From: an uncultured Sarcina sp.
GTDB taxonomy: Bacteria > Bacillota > Clostridia > Clostridiales > Clostridiaceae
Assembly (NCBI GenBank): GCA_963559995.1
Contig: CAUWNL010000001.1
Span: 13,108 to 77,107 of the forward strand
Length of the DNA stretch: 64,000 bases
Direction: 5' to 3'
Part shown: one piece after another, positions 1-64,000 of the stretch
Layout: the number at the start of each line of letters is the position of its first letter
Numbering within the stretch: the first letter of the stretch is position 1
Program-made: the position numbers and the translations under genes
The notes under the pieces: model-generated
Database searches by the model: none
What the model was told of the DNA's origin: nothing
What the model saw: the letters and a program-made list of their open reading frames with translations, nothing else

Positions 1-386
1 ACATTTTCTCTAACGCTTTTATTTTCAATATCTAGGATAAGCTTTTTAGACATAAAGTTTAATCTAGAGGATATAACTCCATCTATATCTTGTGATTTTC
101 TCTCTATTTGAGCTGCACAATTTGCGCAGTTTAAATTAGACATATATATTATTACTTGTTCTGTCTCATCTAAAACTTCACATTTAGTTCCTGGTTCTGT
201 TTTTTCTATAAGAGTTAATGTATTTTTTATAACATTTTCTCTAACGCTTTTATTTTCAATATCTAGGATAAGCTTTTTAGACATAAAGTTTAATCTAGAG
301 GATATAACTCCATCTATATCTTGTGATTTTCTCTCTATTTGAGCTGCACAATTTGCACAGTTTAGATTAGACATATAAATTATGAC
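1..386. repeat. Tandem direct duplication with a 231-bp period (copy A 1-155, copy B 232-386) inside the cadA-like CDS
   Basis: Base-by-base comparison shows 1-125 identical to 232-356, then 4 mismatches in the next 30 nt (126, 134, 147, 153). Similarity is lost after about 155. The period of 231 nt is 77 codons, one HMA unit. Copy A may extend left of the window. Confidence 0.95.
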
Positions 387-524
387 TTTATCTCTTCCCT
401 TTTTATTAGAAGGTACTATTTCTTTATGAGCAATGGCAATCTTATTTGTTGGAACTAATTTTATTTTACTTCCTGTATATTTTTTTATGTGCTTTTCTTC
501 TCTTTCTATACTCATCTCTTCCAT
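1..524 (-). CDS. cadA: Heavy-metal (Cd/Zn/Pb-type) P1B-ATPase, N-terminal part only (gene runs off the window start); two tandem HMA metal-binding domains
   Basis: Hand translation of the minus strand from ATG at 524 (RBS AAAGGAGGA = complement of 532-540) gives MEEMSIEREEKHIKKYTGSK...VIIYMSNLNCANCAAQIERKSQDIDGVISSRLNFMSKKLILDIENKSVRENV, with the last unit occurring twice. CANCA is the CadA-type HMA metal site. It is absent from the ORF track because there is no stop codon inside the window. Confidence 0.7.
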   Translation of the reverse strand, partial: MEEMSIEREEKHIKKYTGSKIKLVPTNKIAIAHKEIVPSNKKGRDKVIIYMSNLNCANCAAQIERKSQDIDGVISSRLNFMSKKLILDIENKSVRENVIKNTLTLIEKTEPGTKCEVLDETEQVIIYMSNLNCANCAAQIERKSQDIDGVISSRLNFMSKKLILDIENKSVREN

Positions 525-590
525 AACATTTTCCTCCTTTTTCATATGATTTATAGTAAACTCTTTTCATTATCTAAATATACAATAACA

Positions 591-615
591 TATGAACAAC
601 TATTCATATGTTCAT
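591..615. promoter_or_regulatory. Overlapping inverted repeats upstream of the cadA-like gene; candidate ArsR/SmtB (CadC-type) operator
   Basis: TATGAA(591-596)-N6-TTCATA(603-608) and ATGAACA(592-598)-N10-TGTTCAT(609-615) lie 67-91 nt upstream of the ATG at 524. Confidence 0.3.
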
Positions 616-766
616 GTATTATTATATACATGAACTCGTTGTTTGTCCACAAAGTAGAAAAATTTTTATTTATTTTTAATAAGTATCTGAAATTTTTTTA
701 TTTTTTTAATAAAAATAGTTTTAAATTTTAAAATTAAAAATTATTTAAGACACAAATAAAAAATAA

Positions 767-800
767 AAAGAGCTCTATCACTTTATTTGATATAACTCTT
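767..800 (-). terminator. Intrinsic terminator after the histidine kinase gene
   Basis: Imperfect hairpin AAAGAGCTCTATCA / TGATATAACTCTT, followed on the minus strand by a TTTTTATTTTTT tract. Confidence 0.6.
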
Positions 801-816
801 CTTACATAACCACTAG

Positions 817-1830
817 TTAATAATTTAGATTAAACTTCCCTAGTGGGAATACTATATTTATTTTTGTTCCTTTATCTTCTTTAGATTCTACATTTATTCC
901 AAGCCCAAGTTTTTCACAAAGTTTTTTACACAAATAAAGACCTATACCTGTAGACTTTCCAAACTCTCTTCCATTTTCTCCAGTAAATCCTTTATCAAAC
1001 ACTTTATTTATATCTTTCTCGCTAATTCCAATCCCATTATCTTCTATAGTTAAAACTATATTAGATTTATTTTTATTAGAATATATTTTTATAAAAGCAT
1101 CTTTTTCCCTTGAATATTTTAATGAATTACTTACTATTTGATTTAGTATAAATTCAACCCACTTACTATCACTAAAAACATTATCATCTATATTTTCTAT
1201 ATCTATTTTTACTTTTTTATTTATAAAATCCTTTGAATTCCTCTTTATAACTTTTTTAGTTACATCTTTTAAATTCATGTTTTTCACTATGTAATCCTTA
1301 TTAACATCAGCGCTTTTTGCATAGTATAGAACCTGTTCTATAAAACCTTCTATTCTATATAATTGCGGATTTATCTTTTCCTTTAAGTCTCCTTCATTAT
1401 TTTCTAATATGAGTTTAGCTGAGGCTATGGGAGTTTTTATTTCATGAACCCAAGTTTCTATATACTCTCTATATTCTCTTTGCATAACTCTATACTTTTT
1501 TACATTCTCATTCATTGACTTACTGGTTTTTTGTAAAATTTCATAAAGGACATATCCCTCTATAAAATTAGGTTTCTCTATTATCTCAGATATTAAATAT
1601 TTATCTTTTAAATTGTCTAAAACAACTTTTATTTTATCATAATATATTTTTTTATTTATCCCATCAATTATCATATATGACAAAAGAGGTGCAAACCATA
1701 TAAAGATAAATAGAAATATTAAAGAAACACTAAAACCCGATAAAAACATAAACATAGAAATTGCTAATATAATTAATATATTAATTAATAAAAAATTAAA
1801 TTTTTCTTTAAAATAATCTATTAAACTCAT
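817..1830 (-). CDS. Intramembrane-sensing histidine kinase, BceS-like
   Basis: 337 aa. Two N-terminal TM helices with almost no external loop, H-box HEIKTPIASAKL, and HATPase motifs DNGIGI and GTGIGLYLCKKL. Overlaps the upstream response regulator gene by 4 nt. Confidence 0.8.
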   Translation of the reverse strand: MSLIDYFKEKFNFLLINILIILAISMFMFLSGFSVSLIFLFIFIWFAPLLSYMIIDGINKKIYYDKIKVVLDNLKDKYLISEIIEKPNFIEGYVLYEILQKTSKSMNENVKKYRVMQREYREYIETWVHEIKTPIASAKLILENNEGDLKEKINPQLYRIEGFIEQVLYYAKSADVNKDYIVKNMNLKDVTKKVIKRNSKDFINKKVKIDIENIDDNVFSDSKWVEFILNQIVSNSLKYSREKDAFIKIYSNKNKSNIVLTIEDNGIGISEKDINKVFDKGFTGENGREFGKSTGIGLYLCKKLCEKLGLGINVESKEDKGTKINIVFPLGKFNLNY

Positions 1831-2495
1831 GGCATTATATACCCCAATCCTCTTCTAGTCTCTATTGGATCCTTAAATCCAATACTCTCTATTTTTTTTC
1901 TAAGTCTAGCTATATTCACAGATAATGTATTATCATCAACAAAAAAATCTGAGTTCCAAAGATAATCCATAAGATTTTCTCTAGAAATTATTTTCCCCTT
2001 ATTTTTTATAAGATAAGATAAAATTTTTATTTCATTTTTAGTTAGGTCTAAAATACTATCTTTATAATTTATAGTCCCATTTGATAGGTTTAGCGTTAAG
2101 TCTTTATATACTATTATTTCTTGCACTTCCTTTAAATAAACTCTCTTTAAAATTGAATTTATTCTAGCTAAAAGAATTTGAGTATTATATGGCTTTGTTA
2201 TAAAATCATCAGCTCCTAAATTCATGCTCATAAGCTCATCTATATCGCTATCTCTACTTGTTACAACTATTATTGGGACATTAGACTCTTTTCTTATTTC
2301 TCTGCATATATAGAATCCATCAAAAACAGGTAAATTTATATCTAAAAGAATTAAATCTGCGTTAGCTATGAGTATTTCTTCTAATACATTTTTAAAATCT
2401 TTTATAACCAAAGCATTATAATTATATCTTTGCAGAAAAGTTTTAAGTTCATCTCTTATAGTCTCATCATCTTCAACTATTAATATATTTTTCAT
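1827..2495 (-). CDS. OmpR/PhoB-family response regulator, BceR-like
   Basis: 222 aa. Receiver domain (ILIVEDDE...DLILLDINLP...TSRD) plus a C-terminal winged helix (RRGLGYIM). Confidence 0.85.
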   Translation of the reverse strand: MKNILIVEDDETIRDELKTFLQRYNYNALVIKDFKNVLEEILIANADLILLDINLPVFDGFYICREIRKESNVPIIVVTSRDSDIDELMSMNLGADDFITKPYNTQILLARINSILKRVYLKEVQEIIVYKDLTLNLSNGTINYKDSILDLTKNEIKILSYLIKNKGKIISRENLMDYLWNSDFFVDDNTLSVNIARLRKKIESIGFKDPIETRRGLGYIMP

Positions 2496-2618
2496 AATTT
2501 ATCCCTCCTTTTTAATTTTCTTCTATATTAATAATATATATTATATTTAATATAAAGGCTATGTCTTAACTAAATTTTAGTTAATCTCCTATTTATCTAA
2601 ATAATACCTTATTAAAAT

Positions 2619-2663
2619 AAAAGATTGTATTAAAATATTAAGTTTATTTTAATACAATCTTTT
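2619..2663 (-). terminator. Intrinsic terminator after the BceB-like permease gene
   Basis: Perfect 18-bp stem AAAAGATTGTATTAAAAT / ATTTTAATACAATCTTTT, 5 nt downstream of the stop at 2669. Confidence 0.7.
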
Positions 2664-2668
2664 TTTTA

Positions 2669-4702
2669 TTATTTACTGTTTTTAATTATTCTTTTATACC
2701 CTGTATAAGTGGCATAAAAATATCCAGTATATATTAGTATAATAAATGCTAAAGTTATTAATGCTGAACTTATTATATTAGTATTTCCAAATACAGATAT
2801 AAAATCATTTGTTACATATATTCCAACTATTGAATGAACTATTGCTAAAGATAATGGTGCAATAAAATATATTAAAGTTTGAATAAATATTGATTTATTT
2901 ATCATTTTATCTGTAGCGCCTATTTTTCTAAGAGCTTTATACCTTTCTATGCTATCACTTGCTTCTGATAATTGTTGAAGTGCCAAAACTGCTGCACTTG
3001 CTATTAAAAATACAATTCCTAAATATATAGATAGATATATAACTATAGCCGATAATCCTAAACTTTGCTCATAAAGCTGATTCCTAGTAGCTGTACTAAT
3101 ACCATAATAATTATTTTCTCTATTTTCTAATTTATTGAATATATTTTCAATATTAGTTTCTTGTGTTTTCTTCTCTGCATTATTTCCTGTATAGTTTATA
3201 TTTATATATCCTGTATATGGAACTAAATTCTCAACAATTTTATCTGGAACAACTAAAGTTATTGTATTAATCGCAATTCCTGACGAATATAAAGGCTCCT
3301 CAATAGCTTTATCATTTTGAACTTTATATTCTGTTCTATATATATTTACCTTACCATTATTTTTTATAAATTCATTAATAGGTTCTTGGAACTTTTGGAC
3401 ATCAGATAAAATTAATATTTCGTTATTACCTAAGTCTATTGGCTTTTGTCCTCTTAACTCTCTCATTTTGTTATACTGAGAAATGCTTACTGCCATAGTA
3501 CTATCATTATAATTGTTATCTATTAATTTTTTCATTGTACCTGATGTATAGTCCAGTAATATATTCCTTGTACTTACACCTTCAAGATTATACTGTGCCA
3601 TATAAGACTTATTAGTATACTTAGATAATTGATTATTTATATCTTGGTTTATTTTATCTACTTGGGATACACTATCATCAGAATAATAAATTTGAACTGA
3701 AGCATCAAAAGGTGTAGTTCTCTTTACTCCCTGTTCCATAGTGTTTTTAAAACCAAGACCACTAGATAACATAACAGTTGTTACAAACAACATAAGGCAT
3801 ATTAAAGACATTGATAAGAAATTTGTATTAAACTTACTACTTATTTGTCTAACTATAAAAATATTTAAATTCTTTAAATATATATTCTTATTTCTTTGAA
3901 CTACATATAAAACAATTCCTGATAATCCAAAGAAAAATAAAAATGTTCCTAAGACGCCTAAAATTATAGACAAATTAAAATATATAGACATTACATCTAA
4001 GTTAGATTTATTAACAAATACATAGGCTATTATTATAAAAATTACTGCTAAGGAAAATATAATACTTGAAATTATAGGATTTTTCATTTTTATCTTTTCA
4101 CTCTTTTTAGATGCATTTAATAAATCTATAAGTTTGTATTTTGATATTATAACTGTGTTAAATATCATAACAAGTAAAAATATTATTCCAAAATATAATA
4201 TTGTTTTTAAAACTGCGCTTATTGAAAAAGTAAATTGATAATTTGTCATTGTTCCCATAAAAAGCTTAGCTGTTAAAACAGATAAACCTTGTGATAAAAT
4301 AATTCCTAGAATTAGCCCTACTCCTAAAGAAATTACTCCTATTAAAACTGTTTCAATTAAAAGTATGTTAGATATTTTTCTCTTTGGCATTCCAAGAGTT
4401 GTATAAATACCAATTTCTTTTTTACGCTTTTTTATTAAAAAATTATTTGCATATATTATTAAAGCACCAAGTATAAAAGATACAAAAATAGATGCAATAG
4501 ATATGACACTAGCAAAAAGTTTCATATATTCTCTTTGACTTGTACTAAGGTCTAACATAGCTTTTTGGGATTCTATAGAGTTAAAACTATAAAATATACA
4601 AACAGCAAAGGTTAATGTTAAAAAATATATAGTATAATCTTTAAAACTTTTCTTTACACTATTTAAAGCAATTTTAGAATACACTGTTAGAGTCACCTCC
4701 AA
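2669..4702 (-). CDS. BceB-type FtsX-domain ABC permease (10 TM, large extracellular domain)
   Basis: 677 aa. The layout is 4 TM + 3 TM, then a roughly 200-aa hydrophilic loop, then 3 TM. It is adjacent to a BceA-like ATPase and a BceRS-like two-component system. Confidence 0.8.
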   Translation of the reverse strand: MEVTLTVYSKIALNSVKKSFKDYTIYFLTLTFAVCIFYSFNSIESQKAMLDLSTSQREYMKLFASVISIASIFVSFILGALIIYANNFLIKKRKKEIGIYTTLGMPKRKISNILLIETVLIGVISLGVGLILGIILSQGLSVLTAKLFMGTMTNYQFTFSISAVLKTILYFGIIFLLVMIFNTVIISKYKLIDLLNASKKSEKIKMKNPIISSIIFSLAVIFIIIAYVFVNKSNLDVMSIYFNLSIILGVLGTFLFFFGLSGIVLYVVQRNKNIYLKNLNIFIVRQISSKFNTNFLSMSLICLMLFVTTVMLSSGLGFKNTMEQGVKRTTPFDASVQIYYSDDSVSQVDKINQDINNQLSKYTNKSYMAQYNLEGVSTRNILLDYTSGTMKKLIDNNYNDSTMAVSISQYNKMRELRGQKPIDLGNNEILILSDVQKFQEPINEFIKNNGKVNIYRTEYKVQNDKAIEEPLYSSGIAINTITLVVPDKIVENLVPYTGYININYTGNNAEKKTQETNIENIFNKLENRENNYYGISTATRNQLYEQSLGLSAIVIYLSIYLGIVFLIASAAVLALQQLSEASDSIERYKALRKIGATDKMINKSIFIQTLIYFIAPLSLAIVHSIVGIYVTNDFISVFGNTNIISSALITLAFIILIYTGYFYATYTGYKRIIKNSK

Positions 4703-5455
4703 GAAGTGTTATAACTTCTATTATTCTATTAAAAAATTCTTTTCTTGAATCTCCTCCACGAATAAGTTCATTAAATATCTTTCCATCTTTTATAAATAAA
4801 ATTCTGTGAGCATAACTTGCTGTAAAAGCATCGTGAGTTACCATAAGTATTGTTGCTTTTAATCCCCCATTTAATTTTTCAAAAGAATCTAATAAAAGTC
4901 TTGATGATTTTGAATCTAATGCCCCTGTTGGCTCATCTGCTAATATTAATGATGGATTTGTAACTATAGCCCTTGCCGATGCTACCCTTTGCTTTTGTCC
5001 TCCTGACATTTCATAAGGATATTTATCTAAAATAGAGGATATACCCAAATTTTCTGTAATGCTCTTTATTAAAGAATCTATTTCTTTTGTTTTTTTCCTT
5101 GAATAGTTAAAGCTAAAGCTATATTTTCATAAGCAGTTAAGGTGTCTAAAAGATTAAAGTCTTGAAATATAAAGCCTAATTCATTTCTTCTAAAGTTCTC
5201 TAGCTTTTTTGACTTTAACTTTGTTATGTCTTGACCATTTATAATTATATTTCCTGTTGTTACTCTATCTATTGTTGAAATACAATTTAAAAGTGTTGTT
5301 TTACCACTACCTGATGGTCCCATAATACCAACAAACTCACCCTTATCTATAGTAAAACTTATATTATCTATTGCCTTTGTTATATTTGATTTTGTTCCAT
5401 AATACTTTTCTATACTATTAACATTTAATATATTTTCCACTAATATTCCCTCCAA
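4674..5455 (-). pseudogene. BceA-like ABC ATPase split by a -1 frameshift in a homopolymer
   Basis: ORF 5078-5455 carries Walker A (GPSGSGKTT) and stops at ...TIQGKKQKK*. ORF 4674-5048 carries the signature and Walker B motifs (MSGGQKQRV, ILADEPT). Reading ...GGAAAAAAACAAAAGAAATAGATTC, one extra A would give GKKTKEIDSLIKSITENLGISSILDKYPYEMSGGQ in one frame. The run is T7 at 5090-5096 on the plus strand. Confidence 0.75.
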
Positions 5456-5521
5456 GCTTTTTTATACGATTATTATAATCCCCATAATCTTAATTTCATA
5501 TTTTATTACCTTTCATTTACC

Positions 5522-5535
5522 TTACATTTTTGTAA
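5522..5535. promoter_or_regulatory. Candidate BceR-type response-regulator box upstream of the ABC transporter genes
   Basis: TTACA-TTTT-TGTAA is a perfect inverted repeat 67-80 nt upstream of the ATPase ATG (5455). As I recall it, this matches the TNACA-N4-TGTAA site reported for BceR-like regulators. Confidence 0.45.
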
Positions 5536-5541
5536 TATAAA

Positions 5542-5577
5542 AAAGGACTATTATGAAATATTTCATAATAGTCCTTT
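5542..5577 (-). terminator. Intrinsic terminator after the arsR/cadC-like gene
   Basis: Perfect 17-bp palindromic stem AAAGGACTATTATGAAA / TTTCATAATAGTCCTTT, 5 nt after the stop at 5582. It is flanked by A and T runs. Confidence 0.8.
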
Positions 5578-5581
5578 AACT

Positions 5582-5956
5582 TTATTCATTTATATGCATT
5601 ATTCCTTGATCTACTATAGACTTTATATGCCCATCATCTAAAGAATAGTAAACAACCTTTCCTTCTCTCCTAAACTTAACTATATGACTCTTTTTTAATA
5701 ATCTTAACTGATGAGAAACTGCTGATTGAGTCATATTTAAAAGTGCTGATATATCACATACACAAAGCTCTTCCTCAAAAAGAGCAGATAATATTTTTAA
5801 TCTTGTAGGATCTCCAAATACCTTAAAAAAATCTGCTAATCTATATAATTTATCTTCCTCTGGCATTATATTTCTAACTTTTTCAACTGTATCTTTGTGT
5901 ATAATAGTACAGTTACATGTTTCTATATTTTTACTCATATAATCATTCCCTTTCAA
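5582..5956 (-). CDS. cadC: ArsR/SmtB-family metalloregulator, CadC-like
   Basis: 124 aa. Winged-helix HTH (QSAVSHQLRLLK), ELCVCDIS (the CVC alpha-3 metal site) and N-terminal cysteines ETCNCT, which is the CadC type-1 site pattern. Confidence 0.75.
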   Translation of the reverse strand: MKGNDYMSKNIETCNCTIIHKDTVEKVRNIMPEEDKLYRLADFFKVFGDPTRLKILSALFEEELCVCDISALLNMTQSAVSHQLRLLKKSHIVKFRREGKVVYYSLDDGHIKSIVDQGIMHINE

Positions 5957-6279
5957 AGCTTATACTTTTTATTTTATCCTTTAAAGTAATTTTGTACAAT
6001 ATAGAACTATTTAACTATCTTCTATCAAAATTTAAAATCTTCTAAATGCATCTTAATATTTTATATTTCTTTTAACCTCTATATATGATTTTAAAGCCTT
6101 ATAACAAAGTAATAATAAAACTAAAATTTTAGCCTCTTTTATTGTTACGTATAAATAATTTATTTTTTTTATATTAATACGTATTTTTTAATTTAACATC
6201 CTATTATTTAATTATATTTTCTCTTAAAATTAATATCTATTAACTTTTTATACATAATTTTATTGATTTTTTTTGAACT

Positions 6280-6324
6280 AATACGAAAATTGCTATTGAA
6301 ATCTATAAAAAATAATTATAGAAT
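6280..6324 (+). promoter_or_regulatory. Sigma-A-type promoter of PnuC-like gene 1 with a conserved upstream block
   Basis: TTGAAA(6296-6301)-17 nt-TAGAAT(6319-6324). The block AATACGAAAATTGCTATTGAAAT (6280-6302) recurs at 7542-7564 with one mismatch. Confidence 0.5.
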
Positions 6325-6378
6325 ATCCTTGTTAAATAACTTCTAAAATATAAATCATACAAAGGATGGAATTATTAA

Positions 6379-7170
6379 ATGAAATTTTACAAAAATTTTA
6401 CTGCCTTCCAAAAAGGTTTCTTTTTAGTTTTCCTTATTGCAAGCCTAATAGCTTTCTTTATGCCAGCATTTTTACCTAATGGAAGTTTATCAGGTGTTTT
6501 GACTACTTTAGGTGTAATAGGTCTTATTTCTACATTGTCTGGAGTATTAGTATCACTTTATACCGCTAAAGCTAGTATATCAGGATACATATGGTGGTGG
6601 ATAAATACTATAAGTTTTGGTGTAATATGTTTAGTTGATAGCCTTTATGGACAATTTATACAAAATATATTCATACTACTTCCACTTCAAATCTATGGTT
6701 TCATAGCTTGGAAGAAAAATATGAACAAAAATAATTCAGATGAAATTGCAATTAAAAAATTCTCAAAAAAGAAATGGATTGTTGCTTTATTATTAGTATT
6801 CATCTGTTGGCTATTATATGGCTATTTTTTATTAGAATTACCAACCATAATGAAAACTTTATTTGATATAAAAATATCTGGAGATCCTGACATAATTCTT
6901 GATTCATTTACCTCAGTATTAACAATTACAGCCGTTTTCTTAACAGGAAAAAGATTTATAGAACAATGGAATTTTTGGCTTGTATCTAATTCTCTTGGTA
7001 TTATAATGTTTATAATAGAAACTGTTAGTGCCGGTATAGCTAACCCTTCTGTATTTGTAGCAGATTTATCTAATACTATATCTTTACTTCAATACATGGT
7101 TGGTGCTATATATGGTTTCTACTTGTGGAAAAAACTATACAAAGAAAGAGCTGGGAAATACGTGGGTTAA
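6379..7170 (+). CDS. PnuC-family (nicotinamide riboside/vitamin-type) transporter, paralog 1
   Basis: 263 aa polytopic protein. Pnu-like motifs SGYIWWWINT...LYGQFIQNIF...IYGFIAWKK and an internal repeat GKRFIEQWNFWLVSN. Confidence 0.7.
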   Translation: MKFYKNFTAFQKGFFLVFLIASLIAFFMPAFLPNGSLSGVLTTLGVIGLISTLSGVLVSLYTAKASISGYIWWWINTISFGVICLVDSLYGQFIQNIFILLPLQIYGFIAWKKNMNKNNSDEIAIKKFSKKKWIVALLLVFICWLLYGYFLLELPTIMKTLFDIKISGDPDIILDSFTSVLTITAVFLTGKRFIEQWNFWLVSNSLGIIMFIIETVSAGIANPSVFVADLSNTISLLQYMVGAIYGFYLWKKLYKERAGKYVG

Positions 7171-7199
7171 TAATATAATTATATACATATTCTAAAAAG

Positions 7200-7243
7200 A
7201 AAGTACAAAATATTCTATATTAATATTTTGTACTTTTATTTTT
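7200..7243 (+). terminator. Intrinsic terminator after PnuC-like gene 1
   Basis: Perfect 15-bp stem AAAGTACAAAATATT / AATATTTTGTACTTT followed by TTATTTTT. Confidence 0.8.
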
Positions 7244-7541
7244 CAAATTAAATATAATGACAAACAATATATATTCTTTTTATATTTTTATTCACATATT
7301 TTATACTATAATCCTCTTTCCATGTATAAAACTAAACTTTTATGCATATTTAAAATATAAACTGTATATTTATTAAATAATTATATTTATAACGTATTAT
7401 TTAATAAACATATATTATTAATTATCGTAGTTTGTAATTTATCTTTATTTGATTACATTTAATCTCTTTTTTTACATTTTTATTTATATAAATATGTTAT
7501 TTCACCAGTTCAACTTAAAGATATATTATTTTTTTAAATAA

Positions 7542-7586
7542 AATACGAAAATTACTATTGAAATTCTCTTATAATTATCGTAAAAT
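7542..7586 (+). promoter_or_regulatory. Sigma-A-type promoter of PnuC-like gene 2 with the same conserved upstream block
   Basis: AATACGAAAATTACTATTGAAAT; TTGAAA(7558-7563)-17 nt-TAAAAT(7581-7586). Confidence 0.5.
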
Positions 7587-7641
7587 ACTTTATATGAAAT
7601 GATTCCGAAATTATATTTTTGTACAAAGGATGGACTGCCGA

Positions 7642-8466
7642 ATGAAATTTTATAAAAATTTTACTAACTTCCAAAAAGGATTTTTCCTGTTTTTTATCGT
7701 AGCTAGTTTAATAGTTTTCTTTATTCCAGCATTTTTACCTGGAGGAAATTTATCTTCTGTTTTAAGTGTATTAGGAATAATAGGTATTGTTTGCACAATT
7801 TCAGGTGTATTAGTTTCTATATACACAGCTAAAGCTAGTATTTCTGGGTATGCATGGTGGTGGACAAATACTATAACATTTGCAATAATCGGTATTGCAG
7901 GAGGACTTTACGGTCAATTTATAGAAAATTTATTTATTCTTTTGCCTCTTCAAATCTATGGTTTTATAGCATGGAAAATGAACATGAAAAAAAATAAATC
8001 TAATGAAATTGAAGTTAAACAATTTACATTAAAACAATGGGTGTTAGCGCTAATATTACTAGCAGTCTTTTGGGTTGTTTATGGATACTTCCTACGAGAG
8101 TTGCCATTTATATTTAAATCATTATTTGGTATAACAATATCAGCTGACCCTCAAATAGTTCTTGATTCATTTACAGCTGTAACAACGATCGCTGCTGTTT
8201 ATTTAACAGGAAAAAGATTCGTACAACAATGGAATATTTGGATTGCATGTAATGGTGTTGCAATTGTAATGTTTTTAATTCAAGCAGTAGGTGCTGGGGT
8301 TAGTAACCCTTCAATATTGGTTGCATACCTATCAGATACTTTATCCTATGTTCAATACCTAGTTGGTACTATATACGGATACATATTATGGAAGAAAATG
8401 TATAAAAAACAAAGAGAAAGCAAAGCATTACTTGGCGATAGTCTTAAAAGCACTGAATGTGCCTAA
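7642..8466 (+). CDS. PnuC-family transporter, paralog 2
   Basis: The ORF track starts at 7630, but that ATG sits inside the RBS AAAGGATGGA. The ATG at 7642 gives MKFYKNFT..., the same N-terminus as paralog 1. Colinear similarity to 6379-7170 holds throughout. Confidence 0.7.
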   Translation: MKFYKNFTNFQKGFFLFFIVASLIVFFIPAFLPGGNLSSVLSVLGIIGIVCTISGVLVSIYTAKASISGYAWWWTNTITFAIIGIAGGLYGQFIENLFILLPLQIYGFIAWKMNMKKNKSNEIEVKQFTLKQWVLALILLAVFWVVYGYFLRELPFIFKSLFGITISADPQIVLDSFTAVTTIAAVYLTGKRFVQQWNIWIACNGVAIVMFLIQAVGAGVSNPSILVAYLSDTLSYVQYLVGTIYGYILWKKMYKKQRESKALLGDSLKSTECA

Positions 8467-8487
8467 CGTATAAATAATTAAATATAC

Positions 8488-8519
8488 AAAAGGAGTATTA
8501 AATCTAATACTCCTTTTTT
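8488..8519. terminator. Bidirectional terminator between PnuC-like gene 2 and kdpD
   Basis: 13-bp stem AAAAGGAGTATTA / TAATACTCCTTTT, loop AATC, with T and A runs on both sides. Confidence 0.8.
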
Positions 8520-8535
8520 ATGTTATAAATAATTT

Positions 8536-9795
8536 TTAAGTGTAAGGTATTATACGTATTTCTATATTCTCTGCATCCTTAAGTATTTTATTTATTGTGG
8601 AACCTCTAAAAAATGTTTGTAATTTAGTTCTTTTACTATGCCCTAAAACAAGTTGAGTTATACCCTTTTCTTGAGCAAAATCTACAACTACTTTAGAAAT
8701 AGAATCTCCACTTCTTTCTATAACCTGTGCCCCTAGATGAATGGCTAATGCCTTATTTCTTTCTAAAGTTTTTAAATCTTCTTGTGTATTTTTTCTAGCT
8801 AAAGGATGTGTACAATCTACTATTAAAACATAACATTTACACTTATATCTTCTAGCTGTTCTTACAGCGTGCCTTATAAGTTTAGAACTCTTAGGATTAG
8901 AACTTATACAAACTAAGACCTTCTCATTTATTTTTATTTCTTCTCTTATTTCAAAATTCTTTTTATGATTTTTTAAGTCATAATCTACTTCATTAGCAGC
9001 CTCTCTAAGTGCCATCTCTCTTAGGGCTGTTAAATTTCCTCGTTTGAAGAAATTATCTAATGACCTTGCTACATTTTCACTTTTGTATACTCTTCCTTCT
9101 TTTAATCTGTTTATAAGACTTTCTGGAGGTAAATCTATTATCATAAGATCATTTGCTCTTTGAATAATCTTATCTGGTATAGTCTCCCTTACAACTACAT
9201 CAGTTATCTTTTCAACTATATCATTTAAACTTTCTATATGTTGAATATTAACTGTTGTTAAAACATTTATTCCATGTTCTAAAAGTTCTAAAACATCTTC
9301 ATATCTTTTTTTATTTTTAGATCCTGGAACATTTGTATGGGCTAATTCATCAACTATTACAAACTGAGGGTGTCTTTTTATAATAGCTTCTAAATCCATC
9401 TCTTCAAGCTCTATACCCTTATACATTGCCTTTTCTCTAGGTATTACTGGTAAATCCTTTATCTGTTCCTTAGTCTCTTTTCTTCCGTGATCTTCTATGT
9501 ATCCAATTACTATATCTTCTCCACGTTGAAGCCTTCTGTTCCCCTCATTTAACATACTGTATGTCTTACCAACCCCTGGTGCATATCCTAGAAATATTTT
9601 TAAGAATCCACTATTATCTCTATCATACCTACTCTTATTTATTTCCTTTAATTTGTTAACCTCTATATCTAATATCTCGTCACTCTCTTTCTTTTCTATA
9701 TCCTCTTCATCACTCTTTGTATCTTTCTTTATCTCTAACTCTTTATCTTTTTCTATATCATTTGAATTTTCAATGATTAAATCTTTATCTTTCAT
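8536..9795 (-). CDS. kdpD: Sensor-only KdpD (KdpD N-terminal domain plus USP domain, no transmembrane or kinase part)
   Basis: 419 aa. Contains GYAPGVGKTYSML (the KdpD P-loop) and a C-terminal USP-like domain (VLVCISSNP...LVLGHSKR). It ends at a terminator with no HisKA or HATPase region. The first 55 aa or so form an acidic/lysine-rich extension. Confidence 0.75.
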   Translation of the reverse strand: MKDKDLIIENSNDIEKDKELEIKKDTKSDEEDIEKKESDEILDIEVNKLKEINKSRYDRDNSGFLKIFLGYAPGVGKTYSMLNEGNRRLQRGEDIVIGYIEDHGRKETKEQIKDLPVIPREKAMYKGIELEEMDLEAIIKRHPQFVIVDELAHTNVPGSKNKKRYEDVLELLEHGINVLTTVNIQHIESLNDIVEKITDVVVRETIPDKIIQRANDLMIIDLPPESLINRLKEGRVYKSENVARSLDNFFKRGNLTALREMALREAANEVDYDLKNHKKNFEIREEIKINEKVLVCISSNPKSSKLIRHAVRTARRYKCKCYVLIVDCTHPLARKNTQEDLKTLERNKALAIHLGAQVIERSGDSISKVVVDFAQEKGITQLVLGHSKRTKLQTFFRGSTINKILKDAENIEIRIIPYT

Positions 9796-9927
9796 TTATT
9801 TCATCCCTTCTTTAAATAGATATAAACTTATAATTTCATTGTTTTTAAGATATTTTTGTAAAATATAAAGAATATAAAAAAGAGAATTAAAATGTATATA
9901 TACATTATAATTCTCTTTTTAGTAATA

Positions 9928-10515
9928 TTAAATCATTTTTAAAGCTTCAGCAATTTTAATGTTAAGTTCTAATACATTTATTAAAGTTTCTCCATTTGAA
10001 GTGTATGACTGTTTACTTTCATTTATGTATTTAATTAAATCTGCTCTTGATATTCCTGTTGCTTTTGATACCCTAGCTACTTGAAGCTCTGCACCTTGAA
10101 GTGTAATATCTGGATCTAATCCTGATGCTGATTCAGTAAATAAACTTGCTGGTAAGTTGTGTCTTGCAACTGTTGGATTTTCTTTTAAGAATATATTTAC
10201 TCTAGCATCTACACTTGACACTAACTTGCTTGAATTAGCGGAATAATCAGTTGTTCCTGTTGCAAATGTATTGCTCTCTGTTGTTGTTGTATTATAGTTT
10301 ATACTTGATGGTCTTCCGTGGAAGAACATATCACTTGTAAACTCTTGGCCTATAAGCTTAGAACCAACTGCAGTACCATCTACATATATTAAGCTACCGT
10401 TAGCTTGATTATTCATAAACACCTGACCTACTCCTGTTAATACTAAAGGATATATAAGGCCACATACTATTATAAATATAATGGATAGCTTTATACTAAT
10501 CTTTAAATGTTTCAT
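9928..10515 (-). CDS. kdpC: K+-transporting ATPase subunit C
   Basis: 195 aa. N-terminal TM helix, GSKLIGQ and SGLDP motifs, and a position directly after kdpB. Confidence 0.85.
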   Translation of the reverse strand: MKHLKISIKLSIIFIIVCGLIYPLVLTGVGQVFMNNQANGSLIYVDGTAVGSKLIGQEFTSDMFFHGRPSSINYNTTTTESNTFATGTTDYSANSSKLVSSVDARVNIFLKENPTVARHNLPASLFTESASGLDPDITLQGAELQVARVSKATGISRADLIKYINESKQSYTSNGETLINVLELNIKIAEALKMI

Positions 10516-10527
10516 ATAACTCTCTCC

Positions 10528-12588
10528 TTACGCCATACCTAGCATTCTACAAAGTGGTGTTATTATAATATTTATTATCTTAATTCCTATAAATGGTGTT
10601 ATTACTCCACCTACTCCAAATACAAGAACATTTCTAATAAGTAACATTTCTGACTTCATTGGTTTATATTTAACACCTTTCATTGCTATTGGTATTAATA
10701 TTGGTATTATAATAGCATTAAATATTAAAGCTGATAAAATCGCTGATTGTGGTGAAGATAACCCCATTACATTTAAAACCTTCATTTGAGGTATTGCAAG
10801 TATAAATATAGCAGGAATTACTGCAAAGTATTTAGCAACGTCATTAGCTATACTAAACGTAGTTAAAGCACCTCTTGTTATTAAAAGTTGTTTACCTATC
10901 TCAACAACTTCTAGTATCTTAGTTGGGTCTGAATCCAAATCAACCATGTTAGCAGCTTCTTTAGCTGAAGTTGTTCCTGAATTCATTGCTATACCAACAT
11001 CTGCTTGAGCTAAGGCAGGGGCATCATTAGTACCATCACCTGTCATAGCAACTATTTTACCAAGTGCTTGTTCTTTTTTAATAACAGCTATTTTATCTTC
11101 TGGTTTACATTCAGCTACAAAGTCATCAACTCCAGCTTCTCTAGCTATTGTTTCAGCAGTTAATGGGTTATCTCCTGTACACATTACAGTCTTTATACCC
11201 ATTTCTCTAAGTCTTGCAAATCTTTCTACAAGACCTGGTTTAACAGTATCTTTTAAGTAAATTACACCATATATTTTATTTTCAACGCATACAGTTAATG
11301 GAGTTCCTCCAAGTTTTGATACGTGTTCTACTTTTTCATCTATATCTTTTGGAATTTCTCCACCTAAAGATTTAGCAAATTCTTTAACAGCACTACTTGC
11401 ACCTTTTCTTACTCTAGTACCGTCTTTTAAATCCATACCACTCATTTTTGTTTGAGCTTGGAATTCTATAAATTCAGCTTCTGGATAGTTATCTAAACTA
11501 TCTGTTATATTCATAGTAGCTGCAAGTTCAACAACTGATTTACCTTCTGGTGTTGTATCTAAAAGAGAAGTTAAAAGAGCTGCTTTTATTAAATCTTCTT
11601 TAGCTACACCTTCAACTGGTATAAAATCTGCTGCTAATCTGTTACCAAAAGTTATTGTTCCTGTTTTATCTAATATCATAGTATCAACATCACCACAAGC
11701 CTCAACCGCCTTACCAGACATTGCTATAATATTAAACTTAGTAACTCTATCCATACCTGCAATACCAATTGCTGATAAAAGACCACCAATTGTGGTTGGT
11801 ATAAGACAAACAAGAAGTGCTACCAAAGTAGCTATTGATATATTAACTCTTAAGTAAGCACTCATTGGATATAAAGTACTTACAACAACTAAGAATATTA
11901 TTGTTAATGATAAGAGTAATGTTCCAAGTGCAATTTCATTTGGTGTCTTCTTTCTTTCAGCACCTTCAACTAGTTTAATCATCTTGTCTAAGAAGGATTC
12001 ACCTGGAGTAACTGTTATTTCAACCTTTATCCAGTCAGAAACAACTTTTGTTCCTCCAGTTACTGATGCGAAATCTCCACCACACTCTTTAACAACTGGA
12101 GCAGATTCTCCTGTTATAGCAGATTCATCAACTGAGGCTATACCTTCTATAACCTCTCCATCATTTGGAATTAAATCTCCAGCTTCTATTAAAATTATAT
12201 CACCTTTTTTTAAATCATTAGCGCTAATTATAGTTACGTTTCCGTTGTCATCTAATAATTTAGCTTCTGTATTTTGTCTAGTTTGCTTAAGAGTACTAGC
12301 TTGAGCTTTACCTCTACCTTCAGCAATTGACTCTGCAAAGTTAGCAAAAAGTATTGTGATAAATAATATTATCCCGATTATAAAGTCGTATATTCTACTA
12401 TTTCCTGATCCCCCAAAAAGATTTGGGAAAGCAGATAATATAAAAACAAGTATACATCCTAACTCAACTAAGAACATTATTGGATTTTTCACCATATGCT
12501 TAGGATTTAATTTTTTAAATGAATCCTTAAAAGCATTATTTAGGATGTCTTTGCTTACAAATTTACCTTTTTCGCTTTTTTCGCTCAT
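10528..12588 (-). CDS. kdpB: K+-transporting P-type ATPase subunit B
   Basis: 686 aa. DKTGTIT phosphorylation motif and [17 protein letters not shown] hinge motif. Confidence 0.95.
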
Positions 12589-12610
12589 AAATCTTTATTC
12601 ACTCCTTATC

Positions 12611-14287
12611 CTAAAATTTAAGAAATTCAGTTATTGGTCCAAGACCTAATGCAGGAAGGAATGTTAAAGCACCTATAACTAAAATAATGCAGAATAACAT
12701 AACTCCAAAAATAGCATTATCAGTTTTAAATGTTCCTACAGTTTCTGGAACCTTCCTCTTATTAGCTAATGATAAACCAGCAGCTAGTAAAAGTAAAATA
12801 GGAGCATACCTTGCTATAAGCATAATAATTGCAGTTAGTATATTCCAGTATCCTGTGCCATTTGCAAATCCACCTAAAAGTGAACCATTGTTAGCACTAG
12901 CACTTGTAAATTCATATAGAACTTGGCTCATGCCATGGAAGCTAAGAGCAATTCCACTATGTAAGCCTATACCACTTATTAATGTAAATGCTGTTGAGAA
13001 TAAAATTAGTATAGGATGTATTAATATAGCTATGGCTATTAATTTTATTTCTCTTGCTTCAACCTTTTTACCTAAAAACTCTGGTGTTCTTCCAACCATA
13101 AGTCCACAGATAAATACAGTTAATAAAACATACATTATTACATTCATGAATCCTGAACCTATACCACCAAATATAGTATTAAGTGACATATTCCAAAGAG
13201 CCATAAATATTGTTATAGGATTTGCAGCATTTAATGCTGAATTTGTAGCACCTGTTGTAAATGCCGTACTTATTGTAGTAAATAACGATGTTCCAAAGTT
13301 ACCAAATCTTAAATCCTGTCCTGTTGAGCCACTAAATGCTTTAGATAAACCTAAGCTTTGAAGAGCATTATTTCCCAAAGAATTTCCATAGTACATAACA
13401 AAGAATGAAATTAAAACTAATACTAGTAACGCAATTATTATTACTACTGATTGTTTTTTATTCTTTATAGTTACACCAAAGCTAACAACAAATGAGCCTG
13501 GTATTACAGTCATTGCTAAGATTTCTATAAAGTTTGAAATAATATTTGGATTTGCAAATGGAGTTGCTGAATTTGCTGCAAAGAAACCGCCACCATTTGT
13601 TCCTAAGAACTTAATAGCTTCTAAAGCTGCTATAGGACCCATTGCAATGTTTTGGAATGTTCCTTCTATGGTTTTTACAGTTATCATGCCTTGAAGTGTT
13701 TCAGGTACTCCTGTAGCTATTAATATTATTGCTATTATAAATGCTCCTGGTATTAAAACCCTTGTTAAAGCTCTTGTAAAATCAACATAAAAGTTTCCAA
13801 GGCTTTTAGACTTTCCAGCAACAGTTCTTATAAATGCAAATCCTATTGCGCAACCAGTAGCTGCTGCTGCAAACATAAGAAATATTATAACTAGCATTTG
13901 GCTTAAATTAGAAATAGCACTTACCCCTGAATAATGTTGAAGATCTGTATTAGTTATAAAAGATACAGCTGTATTAAAAGACAAGCTTGTACCCATACCT
14001 TTTACGTGTTCTGAATTTAATAAAGGAATTAAACCTTGTATTTTTAAGATTATAAATCCTATTAAAAACATAATAAAGTTACTCATAAGCAATGCAATAG
14101 CATATTGCTTAAAGGTCATATCTTCTTTCGATATACCACATATCTTATAAATGCAGTTATCTATTTTACTAAAAAATTTGTCACCCTTATACTGCTTAAA
14201 ATTAATGATATTAGCTAAATACTTACCTATGATAGCTATAAGCACTATAAATATGACTAAAAACAAAATTAGATTTAGCATATTCAT
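12611..14287 (-). CDS. kdpA: K+-transporting ATPase subunit A
   Basis: 558 aa polytopic protein with NTDLQHYSG and GTNGGGF selectivity-filter-like motifs, directly upstream of kdpB. Confidence 0.9.
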   Translation of the reverse strand: MNMLNLILFLVIFIVLIAIIGKYLANIINFKQYKGDKFFSKIDNCIYKICGISKEDMTFKQYAIALLMSNFIMFLIGFIILKIQGLIPLLNSEHVKGMGTSLSFNTAVSFITNTDLQHYSGVSAISNLSQMLVIIFLMFAAAATGCAIGFAFIRTVAGKSKSLGNFYVDFTRALTRVLIPGAFIIAIILIATGVPETLQGMITVKTIEGTFQNIAMGPIAALEAIKFLGTNGGGFFAANSATPFANPNIISNFIEILAMTVIPGSFVVSFGVTIKNKKQSVVIIIALLVLVLISFFVMYYGNSLGNNALQSLGLSKAFSGSTGQDLRFGNFGTSLFTTISTAFTTGATNSALNAANPITIFMALWNMSLNTIFGGIGSGFMNVIMYVLLTVFICGLMVGRTPEFLGKKVEAREIKLIAIAILIHPILILFSTAFTLISGIGLHSGIALSFHGMSQVLYEFTSASANNGSLLGGFANGTGYWNILTAIIMLIARYAPILLLLAAGLSLANKRKVPETVGTFKTDNAIFGVMLFCIILVIGALTFLPALGLGPITEFLKF

Positions 14288-14308
14288 GTTTCCTTTACCT
14301 CCAATAGA

Positions 14309-14389
14309 TTAAAATTTGTCTGGATTTAATAATGCATAGAATAGGTACACAAACAAACATAAAACTACTATTCCTAAAACAAATATCAT
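14309..14389 (-). CDS. kdpF: K+-transporting ATPase subunit F (26 aa, not in the ORF track)
   Basis: Hand translation gives MIFVLGIVVLCLFVYLFYALLNPDKF*. RBS GGAGGAACAAAGG precedes it and it ends 21 nt before kdpA. The LFYALLNPDKF tail is KdpF-like. Confidence 0.65.
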   Translation of the reverse strand: MIFVLGIVVLCLFVYLFYALLNPDKF

Positions 14390-14441
14390 CCTTTGTTCCT
14401 CCAAATCCACTTTATTATTTTTTTGATTAGCTTAAATAAAA

Positions 14442-14470
14442 ATTTTAATTCTATTAAGTTTTTTTGTCAA
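14442..14470 (-). promoter_or_regulatory. Candidate sigma-A promoter of kdpFABC-kdpD
   Basis: On the minus strand: TTGACA (complement of 14465-14470)-17 nt-TAAAAT (complement of 14442-14447), about 50 nt upstream of kdpF. Confidence 0.4.
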
Positions 14471-15101
14471 TTGATATTACGTTACAAATTATAGTTTAAT
14501 TTTAATTCTTTATGTAATTTTTTTATGTTTTATTTTAATAAAATTATTTTATTTAATAACTTCTAAATAATAAATTTATTTTTTTGAATATATGTAAGTT
14601 TTAACCTTGAATATAATAAAAGAATATTTAAACTACAACTTATATATTATACATATTGTCTTTTCTTTGGCAAAACTAGAAAATCACCATGTAAAGTTAA
14701 ATAAAATCAAATACTCTAATTTCAGCAAAATAACTCTATAATAAATCAAAAAACTATATTTTACTTGCTTTAACTTTTAAAATTAATGTATTATTAAGAA
14801 AAATTTCTAAATAATTTATTTTTTTATGTCACCTTTTTTACAAAAAATACATTATTTAAAAATATCTTTATATATTTAGTATATAGTTATAATAATTATC
14901 TATTTATTATTTTAATGATTTTTTTTTTAATGATTAAATATTATATTGATTAATAATTTTATAAATAATCAATATGTAAATGAAGACATTTTATTCCTAC
15001 ATTTATATATTATTCACTTGAAATTATCATTATTAAAATCTACTAATTATATATATAATTAGTAGATTTTTTTTATTTCTATACATAACAAATAGTTTCT
15101 T

Positions 15102-16034
15102 TTAATAAGGATAGCTTTTTAACACAGTTAAATTTCCTTTTACTATATAATCTCCAAGGGAAGCAGGAATTAAATAACTATCTCCCATTTTTATAGACTC
15201 CTTAAAGTTTTTTCCTTCTATAATTCCTTCACCTTCAACACAAGTTATTATATAAAATCTTTCCTCATCACTATTATCTTTTAACTTTTTACTTATTATA
15301 TACTTTTCTATGCCAAAATATTTAGTTTCACATAGTATTCTCTTGGTATAGTCTTTAGTTATTTCCTCTCCTTCCATAGGCTCCTTAGCCTGTAGATTTA
15401 AATCAATAACATCTAAAGCCCTTTTAATATGAAGTTCTCTTGGCCTTCCATAATCGTATACTCTATATGTTATATCACTATTTTGTTGAATTTCAGCTAT
15501 TATAACCCCTTCGCATATAGCGTGAACAAGACCACTATTTATTAAGAAGAAATCTCCTTTTTTTACATTAATCTTGTTTAAATATTTTTCTACATTATTA
15601 GATATTATAGCTTCTTGAAATTCTTCTTTTGTACAAGATTTTGTCCCTAATATTAAACTTGCATCATCTTTTGCATCTATAACATACCATGCCTCAGTTT
15701 TACCATACTCACCTTCATATTTTTCCGCATACTCGTCTTTAGGGTGTACTTGTACTGAAAGCTTTTCCTTTGAATTTATAATTTTTAAAAGAAGAGGCAT
15801 TTTTTCTAAGCTAATTTTAGTACCAACTAAAGACGCACCTTTAGCTTTTATTAAATCCTGAAAAGTTATTCCCTTAAACTCTCCATTAGCAACTATCCCC
15901 ATCCCATTAGGATGACAAGCTATATCCCAACTTTCACCTATATTACCATCAGGAAGATTACTTCTGAAATTTTCTAAATCACGACCTCCCCAAACTTTAT
16001 CATAATATAAATTTTCAAATCTTATTGGATACAT
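15102..16034 (-). CDS. manA: Class I mannose-6-phosphate isomerase
   Basis: 310 aa. YPIRFENLYYDKVWGG N-terminus, QVHP and TEAWY zinc-site motifs, cupin fold. Confidence 0.8.
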   Translation of the reverse strand: MYPIRFENLYYDKVWGGRDLENFRSNLPDGNIGESWDIACHPNGMGIVANGEFKGITFQDLIKAKGASLVGTKISLEKMPLLLKIINSKEKLSVQVHPKDEYAEKYEGEYGKTEAWYVIDAKDDASLILGTKSCTKEEFQEAIISNNVEKYLNKINVKKGDFFLINSGLVHAICEGVIIAEIQQNSDITYRVYDYGRPRELHIKRALDVIDLNLQAKEPMEGEEITKDYTKRILCETKYFGIEKYIISKKLKDNSDEERFYIITCVEGEGIIEGKNFKESIKMGDSYLIPASLGDYIVKGNLTVLKSYPY

Positions 16035-16180
16035 ACTATTCCTCCCATCATATATGATTACAAATATCTTTAATATTTATATACTTAATTATATCATAGT
16101 AAATTTTTTCTATTCTTATATATAATATAGATGCTAAAATATTTCATACATTTTTATATACATTAAATGAACTTAAAAAT

Positions 16181-16212
16181 AAAACCTCTTTAACATATGT
16201 TAAAGAGGTTTT
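16181..16212 (-). terminator. Intrinsic terminator after the MFS gene (separates it from manA)
   Basis: Perfect 15-bp stem AAAACCTCTTTAACA / TGTTAAAGAGGTTTT, with a U-tract on the minus strand. Confidence 0.8.
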
Positions 16213-16233
16213 ATTTAAAATTTATTTTTAGTA

Positions 16234-17400
16234 TTAATCATTTATAAATTTCATTTTACCTATTATACAGATTAATCCAGCTACTACTATAGAAGCAAGA
16301 GCTAGTGGGAATATTAATCCCATATCACTAGTCATTAATGAACCTGCTAAAAGGTTACCTATAATTTGAGGTATACATAAGAATACGTTGTTGATTCCCA
16401 TGTATTCTCCAAGTCTTTCTTTAGGCGCAACAGCAGGTATTAAAGCGTAGAATACAACTTGGAATACAGCAAAACCTAAACCAAAGATGATTGTGAATCC
16501 CCATAACATTCCTAAGTTCATAACAAACATACCTACTAAGAAACCTATAAAGTAGATTATACATACAATAAATAATATCATTTGTTTATTGTATCTATCA
16601 CATAACATACCGATAAATACTGAAAGAACAAGACCAACTACTGTAAATCCTACTAGCGCTAAACTAATATCATTGCTTGAGAAACCATTTGCTTTTTCAA
16701 AGTATGGTAACCAGTATGGCATTATTAAACCATATGCTAAATATAAGAAGAACGCTGTCATAAATACTTTCATAGCTGAAAAATTCTTTAAAAAGTCAAA
16801 ACTAATTTTAGCTGAAGCTTTAGTCATATTGCTTCTATTTTCTTTTACACCAAATACTGTGATAAGGTTAGATATTATTACAACAACACCTGCAACGATA
16901 AGTGGTAAAGCAGGGTTTACAGCAAATAAAGAAACTCCAATACCGAAAACTATAACTCCGCCAACAGAGTAGAATAATTTTCCCCAACCGTTAACTAAAC
17001 CAATTTGATGTTTTTGAACAGCTTCTGGCATCCAAGCATAGTATGAACCTTGATAGAAGTTCATTGAGAAATAGAATAAGAATGCAAATATAAACATTTC
17101 TAAATAAGCTGAAGAAAATCCTAAGCAAAATAAGAATATAGCACCTGCTAATGATCCAAATAAAACGAAAGGTTTTCTTTTTCCTAGCTTATCACTTAAC
17201 ATACCTGATATGTACGGAGCAAATATTCCTGTAACAGAAGCCATAGCAACTAAGATAGCTAATTGAAATGCAGATTTAGTTGCAGTTTCAACTAATAAAG
17301 GAACTACTGTACTGTTCATATTCCATGCAAGACCTAATCCGATACTAGGTAATGCCATTAAAATAGGAATCAATTTACTATTACTTTTTTTCATTTCCAT
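16234..17400 (-). CDS. MFS transporter (possibly sugar/glycoside; GPH-like DKLGKRKPF loop)
   Basis: 388 aa with 12 predicted TM helices. MFS loop motif SGMLSDKLGKRKPF. Sits next to manA. Confidence 0.7.
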   Translation of the reverse strand: MEMKKSNSKLIPILMALPSIGLGLAWNMNSTVVPLLVETATKSAFQLAILVAMASVTGIFAPYISGMLSDKLGKRKPFVLFGSLAGAIFLFCLGFSSAYLEMFIFAFLFYFSMNFYQGSYYAWMPEAVQKHQIGLVNGWGKLFYSVGGVIVFGIGVSLFAVNPALPLIVAGVVVIISNLITVFGVKENRSNMTKASAKISFDFLKNFSAMKVFMTAFFLYLAYGLIMPYWLPYFEKANGFSSNDISLALVGFTVVGLVLSVFIGMLCDRYNKQMILFIVCIIYFIGFLVGMFVMNLGMLWGFTIIFGLGFAVFQVVFYALIPAVAPKERLGEYMGINNVFLCIPQIIGNLLAGSLMTSDMGLIFPLALASIVVAGLICIIGKMKFIND

Positions 17401-17594
17401 ATGTATAATTACCTCTTTCTATTTTTATTAAAAACAACACATATAAATATAAGTTTTTATTTTACTAAGTAATTTTTTAAATTTAATTTTAATTAATTAA
17501 GAAATTATTTCCATCTCACCTATTAAAATTTCTTTATTAATTATCAATTTAAAAAATTCATTTTCTATCCATTATTGGGATATCGTTACCATTT

Positions 17595-17620
17595 AATGAA
17601 TATTATTTATAATATTCATT
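17595..17620. promoter_or_regulatory. 26-bp perfect palindrome; candidate operator upstream of the MFS gene
   Basis: AATGAATATTAT-TT-ATAATATTCATT, about 195-220 nt upstream of the ATG at 17400. A cre-like ATGGTAACGATATCC (minus strand, 17578-17592) abuts it. Confidence 0.4.
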
Positions 17621-17740
17621 CTAATTTTCATCCCTCCTAATAAATTTTGACGATTTTATAAATTTGATAGCACTAATTATATAGCAATTAACGTGCCAAT
17701 ATTAAAAAATAGCTTATTTACTATACTCCATACATTTAAA

Positions 17741-17955
17741 CATTTTTCATGTTTTACTGTGTTTTATTTTTTTAAAACATTTTCATCAATACTGTTTTAT
17801 TTTTATTTTATACTGTTTCATTTTTAACTTAATCTAACAGCATTTTCAGTATTTTTTTAATTAGTGTTTTAAAATAAAAGATTAGTGTTTCATTTTTTTA
17901 TTTTTTAAACGATTACCTCAATATGTAATTGCTAAATTAATTTAGTGTTTTTCTA
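17741..17955. repeat. Array of six short A[CG]TGTTT[TC]A-type motifs in an intergenic region
   Basis: Copies start at 17756, 17791, 17812, 17862, 17883 and 17943. Two pairs sit exactly 21 bp apart (ACTGTTTTATTTTT/ACTGTTTCATTTTT and TAGTGTTTTAAAAT/TAGTGTTTCATTTTT). CATTTT(T)CA also recurs at 17741, 17778 and 17841. Confidence 0.5.
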
Positions 17956-18012
17956 TAAAATAACTTTATTTTTTTAAATTCCTTAATATTTTGCCTCATT
18001 TTCATATAAAAA

Positions 18013-18040
18013 ATCCTCTATATTTAAAATTATAGAGGAT
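18013..18040 (-). terminator. Hairpin terminator downstream of the dedA-like gene
   Basis: ATCCTCTATA-N8-TATAGAGGAT flanked by AAAAA and TTTTTT. It lies about 165 nt after the stop at 18207. Confidence 0.55.
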
Positions 18041-18206
18041 TATTTTTTATAAAAATTTTTAATGCTATTAACTTTATAAATAGAACTTTTAAATTATCTT
18101 ATTTATCTAAATTTTTTTTATTTTAAAGAATTATAAAATCCATTCCATTTTTAAAATGCTTTTATAAAAATTTAATTTATATTTTACTAAGTAAAAATTG
18201 AATTTT

Positions 18207-18851
18207 TTATTTTGCAGAAACTAATTTAGTTTTTATAAGACCATATGCAGGTCCTATTAATGATAAACCAATTATAGCAAATACAACTATTGAAAAATTA
18301 TTTTCAACTACTGGTATATTTCCAAAAAAGAATCCTACAAGAGTTACTAAACCAACCCATAGCACACCACCTAAAATATCAAACCTTACAAATTTTTTGT
18401 ACTTCATTGCTCCAATACCAGCAACAAAAGGTGCAAAAGTACGAACTATAGGAATGAACCTTGCAATTATAATAGTTTTACCACCATACTTATCATAATA
18501 ACTATTTGTTTTTTCTATATATTCTTTCTTTATAAACTTTGGATTTTTCTTATTAACAACTTTTTTCCCTAAAAACTTTCCTATATTATAGTTTACATTA
18601 TCTCCTGCAATAGCAGCAAACATAAGAAGTCCTAATAATCCATATATATTTAACATTCCTGATGCAGCTAACGCTCCTGCTGCAAAGAGTACAGAATCAC
18701 CAGGTAAAATAGGTGTTACTACAAAACCAGTTTCCATAAATATTATTAAAAATAATATACCATAAACTAGTATTCCATATGTATGTATAAGAGTTCCTAA
18801 ATAAAGGTTAAGATGCAATACTATGTTTATGAATTGATGTATTAATGCCAT
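18207..18851 (-). CDS. DedA-family membrane protein
   Basis: 214 aa. PILPGDSVLFAAGALA and RFIPIVRTFAPFVAGIG are typical DedA/SNARE-associated motifs. Confidence 0.8.
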   Translation of the reverse strand: MALIHQFINIVLHLNLYLGTLIHTYGILVYGILFLIIFMETGFVVTPILPGDSVLFAAGALAASGMLNIYGLLGLLMFAAIAGDNVNYNIGKFLGKKVVNKKNPKFIKKEYIEKTNSYYDKYGGKTIIIARFIPIVRTFAPFVAGIGAMKYKKFVRFDILGGVLWVGLVTLVGFFFGNIPVVENNFSIVVFAIIGLSLIGPAYGLIKTKLVSAK

Positions 18852-18971
18852 TCTTGTTAACCCCCAATATTATTTTCTATTATTTTAAATTATTAACTTA
18901 AATTCAACTCATTATAACATTAATTATTATTAAATTAAATTAATATTTGATTAAATATTCCTATTCTATCG

Positions 18972-19724
18972 TCACTTATCATTTCTATTTATAAATTCAT
19001 TTATATATTCCATAGTCCTCTTAGAAAAGAGTATATTAAAATGATTAGTATTTTTTATTATCTCTAAAGTTGAATTTTTTATATTTTTGTGTATTTTTAA
19101 AAGATGCCTCCTATATATAACATCATTCTCTGCTCCTATAACCAAAGTTTCTATATTTAAGTTATTTAAATCCTTCATTGAAACTCCTATATCCTTTAAC
19201 ATAAGGTTCATTCTCCAAAGTTTAAATTGAGTTTTATTATTAGACCTAATTTTAATAATCTTGATTATTTCTAATACTAATTTATAAAGCCTTATTCCCC
19301 CTCTAAACCAAGTCTTTAATCCTCTAACTTTATTGTTTGCAGAAATTATTACCAACTTATTTATAAGTTCTGGCTTTTTCACTGCTATTACTAATGCTAC
19401 ATTCCCTCCATCACTATATCCTACAATATTTACTCTTTTTAAATTTTTTTTCTCACAAAATTTTATAATATCAGCTGCTAATAATCTTATAGAGTATGGA
19501 ATAACCCCTGTACTACTCTTACCATGTCCTCTACTATCTACTGCTATTACTCTATTTTCTTTGCTAAAGTGCTTATACATATTACAAAAAGCATAACTAT
19601 CAGAACTATTACCGTGTAAAAATAATATTATATTTCCACTTCCATTTTCGTAATATGCTAAATTTGTGCCATTTATACGTATATATTCTTCTTTTGCTAA
19701 TATCACTTTAATCACGCTCTCCAT
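18972..19724 (-). CDS. Alpha/beta-fold hydrolase
   Basis: 250 aa. HG oxyanion motif (LFLHGNSS), nucleophile elbow GYSDGG, and a C-terminal His (NTNHF). Confidence 0.65.
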   Translation of the reverse strand: MESVIKVILAKEEYIRINGTNLAYYENGSGNIILFLHGNSSDSYAFCNMYKHFSKENRVIAVDSRGHGKSSTGVIPYSIRLLAADIIKFCEKKNLKRVNIVGYSDGGNVALVIAVKKPELINKLVIISANNKVRGLKTWFRGGIRLYKLVLEIIKIIKIRSNNKTQFKLWRMNLMLKDIGVSMKDLNNLNIETLVIGAENDVIYRRHLLKIHKNIKNSTLEIIKNTNHFNILFSKRTMEYINEFINRNDK

Positions 19725-19836
19725 GGTTTGTCTTAATCATTATAAAATATAATTATGTCATTTTCATAAAAATATTTTAAATAACTTAAAAAAATTTATT
19801 CAAAGTAAAGGACTTTTTACTAATAATAAATCTTTT

Positions 19837-19885
19837 AAAAACAATAAAGCCAAAGATATATATATATCTTTGGCTTTATTGTTTT
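19837..19885 (-). terminator. Strong intrinsic terminator after the rubrerythrin gene
   Basis: Long perfect palindrome AAAACAATAAAGCCAAAGATATA / TATATCTTTGGCTTTATTGTTTT. Confidence 0.85.
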
Positions 19886-19907
19886 AAAATCTATAATTAA
19901 TTAAATT

Positions 19908-20450
19908 TTAGTTAAAATATCTATCTAATAAACCTTTGAAGGCTCTTCCATGTCTAGCTTCATCTTTGCACATTTCATGAACAGTATCATGAATTGCATC
20001 TAATCCTAATTGTTTAGCTAATGTAGCTAAATCTTTTTTACCTTGGCATGCACCATGTTCTGCATCAACTCTTACTTGTAAATTAGCTTTAGTATCAGCA
20101 GCTACAACTTCACCTAGTAATTCAGCAAATTTTGCAGCATGTTCTGCTTCTTCAAATGCTATTCTCTTATAAGCTTCAGCAACTTCTGGGAATCCTTCTC
20201 TATCAGCTTGTCTTGACATTGCTAAGTACATTCCAACTTCTGTACATTCTCCAGTAAAGTTAGCTTGTAATCCTTCTACTATTCTTGGATCTACCCCTTT
20301 GGCAACTCCAATTCTATGTTCATCAGCAAATGTTAAATCTCCTGTTTGTTCTACGAATTTATCTGAAGTTGCTTTACATATTGGGCAAACTTCTGGAGCT
20401 TGTTCTCCTTCATAAACATATCCACAAATTGTACAAACGAATTTTTTCAT
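19908..20450 (-). CDS. rbr: Reverse rubrerythrin (N-terminal rubredoxin-like CxxC...CxxC, C-terminal ferritin-like di-iron domain)
   Basis: 180 aa. [12 protein letters not shown]...CPICKA, then the E..EH motifs EEAEHAAKF and DEARHGRAF. Less AT-rich than its neighbours. Confidence 0.85.
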
Positions 20451-20501
20451 AATTAATTCCTCCTAAATTTATAAACATTATTTTAGTAATTTATTATTAA
20501 A

Positions 20502-20523
20502 ATCATAAATTAATAATTATGAT
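20502..20523. promoter_or_regulatory. Inverted repeat upstream of rbr; candidate Fur/PerR-family operator
   Basis: ATCATAA-N8-TTATGAT, 52-73 nt upstream of the ATG at 20450. Confidence 0.25.
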
Positions 20524-20714
20524 ATTATTAATTTCAAAACATAAATTTACTTATTTTAAGTAAATTTTAAATTATATCAAATTTAACTTTTATATGTACA
20601 TTATTATAGCTTGTCTAAATTTTCATAAATTTTCCTCATAAAACGATTATATAATAATAGTTATTATTTATCAATAGTTTTTTAATTTTTTTAAATATTT
20701 TTATAAACCAGAGA

Positions 20715-20744
20715 AAAACAACCTAAGTGTTATTAGGTTGTTTT
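20715..20744 (-). terminator. Hairpin terminator after the ABM-domain gene
   Basis: 12-bp stem AAAACAACCTAA / TTAGGTTGTTTT, loop GTGTTA. Confidence 0.6.
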
Positions 20745-20771
20745 AGGATTTTTTGTATAATATTGAATTAA

Positions 20772-21059
20772 TTATTTTATTTCTTTATATATATTTACAT
20801 CACCTTCTGATTCTTGAAGATCACCCATTTTAGGAAATATTTCTTTAAAATGTTTAGAATTAAAATGTTTTTGTAAATCCTCTTCACTTTTCCAAAACTC
20901 TATAAACGTCATTATATTTGATTCTTTTGAATCTTCATATAAGTTATAAGATATGTTTCCCTCTTCTTTTCTTGTTTCTTCTATTATTTTATCTGCGTAT
21001 TTTTTAAACTCTTCTATCTTATCTTTTTTAACTATTGATTTTGCAACTACTGTTAACAT
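20772..21059 (-). CDS. ABM-domain (antibiotic-biosynthesis-monooxygenase-like) small protein
   Basis: 95 aa. The size and pattern (NISYNLYED...FIEFWKSEEDLQKHFNSKHF) are typical of the ferredoxin-like ABM fold. Confidence 0.6.
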   Translation of the reverse strand: MLTVVAKSIVKKDKIEEFKKYADKIIEETRKEEGNISYNLYEDSKESNIMTFIEFWKSEEDLQKHFNSKHFKEIFPKMGDLQESEGDVNIYKEIK

Positions 21060-21259
21060 ACTTTACACATCCTTTATAATTATTATTTATAATTTTATTT
21101 TAATCTAATACTTTCTTTAAATAAAGTTATATAAAATAAAAAAAGCCCACATTAATAAACTATTTATAAAAACATATAAATTAATTCAAAATGTAGACTA
21201 TATTTAAATATCAATTTTATTATTATATTAATATCATAAATTTATACAAGATTTAATAA

Positions 21260-21706
21260 TTATATTTCTTCTCCACTTTTTAAAGCTTTATTTAAAGCAC
21301 CTTCAAAACTTAATCTCTCACACTCTGTAAAATCTACCATTATCTTATTTAAAAATTCTTTTTCTATACCCTCTAAAGTTCTTTTTATTTTTACAGCCTC
21401 TGGTAACAAACTTATATAAACGCTTCTTCTATCAGCTTCACAAACACATTTTTTTATTAAACCAATATTTTCGTATTTTACTATCATTTCAGATAAAGAT
21501 GATTTAGATATACCCCAGGCTTTAGCTAAATCATTAAATAACATTTTTTCCCCGCTTTCAGGTAATATATAAAACAATGATATATGATTTTTAAGTATGG
21601 GTAAGTTTTCTTCTTTTATTCTTTTTTCTACATATCTACTAGAAATAAGACTTATTTCATTTATCTTGCCTATTATACATCTGTTTCCCATAAAATCATT
21701 CTCCAA
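21260..21706 (-). CDS. MarR-family transcriptional regulator
   Basis: 148 aa. Winged HTH LAKAWGISKSSLSEMIVKYENIGLIKK...DRRSVYISL. Confidence 0.75.
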   Translation of the reverse strand: MENDFMGNRCIIGKINEISLISSRYVEKRIKEENLPILKNHISLFYILPESGEKMLFNDLAKAWGISKSSLSEMIVKYENIGLIKKCVCEADRRSVYISLLPEAVKIKRTLEGIEKEFLNKIMVDFTECERLSFEGALNKALKSGEEI

Positions 21707-21786
21707 TCAGTCTTTCTTCTAACAGATAATAACACTGTTAACGTGTCTGTGTCAACATTTTAAGGGCACTTAAAAATATTAAATTT

Positions 21787-22338
21787 TTAAGATAAATTAA
21801 ATGTTATCCTAGCCTTATTAACTATAGGTGCAAGAATTAAAGCTATTATTATTCCTAGTATTATCTCTGAAGAATCTCCAGGTACATGAGCTATAGCGTA
21901 AAGAATAGCTGGGATAAAACCATGAACTGCTCCCATTATCACTCCACCCATTATTGCATTTCCTATAAAATATCCTCCTAATGATACAAATCCTGCTACA
22001 ATAAATGATATTATGTAAATTTTATAGGATCTTTTTGTTGCTCTTTCAAGTATAGCTCCTGCAACATAGCCCATGGCTCCTTGTATTACAAAAGAAAAAG
22101 GTGCCCAAATAAGATAACCACTTGTTGCATCTATTAATCCCATTCCTATTGCAGCAGCTAGTGCACCTCTCTTCTTACCTAAAAGAACTGCTCCAAGTAA
22201 AATCATACAATCTCCTGGCTGCATAAATCCATTTAAAGTTGGTATCTTAATTACGCTTCCAGCTACAAATGTAAGTGCTATCATAAGTGCTGTTAAAATC
22301 ATTATTAATACATTATTATTTCTTGCTCTTTGTTCCAT
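21787..22338 (-). CDS. ECF-transporter S-component-like membrane protein, paralog 1 (substrate unknown)
   Basis: 183 aa, about 5-6 TM helices. The pattern LTALMIALTFVAGSVIKIP...LLGKKRGAL..A.GMGLID resembles S components of the PF12822 type. Assigned by pattern only. Confidence 0.5.
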   Translation of the reverse strand: MEQRARNNNVLIMILTALMIALTFVAGSVIKIPTLNGFMQPGDCMILLGAVLLGKKRGALAAAIGMGLIDATSGYLIWAPFSFVIQGAMGYVAGAILERATKRSYKIYIISFIVAGFVSLGGYFIGNAIMGGVIMGAVHGFIPAILYAIAHVPGDSSEIILGIIIALILAPIVNKARITFNLS

Positions 22339-22586
22339 AAAATTTCCTTCCTTAAAATATGTAATGAATTAAAATATACTTTATATTAATTGTAGATAGA
22401 TTATAAAATATTTAATTCTCTAATCTATCTAACCAAATAGTATTGCCTTTAAATAAACACCTGTTTTAATATATATCTATAATGATTTTATTGCAAATGT
22501 ACCGGTACTATTATGTTACATAGCTATTAGCTGAAAACTTTTTAATATAGTATTTTTAAAGAAACATATTTATAAATTCTAAGCTT

Positions 22587-23138
22587 TTATAATAAATTAA
22601 ACCTTTCCTTAGCTTTATAAGCTATAGGAGCTAATATTAGTGCTATTATAATTCCTACTATAGACTGCAAGGAATCTCCTAAAATAAGACTTACAGCATA
22701 AATAATACTTGGTATAAACCCACTGACTGTACCAATTATTATTCCACCTATTATTATATTTCCTATGAAATATCCTATTATATTTATAACCCCTCCTATT
22801 ATAAAGGCAATAAGATATCCTTTATAAGTTTTCTCTTTTATTCTATCTAATACTACTCCAGTAAAATATGCCATAGCCCCTTTTATTATAAAGGTAAATG
22901 GTGCCCAAATAAGATATCCTGCTGTTATATCAACAAATGCCATTCCTATTGCACCTGATAATGCACCTCTTTTCTTACCTAAAAGAACTGCTCCAAGTAA
23001 AACCATACAATCACCAGGTTGTATAAAACCATTTAAAGTTGGTATTTTAATTACACTTCCTGCTATAAAAGTAATTGCTATCATAAGGGCTGTTAAAATC
23101 ATTACTTTTATATTGTTATTTTTTGTTCCTTCCTCCAT
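22587..23138 (-). CDS. ECF-transporter S-component-like membrane protein, paralog 2
   Basis: 183 aa, colinear and clearly similar to 21787-22338. The region IKIPTLNGF.QPGDCM.LLGAVLLGKKRGAL is nearly identical. Confidence 0.5.
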   Translation of the reverse strand: MEEGTKNNNIKVMILTALMIAITFIAGSVIKIPTLNGFIQPGDCMVLLGAVLLGKKRGALSGAIGMAFVDITAGYLIWAPFTFIIKGAMAYFTGVVLDRIKEKTYKGYLIAFIIGGVINIIGYFIGNIIIGGIIIGTVSGFIPSIIYAVSLILGDSLQSIVGIIIALILAPIAYKAKERFNLL

Positions 23139-23463
23139 TCCTCCACCTCGTTAAATATTATATCTTTTTATGTTATAAAAAATGTAATAAATATAAAATA
23201 TATACTTTATTAATATATATCTTCAATATAATTATTGCAAACACATCCATACTTTTTTAGACTAAACCATATTCATTACTTTAGTAACTATCTTTAAAAA
23301 CCACTATTATATATACTTAATATATACTTATTTTTATAGGTTGTTAATAAATAAGCTTTATTAAATTAAAAATACTTAGTTAATTTTTTATTTTTTAAAT
23401 GATTTATTTATTAAAGAGTGTTATTTTAAATATATAGACTATTTTAAGTAAGGAGGAAATTTT

Positions 23464-24141
23464 ATGATCGAAGTAAAAAATGTAACAAGAAAGTACAAAA
23501 TGGGAAAAGAAATTGTAGTAGCTTTAAATAATGTGTCCTTAAACATTGATAAAGGAGAATTTGTTGCTATTGTTGGACCATCTGGCTCTGGTAAATCTAC
23601 AATAATGCACATAATAGGTGGATTAGATTCTCCAACTGAAGGTCATGTATATTTTGATGGAAAAGATATTTCAAAATATAAAGATAAAGAAAAGGCTAGA
23701 TTTAGAAATTCAGAAATTGGTTTTGTTTTTCAAGCATTTAACCTAGAAAACACTCAAACTGCTTTAGAAAATGTTATGATGCCATTAATATTTTCAGGTT
23801 CTTCAAAAAAAGATAGAAAAATTAAAGCATCTAAAGCTTTAGAACTTGTAGAACTTGGTCATTTAAAAAAACATAAACCAAATGAAATGTCAGGTGGACA
23901 AAGACAAAGAGTCTCTATAGCTAGAGCCCTTGTAAATGACCCTAAAATAATATTTGCTGATGAACCTACTGGGAACCTAGATTCTAAAACTGGTGAAAAT
24001 ATTATAAAACTTTTTAATGAACTAAATGATAAAGGGTACACCATAATAATGGTAACGCACAACATGGATGAAGCTAAAAAAGCTAAGAGAGTTGTAAGAA
24101 TAAAAGATGGAAACATAATTTCAGATTCTCTTAATGTTTAA
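23464..24141 (+). CDS. ABC transporter ATP-binding protein, MacB/LolD-like
   Basis: 225 aa. Walker A GPSGSGKST, signature MSGGQRQRV, Walker B IIFADEPT. Confidence 0.85.
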   Translation: MIEVKNVTRKYKMGKEIVVALNNVSLNIDKGEFVAIVGPSGSGKSTIMHIIGGLDSPTEGHVYFDGKDISKYKDKEKARFRNSEIGFVFQAFNLENTQTALENVMMPLIFSGSSKKDRKIKASKALELVELGHLKKHKPNEMSGGQRQRVSIARALVNDPKIIFADEPTGNLDSKTGENIIKLFNELNDKGYTIIMVTHNMDEAKKAKRVVRIKDGNIISDSLNV

Positions 24142-24177
24142 AATAGCACTAAAATAAAAAATAAAGGAGGTATTTAA

Positions 24178-25497
24178 GTGAAATTTAGCGATAATTTATC
24201 TTTTGCAGTTAGAGATTTAAATAGAAGAAAAAAAAGAACTCTTTTAACATCAATAGGTATAATAGTTGGAACTATCTTAATTCTTTTAATGGTTTCCTTA
24301 GGACTTACGCTAAAGGGTTTCTTAGTTCAAACTATAGATAGCGGTTCAAGTTCTAAAGTAGTTACCGTTGAACCATTTAAAGCTGATTCTAACTTAAAAG
24401 ATATAAAAAATTATACTACATGGCTTAAAACAAATTTTAATAAAATAGATGACTCTACTTTAAGCAAAATAAGCAAAATATCTGGAGTAAATCAAATTCA
24501 GGCATACATAAGTGGCGACTTAGCTAGAATAGAGCTAAATGGTAATACATATAATGCAACCTTTCCTATAATAGGATACGATTTAAATTATAATATTTTT
24601 CTTACTAGTCAAATAGATTCTGCAAAAACATCTTCTAAGGATGTAAACTTTAAATCTATAATTGCAGGAACTACTTTAAACAAGTTTAATGAAAATGATG
24701 TTTTAGTTGGTGAATCACTTTTAAGTGATTTAGGCATAACAAATCCTAATGATATAATAGGAAAACAACTAACTTTTGTTTTAAATAATATAAATGGGAC
24801 TCCTATAACACCTGTTTATAAAACTTTTACAGTTGCAGGAGTAATAAATAAAAACTTATCATCTGGTAATAAAATAGTTATGGATATTCAAAATGCGGCT
24901 AGTCTTATAGGTGTCTTACAATATACTAACAACTTTATGGGTACCTATGGATATAATGGGGTTAAAATAGAAGCAACTAATATAAGTGATGTATCTTCTA
25001 TACAAAATTCATTAACCTCTTTAGGGTATAAAACAAGTTCTAATGAATCAACTACAAAAGAAATAGATAAAAACTTTAATAATGTAACTCTTATGTTATC
25101 TATCTTAGGAATCATAGTTTTAATTGTTGCGGCTATTGGAATTATTAATACTATGATAATGGCGGTTCATGAAAGAACAAAGAGTATTGGAGTTATGAAA
25201 TCCCTTGGAGCTAGTAGTTCTGATATCTTATCTATGTTCTTATTCCAATCTGCTGTTATTGGACTTATAGGTAGTGTTATTGGATCTTTAATAAGCATAG
25301 GATTATTTAAACTTATTAGTTACTATATTCAACAATCCTTGTTAAAGCAAGGTTTTTCACTTAGTCTTCTAAGTAACATTCCTTGGTGGCTTATAGCAGC
25401 TACTATTGCCTTTTCAGTTATAATATCCTTACTTGCAGGAATTTATCCAGCTATAAGAGCATCAAAACTAGACCCAATTGAAGCATTAAGACATTAA
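24178..25497 (+). CDS. FtsX/MacB-type ABC permease 1 (4 TM with a large extracytoplasmic domain)
   Basis: 439 aa. GTG start behind AAAGGAGG, N-terminal TM helix, roughly 280-aa external domain, and a C-terminal 3-TM FtsX domain (HERTKSIGVMKSLGAS). Confidence 0.75.
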   Translation: MKFSDNLSFAVRDLNRRKKRTLLTSIGIIVGTILILLMVSLGLTLKGFLVQTIDSGSSSKVVTVEPFKADSNLKDIKNYTTWLKTNFNKIDDSTLSKISKISGVNQIQAYISGDLARIELNGNTYNATFPIIGYDLNYNIFLTSQIDSAKTSSKDVNFKSIIAGTTLNKFNENDVLVGESLLSDLGITNPNDIIGKQLTFVLNNINGTPITPVYKTFTVAGVINKNLSSGNKIVMDIQNAASLIGVLQYTNNFMGTYGYNGVKIEATNISDVSSIQNSLTSLGYKTSSNESTTKEIDKNFNNVTLMLSILGIIVLIVAAIGIINTMIMAVHERTKSIGVMKSLGASSSDILSMFLFQSAVIGLIGSVIGSLISIGLFKLISYYIQQSLLKQGFSLSLLSNIPWWLIAATIAFSVIISLLAGIYPAIRASKLDPIEALRH

Positions 25498-25510
25498 GGA
25501 GGAGTATGTT

Positions 25511-26815
25511 ATGAAAATTTCAGATGGTATTTTTATATCCTTAAGAGATATAAAAAGAAGAAAACTTAGAAGTATATTAACTATTATAGCCATTTCAGTA
25601 GGTAGCATGCTTTTAGTTGCTATGCAGGGTATGGGAACCTCTATAAGTTCAAATGCTACAAAATTTATCACAAGCTTTGGCAGTTTAGAGAATGTTATAG
25701 TTATGCCTCAAAAGTATGAATCAAATTATAACTTTGCTACACATCTTAATTTAGACTCTTCAAGCACTATGCTTCCTTATGTTGCTAATAAACAAGAAAG
25801 TTCTAAAACTGTAGATTTAACTAAAATCATTGATGATAACACCGTTAAAAGTGTTTCACAAATTAAAAATGTAAATAGCGTAAGTGCTTACAATACAGCT
25901 ACTGCTAGTACTATTAGCCTAAGTGGTATACATAACACTGCCTCTGATGTAACTGTTCAAGGGTATAGCAAAGATTATAATTACAGTGCTAAGATTCTTT
26001 ATGGTAAGCAATTAAGCGGAGCCTCTGGAGAATTTTTAGTTGATGAGGCCTTTTTAAAGAATTTAGGAATAACTGATTATTCTAGTGCTATAGGTAAAAC
26101 CATAACCTTAACTGTACATTCTCAATTATCTACCACACCTTTAACCATTACTGGAACAATCGAAGGTATATTTAAACAAGGCACTTTCGATTTAGGTGAT
26201 GTAATAACTTATAATACCGTAACAAACAAAATGATAGATTATTCCTATGGACTTACACCTACTACTAATTCAAAGGCAACATACTCTATGATAAGTTTGT
26301 ATGCAAATAGTCAATCTGATGTAAATGCAATAACAAGTACAATAAACAATAATTTAGGTTATGAAACATTTAACCTAGGTCAAATTGTTGGTCTTGCTAA
26401 TATATTTGTAGGTTTTGTTAATGGTCTTTTAGATTTAGCAGCTATAATTGTTGTAATTGTTGCTGGAATCGGCCTTGTAAATACTATGAATATGACAGTC
26501 CAAGAAAAGAAAAAATGGATTGGAATTATGAGTTCACTTGGAGCTTCTAAATCTAATATAAGATTTATTTTCCTAGCACAATCTATAATTCTTGGAACAC
26601 TAGGTGCAATCTTAGGTTCTATAATAGGATATATCGCTTTACTTTTGGTAAATCAATATTTAATCATGTCAGGAAAAGATTTTACAATTGTTATAACCCC
26701 TTTGATTATAATCTCTTCTATAATTATAACAATAGTGGTTTCAATAATTGCAGGACTTATCCCTGCATCAAAGGCTGCAAAATTAGATGTTATTGAGATT
26801 ATAAATGAAGAATAA
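25511..26815 (+). CDS. FtsX/MacB-type ABC permease 2
   Basis: 434 aa with the same architecture (QEKKKWIGIMSSLGAS). Low similarity to permease 1. Confidence 0.75.
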   Translation: MKISDGIFISLRDIKRRKLRSILTIIAISVGSMLLVAMQGMGTSISSNATKFITSFGSLENVIVMPQKYESNYNFATHLNLDSSSTMLPYVANKQESSKTVDLTKIIDDNTVKSVSQIKNVNSVSAYNTATASTISLSGIHNTASDVTVQGYSKDYNYSAKILYGKQLSGASGEFLVDEAFLKNLGITDYSSAIGKTITLTVHSQLSTTPLTITGTIEGIFKQGTFDLGDVITYNTVTNKMIDYSYGLTPTTNSKATYSMISLYANSQSDVNAITSTINNNLGYETFNLGQIVGLANIFVGFVNGLLDLAAIIVVIVAGIGLVNTMNMTVQEKKKWIGIMSSLGASKSNIRFIFLAQSIILGTLGAILGSIIGYIALLLVNQYLIMSGKDFTIVITPLIIISSIIITIVVSIIAGLIPASKAAKLDVIEIINEE

Positions 26816-27041
26816 TAAAATTACTAAATTTCTATAACTTACTAGGTTTAAAATATTAGAAAGCTAATCGTAATTTTATTTTAAAGATAATTAAATATTA
26901 GATACTTATTAAAATATTCTTTTACTTTTTAAAATTAACATCATTATAGAATATTGATAAATTATCTAAAATAATAAGGAGTAGATAAAAAATTATCTGC
27001 CCCTTATTTATATAAATTTATATCTAATCTAAATATATAAA

Positions 27042-27773
27042 TTATCTTGCCACTATCTCATCTATATTGTCAGGTTTACCTACATAAAGCCCACCGTGAT
27101 AGCAACATACTCTTTCAATATCTAATTCTTTTAACTTCTTTAAAGATTCTCTAGCTTCTTTAGGGTCATTGTTGTACATATCTGAAACAATATTTAATTT
27201 TCCACCTTCATTAGCTAAAGTATCCCCTGTTATTAAAGTTTTGTCTTTTGCTATATATAAGCAAATATGTCCTGGAGTGTGCCCTGGAGTCCCTACAACT
27301 TCAATTTTTGCTCCAGCTAAGTTTAAAACATCACCAGGTTTTATTATTTCATCAACATTTACATAAGACCTTGGAAATCCTGCCTTTAGCATTTCATAAA
27401 ATCCTTTTTTAGCTTCATCTAAACTATCTTTAACTTTTTCTAAGTTAGCTAATTTTATTGGAGTCTTTCTTCCTGAAATATATTCAGCTTCTATTTCAGT
27501 AGCTAATATCTTAACTTTATCTCCTAATAATTCTTTAAATTCTCTAGCTGAACCTACATGGTCTATATCATGATGTGTCATTATTATTGTTTTTAATTTA
27601 TTTATATCTATGTACTTCTCAATAGCTTTTTTTAACCCTTCATATCTTCCTGGGTAGTCTGTATCAACTAAAACAGCTTCCTCATCATTATATATTAAAA
27701 CTGGGTTTACAAACCTCATCTCTTCAATTCCAGGAATATCTGCAGTTAAAACCTCTATTTTATAATTACTCAT
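27042..27773 (-). CDS. MBL-fold metallo-hydrolase
   Basis: 243 aa. THHDIDHVG (HxHxDH) and a downstream GHTPGH. Confidence 0.8.
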   Translation of the reverse strand: MSNYKIEVLTADIPGIEEMRFVNPVLIYNDEEAVLVDTDYPGRYEGLKKAIEKYIDINKLKTIIMTHHDIDHVGSAREFKELLGDKVKILATEIEAEYISGRKTPIKLANLEKVKDSLDEAKKGFYEMLKAGFPRSYVNVDEIIKPGDVLNLAGAKIEVVGTPGHTPGHICLYIAKDKTLITGDTLANEGGKLNIVSDMYNNDPKEARESLKKLKELDIERVCCYHGGLYVGKPDNIDEIVAR

Positions 27774-28126
27774 ATCAAACTCTCCTTTGTATTTTTATTT
27801 TTGACTCTATTTTAAATAAAAACTATGCTAAAATAGAATCTTATTTTTGCATTTTATATAATGGTTAAATTATAATATTTTATTATATTTTCTTTAAGTT
27901 TTAGTATATAAAATTCTCAATATTTTATTTAATATTTTAATCGATTTCGAACAAATAATCAATATTAATTTTTTGTTAACAATCTAAGTTAACTTTTTTA
28001 TATTGCCCTTATCTAAAACTTTACTTTATAGCATATAATTTTAAAATTAAACTCTTTTAATACAATGTTGATTTTAGATAAGAGTAAATAAGTATTTCTA
28101 AAATCAACATTCATTTAAAGGCAAGC

Positions 28127-28819
28127 CTAATCATTAAATCTATATCCTGTGCCCCAAATAGTCTCTATGTATTCAGGATTTGATGGGTCTTGCTCTAGTT
28201 TTTTTCTAAGCTTTTGAATATGTACTGCAACAGTTGCAGTATCTCCTATATATTCTTCACCCCAAATTCTATTAAATAGCTTATCCTTTGTAAAAACTAT
28301 ATTAGGATTTGTAGCTAAAAATAATAAAAGTTCGTATTCTTTAGTTGTTAATATAATCTCCTTTCCTCTTATAAAAACCTTATGAGAATCCGTTCTTATC
28401 TCTAAGGCCTTATTAGTTATTATATCACTTGATGGCTTTTTACCTATAAGCCTTTCGTACCTTATTATATGAGATTTTATTCTAGCAACAAGTTCTGCTG
28501 GGCTAAAGGGCTTTGTTAAATAATCATCTGCCCCAAAACCTAAGCCTCTTATTTTATCTATATCCTCAGTTTTTGCTGAGACTATTATTATAGGAACTTC
28601 TGACTTTTCCCTTACCTCTTTTACAATATCATAACCACTTCTTCCTGGAAGCATTATATCAACTATTATAAGTTCATACTTATTGCTTAATGCCTTTTTT
28701 AATCCCTCATCTCCATCATAGATAAGTTCTACGTTATATCCATTTAATTGTAGATAATCTCTTTCAAGTTCTGCAATATTTAAATCATCTTCTATTATTA
28801 GAATTTTTTTCTCGTCCAT
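28127..28819 (-). CDS. OmpR/PhoB-family response regulator
   Basis: The start is moved to ATG 28819 (MDEKKILIIEDD), 7 nt after AAGGAGG. The ORF-track start at 28837 lies inside the kinase gene. Winged helix ...IWGTGYRF. Confidence 0.85.
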   Translation of the reverse strand: MDEKKILIIEDDLNIAELERDYLQLNGYNVELIYDGDEGLKKALSNKYELIIVDIMLPGRSGYDIVKEVREKSEVPIIIVSAKTEDIDKIRGLGFGADDYLTKPFSPAELVARIKSHIIRYERLIGKKPSSDIITNKALEIRTDSHKVFIRGKEIILTTKEYELLLFLATNPNIVFTKDKLFNRIWGEEYIGDTATVAVHIQKLRKKLEQDPSNPEYIETIWGTGYRFND

Positions 28820-28821
28820 TT

Positions 28822-30135
28822 TTAGTCCTCCTTGCAATTATCAATGCTTTCTTTACTATATAACGGCAAACTTATAGTAAATGTAGTCCCTTCATTTAAT
28901 TCACTTTTAACTTTAATATCCCCACCATGGGCTTCTACTATCTCTTTAGCTATAGCAAGGCCTAATCCAGTACTTAATAAATCTTTAGTTCTTTCTTTAT
29001 CTATTCTATAAAATCTTTCAAAGACATGTTTTAAATGTTCCTTTTCAATACCTGGGCCATTATCCATTATATCAATAAATACGAAATCATCATTATTATA
29101 TAAGGTAACCTCTATAGATAAATTCTCAGTAGTTCCGTACTTTATAGCATTACCTATAATATTTCTAATAGTTCTATAAATTCTTTTTCCATCTATATTT
29201 ACAAATAAATCTACCTTTAAATTATCTATATATTTAAACCCTATATTTTCTTCTCCTAATATAAAAGTAAACTCTTCTATAACATCCATCATATACATTC
29301 TTATATTAGTTCTATTAAATGAAAAATCTAATTTTTGTACATCTAATTGAGAAAATAAGAATAAATCATCAATTAATCTATTCATATATCCTATGTTGCT
29401 TTGAATTGTTTTTAAATAGCCATCTACTTTTTCTTTAGACTCAATTTTTCCATCTACAATAAATTCTATATACCCATTTATTGATGTTATTGGAGTTTTT
29501 AAATCATGAGAAATATTTGCTATAAGATTTTTTCTATTTTCCTCATATTCAACCTTTAGTTTTTCTCCCTCTTCAAGCTTACTTGCCATATCATTAAAAG
29601 CTCTTGTTAAAATTCCAATTTCATTAAATGAATTATTTTCAACTCTTACTGAATAATCCCCTGTTGAAATTTTTTCAACTCCGTCCTTTAACTTTTCTAT
29701 AGGTTTAACTATCTTTCTCTCTAATCTATAATAAATATAAATATTTGCTATTTCATTTATAGCAAAAAATACTGCAAAGAATATAGTAATTGCCTTTATT
29801 CCTATACTTACAAACATTATTGCAGTTATAATTATACTGACTATAAGTGCTACAAACTTAAAATATACCATATACCTATGAAATAAATAAAATTCCTCTC
29901 TACCTTTATGAGATAATTCAGCATAAGGGTGATGAGTATTTCCTCTATGATGGGATTCAGTATCCCTTTCTATTCGATTATCTGCATTTAGTGAATACTG
30001 CTCTTCTTTTCCATGATTATAAGTATCATTAAATTTTCTATGATATTTATAATGAATATGATAATTTTTAATCATTCTATGATGCTCCCTATGCTCTTTA
30101 ATCTTTTCAATTATACTTTCTTTTAAATTTTTCAT
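28822..30135 (-). CDS. Histidine kinase with a His-rich cytoplasmic N-terminal extension, a TM hairpin, and HAMP, HisKA and HATPase domains
   Basis: 437 aa. 13 His in the first 86 residues (KEHREHHRMIKNYHIHYKYHRK...SHHRGNTHHP). Two TM helices with a minimal loop. H-box ISHDLKTPITSINGY and ATP-binding motif DNGPGI...TGLGLAI. Confidence 0.8.
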   Translation of the reverse strand: MKNLKESIIEKIKEHREHHRMIKNYHIHYKYHRKFNDTYNHGKEEQYSLNADNRIERDTESHHRGNTHHPYAELSHKGREEFYLFHRYMVYFKFVALIVSIIITAIMFVSIGIKAITIFFAVFFAINEIANIYIYYRLERKIVKPIEKLKDGVEKISTGDYSVRVENNSFNEIGILTRAFNDMASKLEEGEKLKVEYEENRKNLIANISHDLKTPITSINGYIEFIVDGKIESKEKVDGYLKTIQSNIGYMNRLIDDLFLFSQLDVQKLDFSFNRTNIRMYMMDVIEEFTFILGEENIGFKYIDNLKVDLFVNIDGKRIYRTIRNIIGNAIKYGTTENLSIEVTLYNNDDFVFIDIMDNGPGIEKEHLKHVFERFYRIDKERTKDLLSTGLGLAIAKEIVEAHGGDIKVKSELNEGTTFTISLPLYSKESIDNCKED

Positions 30136-30221
30136 TTTAACCTCTAATAAAACTATTTTTTTATATAACTGTCTATATTACCATTTATATCATATTAATA
30201 TTACACCCTAAAACAAAAGAA

Positions 30222-30265
30222 AGGAATTTAAGTTTGGTTAATAAATAACATAAACTTAAATTCCT
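30222..30265 (-). terminator. Intrinsic terminator between the His-rich protein gene and the kinase gene
   Basis: Perfect 14-bp stem AGGAATTTAAGTTT / AAACTTAAATTCCT, followed on the minus strand by TTCTTTTGTTTT. Confidence 0.7.
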
Positions 30266-30309
30266 AAAATTAAAATATTTGAGTTTTACCTTGAATAATT
30301 AATTACTTA

Positions 30310-30975
30310 TTACCAGTTTAAAACTAAGCTTATGTCAAAGTTTTTATCACCAGTTCCTTTAGCTTCAAGTTTTTCAACTTCAAAGTTTTTGTTTACATAC
30401 ACATTTAATTTAGCTTCATCATAGTTTCCACAGAATATTTTTTTCATGCATTTTTTATGCATCATCATAATATCATGATGAGCTTTTTGTTCTTCTGTTA
30501 ATTGTATTTGTCCACTTTCACAAGCTGCTTTAAATTCTTGCATTCTTTCTTCTTTAAATGCTTTCATAGCTGCTTTAAGGTCAACTTTTATTAAGTGTCC
30601 TTCACCATTTGCTTCTACTTCAATATCATTTAATCTCTTTAATACGAATGCTATATGTGATAATTTGCCTTTCATTCCACCATGACATCCATGTCCGTGC
30701 ATTCCATGATGTCCATGAGCCATTCTTTTCATTTCTTTAATTTTATTTAGATCTAACTCTTTTTTAACTTCAGCATTTACTTTGAAATCTTCATAGTTTA
30801 TATCTGCTTTTAAATCTATATTTGCTATTCCTTTTGCTATATTTTTGTTGAATTTATTAGTTATAGCCATACCTTTTCCATCTTTTTCTGATACGTTAAG
30901 TTTACCTTCACCCTTAAACTCTTCTTTATCCTTCATAGTTGATACCACTTTGTATAATACTTCTAATTTGTTCAT
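30310..30975 (-). CDS. Hypothetical cytoplasmic protein with a His/Met/Cys-rich metal-binding-like motif
   Basis: 221 aa with no signal peptide or TM helix. Residues 85-101 read MAHGHHGMHGHGCHGGM (nt 30673-30723). A second patch reads AHHDIMMMHKKCMKKIFC. RBS AGGAGGAAT precedes the ATG. Confidence 0.6.
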   Translation of the reverse strand: MNKLEVLYKVVSTMKDKEEFKGEGKLNVSEKDGKGMAITNKFNKNIAKGIANIDLKADINYEDFKVNAEVKKELDLNKIKEMKRMAHGHHGMHGHGCHGGMKGKLSHIAFVLKRLNDIEVEANGEGHLIKVDLKAAMKAFKEERMQEFKAACESGQIQLTEEQKAHHDIMMMHKKCMKKIFCGNYDEAKLNVYVNKNFEVEKLEAKGTGDKNFDISLVLNW

Positions 30976-31233
30976 AATAAATTCCTCCTAAAATATATTA
31001 TTTACATATAACTTCATTTAATTGTTTATAGATTTAACTTTTAATAAGTCTAAACCTTATCTATTAAATAAATTTTATTTATGTACTTATTTGTTTTGTT
31101 CTTTGCTATGATTTAATTTTAGACTAATAAGTTAAAAATTAAATAAAGTAATTATAAAATTTTTATAAAATTTTTTAACTAATAAGTTTAAACTTTTAAT
31201 AAATATGAAACCCAGTCCTACTAAGGTATAGTA

Positions 31234-31262
31234 TTTACACTAATTTATTATTAGTGTATTAT
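31234..31262 (+). promoter_or_regulatory. Candidate promoter of the marR-MATE operon, overlapped by a perfect palindromic operator
   Basis: TTTACA(31234-31239)-17 nt-TATTAT(31257-31262). The palindrome TACACTAAT-TTATT-ATTAGTGTA (31236-31258) fills the spacer. Confidence 0.5.
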
Positions 31263-31383
31263 AATTATTGTAGTGTTTATAAGTGAACAATATATACCAC
31301 ATTATCTTTTTTAATAACAAATTATAAGAAGTATAAAATATTAAATAATACTTAAATATTTTTATTTTAATAAAGGAGAAATT

Positions 31384-31812
31384 ATGGAATTTAGTATGGG
31401 AAGAAACCTAAGTTTTATTTACAGATCTTATCATAAATATATGAATAAAGTTTTAAAAGATATAAATGTCTCTGCTGGTGAATTTCCTATTTTATTTGCT
31501 CTTTCAAAACGAGATGGGCTAGGACAAAATGAATTAAGTAGGGTTGTCATAATGAACAAATCTTTAGTATCTAGACATATACAAACTCTTTCAACTAAAG
31601 GCTTTATAAATGTAAACCAAGAAAAAGAAAGCAATAATAAAAATATTCTTTCATTATCTGATAAGGGTAAAGAATTAATGCCTAAAATAATAACTGCAAA
31701 AAATAACTGGGAACGAGAAGTGTTGAAAGACTTCACATCTAAGGAAAAGGAATGTTTTTTTAACATGTTAGATAAATTATTAGAAGCTTCTTTTAACGTA
31801 ATAAAAGAATAA
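31384..31812 (+). CDS. MarR-family transcriptional regulator
   Basis: 142 aa. HTH LGQNELSRVVIMNKSLVSRHIQTLSTKGFI. Directly upstream of a MATE efflux gene. Confidence 0.75.
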   Translation: MEFSMGRNLSFIYRSYHKYMNKVLKDINVSAGEFPILFALSKRDGLGQNELSRVVIMNKSLVSRHIQTLSTKGFINVNQEKESNNKNILSLSDKGKELMPKIITAKNNWEREVLKDFTSKEKECFFNMLDKLLEASFNVIKE

Positions 31813-31855
31813 AATTAAATACATATAAAAATAAATTTAGGGGAAAGAATATGAA

Positions 31856-33241
31856 ATGAATAAACAAGAAAGATTAGGCAAAGATCCTATTGGAAAGCTC
31901 CTTTTAGAGTTTTCCATTCCTACAATAATATCTATGATGGTAAATGCACTATACACTATAATAGATAGAATTTATATTGGGCATATACCTGGAATTGGTT
32001 ATTTAGCTATAGTTGGGGTTGGAGTTACTCAACCTTTAACTTTAATTATCTTTGCATTTTCCATGCTTATTGGAACTGGTGCATCTATTTACATATCTAT
32101 AAATTTAGGTAAAGGCAATAAAGAAGAGGCAGAAAAAACCCTAGGAAATACATTACTTCTTACTATTATAGTTGGCGCTATCATTACTGTGGTAGGTCTT
32201 TTACTTCTAACTCCAAGTCTTTATGCCTTTGGAGCAACTGCTAATACTCTTATTTATGGACAAGAGTTTATGAGGATTTTATTTATAGGAACTATTTTTA
32301 ATATGTTCAGTTTTGTATTAACTCAAATAATTAGAGCTGATGGTAGTCCTAAAAAGGCCATGAATATACTTTTAATTGGAATAATCATAAACATAATATT
32401 AGATCCAATACTTATATTTTTACTTGGTCTTGGTGTTACAGGTGCTGCTATTGCTACAGTAACATCTCAAATTATAATAACAATATTGTCTTTTAGATAT
32501 TTTAAAAGTAAACATAGCGTTCTTAAAATATTAAAAAGTACCTTTAAACTTAACTATAAAAGAAGTTTAAATACGTCAAAATTAGGAATAGCAGCTTTTG
32601 CAACTCAATTGACATCTAGTTTAGTTTTAGTTGTCGCAAATAATTCTCTAAAACTTCATGGTGGAGCTTTATCAATAGGTGCTATGACAATAATAGCCGC
32701 TGTTGCACAGGTTTTCTATACTCCTGTTTATGGTATAAACCAAGGAGCCCAGCCTATTATTGGATTTAATTTTGGTGCAAAAAAAATTAAACGTACCATA
32801 GATACAGTATCTAAAGCTAGTATTGCAGCTACTATTTTAATGATTTGTGCCTTTTTAGTTATTGAAATATTTCCAAAAGAAGTTATTGAAATATTTAATG
32901 GAAATTTAACTCTTATAAATGATACAGTTTTTGGAATGAGAATCTATTTACTTTGCTTACCTCTTGATGGATTCCAAATAATTGCTAGTAACTATTTTAG
33001 ATCAATTGGTCATGTTAAAATAGCAACATTTTTAGGCCAGCTTAGAAAAGGACTTTTATTTATACCCCTTGTATTTATTCTTCCCGTGTTTTGGGGGATT
33101 ACAGGAGTTTGGCTATCAGGCTGTATGGGAGATTTCCTTTCATTCTTAATAACTGCAATTATATTCTTTAGAGAAGTGAGAAAACTTAAGAAAACTAGAG
33201 AGTATAAAGCTGAATTAGAAGAAAGTAAATTAATAGCATAA
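31856..33241 (+). CDS. MATE-family multidrug efflux transporter
   Basis: 461 aa with 12 TM helices. N-terminus GKLLLEFSIPTIISMMVNALYTIIDRIYIG is typical of the MATE/NorM family. Confidence 0.85.
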   Translation: MNKQERLGKDPIGKLLLEFSIPTIISMMVNALYTIIDRIYIGHIPGIGYLAIVGVGVTQPLTLIIFAFSMLIGTGASIYISINLGKGNKEEAEKTLGNTLLLTIIVGAIITVVGLLLLTPSLYAFGATANTLIYGQEFMRILFIGTIFNMFSFVLTQIIRADGSPKKAMNILLIGIIINIILDPILIFLLGLGVTGAAIATVTSQIIITILSFRYFKSKHSVLKILKSTFKLNYKRSLNTSKLGIAAFATQLTSSLVLVVANNSLKLHGGALSIGAMTIIAAVAQVFYTPVYGINQGAQPIIGFNFGAKKIKRTIDTVSKASIAATILMICAFLVIEIFPKEVIEIFNGNLTLINDTVFGMRIYLLCLPLDGFQIIASNYFRSIGHVKIATFLGQLRKGLLFIPLVFILPVFWGITGVWLSGCMGDFLSFLITAIIFFREVRKLKKTREYKAELEESKLIA

Positions 33242-33289
33242 AAAAGGGACTTCAAATTTGAAGTCTCTTTTGATTTAAAATTTTTTTAT

Positions 33290-33877
33290 CTATTTTTTTA
33301 TTGAATAAATTATGTAAATATCATTTTCATCAACCATCTTATCAACAAAAAATGAATTAACAAGCATCCAACCAACCTCAGCTGTTTCTTTAAGGCCTAA
33401 TGATATGTCACTTACCTTTTTTTTGTTATTATGATGGTCGTTTAATTGATCTCTTCCCATATCGTGACAAATTAAAAATTTACCATTATCTCTTAACAAA
33501 CTATGTACATGAGCTATAAACTTATCTGGATCTAAAAAATGTGGAAATGCATTATATATAATAACATAATCAAATTTTCTATCTTTTATATTATGAACAT
33601 CATCACAAATAAACTCTATTCTTTCATCATCATATTTTTCTTTTGCTTTTTTTATCATATTTTCAGCTATATCAACTGCAACTATTGATTTAGGATTATA
33701 TTTAAGTAAAAATTGCTCCATAACTCCAGTTCCACAAGCAACATCTAAAATATCCAATCCCTCTTTCATTTCACCAACTTCTAAAATTCTCTTTATCTTT
33801 TCTTCTCTTGGAATTGCTCTTTCATCCCAGTTTTCTGCCCATGCATTAAAAACCTCTTTAATTCTTTCATTACTCAT
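33290..33877 (-). CDS. Class I SAM-dependent methyltransferase
   Basis: Motif I ILDVACGTG. The start is set at ATG 33877 (MSNERIKE), 6 nt after AGGTG. The ORF track's GTG at 33886 overlaps that RBS. Confidence 0.75.
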   Translation of the reverse strand: MSNERIKEVFNAWAENWDERAIPREEKIKRILEVGEMKEGLDILDVACGTGVMEQFLLKYNPKSIVAVDIAENMIKKAKEKYDDERIEFICDDVHNIKDRKFDYVIIYNAFPHFLDPDKFIAHVHSLLRDNGKFLICHDMGRDQLNDHHNNKKKVSDISLGLKETAEVGWMLVNSFFVDKMVDENDIYIIYSIKK

Positions 33878-34392
33878 TATATACACCTACTTTCTTAAGT
33901 ATTTTGATAACAAAAAAATTATTAATTCTAATACTATTTTAAATAGTTATCATTATTATTAGTATAACAAATGTATAGGCAAAATTCTCTATTATTTTAT
34001 TATTAGCTAAAACTTAATGATTATCATATGAAAATTGTAGAATAACCCATTTTTATACTATTGATTATAAAAATGTAATATTTTTTTTGATATTTTTAAT
34101 TTTTTTATAATTGATATTTATCCCTTTTAATAAATATTATTGAATAAATTTTAATGTTAATACAATCTTTTTTTATTTTACTAACTTTATTTATTCTATA
34201 ATATAAAATAACTGTATTTTAATTAAATTTCATGAAATTTATTATAATTTTAATCTATAATACCACTTAATAAGTTATTCCTTAACCTATTGCTTTTTTA
34301 TTATAATATATATAAAATAACTAATGGAAATAATACCAATTTTCCAATTTACTTTTATACTATTTTATACCAAAGATAAAGGAGTGGTTAAC

Positions 34393-34749
34393 TTGAAATA
34401 TCAATACAGATTTAAATTCTATGTTAGCGCCAGACATTATTCTAATATAAGTGGGACATCTACTATTTTACACCCACATACCTGGGAGCTAACTCTACTA
34501 GTATCTTCATCTAAGAATGAACTTATTGAGTTTAGTTACTTAGAAACCAAGATAGTTCAATATTTGAAAAATTTCGAACAAAAATCTCTTAATACTTTAG
34601 AAGCTTTTATTAATAAAAGCTGTACAACTGAAGATATAGCATATATATTCTTTGAGGATATATCTAACATAATCTTGAAAGATGATATTGTTTTAGATTG
34701 CCTAGAACTTAGTGAGAATCCAACTAGAACTTTTATTATAAAGAGGTAA
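34393..34749 (+). CDS. 6-pyruvoyl-tetrahydropterin-synthase/QueD-fold protein, exosortase-G-system-associated type
   Basis: 118 aa from TTG 34393 behind AAAGGAG. The ORF-track ATG at 34324 has no RBS. The motif LHPHTWEL resembles the PTPS/QueD His motif. It is the first gene of a tight three-gene cassette. Confidence 0.6.
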   Translation: MKYQYRFKFYVSARHYSNISGTSTILHPHTWELTLLVSSSKNELIEFSYLETKIVQYLKNFEQKSLNTLEAFINKSCTTEDIAYIFFEDISNIILKDDIVLDCLELSENPTRTFIIKR

Positions 34750-34762
34750 GGGTGAATACGTT

Positions 34763-35347
34763 ATGATTATTATTCCTTTATTTATAATCTCCATGATAGT
34801 TTGGATATTTCTAATTAAAATGTTTTACGATTTAAAAATAACAGCTTTTAGATTTTATACTGGTTCTATAGGCCTATTTTTTATAATATTATTTTTTTTC
34901 AGACCTTATTTAGAATCAGGCTTTAAATTTTTATTATTTTATTCATTATTATTTGTGAGTAAAATAACACATATTTTTTACATAAGTACTTTATCTAATG
35001 CTGTAGTTACTGTTAATAATTTAACATTTAACATAAATTTTAACCTTCAAGCATCAACATTAATAAGTATGATAGTATTTACATCATTGATATGTTTCTT
35101 TCCACTATTACACCTTAAAAGAAGACTTTATTTATTTTTTTTAGGAAATATATTAATATTTCTAATAAATATTTGCAGATCTTTTATTGTAATCCTACTA
35201 ATAAGGTTATTCTCTAGATATTCTCTAGTAATTGACTTTGACATTATAGGGAAATTAATATTTTTCTCATTAATCATAATGTTATATTACGTTATATTTA
35301 CTAAAGCACAGATCAAAAATCAAAAAGTAGGTGAATTACTATGTTAA
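34763..35347 (+). CDS. xrtG: XrtG-like (Gram-positive exosortase family) polytopic membrane protein
   Basis: 194 aa, about 6 TM helices. Candidate Cys/Arg pair NICRSF. The call rests mainly on size plus the conserved context of a PTPS-like gene upstream and a GT2 gene downstream. Confidence 0.5.
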   Translation: MIIIPLFIISMIVWIFLIKMFYDLKITAFRFYTGSIGLFFIILFFFRPYLESGFKFLLFYSLLFVSKITHIFYISTLSNAVVTVNNLTFNINFNLQASTLISMIVFTSLICFFPLLHLKRRLYLFFLGNILIFLINICRSFIVILLIRLFSRYSLVIDFDIIGKLIFFSLIIMLYYVIFTKAQIKNQKVGELLC

Positions 35348-36669
35348 ATATGTTGTATTTTTATTTAATATTTTGGGGAATATGGCTTATAATACCTATA
35401 TTAGTAGATGGAATTCCAGGATTTTTTATAGCTTTTAACTTGTTTAGTTCACATTTTAAAATAATTAAGAAGGAAAAGATATTAAAATCTTATCCAACAA
35501 TATCTATTATAATACCAGTTTACAATTCAGCAAGCACCCTAATGGCTTGTATAGAATCTGTTGTAAAACAAAAATATCCTAAAAATAAAATAGAGATATT
35601 TCTAATAGATAATGGTTCTTCTGATAATTCTTTTGAGGTATTTTGTAAGACATATGATATTTATCCTAACAGTCAAATGTGGTGGTTAACTTCTGGAAAT
35701 GGTAAAGTAAATGCACTCAATAAGGGTTTATATTTATCTAAAGGAGATTATTTAATTAATATAGATTCTGATGGGATATTACATGAGGATGCTATCTTTA
35801 ATATGATTTATGACTTTGAACAAGACCATAGTATATCTGCTATGACAGGAGCAATACTGATAAATAAGGATACTATGACTAAGCGTAAAAACTTCCTTAA
35901 GCTTATTCAAAAGTGTGAGTTATATGAATATTTAGAAGCCTTTCTTATTGGTAGAGCTTATGAATCTAAAAGAAATAATATGTTTACTTTAGCCGGTGCT
36001 TTTTCAGGTTTTAGAAGATCTGCAATAGTTAAAACTCATCTCTACAACTCTGAAACTCTTGGAGAAGATACTGCTATGACTTTTGAAATTAAAACATCTT
36101 TAAATGGTAAAGTTAAACTATGCCCTACTGCTTATTTCTTTACAGATTCTATAGAAGGAGTGGATAAACTTTATCTACAAAGACAAAGATGGCAATGTGG
36201 TGAACTTGAAGTAGCTGCATTATTTAAAAGACAAAACTTAAGTAAAAAATTAAGAAGAATGATTACCGTTACTTTGATTAAAGATCATACATTTTTATTT
36301 TCTAGAATGATTTGGTTTTTTGGAAACATATATCTAGTTGCAAGTTCATACCCTTTGTATATAATACTATTATCAAACTTGTTACTCTATATTATGTATT
36401 CACTTATATCTCTTTGTAACTTTATAGTTATAAATAAATATTTAAAAAACTTAAAAGATTACAAATCTTACTACAAGAGAAATTTCTTTATAGTATTTTT
36501 AATGCCTGCATATAGAATTTTTACATTTTTTATAAGAGCTCTCGGCGCAATAAATGCTATGGATGAAGAATCAAATTGGAATAGAAAAACTTTTAAAACT
36601 GAAAAATCTGAAATAGTCCAGTACATAAAATCAATATTTTCTAGCAAGAAGAAAAAATCAAGAGGCTAA
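35341..36669 (+). CDS. Processive family-2 glycosyltransferase (cellulose/PNAG/chitin-synthase-like), XrtG-associated type
   Basis: 442 aa. N-terminal TM helices, then PVYNS, DNGSSD, IDSDG, GEDTAMT and QRQRW (Q-x-x-RW), followed by C-terminal TM helices. Overlaps the previous gene by 7 nt. Confidence 0.8.
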   Translation: MLNMLYFYLIFWGIWLIIPILVDGIPGFFIAFNLFSSHFKIIKKEKILKSYPTISIIIPVYNSASTLMACIESVVKQKYPKNKIEIFLIDNGSSDNSFEVFCKTYDIYPNSQMWWLTSGNGKVNALNKGLYLSKGDYLINIDSDGILHEDAIFNMIYDFEQDHSISAMTGAILINKDTMTKRKNFLKLIQKCELYEYLEAFLIGRAYESKRNNMFTLAGAFSGFRRSAIVKTHLYNSETLGEDTAMTFEIKTSLNGKVKLCPTAYFFTDSIEGVDKLYLQRQRWQCGELEVAALFKRQNLSKKLRRMITVTLIKDHTFLFSRMIWFFGNIYLVASSYPLYIILLSNLLLYIMYSLISLCNFIVINKYLKNLKDYKSYYKRNFFIVFLMPAYRIFTFFIRALGAINAMDEESNWNRKTFKTEKSEIVQYIKSIFSSKKKKSRG

Positions 36670-36682
36670 AGTTTATTACTAT

Positions 36683-36724
36683 AAAAATATAAGATATAAG
36701 TGTATACTTATATCTTATATTTTT
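36683..36724. terminator. Bidirectional terminator between the GT2 gene and luxS
   Basis: Perfect 19-bp stem AAAAATATAAGATATAAGT / ACTTATATCTTATATTTTT. Confidence 0.85.
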
Positions 36725-36727
36725 ATA

Positions 36728-37177
36728 CTATCTATATATTTTATTGCTTATTCCTTTTTCTAAAATTTCTTTAATATATTCTTTTGCTGCAAATAAAGAA
36801 TGATCTCTATAATTTCCACACTCCTTTGCAGTAGTTGCTGGAATAGTATCTTGCTCTAATATCTTATTAAGAGCATAATTTAAAGCATCAATTACATTGT
36901 CAACCTGAACATCTCCCCATGCTACCATATAAAATCCAGTTCTACATCCCATAGGTGATATATCTATTATTCCATCCATTTTTTCTCTCATAAATGTAGC
37001 TAAGAAATGTTCTATTGTGTGTACAGCTCCAGTTGGCATTTCTTTTTCATTGGGCTGTAAAAACCTTAAATCAAACTTAGTTATTTTTATACCTTTCCTC
37101 TCATCTTGTCCAGCTTTTCTAACATAAGGTGCTTTAACTTTTGTATGGTCTAGCTCAAAACTTTCTACTTTAATCAT
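36728..37177 (-). CDS. luxS: S-ribosylhomocysteine lyase
   Basis: 149 aa. HTIEHFLATFMR (HxxEH metal site) and GCRTGFY. Confidence 0.9.
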   Translation of the reverse strand: MIKVESFELDHTKVKAPYVRKAGQDERKGIKITKFDLRFLQPNEKEMPTGAVHTIEHFLATFMREKMDGIIDISPMGCRTGFYMVAWGDVQVDNVIDALNYALNKILEQDTIPATTAKECGNYRDHSLFAAKEYIKEILEKGISNKIYR

Positions 37178-37479
37178 AAAATTTCCCCTCCTTAAATTTT
37201 GAATAAAAATATTAAAATCTTAAAAATATGTTCCTACATATATCTAACCAATATATTTTAATATTATATATTTTTTTCAATATTGTAAATATAATTTATT
37301 TATAAAAAAATAAGCTATATGATTAATATTCCTAAGAATTAATAATATAACTTATCTTTATGTACTACTAATTAAATTTATTAATTTTCAAAGTTTTAAA
37401 ACACTTGATTAGTTTAACTATAAGTTAAACAATATTCTAACTAACCTAAATTCAATAATCTCTTAAAATAAACATAAAA

Positions 37480-38046
37480 CTATTTTATATATTGAACAGT
37501 ATTTTCTCTTCTAGTAGGAGCCTTAGTCATTCTTACTTCTTTATAACCTAAAGCTACTGCATAATATGGCTTAAACCCTTCTGGTATTTGTAATGTATTT
37601 TTATATTTTTTAAATCCTTCTTCATTATTAAATAATAAAGTTACAAAACCATTCCAACAGGCCCCTATATCTAAACTTTCAGCTGCTAATAACATATTTT
37701 GAGTTGCAGCTGCACAATCAACTTCTGGCATCATATTTTCTTCTTTTCCTGAAACAATAATTACTGTTGGTGCATCATAAAAAATATTAAATTTTTCATT
37801 ATTAGCCATTTTTCTTATCATTTCATCTGGAATATTTTTAGCCATTTCTTTAGTTGAACTGCTTAATTCTTGTATAACTTTTTTATTTTGAATTACAGTA
37901 AAATTCCATGATTGTTGATTATGAGCGCTTGGCGCATATAATCCTGCATCAATTATTTCTTTTAATTCTTCATCTTTTATTTGTTCTAATTTAAATTTTC
38001 TTGTAGTTCTTCTTTCTTTTATAATTTTTAATGCATTATTCATCAT
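37480..38046 (-). CDS. Nitroreductase-family flavoprotein
   Basis: 188 aa. RRTTRKF...APSAHNQQSW is a typical NAD(P)H nitroreductase N-terminus. Confidence 0.8.
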   Translation of the reverse strand: MMNNALKIIKERRTTRKFKLEQIKDEELKEIIDAGLYAPSAHNQQSWNFTVIQNKKVIQELSSSTKEMAKNIPDEMIRKMANNEKFNIFYDAPTVIIVSGKEENMMPEVDCAAATQNMLLAAESLDIGACWNGFVTLLFNNEEGFKKYKNTLQIPEGFKPYYAVALGYKEVRMTKAPTRRENTVQYIK

Positions 38047-38521
38047 TAAATCCTCCTTTCATTCGTTCCCGTACGATTATTTTAACAAAACTTTGTTATT
38101 ATGTCAACTAATAATAATAATATCTTTAAATAGCCATAATAATATTATTGATTATTTACAGCTTTATTTATGTTCTCTTAAAGTTACCATTATTATTTTT
38201 AATGAATTAAATATAGACTATAAATAATTTTTATAGTACTATATTGATATAATATTGTCGAAATATATTCTTAAATTATAGCTTAATTATTATAATTTAA
38301 TACTTATGAATATATTTTAATTAAATATAACCCTAATATTTAATTAAATACATATGTTTACGTTTATAATAAAAAAATTATTATATGTTATAAAAATAAT
38401 AGATGTAAGAAAGAGAGGTGACTGTTGCAAAAACTATTAATCTATAAAAAACTAAGCAGAACTAATACTTATATAAGCATAAATATTTATAGATTTCTAT
38501 AGATTTTTGGTAACGCTACTT

Positions 38522-40354
38522 ATGAATTTTTCAAAATTATTTATTGGAAAGGCCTTAAAAACAGAAGAACTTAGAGGTGAAAAGTTAAACTCTTTTTGGG
38601 GTCTTCCTATTATGGCTAGTGATGCTATTTCATCAGTTGCCTATGCTGGGTCTGCTATTCTTTTAGTTTTAATCCCTGTTCTTGGGGCTAACTCTTACAA
38701 ATATATGTTTTTAGCAGCTATATGTATTGTAGCTTTAATGGCAACTTTAATTTTTTCATATAAACAAGTTATTGACTCTTATCCAAACGGTGGTGGGGCT
38801 TATATTGTTGCTCGTGAGAATTTAGGTGCTAAATATGGTCTTATTGCAACATCGGCCCTTACTATAGATTATATTTTAACAGTAGCTGTTAGTACTTCGT
38901 CTGGGACTGCTGCTATAGTATCAGCTTTCCCAGCCTTAGCACAATTTAAAGTTCCCCTAACTTTAGCTTTAATAGCATTAATAACTATTGGAAACCTTAG
39001 GGGAATCAGAGAATCATCTAAATCATTTGGTGTTCCTACTTATTTATTTTGTTTAGGTATAATAATTATGATTATAGTAGGAGTCCTTAAAATTTATGTT
39101 TTTGGCTATGTACCAACCCCAATATATTCAATTCCAAATCAAGTTGGTAATATATCATTAATATTATTTTTACAAGCTTTTGCATCAGGATGCACTGCCT
39201 TAACTGGAATTGAAGCTGTAAGTAACGGTGTTCCAAGCTTTAGAGCCCCTGCTCAAAAAAATGCAATTAAAGTTTTATTTGCTCTTGGAGTTTTAATACT
39301 TATAATTTTTGGAGGACTATCTTATTTATCAACACTTTATCATGCTGTGCCTGGAAACTCACAGACTATGATATCTCAAATTGCAACCCAAATATTTGGA
39401 AGAGGAATCATGTATTACTTCATTCAAATTACAACAGCTTTGATACTTATTTTAGCTGCAAACACAGCCTTTACTGGTCTTCCAGTATTATTTTCAATCA
39501 TGGCTCAAGATGGATATGTTCCGAGGCAATTATCTAAAAGAGGAAAACGTCTTAGTTTTTCTAATGGTATAGTTTTACTATTTATAACTGCCTCTATATT
39601 AATAATTATATTTAATGGGGACACTGATAGACTACTTCCTCTTTATGCAGTAGGAGTTTTCATTTCCTTTACTCTAGCTCAAACCGGTATGTTGTTTAAA
39701 TGGAATAGAGAAAGGCCGAAGAATTGGCGATTTAAAGCCTTAATTAATGGAATTGGTGCTATTTTTTCTTTATCAACTACTATTATAATAAGTGCCACTA
39801 AATTTATTCATGGTGCTTGGATTGTATTTTTACTTATACCACTTTTTACTTATATAATGCTAAAAATTAAACGTCATTATAATACTGTTGCAAAAGAATT
39901 AAAATTCAATATTAATGGAAATGCTAAAGAGGAATTTAATTTTGCAAAACAAAAGGTTATAGTTCCTATAAACTCTTTAAATAAAAGTTTTTTAAAGGCC
40001 TATGACTACGCAAACACAATAACTGATAACATAATACTTTTTCATATATCATCTAATGATGAGCAAACAGAGTGTCTTATTAATAAGTGGAAAAGTTATA
40101 ATGGGAAAAATGATATTTCAGTTATAAAATCTCCTTATAGAGAATTTTATAAACCATTTTTAAAATTTATTGAATCAGTAGAAAAAGAATCTGAACCAAA
40201 CACAATAATAACAATTGTTCTTCCAGAGTTTATAACTACAAAATGGTGGAGTAAAATTTTACATAACCAAACATCATTTATTTTAAGAACAATGCTTCTT
40301 AAAAAGAACAATATCGTTGTTATTTCAGTACCTTATTTAATTGGGGATAATTAA
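38522..40354 (+). CDS. kimA: KimA-type (APC-superfamily) K+ uptake transporter with a C-terminal cytoplasmic domain
   Basis: The N-terminus FIGKALKTEELRGEKLNSFWGLPIMASDAISSVAYAGSAIL mirrors the B. subtilis KimA head as I recall it (LIGKPLKS...LSSDALSSVAYGTE). About 12 TM helices plus a roughly 150-aa soluble tail. The start is ambiguous between ATG 38522 and TTG 38507. Confidence 0.7.
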   Translation: MNFSKLFIGKALKTEELRGEKLNSFWGLPIMASDAISSVAYAGSAILLVLIPVLGANSYKYMFLAAICIVALMATLIFSYKQVIDSYPNGGGAYIVARENLGAKYGLIATSALTIDYILTVAVSTSSGTAAIVSAFPALAQFKVPLTLALIALITIGNLRGIRESSKSFGVPTYLFCLGIIIMIIVGVLKIYVFGYVPTPIYSIPNQVGNISLILFLQAFASGCTALTGIEAVSNGVPSFRAPAQKNAIKVLFALGVLILIIFGGLSYLSTLYHAVPGNSQTMISQIATQIFGRGIMYYFIQITTALILILAANTAFTGLPVLFSIMAQDGYVPRQLSKRGKRLSFSNGIVLLFITASILIIIFNGDTDRLLPLYAVGVFISFTLAQTGMLFKWNRERPKNWRFKALINGIGAIFSLSTTIIISATKFIHGAWIVFLLIPLFTYIMLKIKRHYNTVAKELKFNINGNAKEEFNFAKQKVIVPINSLNKSFLKAYDYANTITDNIILFHISSNDEQTECLINKWKSYNGKNDISVIKSPYREFYKPFLKFIESVEKESEPNTIITIVLPEFITTKWWSKILHNQTSFILRTMLLKKNNIVVISVPYLIGDN

Positions 40355-40441
40355 CATATTATATTCTAATTCTAACTTTAATAAAAAACTTGATAATTTT
40401 AATATTATATGTAATAATTATTTTTGCAAAAGTTAATAACT

Positions 40442-40610
40442 AAGATAGAGGTGCAAAATTTAAGAGTACTATTATGGAGGTAAGCTCAGTGAAGTAATAG
40501 AAAAGGAAATTTTGCCGAAGTTAATGGTGGAAGCTTTAAAGCTATTAGCTGGTTTTGTATAGAATATGTACACGACTGTCACAAATTTTTGTGGAGAGCT
40601 ATTATTCAAT
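40442..40610 (+). promoter_or_regulatory. Lysine riboswitch (L-box) aptamer
   Basis: AAGATAGAGGTGCAAAATTTAAGAGTA...GGAGG...GTGAAG...GAAAAGG...TTGCCGAAG...GCTGG...ACTGTCAC...GTGGAGAGCTAT matches the conserved L-box blocks of the B. subtilis lysC leader. Confidence 0.85.
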
Positions 40611-40639
40611 GAATTATAACGGTATTTTAATACCTTTGT

Positions 40640-40672
40640 ATGCCATGAGTATTTGCTCATGGCATTTTTTAT
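40640..40672 (+). terminator. Riboswitch expression-platform terminator
   Basis: ATGCCATGAG-TATTTG-CTCATGGCAT followed by TTTTTTATTTT. Confidence 0.85.
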
Positions 40673-40723
40673 TTTGAAAAATATCTTAGTTAAATTAAAT
40701 AAATATAAACTAAGGAGAAAATT

Positions 40724-42166
40724 ATGAGCGAAAAAAATGGAGATTTAAAAAGATCTCTAAAAGCAAGACATCTTAATATGATTGCTCTAGGTGGAGCAAT
40801 TGGAACTGGTATTTTCCTTGCTATGGGAGATACAATTAAGCAGGTTGGGCCTGGTGGCGCTTTCTTAGCTTATGCACTAATTGGAGTTATGGTCTATTTC
40901 ATCATGACAAGTCTTGGAGAACTTGCAACCTTTATTCCTATATCAGGTTCCTTTGGTACATATGCAACAAAATTTATTGACCCTGCCCTTGGCTTTGCTC
41001 TTGGATGGAACTATTGGTATAACTGGGCTATTACTATAGCAACAGAAATGGTAGCGGGGTCACTTGTTATGCATTTCTGGTTTCCAGAAGTAAAACCTAT
41101 TTATTGGAGTATATTATTTTTAGCAATCATTGTACTGCTTAATGTCTTATCGGCTAGGGCCTATGGAGAAGCAGAATTTTGGTTCGCTTTAGTTAAAGTT
41201 GTTACTGTTGTAATCTTCTTAGTAATAGGTGTTATAACTATTTTAGGAATATTTGATGGAAACTTTATAGGGCTTAAAAACTTTACAGCAGATGGCGGGC
41301 CATTCTTAGGTAATGGATTTTCATTCTTCTCAGTATTCTTAGTTGCAGGATTTGCATTCCAAGGAACTGAACTTGTTGGTGTTGCAGCTGGTGAAAGTGA
41401 TAACCCTGGAAAGACAATACCAAAGGCTATAAATCAAGTCTTTTGGAGAATTTTAATATTCTACTTAGGAACAATTCTTGTAATAGGTGCTATAATCCCT
41501 GCAGCTCAAGCTGGAGTTAGCACAAGTGTATTTACACTTGTATTTGAAAAAGCTGGTTTAGCAGCAGCTGCTGCTGTTATGAATGCAGTTATACTAACGG
41601 CTGTTTTATCTGCTGGTAACTCAGGAATGTATGCATCTAGTAGAATGCTTTATGCTATGGCTAAAGAAGGAATGGCTCCTAAAGCTTTTGGAAAAGTTAC
41701 TAAAAAAGGTGTTCCTCTAAATGCTATAATCTTAACTACTGTTGTTGCATCACTTTGTTTCTTAACAGGAGTATTTGCAGAAAACACAGTATATATTTGG
41801 CTTGTAGATGCCTCTGGTCTTGCTGGATTTATAGCATGGCTTGGAATATCAATTTGTCACTATAGATTTAGAAAAGCTTACGTTGCTCAAGGATATGATG
41901 TGAAAAAGTTAAAATATAGAGCTAAATTATTCCCAATAGGCCCAATAATAGCTCTTTCCATGTGTGGACTTATAGTGGTCTTTCAAGGTTTTGGAGATTC
42001 AACATGGCAAACTCTTGTAGCTGCTTATATAGGAATACCACTATTTTTAGCATTTTATATTGGTTATAAAGTAAAATATAAAACTAAAATACTAAAATTA
42101 CATGAAGTTGATTTAGCATTTTCTGAAACAAATCCAGATATATCAGCATATAAAAAAGATGCTTAA
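40724..42166 (+). CDS. lysP: APC-family amino-acid permease, lysine-specific (LysP-like)
   Basis: 480 aa. KRSLKARHLNMIALGGAIGTGIFLA is the AAT-family signature. Sits directly behind a lysine riboswitch. Confidence 0.75.
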   Translation: MSEKNGDLKRSLKARHLNMIALGGAIGTGIFLAMGDTIKQVGPGGAFLAYALIGVMVYFIMTSLGELATFIPISGSFGTYATKFIDPALGFALGWNYWYNWAITIATEMVAGSLVMHFWFPEVKPIYWSILFLAIIVLLNVLSARAYGEAEFWFALVKVVTVVIFLVIGVITILGIFDGNFIGLKNFTADGGPFLGNGFSFFSVFLVAGFAFQGTELVGVAAGESDNPGKTIPKAINQVFWRILIFYLGTILVIGAIIPAAQAGVSTSVFTLVFEKAGLAAAAAVMNAVILTAVLSAGNSGMYASSRMLYAMAKEGMAPKAFGKVTKKGVPLNAIILTTVVASLCFLTGVFAENTVYIWLVDASGLAGFIAWLGISICHYRFRKAYVAQGYDVKKLKYRAKLFPIGPIIALSMCGLIVVFQGFGDSTWQTLVAAYIGIPLFLAFYIGYKVKYKTKILKLHEVDLAFSETNPDISAYKKDA

Positions 42167-42175
42167 ATCTAAAAA

Positions 42176-42198
42176 AGCTATGCAAATTTTGCATAGCT
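42176..42198. terminator. Bidirectional terminator hairpin
   Basis: AGCTATGCAAA/TTTTGCATAGCT flanked by AAAAA and TTTTT. A near-identical hairpin lies at 43402-43419. Confidence 0.8.
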
Positions 42199-42232
42199 TT
42201 TTATATTGACTATATTACTTAATAAACTATAG

Positions 42233-42433
42233 TTATTTTCTTCTTTTATTTAGATATATTTTTCTAAATATCAAATAAATAATTGCTGAACTTGGTATGT
42301 TTAGTAACCCTATTATTCCCCATATCCATGGAAATGGTATCTTTTTTCTTAAAGCATCTCTAAATATTAAAGTTCCTTGAATTAAAACTGCAACTATAAT
42401 AATTACTACGAAAAATAAACTTAATCTATTCAT
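42233..42433 (-). CDS. Small two-TM membrane protein (PLDc_N-like)
   Basis: 66 aa. The pattern FPWIWGIIGLLNIPSSAIIYLIFRK resembles the PLD-nuclease N-terminal membrane domain. Overlaps the upstream gene by 8 nt. Confidence 0.45.
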   Translation of the reverse strand: MNRLSLFFVVIIIVAVLIQGTLIFRDALRKKIPFPWIWGIIGLLNIPSSAIIYLIFRKIYLNKRRK

Positions 42434-42746
42434 TTACTTTCCCCCTAGATTTTATATTTAGTAGAACAAAATATACTACCAATAACAAACTAATAAAAAC
42501 TATTTGAATTATAACAACCATAACTATAGGACACCTTAAAATTAACATTCCAATTAAAAACCCTATGATAATTGCCACTATAAAAAACTTTATAGTGGAA
42601 TTTCTTAAGTTTCTTTTTAATCTTAACTCTTCCCCATGACTAACTATAGAACTAACATCAATATTTAAGTTAACACTATTTTCAATCATATCTATATAGT
42701 TCTCGTTATGAAAAATATCATCATTTTTATTATCACTATTCTTCAT
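42426..42746 (-). CDS. Putative anti-sigma factor / single-pass membrane partner of the ECF sigma
   Basis: 106 aa. Soluble N-terminal part followed by TM segment(s). Begins 2 nt after the sigma gene stop. Confidence 0.45.
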   Translation of the reverse strand: MKNSDNKNDDIFHNENYIDMIENSVNLNIDVSSIVSHGEELRLKRNLRNSTIKFFIVAIIIGFLIGMLILRCPIVMVVIIQIVFISLLLVVYFVLLNIKSRGKVNE

Positions 42747-42748
42747 AT

Positions 42749-43297
42749 TTATAACTCCCCTTTAAATTTTGAAATAATCTCTTTAATACTATAATGTATT
42801 CTTGATCGCACTGTACCTATTGAGCTTTTCATAATAAAACTAATTTCCTCATAACTATATCCATAATAATGTTTTAATATAAAAGCACTCCTTTTTTCAT
42901 AAGGCATTGATTTTAATATATTTAATACTCTCTTATATTCATCAGCTTTAACTATTTCATCTTCAATGCAAATTGTTGATGGTACAATATCTAATAAAAC
43001 ATCTGTATCCTTTGCTTTTCTTAAGTAATCTTTATATTTATTTGTAGCTATTTTTATAAGCCAAGTAGAAAACTTTACATTAGGAATAAATGAATCTATA
43101 TAAACTACTGCTGCTAATAATGTTTCTTGTATAATGTCTTCTGCTACATCCATATTACAAGTAAGCTTTAATACATATCCCTTTAAGATATTTATATTAT
43201 CATTTATCAATATTTCAAAAGCATATCTATCTCCATCTTTAATCCTCTTTATTAAATTCTTTTCCCTGTTTTCTATATCTGCTTTATCAAATATCAT
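42749..43297 (-). CDS. ECF-type sigma-70 family RNA polymerase sigma factor
   Basis: 182 aa. Region 2 (AEDIIQETLL...FSTWLIKIATNKYKDYLRK) and region 4 (YSYEEISFIMKSSIGTVRSRIHYS). Confidence 0.85.
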   Translation of the reverse strand: MIFDKADIENREKNLIKRIKDGDRYAFEILINDNINILKGYVLKLTCNMDVAEDIIQETLLAAVVYIDSFIPNVKFSTWLIKIATNKYKDYLRKAKDTDVLLDIVPSTICIEDEIVKADEYKRVLNILKSMPYEKRSAFILKHYYGYSYEEISFIMKSSIGTVRSRIHYSIKEIISKFKGEL

Positions 43298-43328
43298 TAA
43301 ACTCCTCTCCTTTTTCTGTTTCAGTTAT

Positions 43329-43355
43329 TTAACGTATAACACAAGAAAAAGTTCA
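43329..43355 (-). promoter_or_regulatory. Candidate ECF-type autoregulated promoter
   Basis: On the minus strand: TGAAC (complement of 43350-43354)-16 nt-CGTTA (complement of 43329-43333), about 35 nt upstream of the sigma ATG. Confidence 0.5.
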
Positions 43356-43401
43356 ATAAAAAATAATATATATTTTCAAATTATCTACCTAAAAGAAAAA
43401 A

Positions 43402-43419
43402 CTATGCAATTTGCATAGC
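43402..43419 (-). terminator. Terminator hairpin after the 76-aa gene; near-copy of the hairpin at 42176-42198
   Basis: CTATGCAA/TTGCATAG core with extra AAGAAA/TTTCTT pairing around it. Confidence 0.6.
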
Positions 43420-43432
43420 TTTCTTGATCATC

Positions 43433-43663
43433 TTATATATTCTTTATTCTGTTCTTTTTTATTCTATTTATTAATATAAGTAAAAATACAAAAACTATTG
43501 TAATAATTATTGGAGCTACTATGTAATATCTATTAGTCATATCCCCTAAAATATATCCTGGAATTAAAAATAATATAGCTAATGGTGACATATCACCAAT
43601 TCCTTTAAATATACGCTTTTCAATTCCTAATATTTTATTAATAACTATATATATATCCTGCAT
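43433..43663 (-). CDS. Hypothetical small membrane protein
   Basis: 76 aa with two hydrophobic helices and a basic C-terminus. A 24-aa ORF (MNGENLEVYTVVIALLYAGYIYSY) overlaps its start in another frame. Confidence 0.4.
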   Translation of the reverse strand: MQDIYIVINKILGIEKRIFKGIGDMSPLAILFLIPGYILGDMTNRYYIVAPIIITIVFVFLLILINRIKKNRIKNI

Positions 43664-43811
43664 ATAATAGTGCTATTACGACTGTATATACCTCTAAATT
43701 CTCACCATTCATTTTTTCCACTTCCCATATACCCAATTTATCAACTATTTAATCATTATTTTTTATAATTTCCCACTATGTGAATAAATACATTTTTTGT
43801 TCTATATATAT

Positions 43812-43907
43812 TTATTTTCCACTTAATTTCATCTTGATTATCTGAATCACAATTATTATTACAGCAATTATACACACTATTATTAACATATCTGAATTAT
43901 TATGCAT
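43812..43907 (-). CDS. Unannotated 31-aa single-TM peptide
   Basis: Hand translation gives MHNNSDMLIIVCIIAVIIIVIQIIKMKLSGK*. RBS GAAGGAGAAAG lies 8 nt upstream of the ATG. Confidence 0.45.
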   Translation of the reverse strand: MHNNSDMLIIVCIIAVIIIVIQIIKMKLSGK

Positions 43908-44124
43908 AAGTAACTTTCTCCTTCATTCATTAAAATATTGTTATATTAAACACTAAATTTAATTTTAATAAGTCATATGAATATCAATTTCACTATTAAA
44001 TATATCATAAAGAAAGTATATTAGAAAATCTTATCTCTTTACCTTTTTTATAAACCCATTAATATATTTTCTAAGTATAAGCAATAAAAAAGATTATATA
44101 AATAATTTTTTCTTCTATTATGTA

Positions 44125-44346
44125 TTATTTTCTTTTAGAATTTATCATTGAGCTTATTAAAGTTACTGCTACTACTGCTAAAACCGCAATAGCTCCTGCA
44201 TATTCATTTACTATAAATAATAATATTACTGCTAGCCACATAAATTTTCTTCTTCGTCTAGCTGACGAAAGCCCATTTTTTAAAAAATCTACTACTAGAT
44301 AAATTATTATAGCTATTACTATAATACCTATAACTAATGTTAACAC
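44125..44346 (-). CDS. Hypothetical two-TM membrane protein
   Basis: 73 aa. GTG start 5 nt after AGGAGGTGAT. Has a central RRRRK loop. Confidence 0.5.
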   Translation of the reverse strand: MLTLVIGIIVIAIIIYLVVDFLKNGLSSARRRRKFMWLAVILLFIVNEYAGAIAVLAVVAVTLISSMINSKRK

Positions 44347-44358
44347 TTATATCACCTC

Positions 44359-44481
44359 CTATTTATTTTTTAAATATTTTATAATTCCTCGTATAACACG
44401 ATAAATCCCATAAATTATTAATATGAAAATTCCTATATTAATAAGAGTCACTATTATTGTTAAAATACTTAATGAATTCAT
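44359..44481 (-). CDS. Unannotated 40-aa single-TM peptide
   Basis: Hand translation gives MNSLSILTIIVTLINIGIFILIIYGIYRVIRGIIKYLKNK*. RBS AAGGGAG. Its stop lies inside the RBS of the next gene. Confidence 0.45.
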   Translation of the reverse strand: MNSLSILTIIVTLINIGIFILIIYGIYRVIRGIIKYLKNK

Positions 44482-45082
44482 TCCTACAGCTCCCTTATTT
44501 TTTATATCATCTATGTTATAAACTAATGTTTCTTTAACCTCACTAAAAATGTTGCTTAACTTTACAATTATTTCTTAATAATTAATATAACATTTATAAG
44601 TTAACGCTAGCAATATCTATTTAAACTTTAAAAAAAACTATATTGGGATTTAATTTAATATTTATTAATATATGCTTATTAAGGTTAGAGAATTTTATAT
44701 TGAATTTAACACCTACTTTATTATTTGTCTTTACAATAGCTTACATTTTATTATTTATTGAAATAATACTAAAAATAAATTACTTAAAATCATTAATTGA
44801 AGGTAATTCATGATTGATAAAAGGCCTTTTTATTACTTTTATTGGATATTCTTATATTGGGCTCAATAGTTTTATTATTAACCTTAAATACAAAACAAAC
44901 AAACTTACCTAATGTCCCTAAATTCTTATAGAATATTAATTTCTATCTTTTTATTTATAATAGCTATTCTTTATCTACAAGAAACTAAAACTAGTTACTT
45001 TCTTATTGTTATTATTCATTATTATTTATAATTATTAAAACAGAAAAAGGAGTTGCTAAATGTGTAACAACTCTTCCTCTTT

Positions 45083-45397
45083 TTACTCACTATATTTTCC
45101 GTCACCTATTAACAATGAACCTACAAAAATTACTGCTAAAATAGCATCTACTACCACAATAAAGAAATTTGATTTACTTATAATTGTTACTAACGCTACA
45201 ACTAACATTAAAATACCAAATATTAATTCTGAGGTTCCAATCCAATTTAAATAAGCATTCTGATTTACTATATGTTTATTTTTGTAATCACTTATAAATC
45301 CTAATTTTCTATTAACCTTTATTTCATATCCAAAATAAACACTTAGAATTCCTGCTATAATATTTAGCATAACCATAAATCCCATAAACTCACCCAT
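45083..45397 (-). CDS. Small membrane protein (DUF3784-like pattern)
   Basis: 104 aa with 3 hydrophobic helices. The family call comes from the overall pattern only. Confidence 0.4.
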   Translation of the reverse strand: MGEFMGFMVMLNIIAGILSVYFGYEIKVNRKLGFISDYKNKHIVNQNAYLNWIGTSELIFGILMLVVALVTIISKSNFFIVVVDAILAVIFVGSLLIGDGKYSE

Positions 45398-45641
45398 TTT
45401 ATATTTATAATATTATATTAATGTTTCATATATATAAATACTACATTTGTAAACATTTCCCTTTATTTTTCTGATTTAAAATTCAGTATTATATAAAATA
45501 TTTATAATATATCATAAGTAAAAATTTTATAAACTTAGTTTAATAGAAAAATACTTATAAAGTTTCTACATAAATAATAAAGTTGCTATATTTAGACATA
45601 GCAACTTTATTACAATATATATCTTGTTTAAAATTTATTTT

Positions 45642-46508
45642 TTATCCATGTGCATATCCAGTATTAGCATATACAGTCCAAAAAACATTATTTCCTGATT
45701 CTTTAGTATAAACTTCATAATAACCACTATAACCTTGTTGACCTTGTACAAAAACTATCTTTGTAACCTCACTTGGTGTTGCATAACCATCTTCTTGTAA
45801 CATGTTTAATATTAAAGTTTTAGCCTGTGAAATGGTAAATGGTACATCATTTGCTGTAAGTCTGTTTAATTCTTGTGTTGCTTTTATAAATTCATTAGCT
45901 GTTATATTTTTAGAAAGTGCAGCTTCGCCATTTGCATCTAAAAAAGCCTGATATAGTGTTTCTTGTGATACTTTATTTAGCCAAGGTTTTTCCCAATAGG
46001 TTCCTGTAGCATCACATATAGACTGACAGTTATATTGCCCAACCATAATCCAAGACCTTAAATATCCATCTAATTGTGATTCTGATATAGGATTTCCAGT
46101 TGTATTCTCTACTACAACAGCACTTGATGTATACTGACTACTTGGAACAGTATAAGTTATAGTACCTGAATTTGTTTTTTCACTTGTAGTATTATTAGTT
46201 GTATCACTTGAAGCCTTTATACTTGCACTATCTCCACTAGTCTTTACAGTAGATGAAGCAGCATTAGAATTACTTGTGCTATTTACTTTTGATGCTTCCC
46301 CTTGAGCTACTGTATTATTAACTGTTGATGTAGTTTTACTTGCTGAAACATTTACCCCTGTACTTTCCACAGCACTTGAAGTTGTAGAACTTACCGTAGT
46401 ATTTGCTCCTTGTGAAGTTACATTTACTGTTGTATAACAATAATAACCAACCCCATAAGCAACAACTGCGGCTATAACTATTGGTATTATAATCTTTTTT
46501 GCACTCAT
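45642..46508 (-). CDS. N-terminally anchored surface protein with a Ser/Thr-rich linker and a PepSY-like C-terminus
   Basis: 288 aa. TM anchor IIIPIVIAAVVAYGVGYYCY, a roughly 100-aa S/T/N-rich region, and the C-terminus ...YYEVYTKESGNNVFWTVYANTGYAHG. Confidence 0.55.
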   Translation of the reverse strand: MSAKKIIIPIVIAAVVAYGVGYYCYTTVNVTSQGANTTVSSTTSSAVESTGVNVSASKTTSTVNNTVAQGEASKVNSTSNSNAASSTVKTSGDSASIKASSDTTNNTTSEKTNSGTITYTVPSSQYTSSAVVVENTTGNPISESQLDGYLRSWIMVGQYNCQSICDATGTYWEKPWLNKVSQETLYQAFLDANGEAALSKNITANEFIKATQELNRLTANDVPFTISQAKTLILNMLQEDGYATPSEVTKIVFVQGQQGYSGYYEVYTKESGNNVFWTVYANTGYAHG

Positions 46509-46601
46509 ATTATTTTATCCCTTCACACATACGTATTAGAAAAGAGTATCACACTTTTAGTGATGCTCTTTTATTAGTAAATAGTATAAGTTTCTTTATA
46601 T

Positions 46602-48371
46602 CTATACGAAAATACTTTGGCCTTCTGCAGAATTACTATTTACAACTGTTCCATTTTGTAAAACATAATAATCTAAACCATCATAAGATCCACATCCATG
46701 AACCTCTTCTCTATGTTTAATAAATGATTCATAATCACCACGAATTAAATAGAACTTAACTCCATTATTTCCTGTAAATAATGCTCCTGAAGGTCCATCT
46801 GTATCAGACATATAACTCCAAACTATTTTTCCATCTTTACCTGTAGTACCTATTTCTTTTTCTACTAGTGCCATAGCTTGCTCTACATTCTGTACTACTA
46901 TCTTAGAATTACTATTACTAGTCCCTGTTGAAGAATTTGTACTACCTGTTGATTTTACTGAGCTACTTGAATTTGAGCTCTCTGGCTTATTAAAAGATAA
47001 ATATCTAGCTGGTACATAGCCAATTTCATTGTTACCATATTCTATTTTATAAAATCCATCTTCTGCACCTAAAACAGTTACTTTAGTACCTGATTGTAAT
47101 GCTGTTTCAAGTGTTGTATCCCCAGTTGGATCTTGATAAATGCCAGCTGATTCATTACCTGTTGGTTGATATATATATGCTGTTCCTGTTTTGCTACTTG
47201 TTGTATTTTTAGTTATTGGCTCATTACAACTTATATTTTTTGTTGATCCAATAACTCCTGTAGTAGATGAATTACTTAATGTATATCCATAAAAACCCAA
47301 ACCATTAGATGTAAGTAATTTACCATTATATATTATAAATGAGTAATTATTGCTTGTATTACTTGGATCCTCAATTACTAATACTTTTACACTATTTGTG
47401 CCATTAACTCCAAATATTTGAGGACAAAACTCTGAATTACCTAAGAAATATGAGGAACTCTCACTTACTACTTTATATACTGGGTTTTTAATCACTTGAT
47501 TACCGTAAATAAATTCTGACTTATTTAAGAAGATTGTTTCTGGGAATGAACTTGAACCATCTCCAATTCCATCCTCTATAGCTGCTACAGGATTTTTATT
47601 TATAGTCCAACTTCCAAAATAAGGTGAATACAGTGATGAACTTTTTGATGATGTAACTTTAGTTGTTGAATTACTAGATTTACTATTGTTAGAACTTGTT
47701 GCTTTAACCACTTTTGAAGTGTTTTGTGAGCTTGTCTTTGACGAATTATTTACTATAGTAGAATTTGCATTTGGTAAAACTATATATTCTTCATATATAT
47801 ATCCTGTTGTTCCGTTAATCTCTACCTTATACCAATCTCCTTGTTTTTCAAGTAATGTTACTTCACTATTATTTTTTAATTTTGCTAGTATTGCTGAATT
47901 CATTGTTGCTTCTTCCCTTAAGTTTACCCTAGTTGAAACATTTGTTATGTATGCTGTACCACTTAATGAGGTTAAACTATATCCAACTCCACTTACTATC
48001 TTTTGCATATTTGATGATGCAATATATCCTGTTACACCAGTCTCCTGTACTGTTACATTATAATATCCATTACTATAACTATTTATTGTTAACATCTCTC
48101 CAACTGATATGTAACTTTCTATATTAGAAGCACTTGATGTTGTATAAAGAACTAAATTGTCGTTTCCATTTATAACACATGCCTTATTTCCACTATTATT
48201 TATTGTTCTCGCTAACATAGTTTTATTTACTGTTAAATTGTTACTTGATAAATTTCCCCCACCAGCTATCATCATTCCACCAGCACCTATTATTGCTACT
48301 GTTAGAAATGATACCAATACTTTATTCTTTATAGAGCCTTCAATTATTGAAATTACCTTATTTCTTCTCAT
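46602..48371 (-). CDS. Membrane-anchored SH3b-domain surface protein, paralog A
   Basis: 589 aa. TM anchor, SH3b-like units (YYNVTVQETGVTGYIASSNMQKI; GDWYKVEINGTTGYIYEEYI; DGFYKIEYGNNEIGYVPARYL), Ser-rich linkers and a unique C-terminal domain. Confidence 0.65.
   Translation of the reverse strand: MRRNKVISIIEGSIKNKVLVSFLTVAIIGAGGMMIAGGGNLSSNNLTVNKTMLARTINNSGNKACVINGNDNLVLYTTSSASNIESYISVGEMLTINSYSNGYYNVTVQETGVTGYIASSNMQKIVSGVGYSLTSLSGTAYITNVSTRVNLREEATMNSAILAKLKNNSEVTLLEKQGDWYKVEINGTTGYIYEEYIVLPNANSTIVNNSSKTSSQNTSKVVKATSSNNSKSSNSTTKVTSSKSSSLYSPYFGSWTINKNPVAAIEDGIGDGSSSFPETIFLNKSEFIYGNQVIKNPVYKVVSESSSYFLGNSEFCPQIFGVNGTNSVKVLVIEDPSNTSNNYSFIIYNGKLLTSNGLGFYGYTLSNSSTTGVIGSTKNISCNEPITKNTTSSKTGTAYIYQPTGNESAGIYQDPTGDTTLETALQSGTKVTVLGAEDGFYKIEYGNNEIGYVPARYLSFNKPESSNSSSSVKSTGSTNSSTGTSNSNSKIVVQNVEQAMALVEKEIGTTGKDGKIVWSYMSDTDGPSGALFTGNNGVKFYLIRGDYESFIKHREEVHGCGSYDGLDYYVLQNGTVVNSNSAEGQSIFV
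47237..48371 (-). repeat. Dispersed direct repeat, copy 1 (5' two-thirds of SH3b paralog A)
   Basis: Colinear with 54861-56040. The core, about 47774-48221 versus 55443-55890, is recognisably similar at the nucleotide level (for example ...CCATTACTATAACT.TTTATTGTTAACAT.TCTCC...). Confidence 0.8.
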
Positions 48372-48916
48372 CTATCCCATCTCCCTAATATCCTAATACC
48401 ATGAACATAGTTCTTACAATCTTATATGAAATCTTTTACTTAATATTATATAAATCATGAATAAAATTATATCAAGCTATTAAAATTTATTCTAAATTAA
48501 TAATTATTTAAGATATATTCCATAACTCATTTTAATTAATCCATAATATCTCTTAGATTTAATAATTAATATCTGAACTCAATATACTCCTTTATATTCC
48601 ATATTTCAACATAATTTTCTTAAATAATCCATTAATCTTTTCAATATGTTCATTATTTATTCATAAATAAAATTAATACCAAAATTTTTCTTTTTTATAA
48701 TACCTTTATACCTTCTATAAATGCTTTTATAAGATACTTTTTATATGTTCTCACATACATATTAAATATTTATATTAATTTATTAATCTTTATCTAGAAA
48801 CTTTTAAAGATTATAATTATCTTAGAAAAATTTTAACTAACTTTTTTAATTTCATTATAGTAAATATAATTATATATTTTTAATAATAAAATTTTTATAC
48901 ACAAGGAGATGCTATT

Positions 48917-49783
48917 ATGGATTTACAAGAACTAAAGGTCTTTCAAACTGTGGCTAAGACAGGAAGTTTTTCTCAAGCTGCAAGGGAACTTAACTATGCC
49001 CAATCTAATATTTCTACAAAAATCAAGCAATTAGAAGACCATTTTAAAACTACCCTATTTTATAGACATAATAAAGGCATTACCCTAACTAATAAAGGTG
49101 AACTTTTACTTAAATATAGTGAAAAAATATTTAATCTTGTTGATGAAACAAGTAATGCTGTTATGGATAATGATGTACCAATAGGGGAACTACACATAGG
49201 TTGCTTAGAAACATTAGCAACTACATATTTGCCTCAATTGATTTCTACTTATCACAAAAGCTGTCCTCAAGTAGACTTAACTATAAAAACTGACATCACT
49301 TTAAAAAATATTGAAGATGTTCTTAATTATAAAATAGACGGTGCTTTTGTAGCTGGAAATTTTAATCATCCTGACTTAAAACAAAAAACAATTAAAGAAG
49401 AACAACTAGTATTAATTACAGATTCTCTTCACCCCATTATGTCTTCTATAAAAGATATACAAGACAGAACTTTGTTAGTATTTCCTACTGGTTGCACTTA
49501 CAGAAAGACATTAGAACAATGGCTAGATAGTGAGGGTATAATACCAAATAAAATCATGGAATTTGATACAATATCAGCTATAATATCTTGTGTGTGTTCA
49601 GGCCTTGGTATAAGCCTACTTCCTCTTCCAGTAGTACAAAAATACATAGATTCAGGGGTGTTAAAATATCACTCTATAAGAGAACCTTATAACAAAGCCC
49701 CAATAGTCTTTGTTTATAGAAAAGATAAATTCATTCCTAAAGCCTTAACAGAATTTATTAATACATTTCATACTAACCCTTAA
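48917..49783 (+). CDS. LysR-family transcriptional regulator
   Basis: 288 aa. N-terminal HTH LKVFQTVAKTGSFSQAARELNYAQSNISTKIKQLE plus a substrate-binding domain. Confidence 0.85.
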   Translation: MDLQELKVFQTVAKTGSFSQAARELNYAQSNISTKIKQLEDHFKTTLFYRHNKGITLTNKGELLLKYSEKIFNLVDETSNAVMDNDVPIGELHIGCLETLATTYLPQLISTYHKSCPQVDLTIKTDITLKNIEDVLNYKIDGAFVAGNFNHPDLKQKTIKEEQLVLITDSLHPIMSSIKDIQDRTLLVFPTGCTYRKTLEQWLDSEGIIPNKIMEFDTISAIISCVCSGLGISLLPLPVVQKYIDSGVLKYHSIREPYNKAPIVFVYRKDKFIPKALTEFINTFHTNP

Positions 49784-49817
49784 TTACACTATATACTATA
49801 CCTTTAATTTCTTTACT

Positions 49818-49856
49818 TCTAGCCATCTGTTTAACAGATGGCTAGAATATTTTTTT
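49818..49856 (+). terminator. Intrinsic terminator after the lysR-family gene
   Basis: Perfect 15-bp stem TTCTAGCCATCTGTT / AACAGATGGCTAGAA followed by a T7 run. Confidence 0.85.
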
Positions 49857-50062
49857 AGTATTTTTCAAGATATCAAACCTCCTATATAATTAAACCAGAA
49901 ATAAAAGCTATGTTTAAAACTTAATATTGATTTTAAAGGAAGATAAAATAATACTCTTTTACAATCCTAATTTAATATTTGAACTCTTTTATCTTCTAAA
50001 TTGATATACATTTAAAATATAGCTTAAAACCAAAGATAAATTTTAAGGAAGTGACTTTTTAA

Positions 50063-51223
50063 TTGAATAGACGTTTTTACTTATTTCTACTAGCAGGAAT
50101 ATCTGCCTTAATTATTGCCATTGGTATAGGACGATTCTCATATACTCCCCTATTACCACTTATGCAAAAAAATGATGCTTTATTTTCAAATACCCTAGCT
50201 GGTTTTCTAGCATCAAGCAATTACGCTGGATATTTAGTTGGCTCTATATTAGTTGTAATAATTCCTATGAAGCACCATAAAACAACTGTTTTAAAACTAA
50301 GCTTAATAGCCTCAATTTTAACTACTGCTTTTATGGGAATATTTAGTCTTTACTCACTATGGTTTGCTTTTCGCTTTATATCAGGTGTAGTTAGTGCTTT
50401 TCTATTTATTTTAGCATCAGGAATAGTTCTAGAAGAACTAACTAAACAAAATAAAATAAAACTATCAGGTATTTTTTATAGTGGCCCAGGTATAGGTATT
50501 TTCCTAACAGGTATTTTAATTCCTATTTTTAATACTTTATTTAATTGGGAAGTTATTTGGATTTTATTATCCATAATAAGCATACCCCTTGCAATAATTT
50601 CATGGATTTATCTAAAAGATATTCCTAAAACAGAAGATAACTTAAATATTACTAAAGTATCTGTAAAAGTTCCTCCTGCAAAATGGTTACCATGGATTTT
50701 TATAGCCTATGGTCTAGAAGGACTCGGATACATAGTTACTGGTACATTTATTATAGATATTGCTGAAAATATTCCAAGCTTTAATGGACATGCCACAATA
50801 GTTTGGGCAATAGTAGGACTCTTTGCTATTCCCTCATGTTTGCTTTGGTCATCCCTTGGTAAAAAATATGGCCTTATAAAATCACTAATCTTTGCAATGA
50901 TTCTTCAGGCTGTTGGAATAGCTTTTCCTGTATTTTTTCCTACAGAACTAGGAATTGTAATAAGCGCTATATTATTTGGTGCCACTTTTATTGGTATAAC
51001 AGCCCTTGGTACAACTTTAGTAAGTTATATAAAACCAAAGGATAATAGCAAAATTATAGGTGCTTTTACTGCTATTTATGGCGTAGGTCAAATGATAGGT
51101 CCATCTTTAGCAGGAATCTTATCCTCTTATCTGTCTTTAGTAGTTGCTGCTATAGTTGTTTTTGTAGGAGGTTGTCTATTATTTTCAGGGGTTAAACATG
51201 AAAGAGTACCTGATTTAAGTTAG
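50063..51223 (+). CDS. YbfB/YjiJ-family MFS transporter
   Basis: 386 aa. TTG start behind AAGGAAGTGA. IGIGRFSYTPLLPLMQ...LASSNYAGYLVGS is the signature head of this family. Confidence 0.75.
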   Translation: MNRRFYLFLLAGISALIIAIGIGRFSYTPLLPLMQKNDALFSNTLAGFLASSNYAGYLVGSILVVIIPMKHHKTTVLKLSLIASILTTAFMGIFSLYSLWFAFRFISGVVSAFLFILASGIVLEELTKQNKIKLSGIFYSGPGIGIFLTGILIPIFNTLFNWEVIWILLSIISIPLAIISWIYLKDIPKTEDNLNITKVSVKVPPAKWLPWIFIAYGLEGLGYIVTGTFIIDIAENIPSFNGHATIVWAIVGLFAIPSCLLWSSLGKKYGLIKSLIFAMILQAVGIAFPVFFPTELGIVISAILFGATFIGITALGTTLVSYIKPKDNSKIIGAFTAIYGVGQMIGPSLAGILSSYLSLVVAAIVVFVGGCLLFSGVKHERVPDLS

Positions 51224-51372
51224 TCTATATTAATAGTTATATTATCTCTTAATATATTTTTCCTTTAAATAAAAGTTTAAAGTGGCTTTTTTATTTAAAG
51301 TAATCCATAAATCTTTATAAACTAACGTTTATTAAATCCCAAATAAAATTTATTAAATTGGAGATGAGTTAT

Positions 51373-52095
51373 ATGAAAAATTCTAGTTATGTTTATATAG
51401 CAAGCTGTGTATTTACCCGTGAATATCCAGAGCTTAGTGCGAAAATCCAAGATTATCTTACAAAGAATTTTAACATTCCTATTATGAGATGTTGTGTTCC
51501 AAAGTATAAGCTAAAAGAATTTACGGAATCTATGCCTAATTGGTTACAAAACCGTTGGAGTAGTACACCAGATTTTTTAGATATTACTCAAGAGCAAACT
51601 ATAATTTATGTATGTCATAATTGCTCAGCTATATTTGAAGAATATAGGCCAGATTTAAAGAGAATATCCCTATGGGAATTTATTTTAAATGACGAGAATT
51701 TTAATTTTCCAAACTACAATAAAGAAAAAATAGCACTTCAAGATTGTTGGCGTAGCTATGATAACTATACCGAACAAGAAGCTGTGAGATTCTTATTAAG
51801 AAAGATGAATATAGACATTGTTGAGTTAAAAAATAATCATGAGAAAACTGAGTTTTGTGGAGATTCACTATACAAAATTGCTCCAGAAAGAAATTTAAAA
51901 TTAGCACCAAAGCGTTTTGTTGAAAATGCTAACGGAAAATTTATTCCGTGTAATTATGAAGAGCGTGAAGATTTAATGAAAAATTACTGTAGTAAAATAC
52001 CTACAGAAAAAGTAATAGCTTATTGTCACTACTGCGTAAATGGTCTTAAATTAGGTGGGAAGAAAGCTTTTCATTTAACCGAATTACTTTTTTAA
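51373..52095 (+). CDS. Cys-rich CCG-domain protein (LutA/GlpC/HdrB-like), paralog 1
   Basis: 240 aa from ATG 51373, about 10 nt after GGAG. Layout: YIASCVF...MRCCVP...VCHNCSAIFEE...LQDCWRS...EFCGDS...YCHYCVNGL...HLTELLF, colinear with the LutA-type duplicated CCG fold. Confidence 0.55.
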   Translation: MKNSSYVYIASCVFTREYPELSAKIQDYLTKNFNIPIMRCCVPKYKLKEFTESMPNWLQNRWSSTPDFLDITQEQTIIYVCHNCSAIFEEYRPDLKRISLWEFILNDENFNFPNYNKEKIALQDCWRSYDNYTEQEAVRFLLRKMNIDIVELKNNHEKTEFCGDSLYKIAPERNLKLAPKRFVENANGKFIPCNYEEREDLMKNYCSKIPTEKVIAYCHYCVNGLKLGGKKAFHLTELLF

Positions 52096-52499
52096 GTTTA
52101 TATTTATAAACTATATTTTAAATTAACGTTAGTTCTAAGAAAATTAAATAATTAACCTAATTTCATTAAGTATTTTAATTATCTTCTTATAAAATTGCTA
52201 AATTCCTATAACTTATATTCTCAAACATTAGAAATTTTATAGTAATTTTATTTTGGAGATAAAAAATACTATTAGATTATTGAAATTAATATTTATATAG
52301 ATCATAGATTTTTATATTCAATATAATATGGACATATTATATTAAATATTACCTAAAATATATCTATCAAACATTTTAGGATACTTTGATTTAAGTAAAA
52401 TTATCATTTAAATGAAGAAAGGAAGTGAATTTATTATCTTAATTATAAATTCTAATAGACTAAAACTATTTAGATACCCTTTAAGATAATATAAATATT

Positions 52500-53354
52500 A
52501 TGACTACATATCATTATACACAAGTTAAAAATTTAAATATCTTTTATCGCAAAGGAGGTAATCCAAATAATCCTATAATTGTATTATTTCATGGCTTTCC
52601 ATCAGCCAGTCATTATTTTAGAGAATTAATGCCTATTCTTGAAAAGGACTATTATGTTATTGCTCCTGATTTCCCTGGCTTTGGTAACTCTGACTGTCCT
52701 AGTAGAGATGAATTTACTTATACATTTGATAATATATCTAATGTTATGGAAGCCTTTATTAAAAAATTAAGTATAAAAAAATATGCTTTATTCGTTTTTG
52801 ATTATGGTGCTCCTATAGGTTTTCGTTTAGCAATGAATAACCCTGAAAGCATTACAGCTATTATAAGCCAAAATGGTAATGTTTATAGAGAAGGTTTAGG
52901 CACAAAATGGGCTACTAGAGAAGAGTACTGGAATAATCCAACTGAAGAAAAGAGACAAAGTTATAAAATAGCTTTTGCCCCTGAAACTATTAAAAATCAA
53001 TATACAGATGGAACAAAAGAAAACAGTGTCTCCCCTGATGGTTACACATTAGATACTTATTATATGTCTAGACCTGAAAATGATGAAAAACAACTAGACT
53101 TAATTTTCGATTATCAAACTAACGTAAAAATGTACCCTGAGTTTCAAGAATATCTTAGAAAATATCAACCACCACTATTAGCAGTTTGGGGTAAAAATGA
53201 TGTTTCATTTATTCCTCAAGGAGCTAAAGCCTTTAAAAAAGATTTACCTAATGCAGAAATTCATTTATTAGATAGTGGTCACTTTGCACTAGAAACTCAC
53301 TCAAAAGAAATTGGTGAATTAATGTTAGAATTTTTAAAACCATTATCAAAATAA
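52500..53354 (+). CDS. Alpha/beta-fold hydrolase (epoxide-hydrolase/haloalkane-dehalogenase-like)
   Basis: 284 aa. LFHGFPSAS oxyanion motif, nucleophile region VFDYGAPIG (Asp nucleophile type), C-terminal DSGHFALE. Confidence 0.7.
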   Translation: MTTYHYTQVKNLNIFYRKGGNPNNPIIVLFHGFPSASHYFRELMPILEKDYYVIAPDFPGFGNSDCPSRDEFTYTFDNISNVMEAFIKKLSIKKYALFVFDYGAPIGFRLAMNNPESITAIISQNGNVYREGLGTKWATREEYWNNPTEEKRQSYKIAFAPETIKNQYTDGTKENSVSPDGYTLDTYYMSRPENDEKQLDLIFDYQTNVKMYPEFQEYLRKYQPPLLAVWGKNDVSFIPQGAKAFKKDLPNAEIHLLDSGHFALETHSKEIGELMLEFLKPLSK

Positions 53355-53514
53355 CAAGTAAAATATAAATTTAAACTCCACTTCCTTATATGTTAATATA
53401 GCTGTAATGAAGTGATTTTATTATACAAGCATAAAAAATATATAGTTTATGCATAAAATAAGTAAAAAAAGCCTGTGTTAAGATATACACAAGATATTTA
53501 AAGGAGGTAATTTT

Positions 53515-54171
53515 ATGGCAGAAATATTTTTTCCAAGCTGTAAAACAAAATTAGCTTACCCAGAATCTAGTGAAAAGCTTAATAATTACATAAAGAAAAA
53601 ACTTAATATAGAAACCACTGGTTGTTGTAGACCAAATCATTCAAAGCTAACATCTAATGATACTGCCCTTGTTGTTTGTAATAATTGTGCAGCTATTATT
53701 GAGGAAAGTTCCCAAAGCAAAAATATAAAATTTGTATGGGAGTTAATAAATGAGGATGAGAGTTTTAACTTTCCAAACTATCATGGAGAAACTATGGTAA
53801 TACAAGATTGTTGGACTGCCTTTGAGAAAAGACATCTTCAAGATACCATACGTTCACTTTTATCAAAGATGAATATAAATTATATAGAACTTGAAGAAAA
53901 TTTTGAAAAGACACGTTTTTGTGGAACTAAGCTACTGTCTCCATGTAATCCAAGTAATGCAAAATTAGCCCCTAAAAGATATGTTAAAAATGGCTCTCAT
54001 ATGTTTAATCCTTGTAGTCCTAAAGAACAAGCTTTATATTTTAAGAGGTATTGTAAAAATATAAAGGAAGATAAGGTTATTTGCTATTGTACTTTTTGTG
54101 TAGATGGTATTAATATAGGTGAAAAACAAGGCGTGCATATAATAGAACTTTTATTTCCTGAGGATAAATAA
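53515..54171 (+). CDS. Cys-rich CCG-domain protein (LutA/GlpC/HdrB-like), paralog 2
   Basis: 218 aa behind AAAGGAGG. Layout: IFFPSCK...TGCCRPN...VVCNNCAAIIEE...IQDCWTA...RFCGTK...CYCTFCVDGI...HIIELLF. Confidence 0.55.
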   Translation: MAEIFFPSCKTKLAYPESSEKLNNYIKKKLNIETTGCCRPNHSKLTSNDTALVVCNNCAAIIEESSQSKNIKFVWELINEDESFNFPNYHGETMVIQDCWTAFEKRHLQDTIRSLLSKMNINYIELEENFEKTRFCGTKLLSPCNPSNAKLAPKRYVKNGSHMFNPCSPKEQALYFKRYCKNIKEDKVICYCTFCVDGINIGEKQGVHIIELLFPEDK

Positions 54172-54285
54172 AATACATTGCCTTCTTTTAATAAAATATT
54201 GGTTTTAGATAAGAATAAAAAAGTTAAATTAACCTTTTAAACTTACCTAAAACCAACAACTATTTAAAGAAAATTAAATTATATC

Positions 54286-56040
54286 CTATAAATTCATTTG
54301 AAATGATAACCAAGCTGGAAATTCTAAGTTTAAGGAGTATACCTCTTTATTTTTGCAAGCTTCATTAAATGTCTTTGTATTGGCTAATTGTCCATCTGTA
54401 CTAATCACTCCATTATATACACCAAAATCATTAGAATTTTCACACATTTGTTGTAATGTTGATATTGCAAAAGAATAATAGAATTGTCCATCAGTAAAAT
54501 ATCCAGGATAAACTGTTTCCCCTTGTGTTGCTGGGAAATTAGTATTATATGTTACATTTATAAGAAGAGCATCTTCTCCGTATTTCTTCATTAATGCTTC
54601 CTTTTGTGCTGTTGTTCCATGTTCAACTATTTCCTGCTGAGCTGAATTTAATACTATATATCCATTATTTTTAACTAATCCTTTTATTTGATTATAAACC
54701 TCTTTTCTAAGAGTATTAGAATTTATTCCAAGCTTATCTGCATATTTACTTAATGTATAATAACATTGTCCACTTGCCACATTTATTGTACTTAAATTTT
54801 CTGGTAATTTTTCATTTGATATCTTTGTTTCCTTTATTACAGGATTATAAACTGATACCTCTCCTGTTGACCCATGAATACTTGCAGTTGAAGAATTAGT
54901 AAGACTATATTCATAGAAACATACTCCATCAACTATATCTAATTTACCATTATGAATTAGGAATATATAACTATCAGAACTATATAAGGTATCATTACTT
55001 GAAGCTGAAACTACTAATACTTGAACATCTTCCCCATTTCCAAATAAAGTTTCACATGAACCATTATTAGTAAAGTATGATGAATTAATTGTTTCTACTT
55101 TATAATATGGATTATTTATTACCTTATTTCCAAAAACAAATTTTGATTCACTTAAGAAAATTGTTTCAGGTAATTTACTTGGATTTGCACCACCAACTCC
55201 ATATATTTGTGCTACAGGATTTGTATTTACTGTCCAACTTCCAAAGTAAGGTGAATATTCTGATTTAGTTGTTGAACTTCCTGTACTTGATGTTTGTCCA
55301 TTTGTGCTATTTGTTAATTTTCTAGTTGTTCCAGTAGCACTTGAACTATTATTTGATGATGTAGCTTTAGTTGATGAGTTACCTGTGTTTGAGGTTGTTG
55401 CCCTTGAACTTGATGATGAATTGTTTGTTGTATTTGAATTTGCTATTGCTATGTACTCTCCATAAATATATCCTGTTGTTCCATTAGCCTCTACTTTATA
55501 CCAATCTCCTTGTTTTCCAAGTAGAGTTACTGATGTATCATTTTTAAGCTTTGCAAGTGTCTCTGAATTCATTGTTGCGTTTTCCCTTAAATTAACCACA
55601 GTTGAAACATTAGTTACATAGGCTGTTCCACTTAATGAAGTTAAATTATCCCCAACTCCACTTACTATCTTTTGCATATCAGCTGATGCAATATATCCTG
55701 TTGCTCCTGTTTCTTGAACAGTAACATTATAATATCCATTACTATAACTGTTTATTGTTAACATTTCTCCTACAGATATATATCCTGCTATATTAGAATT
55801 ATTTGCTGATGTATAAAGAACTAAATTATCATTTCCATTTATAACACAAGCCTTGTTTCCACTATTATTTATTGTTCCCGCTAACACTGTTTTATTAATC
55901 CCAATAGTGTTATTTTGAAAATTACTATGACTTGATAAAAATACACCACCAGCTCCTATTAAGGAAACTGTTAAAATTCCAACTAACATTTTGTTTCTTA
56001 CTGAATACTCTAAAATTGATACTATCTTATTTCTTTTCAT
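54286..56040 (-). CDS. Membrane-anchored SH3b-domain surface protein, paralog B
   Basis: 584 aa. The first 390 aa or so are colinear with paralog A (TM anchor, 2 SH3b units, Ser-rich linker, YSPYFGSWT... module). The C-terminal 190 aa or so are unrelated. Confidence 0.65.
   Translation of the reverse strand: MKRNKIVSILEYSVRNKMLVGILTVSLIGAGGVFLSSHSNFQNNTIGINKTVLAGTINNSGNKACVINGNDNLVLYTSANNSNIAGYISVGEMLTINSYSNGYYNVTVQETGATGYIASADMQKIVSGVGDNLTSLSGTAYVTNVSTVVNLRENATMNSETLAKLKNDTSVTLLGKQGDWYKVEANGTTGYIYGEYIAIANSNTTNNSSSSSRATTSNTGNSSTKATSSNNSSSATGTTRKLTNSTNGQTSSTGSSTTKSEYSPYFGSWTVNTNPVAQIYGVGGANPSKLPETIFLSESKFVFGNKVINNPYYKVETINSSYFTNNGSCETLFGNGEDVQVLVVSASSNDTLYSSDSYIFLIHNGKLDIVDGVCFYEYSLTNSSTASIHGSTGEVSVYNPVIKETKISNEKLPENLSTINVASGQCYYTLSKYADKLGINSNTLRKEVYNQIKGLVKNNGYIVLNSAQQEIVEHGTTAQKEALMKKYGEDALLINVTYNTNFPATQGETVYPGYFTDGQFYYSFAISTLQQMCENSNDFGVYNGVISTDGQLANTKTFNEACKNKEVYSLNLEFPAWLSFQMNL
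54861..56040 (-). repeat. Dispersed direct repeat, copy 2 (5' two-thirds of SH3b paralog B)
   Basis: See 47237-48371. Same orientation, about 7.7 kb apart. Confidence 0.8.
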
Positions 56041-56332
56041 TTTCTTCTCTCCTTTGATTTAATGAACATTGTTTTCCCATAATAAAAAAATATAAATTTA
56101 TAACTTTACTGAATTATATGCCTAAAATTAACCATTATCAAGATAAATTTTACATATTATCTATTTGTTTTTTATATGAATTTACAATTTATTCATAAAT
56201 ATATTTAATGATATTAGTTTATAAAACTCTCCATATTGATATAGTTGAATATATTGTGTTCTAAAGAATTTGAAAGTAATATTTTAATGTGTATATAAAA
56301 AGAATATTTTTATATTTATTTACTTTTATCTA

Positions 56333-56370
56333 TTGTTTTTCCATAAATTTGTGATATAATAAATTTATGG
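56333..56370 (+). promoter_or_regulatory. Candidate pflB promoter embedded in a perfect 10-bp inverted repeat
   Basis: CCATAAATTT-GTGATATAAT-AAATTTATGG (56341-56370). The loop carries an extended -10 (TGATATAAT, 56352-56360). TTGTTT lies 16 nt upstream at 56333-56338. Confidence 0.45.
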
Positions 56371-56424
56371 AAAATAATTATTGTTTAATAATTATTATTT
56401 AATAGATTTGTTTGGGGGTATTTC

Positions 56425-58656
56425 ATGGAACAATATTGGAATGAATTTAAAAAAGGTTCTTGGACAAAAGAAATAGATGTTAGAAACTTTATTCAAACAA
56501 ACTACACTCCTTATGAGGGTGATAGCAGTTTCCTAGCTAAAGCTACTGAGGATACTAAAAAACTTTCTGATGAGGTTGCTAATCTTTTTAAAGCTGAAAT
56601 TGATAACGGTGGTGTTTTAGACGTTGATACAAAAACAATTTCAGGAATAGATGCTTATAATGCTGGTTATATAGATAAAAACTTAGAAAAAATAGTAGGT
56701 CTTCAAACAGATGCCCCACTAAAAAGAGCTGTTATGCCTTATGGTGGTATAAGAATGGCTGAAAATGCTGCAAAAGCTTATGATTTTGAAGTTGACCCTA
56801 AAATTTCTGAAGTATTTAGTAAATATAGAAAAACTCATAATCAAGGTGTTTTTGATGCCTATACTGATGAAATGAAACTTGCTAGAAAATCTGGTATAGT
56901 TACAGGTCTTCCTGATGCTTATGGAAGAGGCAGAATTATAGGTGATTATAGACGTGTTGCCCTTTATGGTGTTGATAGATTAATTGAAGATAAATTAGAA
57001 CAAAAAAAGAGCTTAGAAGTTTCAACTATAGATGAAGATGTTATAAGACTTAGAGAAGAAATCTCTAATCAAATAGTAGCTTTAAAACAGCTTAAAAACT
57101 TAGGCTTATCTTATGGATTTGACATATCTAAACCTGCTAAAAATGCTAAAGAAGCTGTTCAATGGTTATACTTTGGATTTTTAGGTGCTATAAAAGACCA
57201 AAATGGTGCTGCAATGTCTCTTGGTAGAACTTCTACTTTCTTAGATATATTCATTGAAAGAGATTTAAAAAATGGAACATTAACTGAGGCTGAGGCTCAA
57301 GAACTTATGGACCATTTTGTTATGAAATTAAGACTTGTTAAGTTCTTAAGAACTCCAGAATACAATGATTTATTCTCAGGAGACCCAACTTGGGTAACAG
57401 AATCAATTGGCGGTATTGGCTTAGATGGCAGACCTTTAGTTACTAAAAACTCTTTTAGAATACTAAACACTTTATACACTTTAGGACCATCACCAGAACC
57501 TAATTTAACTGTATTATGGGCAACTAATCTTCCTAAAGGGTTTAAAGATTTTTGTTCTCAAGTTTCAATTGATACAAGTTCTGTTCAATATGAAAATGAT
57601 GACTTAATGAAGCCTTACTGGGGAGATGATTATGCTATAGCTTGCTGTGTTTCTGCTATGAGAGTTGGTAAACAAATGCAATTCTTTGGTGCTAGAGTTA
57701 ACCTAGCTAAAACTCTTTTATACACTATAAATGGTGGAAAAGATGAAAAGTCAGGAGTTCAAGTAGGTCCTAAACTAGAACCTATAACAAGTGAATATCT
57801 AAACTATAATGAAGTTATAGAAAAGTTTGATGTTATGACAGATTGGCTTGCAAAGCTTTATGTTGATACATTAAATGTAATTCACTATATGCATGACAAA
57901 TACTCTTATGAAGCACTACAAATGGCTCTTCACGATAGAGATGTATTTAGAACAATGGCCTGTGGAATAGCTGGTCTTTCAGTTTGTGCTGATTCTTTAT
58001 CTGCAATAAAATATGCAAAAGTTAAACCAATAAGAAATGAAGAAGGAATCGCTGTTGATTTTGAAGTTGAAGGAGAATATCCAAAGTACGGAAATGATGA
58101 TGATAGAGCTGATGATATAGCAGTATTTTTAGTTGAAAATATGATGAAAAAGATAAGAAAGAATAAAACTTATAGAAATTCTTATCATACTCAATCAGTT
58201 TTAACTATAACTTCAAATGTTGTTTATGGAAAGAAAACAGGAACAACTCCAGACGGAAGAAAAGCTGGCGAACCATTTGCACCAGGAGCAAACCCAATGC
58301 ATGGAAGAGATAATAGTGGAAGTCTTGCAAGTTTAAACTCAGTTGCTAAACTTCCTTATGAATACTCTCAAGATGGTATATCAAATACTTTCTCAATAAT
58401 TCCAGATGCTTTAGGAAAATCCTCTGAAGATAGAATTACTAACCTTAGTTCATTAATGGATGGATACTTTAGACAAGGAGCTCATCACTTAAATGTTAAT
58501 GTATTTAATAGAGAAACTCTTTTAGATGCTATGGACCATCCAGAAAACTATCCACAATTAACTATAAGAGTTTCAGGATATGCTGTTAACTTTATAAAAT
58601 TAACTAGAGAACAACAATTAGATGTTATAAACAGAACATTCCACAGTAAGATGTAG
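56425..58656 (+). CDS. pflB: Pyruvate formate-lyase (glycyl radical enzyme)
   Basis: 743 aa. Active-site IACCVSAM and glycyl-radical motif RVSGYAVNF near the C-terminus. Confidence 0.95.
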
Positions 58657-58820
58657 TAAAAACAATATAACTTAAGTCCATCTTTTTCATAAGGTGGGCT
58701 TTTTTATCTGATATAAGTACTTTTAACCAATTTAGACTTATATCCAATTTCCATTGACATAACCTAATTATAGTAATAATATAAAAAAAAGATAATTTTT
58801 TGAATAGGAGGAAATCACTT

Positions 58821-58910
58821 ATGGAACTACTATCATATGTTACTATTTTTTCTCCACTTATACTAATAGCTTTTATAATTGTAATTTCTCTTACACGTTT
58901 TCTTAAATAA
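58821..58910 (+). CDS. Unannotated 29-aa hydrophobic peptide
   Basis: Hand translation gives MELLSYVTIFSPLILIAFIIVISLTRFLK*. AGGAGG lies 8 nt upstream. It is followed by the terminator at 58928-58961. Confidence 0.45.
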   Translation: MELLSYVTIFSPLILIAFIIVISLTRFLK

Positions 58911-58927
58911 TAATATTTTTACATACC

Positions 58928-58961
58928 AAACACCAAGAATAAAATTTATTCTTGGTGTTTT
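58928..58961. terminator. Bidirectional terminator between the small ORF and the yhgE/pip-like gene
   Basis: 16-bp perfect stem AAACACCAAGAATAAA / TTTATTCTTGGTGTTT. Confidence 0.8.
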
Positions 58962-58982
58962 ACTATTTCAAATTTAAGATTT

Positions 58983-61295
58983 CTATAATCCTGATTCTTT
59001 AAACTTTTTGCTCATTGATTCTGTTACATGATGGAATGGCTTCTTTAATAATGAAAAAACTAAAAATATTATTAGAAAACATACTAAGGCTAAAGCGTCA
59101 TTCCTAACATCACTCCAAACAACTCCTGCAATTCCTTGTCTAAATCCATCTATAGCATAAGTAAATGGCCATATTGGTTGTAAAATTTGAAATATTTTTG
59201 GATTTGTTTGTATTGGATATATTCCTCCTGAACCTGCAATTTGAAACACCATTATAAGAACACACATAGCTTTTCCTATATTTCCAAAAAGTGAAACCAG
59301 CGTAAATATTATAATAGTAAATGTTATTGAACTTAAAAATGCAAATCCTAATGTAACTAATACATTAGACGGCTCAATTCCTAGTACAAATTTATCTCCT
59401 AATGTAACTATTGTTGCTTGTATAAGAGATAAAAATATAAATAATAGCATTTTCCCGAAATGTTGTTCAATTAATCTTACCTTTTTGCCTTTCTCTAATT
59501 CCTCTTCACACTCAACTGTTAAAAGTGATGTTAGAAGAAGTGCTCCAACCCAAATAGCAAGAACTGTATAAAATGGTGTAAGTCCCATGCCAAACGTATC
59601 TGAATTATATACATCTTCTTGTTTGACATTTATTGGTGATGATAAAAAACTTGATATATCACCAGTATTCCTTTGAAGAAGACTTATAGCATTATTTAAT
59701 GTATCATTATTTAAAATGCTCAACTTATCATTTAAAGAACTTAAACTTCCTGAAAAACTAGAAAGTTTAGAATTAACCTCATTAGCAGTGTTTAATACCT
59801 CTCCACTGACTTCTATTCCCGTATCAGATAATTCTTTAATAGCAGGTACAATTTCATAAGAACTACTGATAATAGAATCAGCACTATCTATTTTATTATT
59901 TAAATTACTTCCTATATTATTTATATCTGGAATCACATTATTTGAAAAATTACTTGATATATTTCCTAGTGTAACTGATGCGTTATTTAATATAGTTAAA
60001 ACATTATTTAATGCCGTATCTACATTCCTCAAATCAATAGTTGTTCCAGATTCATTTGAATTACTACCTTCATTTGTTAGTCCATCTGGAATCGTAGTTA
60101 CACTACTAAGAGTTCCATTAGCTAAAGATTCATTTTTCTCAGCACTTATATCATTACTTGTTTTATTATTAGTTATAACATTTGGTATAGCATTTACTTT
60201 ATCCTTTAAAGAGTTTAATGACGATATTGCACTATTTATAGTTGAACTTAGCTTATTTAATGATTCTATTTGTGCAGTTACTTTGCTACTTGAAGCTATA
60301 TTATTTATTATATTTAATGTCTTAATAGCCTTCTTTATATAACTATTTGCATTATCTAAAGAGCTACTCATCTTATCTATAAGAGCTAATGCAGTAGCCT
60401 TATTTCCATTAACGTTATAATCAATAGCTTTTAACTCATTTATAAAAGATGTTGTCTCTGATATAGCATTTTGAATATTACTTATATTATTTTCAACATT
60501 TTGGCTTAAACTACTTAAAGTGCTAGTAGTAGAGTTTACTAATGTTCTACTAGAATTTGCTATATTTTGCAAACTATTTAACCCACTTGTAATTGATGTA
60601 GTATCACTTTTAACAAGGTTTAAATAATCAGAAAAATTTTTAGCATCAGTTCCTACATTCTTCATATAATTTTCTATGTTATCTATTGAAGTACTGGCTG
60701 TTAACATATCATCTTTAAATTGAATAAGACCAGCTTCGTTTTCTTTAAGCTTTTTACCTATTCCATTTACAGTACTTCCTGCAGCATCTATTACAGCAGC
60801 TATCATATTCCCCTTAATTTCTTTCGTAAGTTTTGTTGTAGCTACATCAGTAATCTTTGTAGCAATAGCATTAGCCTTTTCATTTACAACATATATTATA
60901 TCCGGTTTTTCTGCCCCAAGATTTTGTATATTAGTTATAAGTGATGAAAAATTATCTGGTATTTCTATCATAGCATAATATTTACCCGTTTTTACACCTT
61001 CTTCACCTTGCTGTTCTGTTACAAACTGCCAATCTATATCCTTATTATTTTTAAGTTCATCTATTATTTTATCACCTATATTTATCTCCTTACCATTTAG
61101 AACAGCTCCTTGATCTTCATTTACAACTGCAACTGGTAAATTCCCCGTATTTGCATAAGGATCCCAACATGCCTTTAAATTTATCCATGCATAAAGGGAT
61201 GGTATTATACAGATACCAATAATTATTATAAGTGCTGCTTTATTTTTAGATATATTTTTTAAGTCTCTAAAAAATATTTTAAAAATATTTTTCAT
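58983..61295 (-). CDS. YhgE/Pip-domain membrane protein (phage-infection-protein family), paralog 2
   Basis: 770 aa. N-terminal TM helix plus PSLYAWINLKACWDPY, a roughly 500-aa Asn/Ser-rich helical ectodomain, and a C-terminal 5-TM ABC-2-like domain (GGIYPIQ...PFTYAIDGFR). Confidence 0.8.
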   Translation of the reverse strand: MKNIFKIFFRDLKNISKNKAALIIIIGICIIPSLYAWINLKACWDPYANTGNLPVAVVNEDQGAVLNGKEINIGDKIIDELKNNKDIDWQFVTEQQGEEGVKTGKYYAMIEIPDNFSSLITNIQNLGAEKPDIIYVVNEKANAIATKITDVATTKLTKEIKGNMIAAVIDAAGSTVNGIGKKLKENEAGLIQFKDDMLTASTSIDNIENYMKNVGTDAKNFSDYLNLVKSDTTSITSGLNSLQNIANSSRTLVNSTTSTLSSLSQNVENNISNIQNAISETTSFINELKAIDYNVNGNKATALALIDKMSSSLDNANSYIKKAIKTLNIINNIASSSKVTAQIESLNKLSSTINSAISSLNSLKDKVNAIPNVITNNKTSNDISAEKNESLANGTLSSVTTIPDGLTNEGSNSNESGTTIDLRNVDTALNNVLTILNNASVTLGNISSNFSNNVIPDINNIGSNLNNKIDSADSIISSSYEIVPAIKELSDTGIEVSGEVLNTANEVNSKLSSFSGSLSSLNDKLSILNNDTLNNAISLLQRNTGDISSFLSSPINVKQEDVYNSDTFGMGLTPFYTVLAIWVGALLLTSLLTVECEEELEKGKKVRLIEQHFGKMLLFIFLSLIQATIVTLGDKFVLGIEPSNVLVTLGFAFLSSITFTIIIFTLVSLFGNIGKAMCVLIMVFQIAGSGGIYPIQTNPKIFQILQPIWPFTYAIDGFRQGIAGVVWSDVRNDALALVCFLIIFLVFSLLKKPFHHVTESMSKKFKESGL

Positions 61296-61324
61296 AATGC
61301 CCTCCTTCCTAAAACTAAACCTTT

Positions 61325-63475
61325 TTATTCTCCGACTCCAGATTTTTTAAACTGTTCTTCAAACTTTTCAACCCTTTTATTCAAAAGATTCTTAAAGAAA
61401 AATCCAATAAGGATAAATATTATAGCCATTATTATAAGAATTTCAATGTCTTTAATTACACTACTTAATAATGGACCTGCAATTGCTTCTCTAAATCCAC
61501 CAATTGCATAAGTAAAAGGAAAGAAAGGTTGTAGTATTTGGAAAATTTTGGGCACTACTTGTATTGGGTAAGTTCCACCAGAGCCTGCAAGTTGTAATAC
61601 CATTAAAACTATGCAAGTAGCTTTTCCTATATTTCCTAAAAGTGAAACAAAAGTAAATATTATTATAGTAAATGTTACTGCTGACAGTATACTAAACAAT
61701 ATCATAAGTGGAAAATTAACTGTATATACTCCTAAGATATATTTATCTCCAAGGCAAACTATAAGTCCTTGTAAGGCACCTAACATTACAAAAAACATCA
61801 TCTTACCAAAATGTTTCTCTCTAACAGTTATTTTTTCACTTCCTTCAAAATCCTTTGATTTAGTTGATAATAATGATGTTAAAAGTAAGGCACCTACCCA
61901 AAGGGCTAAAACAGTATATATAGGGGCCATACCACTACCATAGTTTGGTACAGCATAAAGTATCTCCTCGTCTATATTAAATGGACTTGATGCAAAACTA
62001 CCTACAACCTTTGGATTACTTTGAAGTATACTCACTATTTCAGATAAATCATTATTATTAACCTTTTCTAACTGAGTAGCTAAATTAGCTATTGGTTCTT
62101 TATACTCATTTAGTTTTGAAATAAGCTCACTTGACATGTTACTTGCCATATTAGTTCCAGTAGTTGCTGTATTTAAAATAGTATTTATTTGATTTATTAA
62201 GCCCTTAGATGTAGCAATAATTTTAGTTCCATTATTTGTTGCATTCAAAATATTATTTCCTATATTATTAAGTTCTGGCATAGTTACATTATTAACTGTA
62301 TTTACTATATTATTTATTTGAGTTTTTGCACTGTTTCCATTATTAATCAATGTAGCTATTATAGTAGTACTTAATCTTTGCCCTGACCCTATAATATTTT
62401 TAGCATTTTCTAATGCTTTTTCTTGTGTTTGTAAAAAGTTTTCTAATGCTTTTAGACTTTCCACTGCACTATCTAATTTAGAATTATTAAGTCCCTCTAA
62501 AAAACTTATATTAGCATTAATTAATGTATCCACTGTTTCAAGCTTATTTATAGCTTCATTTATGGTAGCTAGTTCATTTTCTGAATTGCTATTATTTGAA
62601 GCTAAATTTTGCAGATTATCTAATAAACCACTTACCTCATCAATTTCCCCTTGAATTGTTATATAATTAGTTTTTAACGTATTATATGATGTGTTTATAC
62701 TACTTTGAGCCCCTGAAATAAAGTTTTGAGTATTTATGTTAGTATCATTTAAAGAGTTAATTCCTTGTGATATTGTTGGAATTTCACTTTTTAACAATCC
62801 TAAAGTTGTACCTAAACTATTTGAACTATTATTAATATTTTCTAAAGCCGCCTCTATACTATTCATATTGTTATTTAAGTATATAATTGCAGATTTTATT
62901 TTTAATATGTTATCTCTTTGAGAATCGATATCGCTACCATATCCCTTAACCTTAGAAAACATAGTTTCACTTACACTCTCTATGAAACTAGATGAAATTT
63001 CATTAACTAAGTTATCTTGGGCAACCTCCGTTATTTTACTTGCTACGGGACTTTCTTTAGTATTTACCTTATAAATAATATCTGGTTTTACAGGATTATT
63101 AGATGTTAAGCTAGATAAATCCTTTGAAAAATCTTTAGGTATCTCTATTTCTGCATAGTACTTACCGCTTAAAAGTCCATTTTGTGCTTCTTGTTCATTA
63201 ACAAACCTCCATCCTATTTTGTCATTATTTTTTAACTTATCAACTACATCACTTCCTAAGTTAATCTCCTTACCATCCATAATAGATCCAGTATCATTAT
63301 TTACAACCGCTACAGCAACATCACTTGTATTTACATAGGGATTCCAAACAGCTGCAATATTAACCCAGGCATAAAAAGATGGCAGTATACAAAGTCCTAT
63401 AACAATTAATATTGCTATAGGATTTTTTATCAATGCTCTTAAATCTCTTTTTAATACTTTAAAACAATTCTTCAT
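61325..63475 (-). CDS. YhgE/Pip-domain membrane protein, paralog 1
   Basis: 716 aa with the same architecture (PSFYAWVNIAAVWNPY ... GGTYPIQ...PFTYAIGGFR). Confidence 0.8.
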   Translation of the reverse strand: MKNCFKVLKRDLRALIKNPIAILIVIGLCILPSFYAWVNIAAVWNPYVNTSDVAVAVVNNDTGSIMDGKEINLGSDVVDKLKNNDKIGWRFVNEQEAQNGLLSGKYYAEIEIPKDFSKDLSSLTSNNPVKPDIIYKVNTKESPVASKITEVAQDNLVNEISSSFIESVSETMFSKVKGYGSDIDSQRDNILKIKSAIIYLNNNMNSIEAALENINNSSNSLGTTLGLLKSEIPTISQGINSLNDTNINTQNFISGAQSSINTSYNTLKTNYITIQGEIDEVSGLLDNLQNLASNNSNSENELATINEAINKLETVDTLINANISFLEGLNNSKLDSAVESLKALENFLQTQEKALENAKNIIGSGQRLSTTIIATLINNGNSAKTQINNIVNTVNNVTMPELNNIGNNILNATNNGTKIIATSKGLINQINTILNTATTGTNMASNMSSELISKLNEYKEPIANLATQLEKVNNNDLSEIVSILQSNPKVVGSFASSPFNIDEEILYAVPNYGSGMAPIYTVLALWVGALLLTSLLSTKSKDFEGSEKITVREKHFGKMMFFVMLGALQGLIVCLGDKYILGVYTVNFPLMILFSILSAVTFTIIIFTFVSLLGNIGKATCIVLMVLQLAGSGGTYPIQVVPKIFQILQPFFPFTYAIGGFREAIAGPLLSSVIKDIEILIIMAIIFILIGFFFKNLLNKRVEKFEEQFKKSGVGE

Positions 63476-63741
63476 TAGTCACCTCCACCTTTTATACTGT
63501 TTAGTATAAACACTATATCAAGCTATTCTATCATTGTAAAATAAATAACACAAACCCATTTTAGGACAAATATTCATAAAATACTTAATATTTTTTACTA
63601 TGGTTTATAAATTTTATCCTTTTCATAGAATTTTACAATTTTAGTACCATAATTAACTAACCATATTGCTTAAATATCTACAATATAGAAAAGTTTTTAG
63701 ACTTAAATACCATAACTTTTTAATATAAGCTAAATAAAAAT

Positions 63742-63779
63742 AAGGCAATAGTAAGATAAAACTATCTTATTATTGCCTT
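63742..63779 (-). terminator. Intrinsic terminator after the fumarate-hydratase-like gene
   Basis: AAGGCAATAGTAAGATA / TATCTTATTATTGCCTT (one mismatch), with a T-rich tract on the minus strand. Confidence 0.75.
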
Positions 63780-63787
63780 TAATATTA

Positions 63788-64000
63788 TTAAAAATTTCTA
63801 CCTTTTAAATAGTTTTCTCTTCCTATCTCATAAAGGTTATTTCCGTAGCAATCTATACAAACAACAACTGGTAAATCTTGAACCTCTAGTTTTCTAATTG
63901 CTTCAGAACCTAAATCCTCATAAGCTATTATTTCACTTTTTTTGATACATTTTGACATATACGCTGCAGCCCCACCAATTGCTGCAAAATATACAGCTTT
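63788..64000 (-). CDS. Fe-S hydro-lyase beta subunit (class I fumarate hydratase / tartrate dehydratase beta type), C-terminal 70 aa only
   Basis: Hand translation gives KAVYFAAIGGAAAYMSKCIKKSEIIAYEDLGSEAIRKLEVQDLPVVVCIDCYGNNLYEIGRENYLKGRNF*. The gene runs off the window end. Confidence 0.7.
   Translation of the reverse strand, partial: KAVYFAAIGGAAAYMSKCIKKSEIIAYEDLGSEAIRKLEVQDLPVVVCIDCYGNNLYEIGRENYLKGRNF

Follow-up and report, generated by a model that had tools for sequence, protein, structure and literature searches.

A three-gene cassette of Clostridia that may sense and buffer a metal in the cytoplasm

Comparison of related loci indicates that a gene for a His/Cys/Met-rich protein (HP) is linked to genes for a sensor histidine kinase and an OmpR/PhoB-family response regulator, that a His-rich cytoplasmic head of the kinase and a repeat-bearing promoter of HP are conserved, and that HP is a transcription unit of its own. 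We suggest that the three genes form a cytoplasm-facing sense-and-buffer cassette for a metal, a reading to which we give an even chance. Metal is a plausible signal, and the roles of the head as sensor and of HP as metal buffer are suggested by amino acid composition and by analogy to known systems. The cassette was examined in the window, which is the whole stretch of 64,000 nucleotides that was analysed. The features of the kinase, HP and terminator that the first-pass annotation of this DNA had quoted all lie on the minus strand where it had placed them (Table 1).

Table 1. Features of the cassette (positions are those of the window)
Feature	Coordinates	Strand	Description and basis
HP	30310..30975	-	221-aa cytoplasmic His/Cys/Met-rich protein, proposed target and metal-binding output; ORF with AGGAGG ribosome-binding site
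HP hot spot 1, residues 84-101, RMAHGHHGMHGHGCHGGM	30673..30726	-	Disordered His-rich loop between helices
HP hot spot 2, residues 166-182, HHDIMMMHKKCMKKIFC	30430..30480	-	His/Met/Cys stripe on predicted helix
Intrinsic terminator	30222..30265	-	Between HP and kinase gene; 14-bp stem and U-tract
Sensor histidine kinase, 437 aa	28822..30135	-	Head, two-helix membrane hairpin, HAMP, HisKA, HATPase_c, in this order (Pfam)
Kinase His-rich cytoplasmic head, residues 1-93	29857..30135	-	His composition and orthologue comparison
Kinase juxtamembrane motif, residues 75-93, SHKGREEFYLFHRYMVYFK	29857-29913	-	Conserved in orthologues
Kinase membrane hairpin, residues 94-113 and 115-136	29728..29856	-	Sequence reading; layout kept in orthologues
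OmpR/PhoB-family response regulator, 230 aa	28127..28819	-	Response_reg and Trans_reg_C domains
Four direct repeats TTTTATAAAAA, TTTTATAATTA, CTTTATTTAAT, TTTTAACTTAT	31127..31170	-	11-bp phase; proposed phospho-regulator sites, cover -35 region
HP promoter -10 box TAAAAT	31116..31121	-	Aligns with TATAAT of other loci
Three TAATAAGT copies	31042-31049, 31125-31132, 31180-31187	.	Present, probably not functional sites

The kinase matches HAMP (E = 1.5e-12), HisKA (PF00512, E = 2.6e-15) and HATPase_c (PF02518, E = 2.9e-29), and in a PDB comparison its catalytic core is nearest to WalK/VicK-type solved kinases, while residues 1 to 188 have no match. Because a single Lys joins its two hydrophobic helices, the kinase has no extracellular domain, as had been claimed from the first reading of the sequence. 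The 13-His head described in that reading is also present: 13 His (15%) fall within residues 1 to 86, against an average of 1.08% in the window's long ORFs (binomial P ~ 1e-11), and 4 among the other 344 residues. No other 86-aa stretch in the window's 43 long ORFs is as dense in His. The first-pass annotation had raised the possibility that the head is mere low-complexity drift. Conservation tells against such drift: a His-rich head is kept in 37 of the 38 tabulated kinase orthologues (median length 50 aa, range 36 to 93 aa; median 16% His), with a shared motif, H-H-x-x-E-F-x-x-Y-H-R/K-Y...R-P, ahead of the first membrane helix. The partner kinase of L015, a distant HP family member, lacks a His-rich head. 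The head is also very basic, and, given this character, it could have another role.

The arrangement of the kinase differs from that of two known classes. It shares the HAMP-HisKA-HATPase_c core, an OmpR-family regulator and metal as the proposed signal with CusS, CopS, SilS and CzcS (NCBIfam TIGR01386), which however carry a periplasmic metal-binding domain between their helices, where this kinase has an N-terminal cytoplasmic head instead. It is not assigned to TIGR01386, having scored 158.6 bits against a cut-off of 292.55 and having no periplasmic or extracellular domain between the helices. With the intramembrane-sensing kinases LiaS, BceS and SaeS it shares two membrane helices, a minimal outside loop (<~25 aa) and the absence of an extracellular sensor. 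Those kinases, in contrast, are essentially without an N-terminal cytoplasmic extension, where the heads here measure 36 to 93 aa, and depend on linked BceAB, LiaF or SaePQ, for which the cassette has no counterpart among its neighbours.

HP contains 11 His, 4 Cys and 13 Met, and the segments MAHGHHGMHGHGCHGGM and AHHDIMMMHKKCMKKIFC correspond to its residues 85 to 101 and 165 to 182, respectively. The first-pass annotation had placed HP outside any named family, and a search of Pfam and NCBIfam agrees, returning no matching family. The candidate Pfam family PF22374 (Clospo_01618-like) scored 15.7 bits against a threshold of 27 and matched none of 34 HP family members at an E-value of 0.01 or better. 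A profile search delineated an unnamed family of 126 related clusters, whose members all bear the database name 'hypothetical protein', and a literature search turned up no paper. The structure-based search that had been suggested for HP points to a LolA/LprG-like fold: the AlphaFold2 model (pLDDT 85.5; nine strands and five helices) has LprG/LolA-like proteins as its best PDB matches (Foldseek probability 1.0, E-values 2e-4 to 2e-3), at TM-scores of 0.30 to 0.48 and sequence identities of 5 to 12%. The fold is that of envelope-exported proteins in which helices close off a hydrophobic cavity in an open beta-barrel. These structural neighbours, which include the staphylococcal Csa1/SAOUHSC_02783 lipoproteins, are secreted or lipid-anchored lipid binders, whereas HP has His/Cys-rich insertions and, as read from its N-terminus (MNKLEVLYKVVSTMKDKEEF), neither a signal peptide nor a lipobox. 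HP is therefore not an envelope protein.

The predicted fold counts against a metal-binding role, since LolA/LprG-like proteins usually bind lipids and not metals. Together with the single-residue outside loop, it favours an ordinary intramembrane-sensing kinase for membrane or envelope perturbation, in which the head would be a mere membrane-proximal anchor and HP would bind a lipid or other hydrophobic molecule through its LolA/LprG-like cavity in a membrane-stress response. Kinases in which the outside loop is minimal are typically reporters of envelope stress. We nevertheless consider this explanation rather unlikely. The TM-scores to LprG and LolA are low, HP lacks the export signals of an envelope protein, and the ABC transporter or LiaF-like accessory gene that typically accompanies such kinases is not linked to the cassette. 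The explanation also leaves unaccounted for both the conserved His positions of the kinase head and the enrichment of HP in His and Cys, which together amount to at least 6% of residues in 96 of 113 family members and are concentrated at two fixed sites.

These two hot spots are a property of the whole HP family, in which the median His content is 5.6%. His counts are highest at 35 to 45% of protein length, where all members have, at the position of hot spot 1, a hypervariable insertion site rich in His/Cys; in the model of HP, pLDDT falls below 50 at residues 91 to 99. A second His/Cys peak lies at 65 to 80% of protein length and corresponds to hot spot 2, which falls within model helix 161-181 and has a conserved HH ahead of F-M-K-E-L in the family. 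Some members, such as P0013, have Cys clusters in place of His. Across cassettes, the head and its partner HP correlate in their counts of His (rho = 0.38, P = 0.018) and of Cys (rho = 0.41, P = 0.011), in both cases without correction for phylogeny, so that these correlations may stem from shared ancestry.

The substitution of Cys for His bears on a second explanation, which keeps the same wiring but takes cytoplasmic acidification as the signal: protonation of the head His (pKa near 6) would activate the kinase, and HP would be an acid-stress protein. Other kinases are known to sense pH through the protonation of His, the head and HP are both His-rich, and the carriers are fermentative acid producers; such a system would fit acid-producing Clostridia and the acid-tolerant Sarcina. 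However, many HP members have Cys clusters at the hot spots, either instead of His or beside it, and Cys is not titrated around pH 6. Sites that alternate between His and Cys are typically those of metal ligands and not of pH sensors. The covariation of Cys counts between head and HP also argues against acidification, and about 12 His would make HP a poor bulk proton buffer. We regard acidification as quite improbable.

Co-occurrence of the three genes across Clostridia, which the first-pass annotation had named as a check on its reading, was found at 10 of 10 genome loci, where the orthologous kinase and regulator genes follow HP directly, and at 37 of about 40 informative metagenome loci in the same HP-kinase-regulator order. 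This order is also present in C. beijerinckii and C. ljungdahlii, and about 50 loci, those of Sarcina and Clostridium as well as metagenome ones, have the cassette. The regulator remains 64 to 79% identical across cassettes, while HP identity drops to ~26-33%. At three loci, no two-component system adjoins HP. The cassette neighbourhoods contain no other recurrent gene, notably no transporter; the lack of a linked metal transporter or known metalloregulator tells against a metal as the signal.

Strict linkage of HP to this type of kinase, the covariation of their His and Cys contents and the much faster evolution of HP than of kinase and regulator, as is often the case for accessory partners, are all compatible with HP being the true sensor or a co-sensor. 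Ligand-bound HP would then dock on the kinase head, possibly via a shared metal ion, and control the kinase, and its induction would serve feedback instead of buffering. Precedents are CpxP-CpxA and ZraP-ZraS, where the strongest target doubles as a feedback partner. The three loci at which HP has no neighbouring kinase speak against such a role, which we hold to be quite unlikely; it is compatible with metal sensing by the head and does not exclude it. Least probable, and in our view very unlikely, is oxidative or redox stress sensing, in which the His, Cys and Met of head and HP would be oxidised, possibly via a bound metal, and HP would be a sacrificial scavenger or a redox-protected metal store: HP is enriched in these oxidisable residues, the carriers are all strict anaerobes, and a preprint offers a precedent, though a periplasmic one, in the Ni-loaded His motif of A. 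baumannii PmrB that is proposed to sense reactive oxygen species (bioRxiv 10.64898/2026.04.08.717352), but the kinase heads contain few Cys or Met, over the HP family as a whole Met does not cluster at the hot spots, and no peroxidase, rubrerythrin or thioredoxin genes are linked to the cassette.

The reading of the cassette as a metal-sensing and metal-buffering unit draws on three groups of systems in which a metal-binding protein is encoded beside a two-component system. As is proposed for HP, SilE and PcoE are non-enzymatic, His/Met-rich metal sponges with their own regulator-dependent promoter, and the window HP carries the same kind of HxxM and MxxH spacings (HHGM, HGGM, HDIM and MMMH by sequence reading). 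These proteins belong to plasmid-borne silver and copper resistance systems of enterobacteria (SilE/SilRS, PcoE/CusRS-PcoRS). Unlike HP, which is predicted to be folded and cytoplasmic, they are secreted, disordered and periplasmic, and their kinases have a periplasmic sensor of ~130-150 aa, where the kinase here has its single-residue outside loop. A Pfam search gave no sequence homology between them and HP, and the HP family as a whole shows no enrichment in HxxM/MxxH spacing. In the zinc-responsive envelope stress system ZraP-ZraSR of E. coli and Salmonella, a metal-binding protein is, as suggested for HP, the main target of the adjacent two-component system and provides feedback. ZraP, however, is a CpxP/Spy-family protein, all-helical and periplasmic, the regulator ZraR is a sigma-54 activator and not of the OmpR type, and ZraS senses periplasmic metal. 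Membership of HP in the CpxP/ZraP/Spy family was rejected, given the lack of a Pfam or NCBIfam match and the nine strands and five helices of its model. The Synechocystis copMRS genes encode CopM, a His/Met-rich copper-binding protein, and the OmpR-type two-component system by which it is induced; CopM differs in being a DUF305 protein exported to the periplasm, with a periplasmic or lumenal sensing domain in CopS, and HP has no DUF305 match. The literature search also returned two cyanobacterial reviews, PMC4284471 and PMC12292863.

The regulator combines a receiver domain (PF00072, E = 2.6e-27) with a Trans_reg_C winged helix (PF00486, E = 7.2e-29), has MtrA, RegX3 and BaeR as its nearest solved relatives, and is translationally coupled to the kinase gene. 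Its more likely start is the ATG at 28819, which is preceded by an AAGGAGG ribosome-binding site; the upstream TTG at 28837 is a less likely candidate. Repeats of the type bound by OmpR/PhoB regulators, which are tandem and one helical turn apart, are found in the HP promoter (31116-31170), where four direct repeats nTTTA(T/A)A in 11-bp phase stand at a fixed distance from the -10 box and are proposed to be the binding sites. This layout, with a gapless register and invariant TTTA cores, is kept in about 55 loci from Clostridium, Sarcina and higher-GC metagenome contigs. The -10 box always lies 5 nt past repeat 4, with the last core ending 9 nt before it, and a conserved CTCATAG-like start region follows downstream. 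Within the 64-kb window, the repeats are the sole strong position-weight-matrix site (28.1 bits, against 13.6 for the next best), and there is no such box ahead of the kinase gene. The poor -35 hexamer of the HP promoter is what would be expected if the promoter were activator-dependent. In the pho box, PhoB binds 7-bp direct repeats that have an 11-bp spacing, take the place of the -35 element and stop ~10 bp short of the -10 box on its upstream side. The HP promoter matches this layout but has nTTTA(T/A)A in place of CTGTCAT, and its sites are putative.

At the other end of HP, the terminator that had been reported to separate it from the kinase-regulator pair is a strong hairpin. It consists of a perfect 14-bp stem followed by UUUCUUUUGUUUU (hairpin dG -16.8 kcal/mol; region z-score -2.7); with fewer than three G-C pairs, it escaped a generic scan. 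The hairpin is conserved in the closest relatives, L005 and L006, and similar hairpins occur 3' of HP in 21 of 38 loci. Together with the promoter and its conserved phased repeats, the terminator supports the earlier suggestion that HP is separately transcribed and a likely target of the two-component system.

We propose that a rising concentration of a free transition metal in the cytoplasm (e.g., Zn, Ni, Co or Cu) would be bound by the His/Arg/Lys-rich head of the kinase, which lacks an outside domain and whose head would be anchored to the first membrane helix via H-H-x-x-E-F-x-x-Y-H-R-Y. Metal on the head would alter the geometry of the helical hairpin and HAMP domain and thereby switch on autophosphorylation. 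The phosphorylated regulator would bind the four phased repeats as tandem dimers. Since the repeats would stand in for the -35 element, the regulator would activate HP transcription; activation rather than repression is the candidate direction. HP would be made as a separate short transcript ending at the terminator and, as a folded half-barrel of the LolA/LprG-like kind that bears two flexible segments rich in His and Cys, would sequester the metal or hand it on. Its capture of metal would lower the signal, giving negative feedback, and a direct contact of HP with the kinase head may also occur.

To our knowledge, no two-component system that responds to a metal has been described other than as a sensor of the periplasm or the outside. 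For cytoplasmic metals, Gram-positive bacteria are considered to rely on one-component repressors, and because such repressors are the norm in Firmicutes, cytoplasmic metal sensing by a two-component system would be unusual. With less than even confidence, we suggest that the cassette contains the first example of a class of histidine kinases that sense a transition metal inside the cell, via a short His-rich N-terminal head and not a periplasmic domain, hard-wired to one target, a new family of folded cytoplasmic metal buffers with hypervariable His/Cys loops on a LolA-like scaffold that docks on the head for feedback, and thus an unrecognised layer of metal homeostasis across Clostridia. If true, a cytoplasm-facing sensor kinase and its target would amount to a new input mode for histidine kinases and a new bacterial family of metal-handling proteins. 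The carriers include solvent- and syngas-fermenting Clostridia, in which the supply of trace metals (Ni, Co, Zn, Fe) limits performance; the proposed layer would include the industrial C. beijerinckii, C. ljungdahlii and C. carboxidivorans. Sarcina, an organism of gut and stomach, has the cassette as well. The conserved HP promoter is compact, contains a defined regulator box and is probably inducible under tight control, which makes it a potential genetic tool. Were the signal not a metal, the cassette would still be a widespread, clean, single-target two-component system open to direct study.

The first-pass annotation had also drawn attention to three TAATAAGT-centred repeats upstream of HP. 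The three copies, beginning at 31042, 31125 and 31180, do exist, but they are probably not regulator sites: even in L005 and L006, with protein identities of 96% and 92%, the copies have been lost or mutated, and the conserved boxes are instead the TTTTATA-type repeats at 31127-31170. The window has 18 copies of the TAATAAGT 8-mer where 15.8 would be expected, a frequency at the level of chance, and the second of the three upstream copies shares sequence with repeat 4 and the spacer of the actual HP promoter.

The gene for HP, the 221-aa His/Met/Cys-rich protein, was found directly upstream of, and co-directional with, orthologous kinase and regulator genes in all 10 loci of a scan of species-representative genomes, with identities across these loci of 49-89% for the kinase and 69-100% for the regulator. 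The same HP-kinase-regulator order was seen in 37 of ~40 informative metagenome loci (those among 47 with enough downstream DNA to judge), where the regulator is 64-79% identical to the window protein. A search led by the kinase returned this order in C. beijerinckii and C. ljungdahlii as well. When all neighboring ORFs were clustered, HP recurred at 57 loci, the kinase at 47, and the regulator at 45, and no other recurring partner, such as a transporter or chaperone, was detected. These counts bear out the wiring that the first-pass annotation had put forward for the gene trio. The comparison across loci shows a strict link between HP and this type of kinase, and conservation of the predicted cytoplasmic, His-rich head that precedes the first membrane helix of the kinase. 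Locus L015 is an exception, in which the order is regulator-kinase-HP and the kinase has no head; at L032, L054, and L057, HP is present without a nearby two-component system.

Features of the HP cassette and its surroundings in the window
Feature	Position	Strand	Details
HP, 221 aa	30310-30975	-	ORF with 5′ AGGAGG ribosome-binding site
Histidine kinase, 437 aa	28822-30135	-	ORF; Pfam HAMP, HisKA, HATPase_c
Response regulator, 230 aa	28127-28819	-	ORF; Pfam Response_reg and Trans_reg_C
Hairpin terminator	30222-30265	-	14-bp stem, dG -16.8 kcal/mol, then U-tract
HP promoter	31116-31170	-	Repeats TTTTATAAAAA, TTTTATAATTA, CTTTATTTAAT, TTTTAACTTAT, then TAGTC, then -10 TAAAAT
CTCATAG/CAAA-like element	31098-31115	-	Directly 3′ of -10 box
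TAATAAGTYTAAAC element, two copies	31036-31055 and 31176-31192		14 nt
Metallo-beta-lactamase-fold protein	27042-27773	-	Downstream of regulator gene
ABC ATPase and two FtsX-type permeases	23464-26815	+	Past regulator gene
MarR-family regulator (142 aa) and MATE efflux pump (461 aa)	31384-33241	+	Divergent from HP

The ATG of the regulator gene, which follows an AAGGAGG site and lies 2 nt past the kinase stop, is a likelier start than the TTG at 28837 given in the ORF list. Neither the kinase nor the regulator reaches the NCBIfam cut-off of any named system, whether VanRS, WalRK, the heavy-metal kinase family, or another.

HP has no signal peptide and contains 11 His, 4 Cys, and 13 Met residues, with clusters at residues 85-101 and 166-182. 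A word-indexed search found 7 clusters of relatives; with a full profile search, run against 1.84 billion representatives, the number rose to 126 at E ≤ 1e-3, 57 of them at E ≤ 1e-10. The relatives are, nearly without exception, 200-280 aa long and share the N terminus MNK(I/L)(K/E)xLY and a common scaffold with two hypervariable, His- and Cys-rich insertion sites. The median His content of the family is 5.6%, and 96 of 113 members have a combined His and Cys content of 6% or more. Both residues are most frequent 35-45% and 65-80% of the way along the protein. In some family proteins, such as P0013, clusters of Cys replace the His runs of other members. In the 348-aa protein P0007 (locus L007, NZ_CAMTIG010000027.1), the segments around each His-rich region are duplicated internally, which shows that these regions grow via tandem duplication. 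Carriers include Sarcina ventriculi, Candidatus Sarcina troglodytae, C. beijerinckii, C. ljungdahlii, C. carboxidivorans, C. scatologenes, C. drakei, and Desulfosporosinus, and every database record annotates the relatives as “hypothetical protein.”

The sole Pfam match of the window HP, to PF22374, was rejected at 15.7 bits versus a threshold of 27; none of 34 family members matches PF22374 or any other Pfam family. Searches of PDB sequences returned His-tag and coiled-coil noise and no relatives, in agreement with the earlier statement that HP belongs to no named family. We found no account in the literature of the HP family, of locus tags such as Ccar_03330, or of kinases with a His-rich cytoplasmic head; the closest work was a preprint that deals with a periplasmic His motif of A. 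baumannii PmrB (bioRxiv 10.64898/2026.04.08.717352).

An AlphaFold2 model of HP built on a 34-sequence alignment (pLDDT 85.5, pTM 0.79) has nine strands and five helices, with residues 91-99 disordered and the second His/Met/Cys cluster on a predicted helix (161-181). Its best PDB matches in Foldseek are LprG, LolA, and staphylococcal Csa1-type lipoproteins, at probability 1.0 and TM-scores of just 0.30-0.48, and a model from 8 sequences (pLDDT 68) gave identical fold matches. The modeled likeness to these proteins would be one of fold only.

Thirteen His residues (15%) lie in kinase residues 1-86, and 4 lie in the other 344. Long ORFs in the window (n = 43) have a mean His content of 1.08%, which gives a binomial probability of ~1e-11 for such a head; His is denser there than in any other 86-aa stretch of the window. 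Residues 94-113 and 115-136 form two hydrophobic helices with one Lys between them, and because both ends of such a helical hairpin must be cytoplasmic, the head is cytoplasmic. The first-pass annotation had counted absence or non-conservation of the head in orthologues against its own reading, and neither was observed. In 38 kinase orthologues, the segment ahead of helix 1 has medians of 50 aa, 8.5 His, and 16% His, and the heads share a terminal motif resembling H-H-x-(H/R)-x-x-E-F-x-x-Y-H-(R/K)-Y-x-R-Y-x-R-P (SHKGREEFYLFHRYMVYFK in the window). A clade-specific insertion puts the Sarcina head among the longest. It is also conceivable, although unlikely, that the hairpin itself senses membrane stress and that HP is a lipid binder.

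The head is the putative sensor. His counts of the head and of the partner HP are modestly correlated (rho = 0.38, p = 0.018), as are their Cys counts (rho = 0.41, p = 0.011); these correlations, uncorrected for phylogeny, count as weak support. Metal is favored as the signal because the same two HP sites use His and Cys interchangeably across the family and because Cys content co-varies between sensor and target. Acid sensing by His protonation is improbable, since a pH sensor would show neither this interchange nor the Cys co-variation. We hypothesize that the head would bind a transition metal, that the phosphorylated regulator would then activate HP, and that metal binding by HP would lower the signal. 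Metal sensing by the cassette is a reasonable proposal. HP might also act both as a co-sensor and as a feedback partner, much as CpxP or ZraP do, an arrangement of low probability that is compatible with metal sensing. Redox sensing is highly doubtful as the function of the cassette. As for the identity of the metal, the heads are rich in His, Glu, Arg, and Lys and have few Cys and Met, a composition suggestive of Zn, Ni, or Co. In the Sarcina HP, residues spaced as HxxM, MxxH, and HxxC recall Cu/Ag sponges; across the HP family, a copper/silver-type HxxM/MxxH signature is not enriched and falls below the label-shuffle expectation.

Upstream of HP, in every locus with enough sequence, there are four direct repeats (boxes) in an exact 11-bp phase, followed by 5 nt and a -10 box. 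Their TTTA cores do not vary among 12 aligned loci and are recognizable in ~55 loci, including higher-GC contigs with wholly diverged flanks. The expected -35 position falls inside repeat 3, and the hexamer there, by sequence reading, matches poorly. In the classic PhoB-type activator layout, 7-base direct repeats are placed one helical turn apart and end ~10 bp before the -10 box. A position-weight matrix of the repeats scores 28.1 bits at the HP promoter versus 13.6 bits at the next-best window site (13749-13792), which is inside a 558-aa ORF and was rejected as a sign of further regulon members within the window. Boxes are absent from all HP-kinase spacers, and autoregulation via a second box ahead of the kinase gene was rejected. 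A terminator-like hairpin is found 3′ of HP in 21 of 38 loci, and the one reported earlier for the window is present. Because the spacers have no box and a hairpin follows HP, we infer that HP is separately transcribed and regulator-dependent, and that the kinase-regulator pair has its own promoter. The comparison shows a conserved phased-repeat promoter at HP only, and upholds the separate HP transcript of the first-pass annotation. L032 and L054, in which no two-component system is nearby, retain the boxes, which suggests that their HP genes may be controlled in trans.

The first-pass annotation had also taken TAATAAGT repeats as regulator sites. The three copies are present, but the 18 occurrences of the 8-mer in the window are about what chance predicts (15.8 expected), and the closest relatives have not preserved the copies. 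Overall, what that annotation observed is mostly correct; the wiring proposed there is well supported by comparative genomics, and its specific repeat motif was wrong.

The HP leader, ~130 nt in the window and ~30 to 150 nt across loci, has no Rfam match to a riboswitch or other known RNA. The CTCATAG/CAAA-like element occupies the same place in ~40 loci and probably sits at the transcription start; its conservation exceeds the need of a start site. Two copies of TAATAAGTYTAAAC flank the HP promoter, one upstream of the boxes and the other in the leader, and both are degraded in loci L005 and L006; they might serve a second, strain-specific regulator, for example the divergent MarR.

The systems closest in logic are SilE-SilRS, PcoE-CusRS, ZraP-ZraSR, and CopM-CopRS, in which a metal-binding protein is induced by an adjacent two-component system. 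These all act in the periplasm, where their sensor domain lies, and their target is secreted, whereas the HP cassette is predicted to face the cytoplasm; none of SilE, PcoE, ZraP, and CopM is homologous to HP. Intramembrane-sensing kinases resemble the window kinase in topology, which differs from them in its cytoplasmic head (36-93 aa) and in the absence of an accessory membrane protein. From the sequence comparisons, the cassette can reasonably be regarded as a metal-type two-component system and sponge that would have shifted to the cytoplasmic face around a new protein family.

Additional genes are found in or near the cassette in individual clades. C. beijerinckii encodes, between HP and the kinase gene (L068:3587-3790), a 67-aa Cys-rich protein (CxxxxxxxxxC...HCDNKCFKC; UniRef DUF1450) that may be an additional metal or redox component specific to this clade. 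In a C. mediterraneense-like clade, an 88-aa SemiSWEET-type gene (MtN3/PQ-loop) lies between HP and the kinase gene on the opposite strand (L001:8904-9170), and the kinase-regulator pair can therefore be transcribed independently of HP. Conservation of the metallo-beta-lactamase-fold gene and of the ABC ATPase-permease genes is limited to the Sarcina clade. L001-type loci likewise have a MarR-MATE pair a few kb away from HP, at ~31% identity; the pair recurs in just 6 loci in total and is probably outside the cassette. Proteins of Sarcina ventriculi NCTC12966 are 82-97% identical to those of the window. Locus L005 (JAUNBX010000030.1), from a MAG labeled Clostridium perfringens, encodes proteins 88-100% identical to those of the window across 16 kb and is probably a mis-binned Sarcina contig.

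What the first reader, a model, noticed from the sequence alone, without database searches (positions are those of the whole stretch)
34393..36669. Exosortase-G-type cassette: PTPS-fold protein, XrtG-like membrane protein and processive GT2 synthase
Seen in the sequence:
- Three same-strand genes are packed with a 13-nt gap and a 7-nt overlap. They are insulated by about 500 bp of AT-rich DNA upstream and a bidirectional terminator downstream.
- Gene 1 (118 aa) has a QueD/PTPS-like LHPHTWEL motif.
- Gene 2 is a 194-aa protein with about 6 TM helices.
- Gene 3 is a GT2 with DNGSSD, IDSDG, GEDTAMT and QRQRW plus flanking TM helices, the hallmark of processive beta-glycan synthases (cellulose, PNAG, chitin, hyaluronan).

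Established knowledge: this trio corresponds to what TIGRFAMs names the Firmicute exosortase G system (XrtG TIGR03110, glyc2_xrt_Gpos1 TIGR03111, 6_pyr_pter_rel TIGR03112). To my knowledge no polymer, sorting signal, protein substrate or phenotype has been published for it.

Inference: this is a membrane machine that makes and exports or modifies a glycan. It has an unexplained pterin-synthase-fold partner and an exosortase-like protein with no visible PEP-CTERM-type client. The fourth conserved neighbour described for the family (an integral membrane protein, TIGR03766 as I recall) is absent here, so this may be a minimal version.
Basis: partly seen in the sequence, partly recalled or inferred. 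Interest (0 to 1): 0.72.

Follow-up and report, generated by a model that had tools for sequence, protein, structure and literature searches.

The report
Stripped-down glycan synthase cassette, dead exosortase
This is a real three-gene member of the Gram-positive "exosortase G" sugar-polymer system, but a reduced one: it has lost the surface protein the exosortase normally processes and a second sugar transferase, and its exosortase has lost its predicted catalytic residues yet is still kept by selection next to the polymer synthase.

Summary
Three co-directional, tightly packed genes at 34393-36669 pass NCBIfam curated cut-offs for TIGR03112 (PTPS-related), TIGR03110 (XrtG) and TIGR03111 (XrtG-associated GT2).

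- Canonical XrtG loci have five parts: the same three genes, a GT-C-type membrane glycosyltransferase (PF10131 or TIGR03766), and a secreted Firmicu-CTERM client (TIGR04145). So a sorting signal is defined for this family.
- The window cassette lacks both extra parts.
- Its XrtG has replaced a Cys-Arg-His-Arg tetrad that is conserved in about 80 of 120 family clusters. The Cys is Ala97, the His is Phe159 and the second Arg is Lys164.
- All 12 close cluster representatives share this state, as does a 57%-identical (GT2) three-gene lineage.
- dN/dS for the altered XrtG is 0.09-0.15, the same as for the synthase, so it is not decaying.
- The GT2 keeps every catalytic motif and models as a hyaluronan/chitin/cellulose-synthase-like membrane enzyme.
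- The PTPS-like protein keeps the three His aligned with PTPS zinc ligands and a conserved Glu, but has no Cys or Asp-His equivalents.

Best reading: a minimal synthase core in which a pseudo-exosortase serves as a non-catalytic membrane partner. The polymer and phenotype remain unknown.

The parts
34393..34749 (+). PTPS-related (T-fold) protein, 118 aa, TTG start. No hydrophobic segment, so predicted cytoplasmic. H15, H27 and H29 align with the His of PTPS/QueD chains (zinc ligands from prior knowledge) and E108 is kept. It has no Cys and no Asp-His dyad.
   Evidence: TIGR03112 98.5 bits (cut-off 69.35) and Pfam PTPS 49.3 bits. Family alignment A2 has invariant H15, H29, W31, E32, E108, P110 and R112. 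A profile of A2 hits solved PTPS/QueD chains: 1y13 at 6e-7, 2dj6 at 1e-6, 4ntk at 7e-3. dN/dS is 0.05-0.18.
34763..35347 (+). XrtG-family polytopic membrane protein, 194 aa, predicted catalytically dead. The family tetrad Cys/Arg/His/Arg is Ala97/Arg139/Phe159/Lys164 here.
   Evidence: TIGR03110 109.4 bits (cut-off 102.75) and TIGR04178 29.8 bits, with no Pfam hit. Residue numbers are. dN/dS is 0.09-0.15. The AF2 model has pLDDT 84.3 and no PDB fold match.
35341..36669 (+). TIGR03111 family-2 glycosyltransferase, 442 aa. Predicted processive membrane-embedded synthase-translocase. Its start overlaps the xrtG stop by 7 nt.
   Evidence: TIGR03111 540.9 bits (cut-off 363.95). Next best are PgaC/IcaA 132, NodC 67 and CelA 25 bits, all far below their cut-offs. 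N91, D142xD144, E242-D243 and Q280xxR283-W284 are invariant in 55 homologues; position 90 is D or N. The AF2 model has pLDDT 88.5 and pTM 0.88. Foldseek finds XlHAS1 8smp (TMq 0.67), CvHAS, Chs1 and BcsA.
33887..34392 (+). AT-rich upstream intergenic region shared with the divergent methyltransferase gene. It presumably holds the promoter. No recognisable riboswitch.
   Evidence: G+C is 12-24%. Rfam finds nothing at E up to 5. The region is poorly conserved among relatives except a TAAAATA block about 70 nt upstream of the start and the ribosome-binding site. Promoter-like hexamers lie at 34232-34261.
36680..36727 (.). Perfect 22-bp A/U-rich inverted repeat between the convergent GT2 and luxS genes. 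Probable bidirectional terminator.
   Evidence: Sequence. RNA fold gives -22.4 kcal/mol, z = -6.55 and 0 of 200 shuffles as stable.

Best explanation
The cassette is a reduced derivative of the Firmicute XrtG exopolysaccharide and protein-sorting system, cut down to its invariant core.

Shown or strongly predicted:
- Gene 3 is an intact processive GT2 synthase embedded in the membrane. It would polymerise a sugar from a nucleotide-sugar on the cytoplasmic side and thread the chain through its own transmembrane channel.
- The lineage has lost the secreted Firmicu-CTERM client and the GT-C glycosyltransferase.
- XrtG has lost its conserved Cys and His.
- All three genes are under purifying selection.

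Inferred:
- By HMM affinity (PgaC/IcaA, then NodC, then CelA) the product is more likely a beta-linked hexosamine-type glycan than cellulose.
- Gene 2 no longer cleaves or transfers any protein. It persists as a non-catalytic membrane partner of the synthase, comparable in role to small membrane partners such as PgaD or IcaD.

Weakest step:
- Gene 1 is a cytoplasmic metal- and ligand-binding T-fold subunit that docks on the membrane complex and modulates or assists synthesis. It does not perform PTPS/QueD chemistry.
For: Family membership at curated cut-offs.

Canonical five-part loci:
- C. acetobutylicum L009, B. thuringiensis L010 and metagenome L097, in the order PTPS, GT-C, XrtG, GT2, client.
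- Lactococcus plasmid L011 and E. eligens L013, with annotated Firmicu-CTERM clients.
-.

Loss of client and GT-C: neither has a homologue in the window, L007 or L008.

Loss of XrtG catalytic residues:
- The tetrad reads CRHR in 80 XrtG ORFs from about 85 comparison loci. It reads A[R/K]FK in the window clade and DRYK in L014.
- It reads CRHR in 80 of 120 clusters from a search of 1.84 billion representatives.
- All 12 window-clade clusters are A[R/K]FK and have no PF09721 hit, while 108 others are CRHR.

Order of loss: the NJ tree places the window clade plus L014 as sister to L015 (client present, GT-C absent, CRHR). That group is sister to the five-gene Clostridium/Bacillus type, which fits stepwise reduction.

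Selection: dN/dS for XrtG is 0.09-0.15 at dS 0.76-0.94, against 0.08-0.16 for GT2.

XrtG-GT2 pairing:
- The xrtG stop overlaps the GT2 start here and in L009 and L010, and the two genes adjoin in nearly every comparison locus.
- Other degenerate lineages keep the pair: L098, L099, L101, L102, and L100 inside a Wzx/Wzy cluster.

GT2: motifs invariant and fold synthase-like.

PTPS-like domain: it is fused to the N-terminus of the GT-C protein in six loci and tail-anchored in two. This places it at the cytoplasmic membrane face.
Against: - No experiment exists for any XrtG system, so catalytic death is inferred. The inference rests on conservation and on mutagenesis of a distant homologue, ArtA Cys173/Arg214/Arg253 (PMC9263693).
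- The first Arg is retained in the window protein.
- A physical XrtG-GT2 complex was not tested, because co-folding was not possible with these tools.
- Only 64 kb of this genome was searched, so a client or GT-C gene could lie elsewhere.
- The client HMM is insensitive. 28 CRHR loci also scored client-negative, many on truncated contigs or with divergent clients. The link between client absence and a dead enzyme is therefore suggestive and not statistically clean.
- One close relative, L017, has a 1-nt deletion in an A8 run of xrtG.
- The polymer is unknown.
Confidence: 0.62

Rival explanations
1. It is a fully functional XrtG sorting system whose client and GT-C partner are encoded elsewhere in the genome. 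The exosortase still cleaves a C-terminal signal, perhaps with a different nucleophile such as Ser98.
For: Gene 2 passes the TIGR03110 and TIGR04178 cut-offs. Arg139 and the Ser of the C-S-G motif are kept. Only 64 kb of the genome could be searched. Some family clusters have Ser in place of Cys with His retained (SRHR and SRHK).
Against: The Cys equivalent is Ala, and the His and second Arg equivalents are also replaced. In canonical loci the client gene lies inside the operon. The sister lineages L014 and L098 have different substitutions (Asp; Asp/Asn/Cys), so no alternative catalytic set is conserved.
Confidence: 0.1
2. It is a decaying remnant. After loss of the client and the GT-C protein, the cassette, or at least xrtG, is a pseudogene in the making with no function.
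For: Two of five canonical components and the catalytic residues are lost. One relative, L017, carries a frameshift in a poly-A run of xrtG. The TIGR03110 pass is marginal.
Against: The ORFs are intact and the same length (194 aa) in the window, L007, L008, L016 and the distant L014. dN/dS is about 0.1 at dS about 0.8 for all three genes. The exact GT2 protein is found on contigs in 27 blocks of the public assembly collection, and all six places shown have the same cassette. All GT2 catalytic motifs are invariant. The L017 change is a single-base homopolymer difference in a metagenome assembly and could be an assembly error.
Confidence: 0.08
3. The GT2 is the synthase of the cellulose or mixed-linkage beta-glucan that cements Sarcina (Clostridium) ventriculi packets. 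XrtG* and the PTPS-like protein would be its accessory subunits.
For: The closest named genome is Sarcina ventriculi NCTC12966, with 89% GT2 identity. The literature reports a cellulose matrix in this species (PMC7710045) and cultured it alongside other Clostridia in a study of mixed-linkage glucans (PMC10374906). The GT2 fold also matches BcsA.
Against: The HMM affinity is PgaC/IcaA 132 bits against CelA 24.9 bits. There is no PilZ domain. The published clostridial cellulose and mixed-linkage-glucan candidates are BcsA-like GT2s with PilZ, namely CcsA and RiGT2. The same GT2 family occurs widely in non-packet-forming Firmicutes.
Confidence: 0.12

Closest known systems
Canonical Firmicute XrtG / Firmicu-CTERM system (NCBIfam TIGR03110, TIGR03111, TIGR03112, TIGR03766, TIGR04145). 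Examples here: C. acetobutylicum L009, B. thuringiensis L010, Lactococcus plasmid pBV60 L011, E. eligens L013.
   Same: The PTPS-like, XrtG and GT2 proteins are homologous and all pass curated cut-offs. The gene order PTPS...XrtG-GT2 and the overlap of the xrtG stop with the GT2 start are shared.
   Different: There is no GT-C glycosyltransferase and no Firmicu-CTERM client. XrtG has Ala/Phe/Lys where the family has Cys/His/Arg. There are also no adjacent GGDEF/EAL genes, unlike L011.
PgaC-PgaD and IcaA-IcaD poly-beta-1,6-GlcNAc synthases (own knowledge for the partner-subunit requirement).
   Same: A GT2 synthase with flanking transmembrane helices and D, DxD, ED and QxxRW motifs, paired with a small integral membrane partner that is not itself a glycosyltransferase. 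PgaC/IcaA is the best non-family HMM match at 132 bits.
   Different: The score is far below the PgaC/IcaA cut-off of 422, so this is not an orthologue. The partner is an exosortase-fold protein unrelated to PgaD or IcaD. There is no deacetylase (PgaB/IcaB) and no porin.
Hyaluronan synthase, chitin synthase and BcsA (solved membrane-integrated processive GT2s).
   Same: Overall predicted fold. Foldseek gives E of 1e-16 to 1e-12, with TM-score 0.67 to XlHAS1 8smp.
   Different: Sequence identity is only 14-18%. There is no PilZ domain and no BcsB-like partner.
Archaeosortase ArtA and exosortases XrtA/EpsH.
   Same: Same superfamily: the TIGR04178 signature is passed at 29.8 bits against a cut-off of 23.
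   Different: ArtA needs Cys173, Arg214 and Arg253 (PMC9263693). Here the conserved Cys position is Ala and the last Arg position is Lys. No PEP-CTERM, PGF-CTERM or Firmicu-CTERM client is present.
PTPS and QueD (6-pyruvoyl-tetrahydropterin synthase and 6-carboxytetrahydropterin synthase, T-fold).
   Same: The Pfam PTPS domain, the three His aligned with the zinc ligands, and a C-terminal conserved Glu.
   Different: QueD scores 26 bits against a cut-off of 89. No Cys lies before the HxH motif, and there is no Asp-His dyad (the family has a variable x-x-LN where PTPS has DH-x-LN). The identity of those residues as catalytic in PTPS/QueD is from my own knowledge.
Listeria Pss exopolysaccharide machinery (pssA-E).
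   Same: A Firmicute GT2 synthase (PssC) about 30% identical to IcaA that makes a cell-bound aggregation polysaccharide under c-di-GMP control (PMC4125290).
   Different: Pss uses a BcsB-like PssD and a GGDEF receptor PssE. The papers read mention no exosortase or PTPS component. Whether PssC falls in TIGR03111 was not tested.

Membership tests
XrtG (TIGR03110, exosortase family) | HMM score at or above the curated cut-off | tested here: met
   109.4 bits against a cut-off of 102.75. The TIGR04178 signature scores 29.8 against 23.
XrtG (TIGR03110, exosortase family) | Conserved active-site Cys, with the Arg, His and Arg positions, as in other exosortases and archaeosortases | tested here: not met
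   Ala97, Arg139, Phe159 and Lys164 against the C-R-H-R tetrad. That tetrad is present in 80 of 120 family clusters and in 108 of 120 listed homologues.
XrtG (TIGR03110, exosortase family) | A cognate Firmicu-CTERM (TIGR04145) client encoded in or near the operon | tested here: not met
   No client homologue in the 64-kb window or in L007 and L008 (best E 3.3). No plausible secreted protein with a C-terminal TM helix plus basic tail. The rest of the genome is not testable here.
XrtG (TIGR03110, exosortase family) | Adjacency to a TIGR03111 glycosyltransferase | tested here: met
   7-nt overlap with gene 3. The same pairing occurs in nearly every comparison locus.
TIGR03111 XrtG-associated GT2 | HMM score at or above the cut-off, with intact processive GT2 motifs | tested here: met
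   540.9 bits against 363.95. DxD, ED and QxxRW are invariant. The fold is synthase-like.
TIGR03111 XrtG-associated GT2 | Glycan polymerase activity and identity of the product | not testable with these tools
   No biochemical data were found for any family member (literature searches).
TIGR03112 PTPS-related domain | HMM score at or above the cut-off | tested here: met
   98.5 bits against 69.35.
PTPS / QueD enzymes | Equivalog HMM cut-off, and a catalytic Cys with an Asp-His dyad in addition to the zinc His triad | tested here: not met
   QueD TIGR03367 scores 26.1 bits against 89.25. The His triad and Glu are present, and the Cys and Asp-His are absent across the family.
Complete XrtG system (five components) | Presence of a TIGR03766 or PF10131 GT-C-type glycosyltransferase | tested here: not met
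   No hit in the window, L007 or L008 (best E 0.06). It is present in L009, L010, L011, L013, L097 and most metagenome loci.
PgaC/IcaA PNAG synthase (TIGR03937) | Equivalog HMM cut-off | tested here: not met
   132 bits against a cut-off of 422.3.
BcsA/CelA cellulose synthase (TIGR03030) | Equivalog HMM cut-off and a PilZ domain | tested here: not met
   24.9 bits against 699.1. No PilZ hit in Pfam.

The most novel reading that the evidence does not exclude
XrtG has a second, non-enzymatic job as an obligatory membrane subunit of the TIGR03111 synthase. That job is essential enough to keep the protein under strong selection after its sortase chemistry and its client are gone, in this and several other lineages. 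In canonical systems this would mean the exosortase sits on the synthase, so that sorting of the Firmicu-CTERM protein is physically coupled to extrusion of the glycan, perhaps by attaching the client to it. The three-gene Sarcina-type cassette would then be the natural minimal system for reconstituting the unknown polymer.
Probability: 0.4. Interest if true: 0.75.

Novelty: new variant of a known kind. Interest (0 to 1): 0.55.

Why it matters
Exosortase systems are widespread, tied to exopolysaccharide loci, and poorly understood mechanistically. In the library searched I found no published polymer, enzymatic activity or gene-knockout phenotype for the Gram-positive XrtG branch. The one functional observation was transcript up-regulation in self-aggregating L. 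plantarum.

This locus shows which parts are dispensable (the client and the GT-C protein) and which are not (the PTPS-like protein, XrtG and GT2). It also shows that XrtG is retained without its predicted catalytic residues. Two direct experiments follow from this:
- Does the synthase need XrtG as a structural partner?
- What polymer do three genes make when expressed heterologously?

There is a practical warning as well. HMM-based annotation labels catalytically dead members as "exosortase family protein XrtG". About one in six family clusters deviates at the Cys or His position.

The organism is close to Sarcina ventriculi, a packet-forming gastric bacterium, so a cell-surface glycan is of some biological interest there.

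Tried and rejected
- c-di-GMP or other riboswitch in the 500-bp upstream region: rejected. Rfam at gathering thresholds finds only a lysine riboswitch at 40438-40609. A permissive scan of 33850-34450 finds nothing. The region is poorly conserved among relatives.
- 141-aa ATG start for gene 1: rejected, because it is not conserved and the TTG plus ribosome-binding site are.
- Searching with gene 1 alone in the word-indexed protein database gave only close relatives.
- The single genome-contig scan, run with one protein, returned only two close loci. The rest of the genome therefore could not be searched for a client.
No PTPS model was made, and the active site was judged from alignments instead.
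- PDB sequence and fold searches with XrtG found no solved relative.
- The Haft 2012 exosortase paper is not in the library.
- Whether Listeria pssA/pssB correspond to the PTPS-like protein and XrtG could not be settled from the papers held.
- A new catalytic set in the degenerate XrtG, for example Asp158/Asp160: rejected, because it is not conserved in L014 or P0130.
- GGDEF, EAL or PilZ genes nearby: none among the large neighbouring ORFs checked.
Full report
**1. Observation**

- Gene 1 is 34393-34749, 118 aa.
- Gene 2 is 34763-35347, 194 aa, after a 13-nt gap.
- Gene 3 is 35341-36669, 442 aa, with a 7-nt overlap.

Gene 1 starts at a TTG preceded by AAAGGAG. Relatives conserve this TTG and ribosome-binding site but not the upstream ATG at 34324.

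The upstream intergenic region is very AT-rich. Downstream, between the GT2 gene and the convergent luxS gene, lies a perfect 22-bp hairpin at 36680-36727. It folds at -22.4 kcal/mol with z = -6.55.

- TIGR03112 scores 98.5 bits against a cut-off of 69.35.
- TIGR03110 scores 109.4 against 102.75.
- TIGR03111 scores 540.9 against 363.95.

Pfam sees PTPS in gene 1, GT2 families in gene 3 and nothing in gene 2.

**2. Organism and conservation**

The exact GT2 protein is listed in 27 blocks of the public assembly collection, and all six places shown have the same three-gene cassette and neighbours. The closest named genomes are Sarcina ventriculi NCTC12966 (89% GT2 identity) and a MAG labelled C. 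perfringens (90%).

**3. What canonical XrtG loci look like**

| Locus | Source | Gene order |
|---|---|---|
| L009 | C. acetobutylicum | (GtrA)-PTPS-[PF10131 membrane protein, about 820 aa]-XrtG-GT2-(small GT2)-[223-aa secreted protein] |
| L010 | B. thuringiensis | PTPS-[PF10131, about 800 aa]-XrtG-GT2-[240-aa secreted protein] |
| L097 | metagenome; holds the nearest canonical XrtG (40% identity to the window protein) | PTPS-[PF10131, 819 aa]-XrtG-GT2-[245-aa protein] |
| L011 | Lactococcus plasmid | GGDEF, EAL, Firmicu-CTERM protein, XrtG, TIGR03111 GT, PTPS-like protein, TIGR03766 GT (RefSeq annotation) |
| L013 | E. eligens | Firmicu-CTERM protein, XrtG, GT2, hypothetical protein, PTPS-like protein, PF10131 protein (RefSeq annotation) |

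The short secreted proteins are homologous to each other. They have a signal peptide, a DGxFxDW domain, and a C-terminal TM helix with a basic tail. The Lactococcus one scores 154.5 bits on TIGR04145 (cut-off 50). The clostridial ones score 35-39 bits, below the cut-off but significant.

A 2026 paper lists the same parts for L. plantarum, where they are up-regulated in self-aggregating strains (PMC12854382).

The C. acetobutylicum locus also encodes GtrA and a polyprenyl-phosphate-sugar-synthase-like GT2. This suggests that the GT-C protein decorates the polymer or the client outside the cell. That is an inference.

**4. What is missing here**

HMMs built from the clients and from the GT-C proteins find nothing in the 64-kb window or in the syntenic loci L007 and L008. 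The XrtG, PTPS and GT2 HMMs each find only the cassette genes. A pattern scan for a C-terminal TM helix plus basic tail finds only polytopic membrane proteins and a spurious ORF.

**5. The XrtG homologue is degenerate**

Canonical XrtG proteins share four motifs: Y/F-E-C-S-G, N-x-x-R, x-H-T/M/S and S/A/G-R. The window protein reads Q-A-S-T, N-I-C-R, D-F-D and G-K at these positions. That makes the tetrad Ala97, Arg139, Phe159 and Lys164.

Counts across the family:
- Among about 85 comparison loci, 80 XrtG ORFs are C-R-H-R. Full-length deviations are the window clade (A-[R/K]-F-K), L014 (D-R-Y-K) and L033 (C-R-N-R); the few others are ORFs cut by contig ends or by the L017 frameshift.
- A full HMMER search of 1.84 billion cluster representatives finds only 120 clusters at E <= 1e-3. 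Of these, 80 are C-R-H-R and roughly 20 full-length clusters lack the Cys and/or the His.
- Of 120 listed homologues from the 5.8-billion-sequence database, all 12 at 75-100% identity to the window protein are A-[R/K]-F-K and carry no PF09721 hit. The other 108 are C-R-H-R.

In archaeosortase ArtA, the conserved Cys173, Arg214 and Arg253 are reported as critical for activity (PMC9263693). Loss of the nucleophile therefore predicts loss of sortase chemistry.

The degenerate L014 protein still passes TIGR03110 at 122.4 bits. The HMM cut-off is blind to this change.

**6. Not a pseudogene**

Pairwise Nei-Gojobori dN/dS among the window, L007, L008 and L016:

| Gene | dN/dS | dS |
|---|---|---|
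| XrtG | 0.09-0.15 | 0.76-0.94 |
| GT2 | 0.08-0.16 | 0.58-0.78 |
| PTPS-like | 0.05-0.18 | 0.47-1.27 |

L014 is a separate lineage in a different genomic neighbourhood, with 57% GT2 identity and 48% XrtG identity. It has the same three-gene architecture, the same 194-aa XrtG length, and also lacks the Cys and His.

An NJ tree of the GT2 proteins places the window clade plus L014 next to L015. L015 is a Sarcina sp. MAG with PTPS-XrtG(CRHR)-GT2-client and no GT-C. This group sits beside the five-gene Clostridium/Bacillus type. The simplest history is loss of the GT-C gene first, then loss of the client together with loss of the catalytic residues, with XrtG itself retained.

Other degenerate lineages also keep XrtG directly upstream of the GT2:
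- L098, L099 and L101 have PTPS-XrtG*-GT2.
- L102 has XrtG*-GT2.
- L100 has XrtG*-GT2 inside a Wzx/Wzy-type cluster.

**7. The synthase**

N91, D142xD144, E242-D243 and Q280xxR283-W284 are invariant in 55 homologues. Position 90 is D or N.

The AlphaFold model has pLDDT 88.5 and pTM 0.88. It shows one long N-terminal helix, a GT-A domain and a C-terminal helical bundle. It matches hyaluronan synthases (8smp, TMq 0.67, E 1e-16), chitin synthases and BcsA.

By HMM it is nearer to PgaC/IcaA (132 bits) than to NodC (67) or CelA (25), all far below their cut-offs. I therefore call it a processive synthase-translocase of unknown product, more likely hexosamine-based than glucan.

Sarcina's classical cellulose or mixed-linkage glucan has been attributed by others to BcsA-like GT2s with a PilZ domain. 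I did not test whether this genome has one.

**8. The PTPS-like protein**

The family alignment has invariant H15, H29, W31, E32, E108, P110 and R112, and H27 is conserved in 90% of sequences. A profile of this alignment aligns to solved PTPS and QueD chains: 1y13 at 6e-7, 2dj6 at 1e-6, 2g64 at 5e-6 and 4ntk at 7e-3. The HxH and S-E-x-P-T segments are in register.

There is no Cys before the HxH motif. PTPS has D-H-x-L-N where this family has variable residues before L-N. Identifying these as the PTPS/QueD catalytic residues, and the three His as zinc ligands, rests on my own knowledge.

The domain occurs in three forms:
- free-standing, as here;
- tail-anchored by a C-terminal TM helix (L012, L099);
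- fused to the N-terminus of the GT-C protein in six metagenome loci.

This places it at the cytoplasmic face of the membrane machinery. Its retention after loss of the GT-C protein ties it to the XrtG-GT2 core. Its ligand and role remain unknown. A regulatory or substrate-handling role is my guess, held with low confidence.

**9. XrtG structure**

The AlphaFold model has pLDDT 84.3 and pTM 0.79. It is a helical bundle with one beta-hairpin at residues 79-92, just before the helix that starts at the former Cys position. No solved structure resembles it; the best Foldseek E-value is 0.96. PDB sequence search is also empty.

**10. Regulation**

No riboswitch was found, and there are no conserved upstream blocks beyond a probable -10 element and the ribosome-binding site. 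No GGDEF, EAL or PilZ genes are present among the neighbouring ORFs checked. This contrasts with the Lactococcus plasmid, where GGDEF and EAL genes precede the operon.

**11. Verdict**

The family call is correct and the minimal-version idea is right. The key point was missed: the exosortase here is predicted to be catalytically dead, client-less, and nevertheless conserved.

This is a new variant of a known, bioinformatically defined and experimentally uncharacterised kind of system. Interest is moderate. The locus gives a clean and testable handle on what XrtG does besides sorting, and on what polymer the family makes. Nothing here is yet a demonstrated mechanism.

Noticed in passing
window 40438-40609 (+): Lysine riboswitch (RF00168, 115.5 bits) upstream of an amino-acid permease gene at 40724-42166.
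   Followed up: no
L017 5400-6004 (metagenome contig OIYS01000006.1): In a near-identical S. ventriculi-like contig, xrtG is split by a 1-nt deletion in an A8 run (A8 to A7). This could be an assembly error, or homopolymer slippage that switches the gene off.
   Followed up: partly
L025 1638-4709; L029 1158-4355; L057 579-3653; L089 195-3287; L090 1238-4342; L093 1697-4750: In these loci the PTPS-related domain is fused to the N-terminus of the about 800-aa PF10131 GT-C membrane protein, giving proteins of about 1020-1066 aa. In L012 (4952-5614) and L099 (3-410) the PTPS-like protein instead carries a C-terminal TM tail anchor.
   Followed up: partly
L011 3956-5641 (Lactococcus lactis plasmid pBV60, NZ_CP110851.1): A conjugative plasmid carries a complete XrtG system directly preceded by a diguanylate cyclase gene and an EAL gene. 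This suggests c-di-GMP control and horizontal mobility of the system in lactic acid bacteria.
   Followed up: no
P0141, P0146, P0153, P0158, P0177, P0199, P0201, P0202, P0211: Several XrtG-family representatives are C-terminal domains of much longer proteins (350-822 aa). These are fusions of XrtG to an unidentified N-terminal part, possibly the client or the GT-C protein.
   Followed up: no
L100 1-9451 (Logan ERR3499255): A degenerate XrtG (tetrad G-R-D-R) paired with its GT2 is embedded in a Wzx/Wzy-type polysaccharide cluster (Wzz, a ParA/CbiA-family ATPase of the kind paired with Wzz, flippase, Bac_transf, GT1). No PTPS-like gene is present.
   Followed up: partly
window 46602-48371 (-) and 54286-56040 (-): Two paralogous proteins of about 585 aa with bacterial SH3_3/SH3_4 domains, probably cell-wall-binding. 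An SH3_3 protein also lies next to the three-gene cassette in L014.
   Followed up: no
window 33290-33886 (-) and 36728-37177 (-): The cassette sits between a SAM-methyltransferase gene and luxS. This flanking arrangement is conserved in L001-L008 and L016, but not in L014. The cassette therefore appears to be a stable chromosomal insert in this clade.
   Followed up: partly
window 10528-14287 (-); 56425-58656 (+); 58983-63475 (-): Housekeeping neighbours: KdpA and a P-type ATPase (KdpB-like), a pyruvate formate-lyase-like glycyl radical enzyme, and two tandem large ABC-2-type membrane proteins.
   Followed up: no
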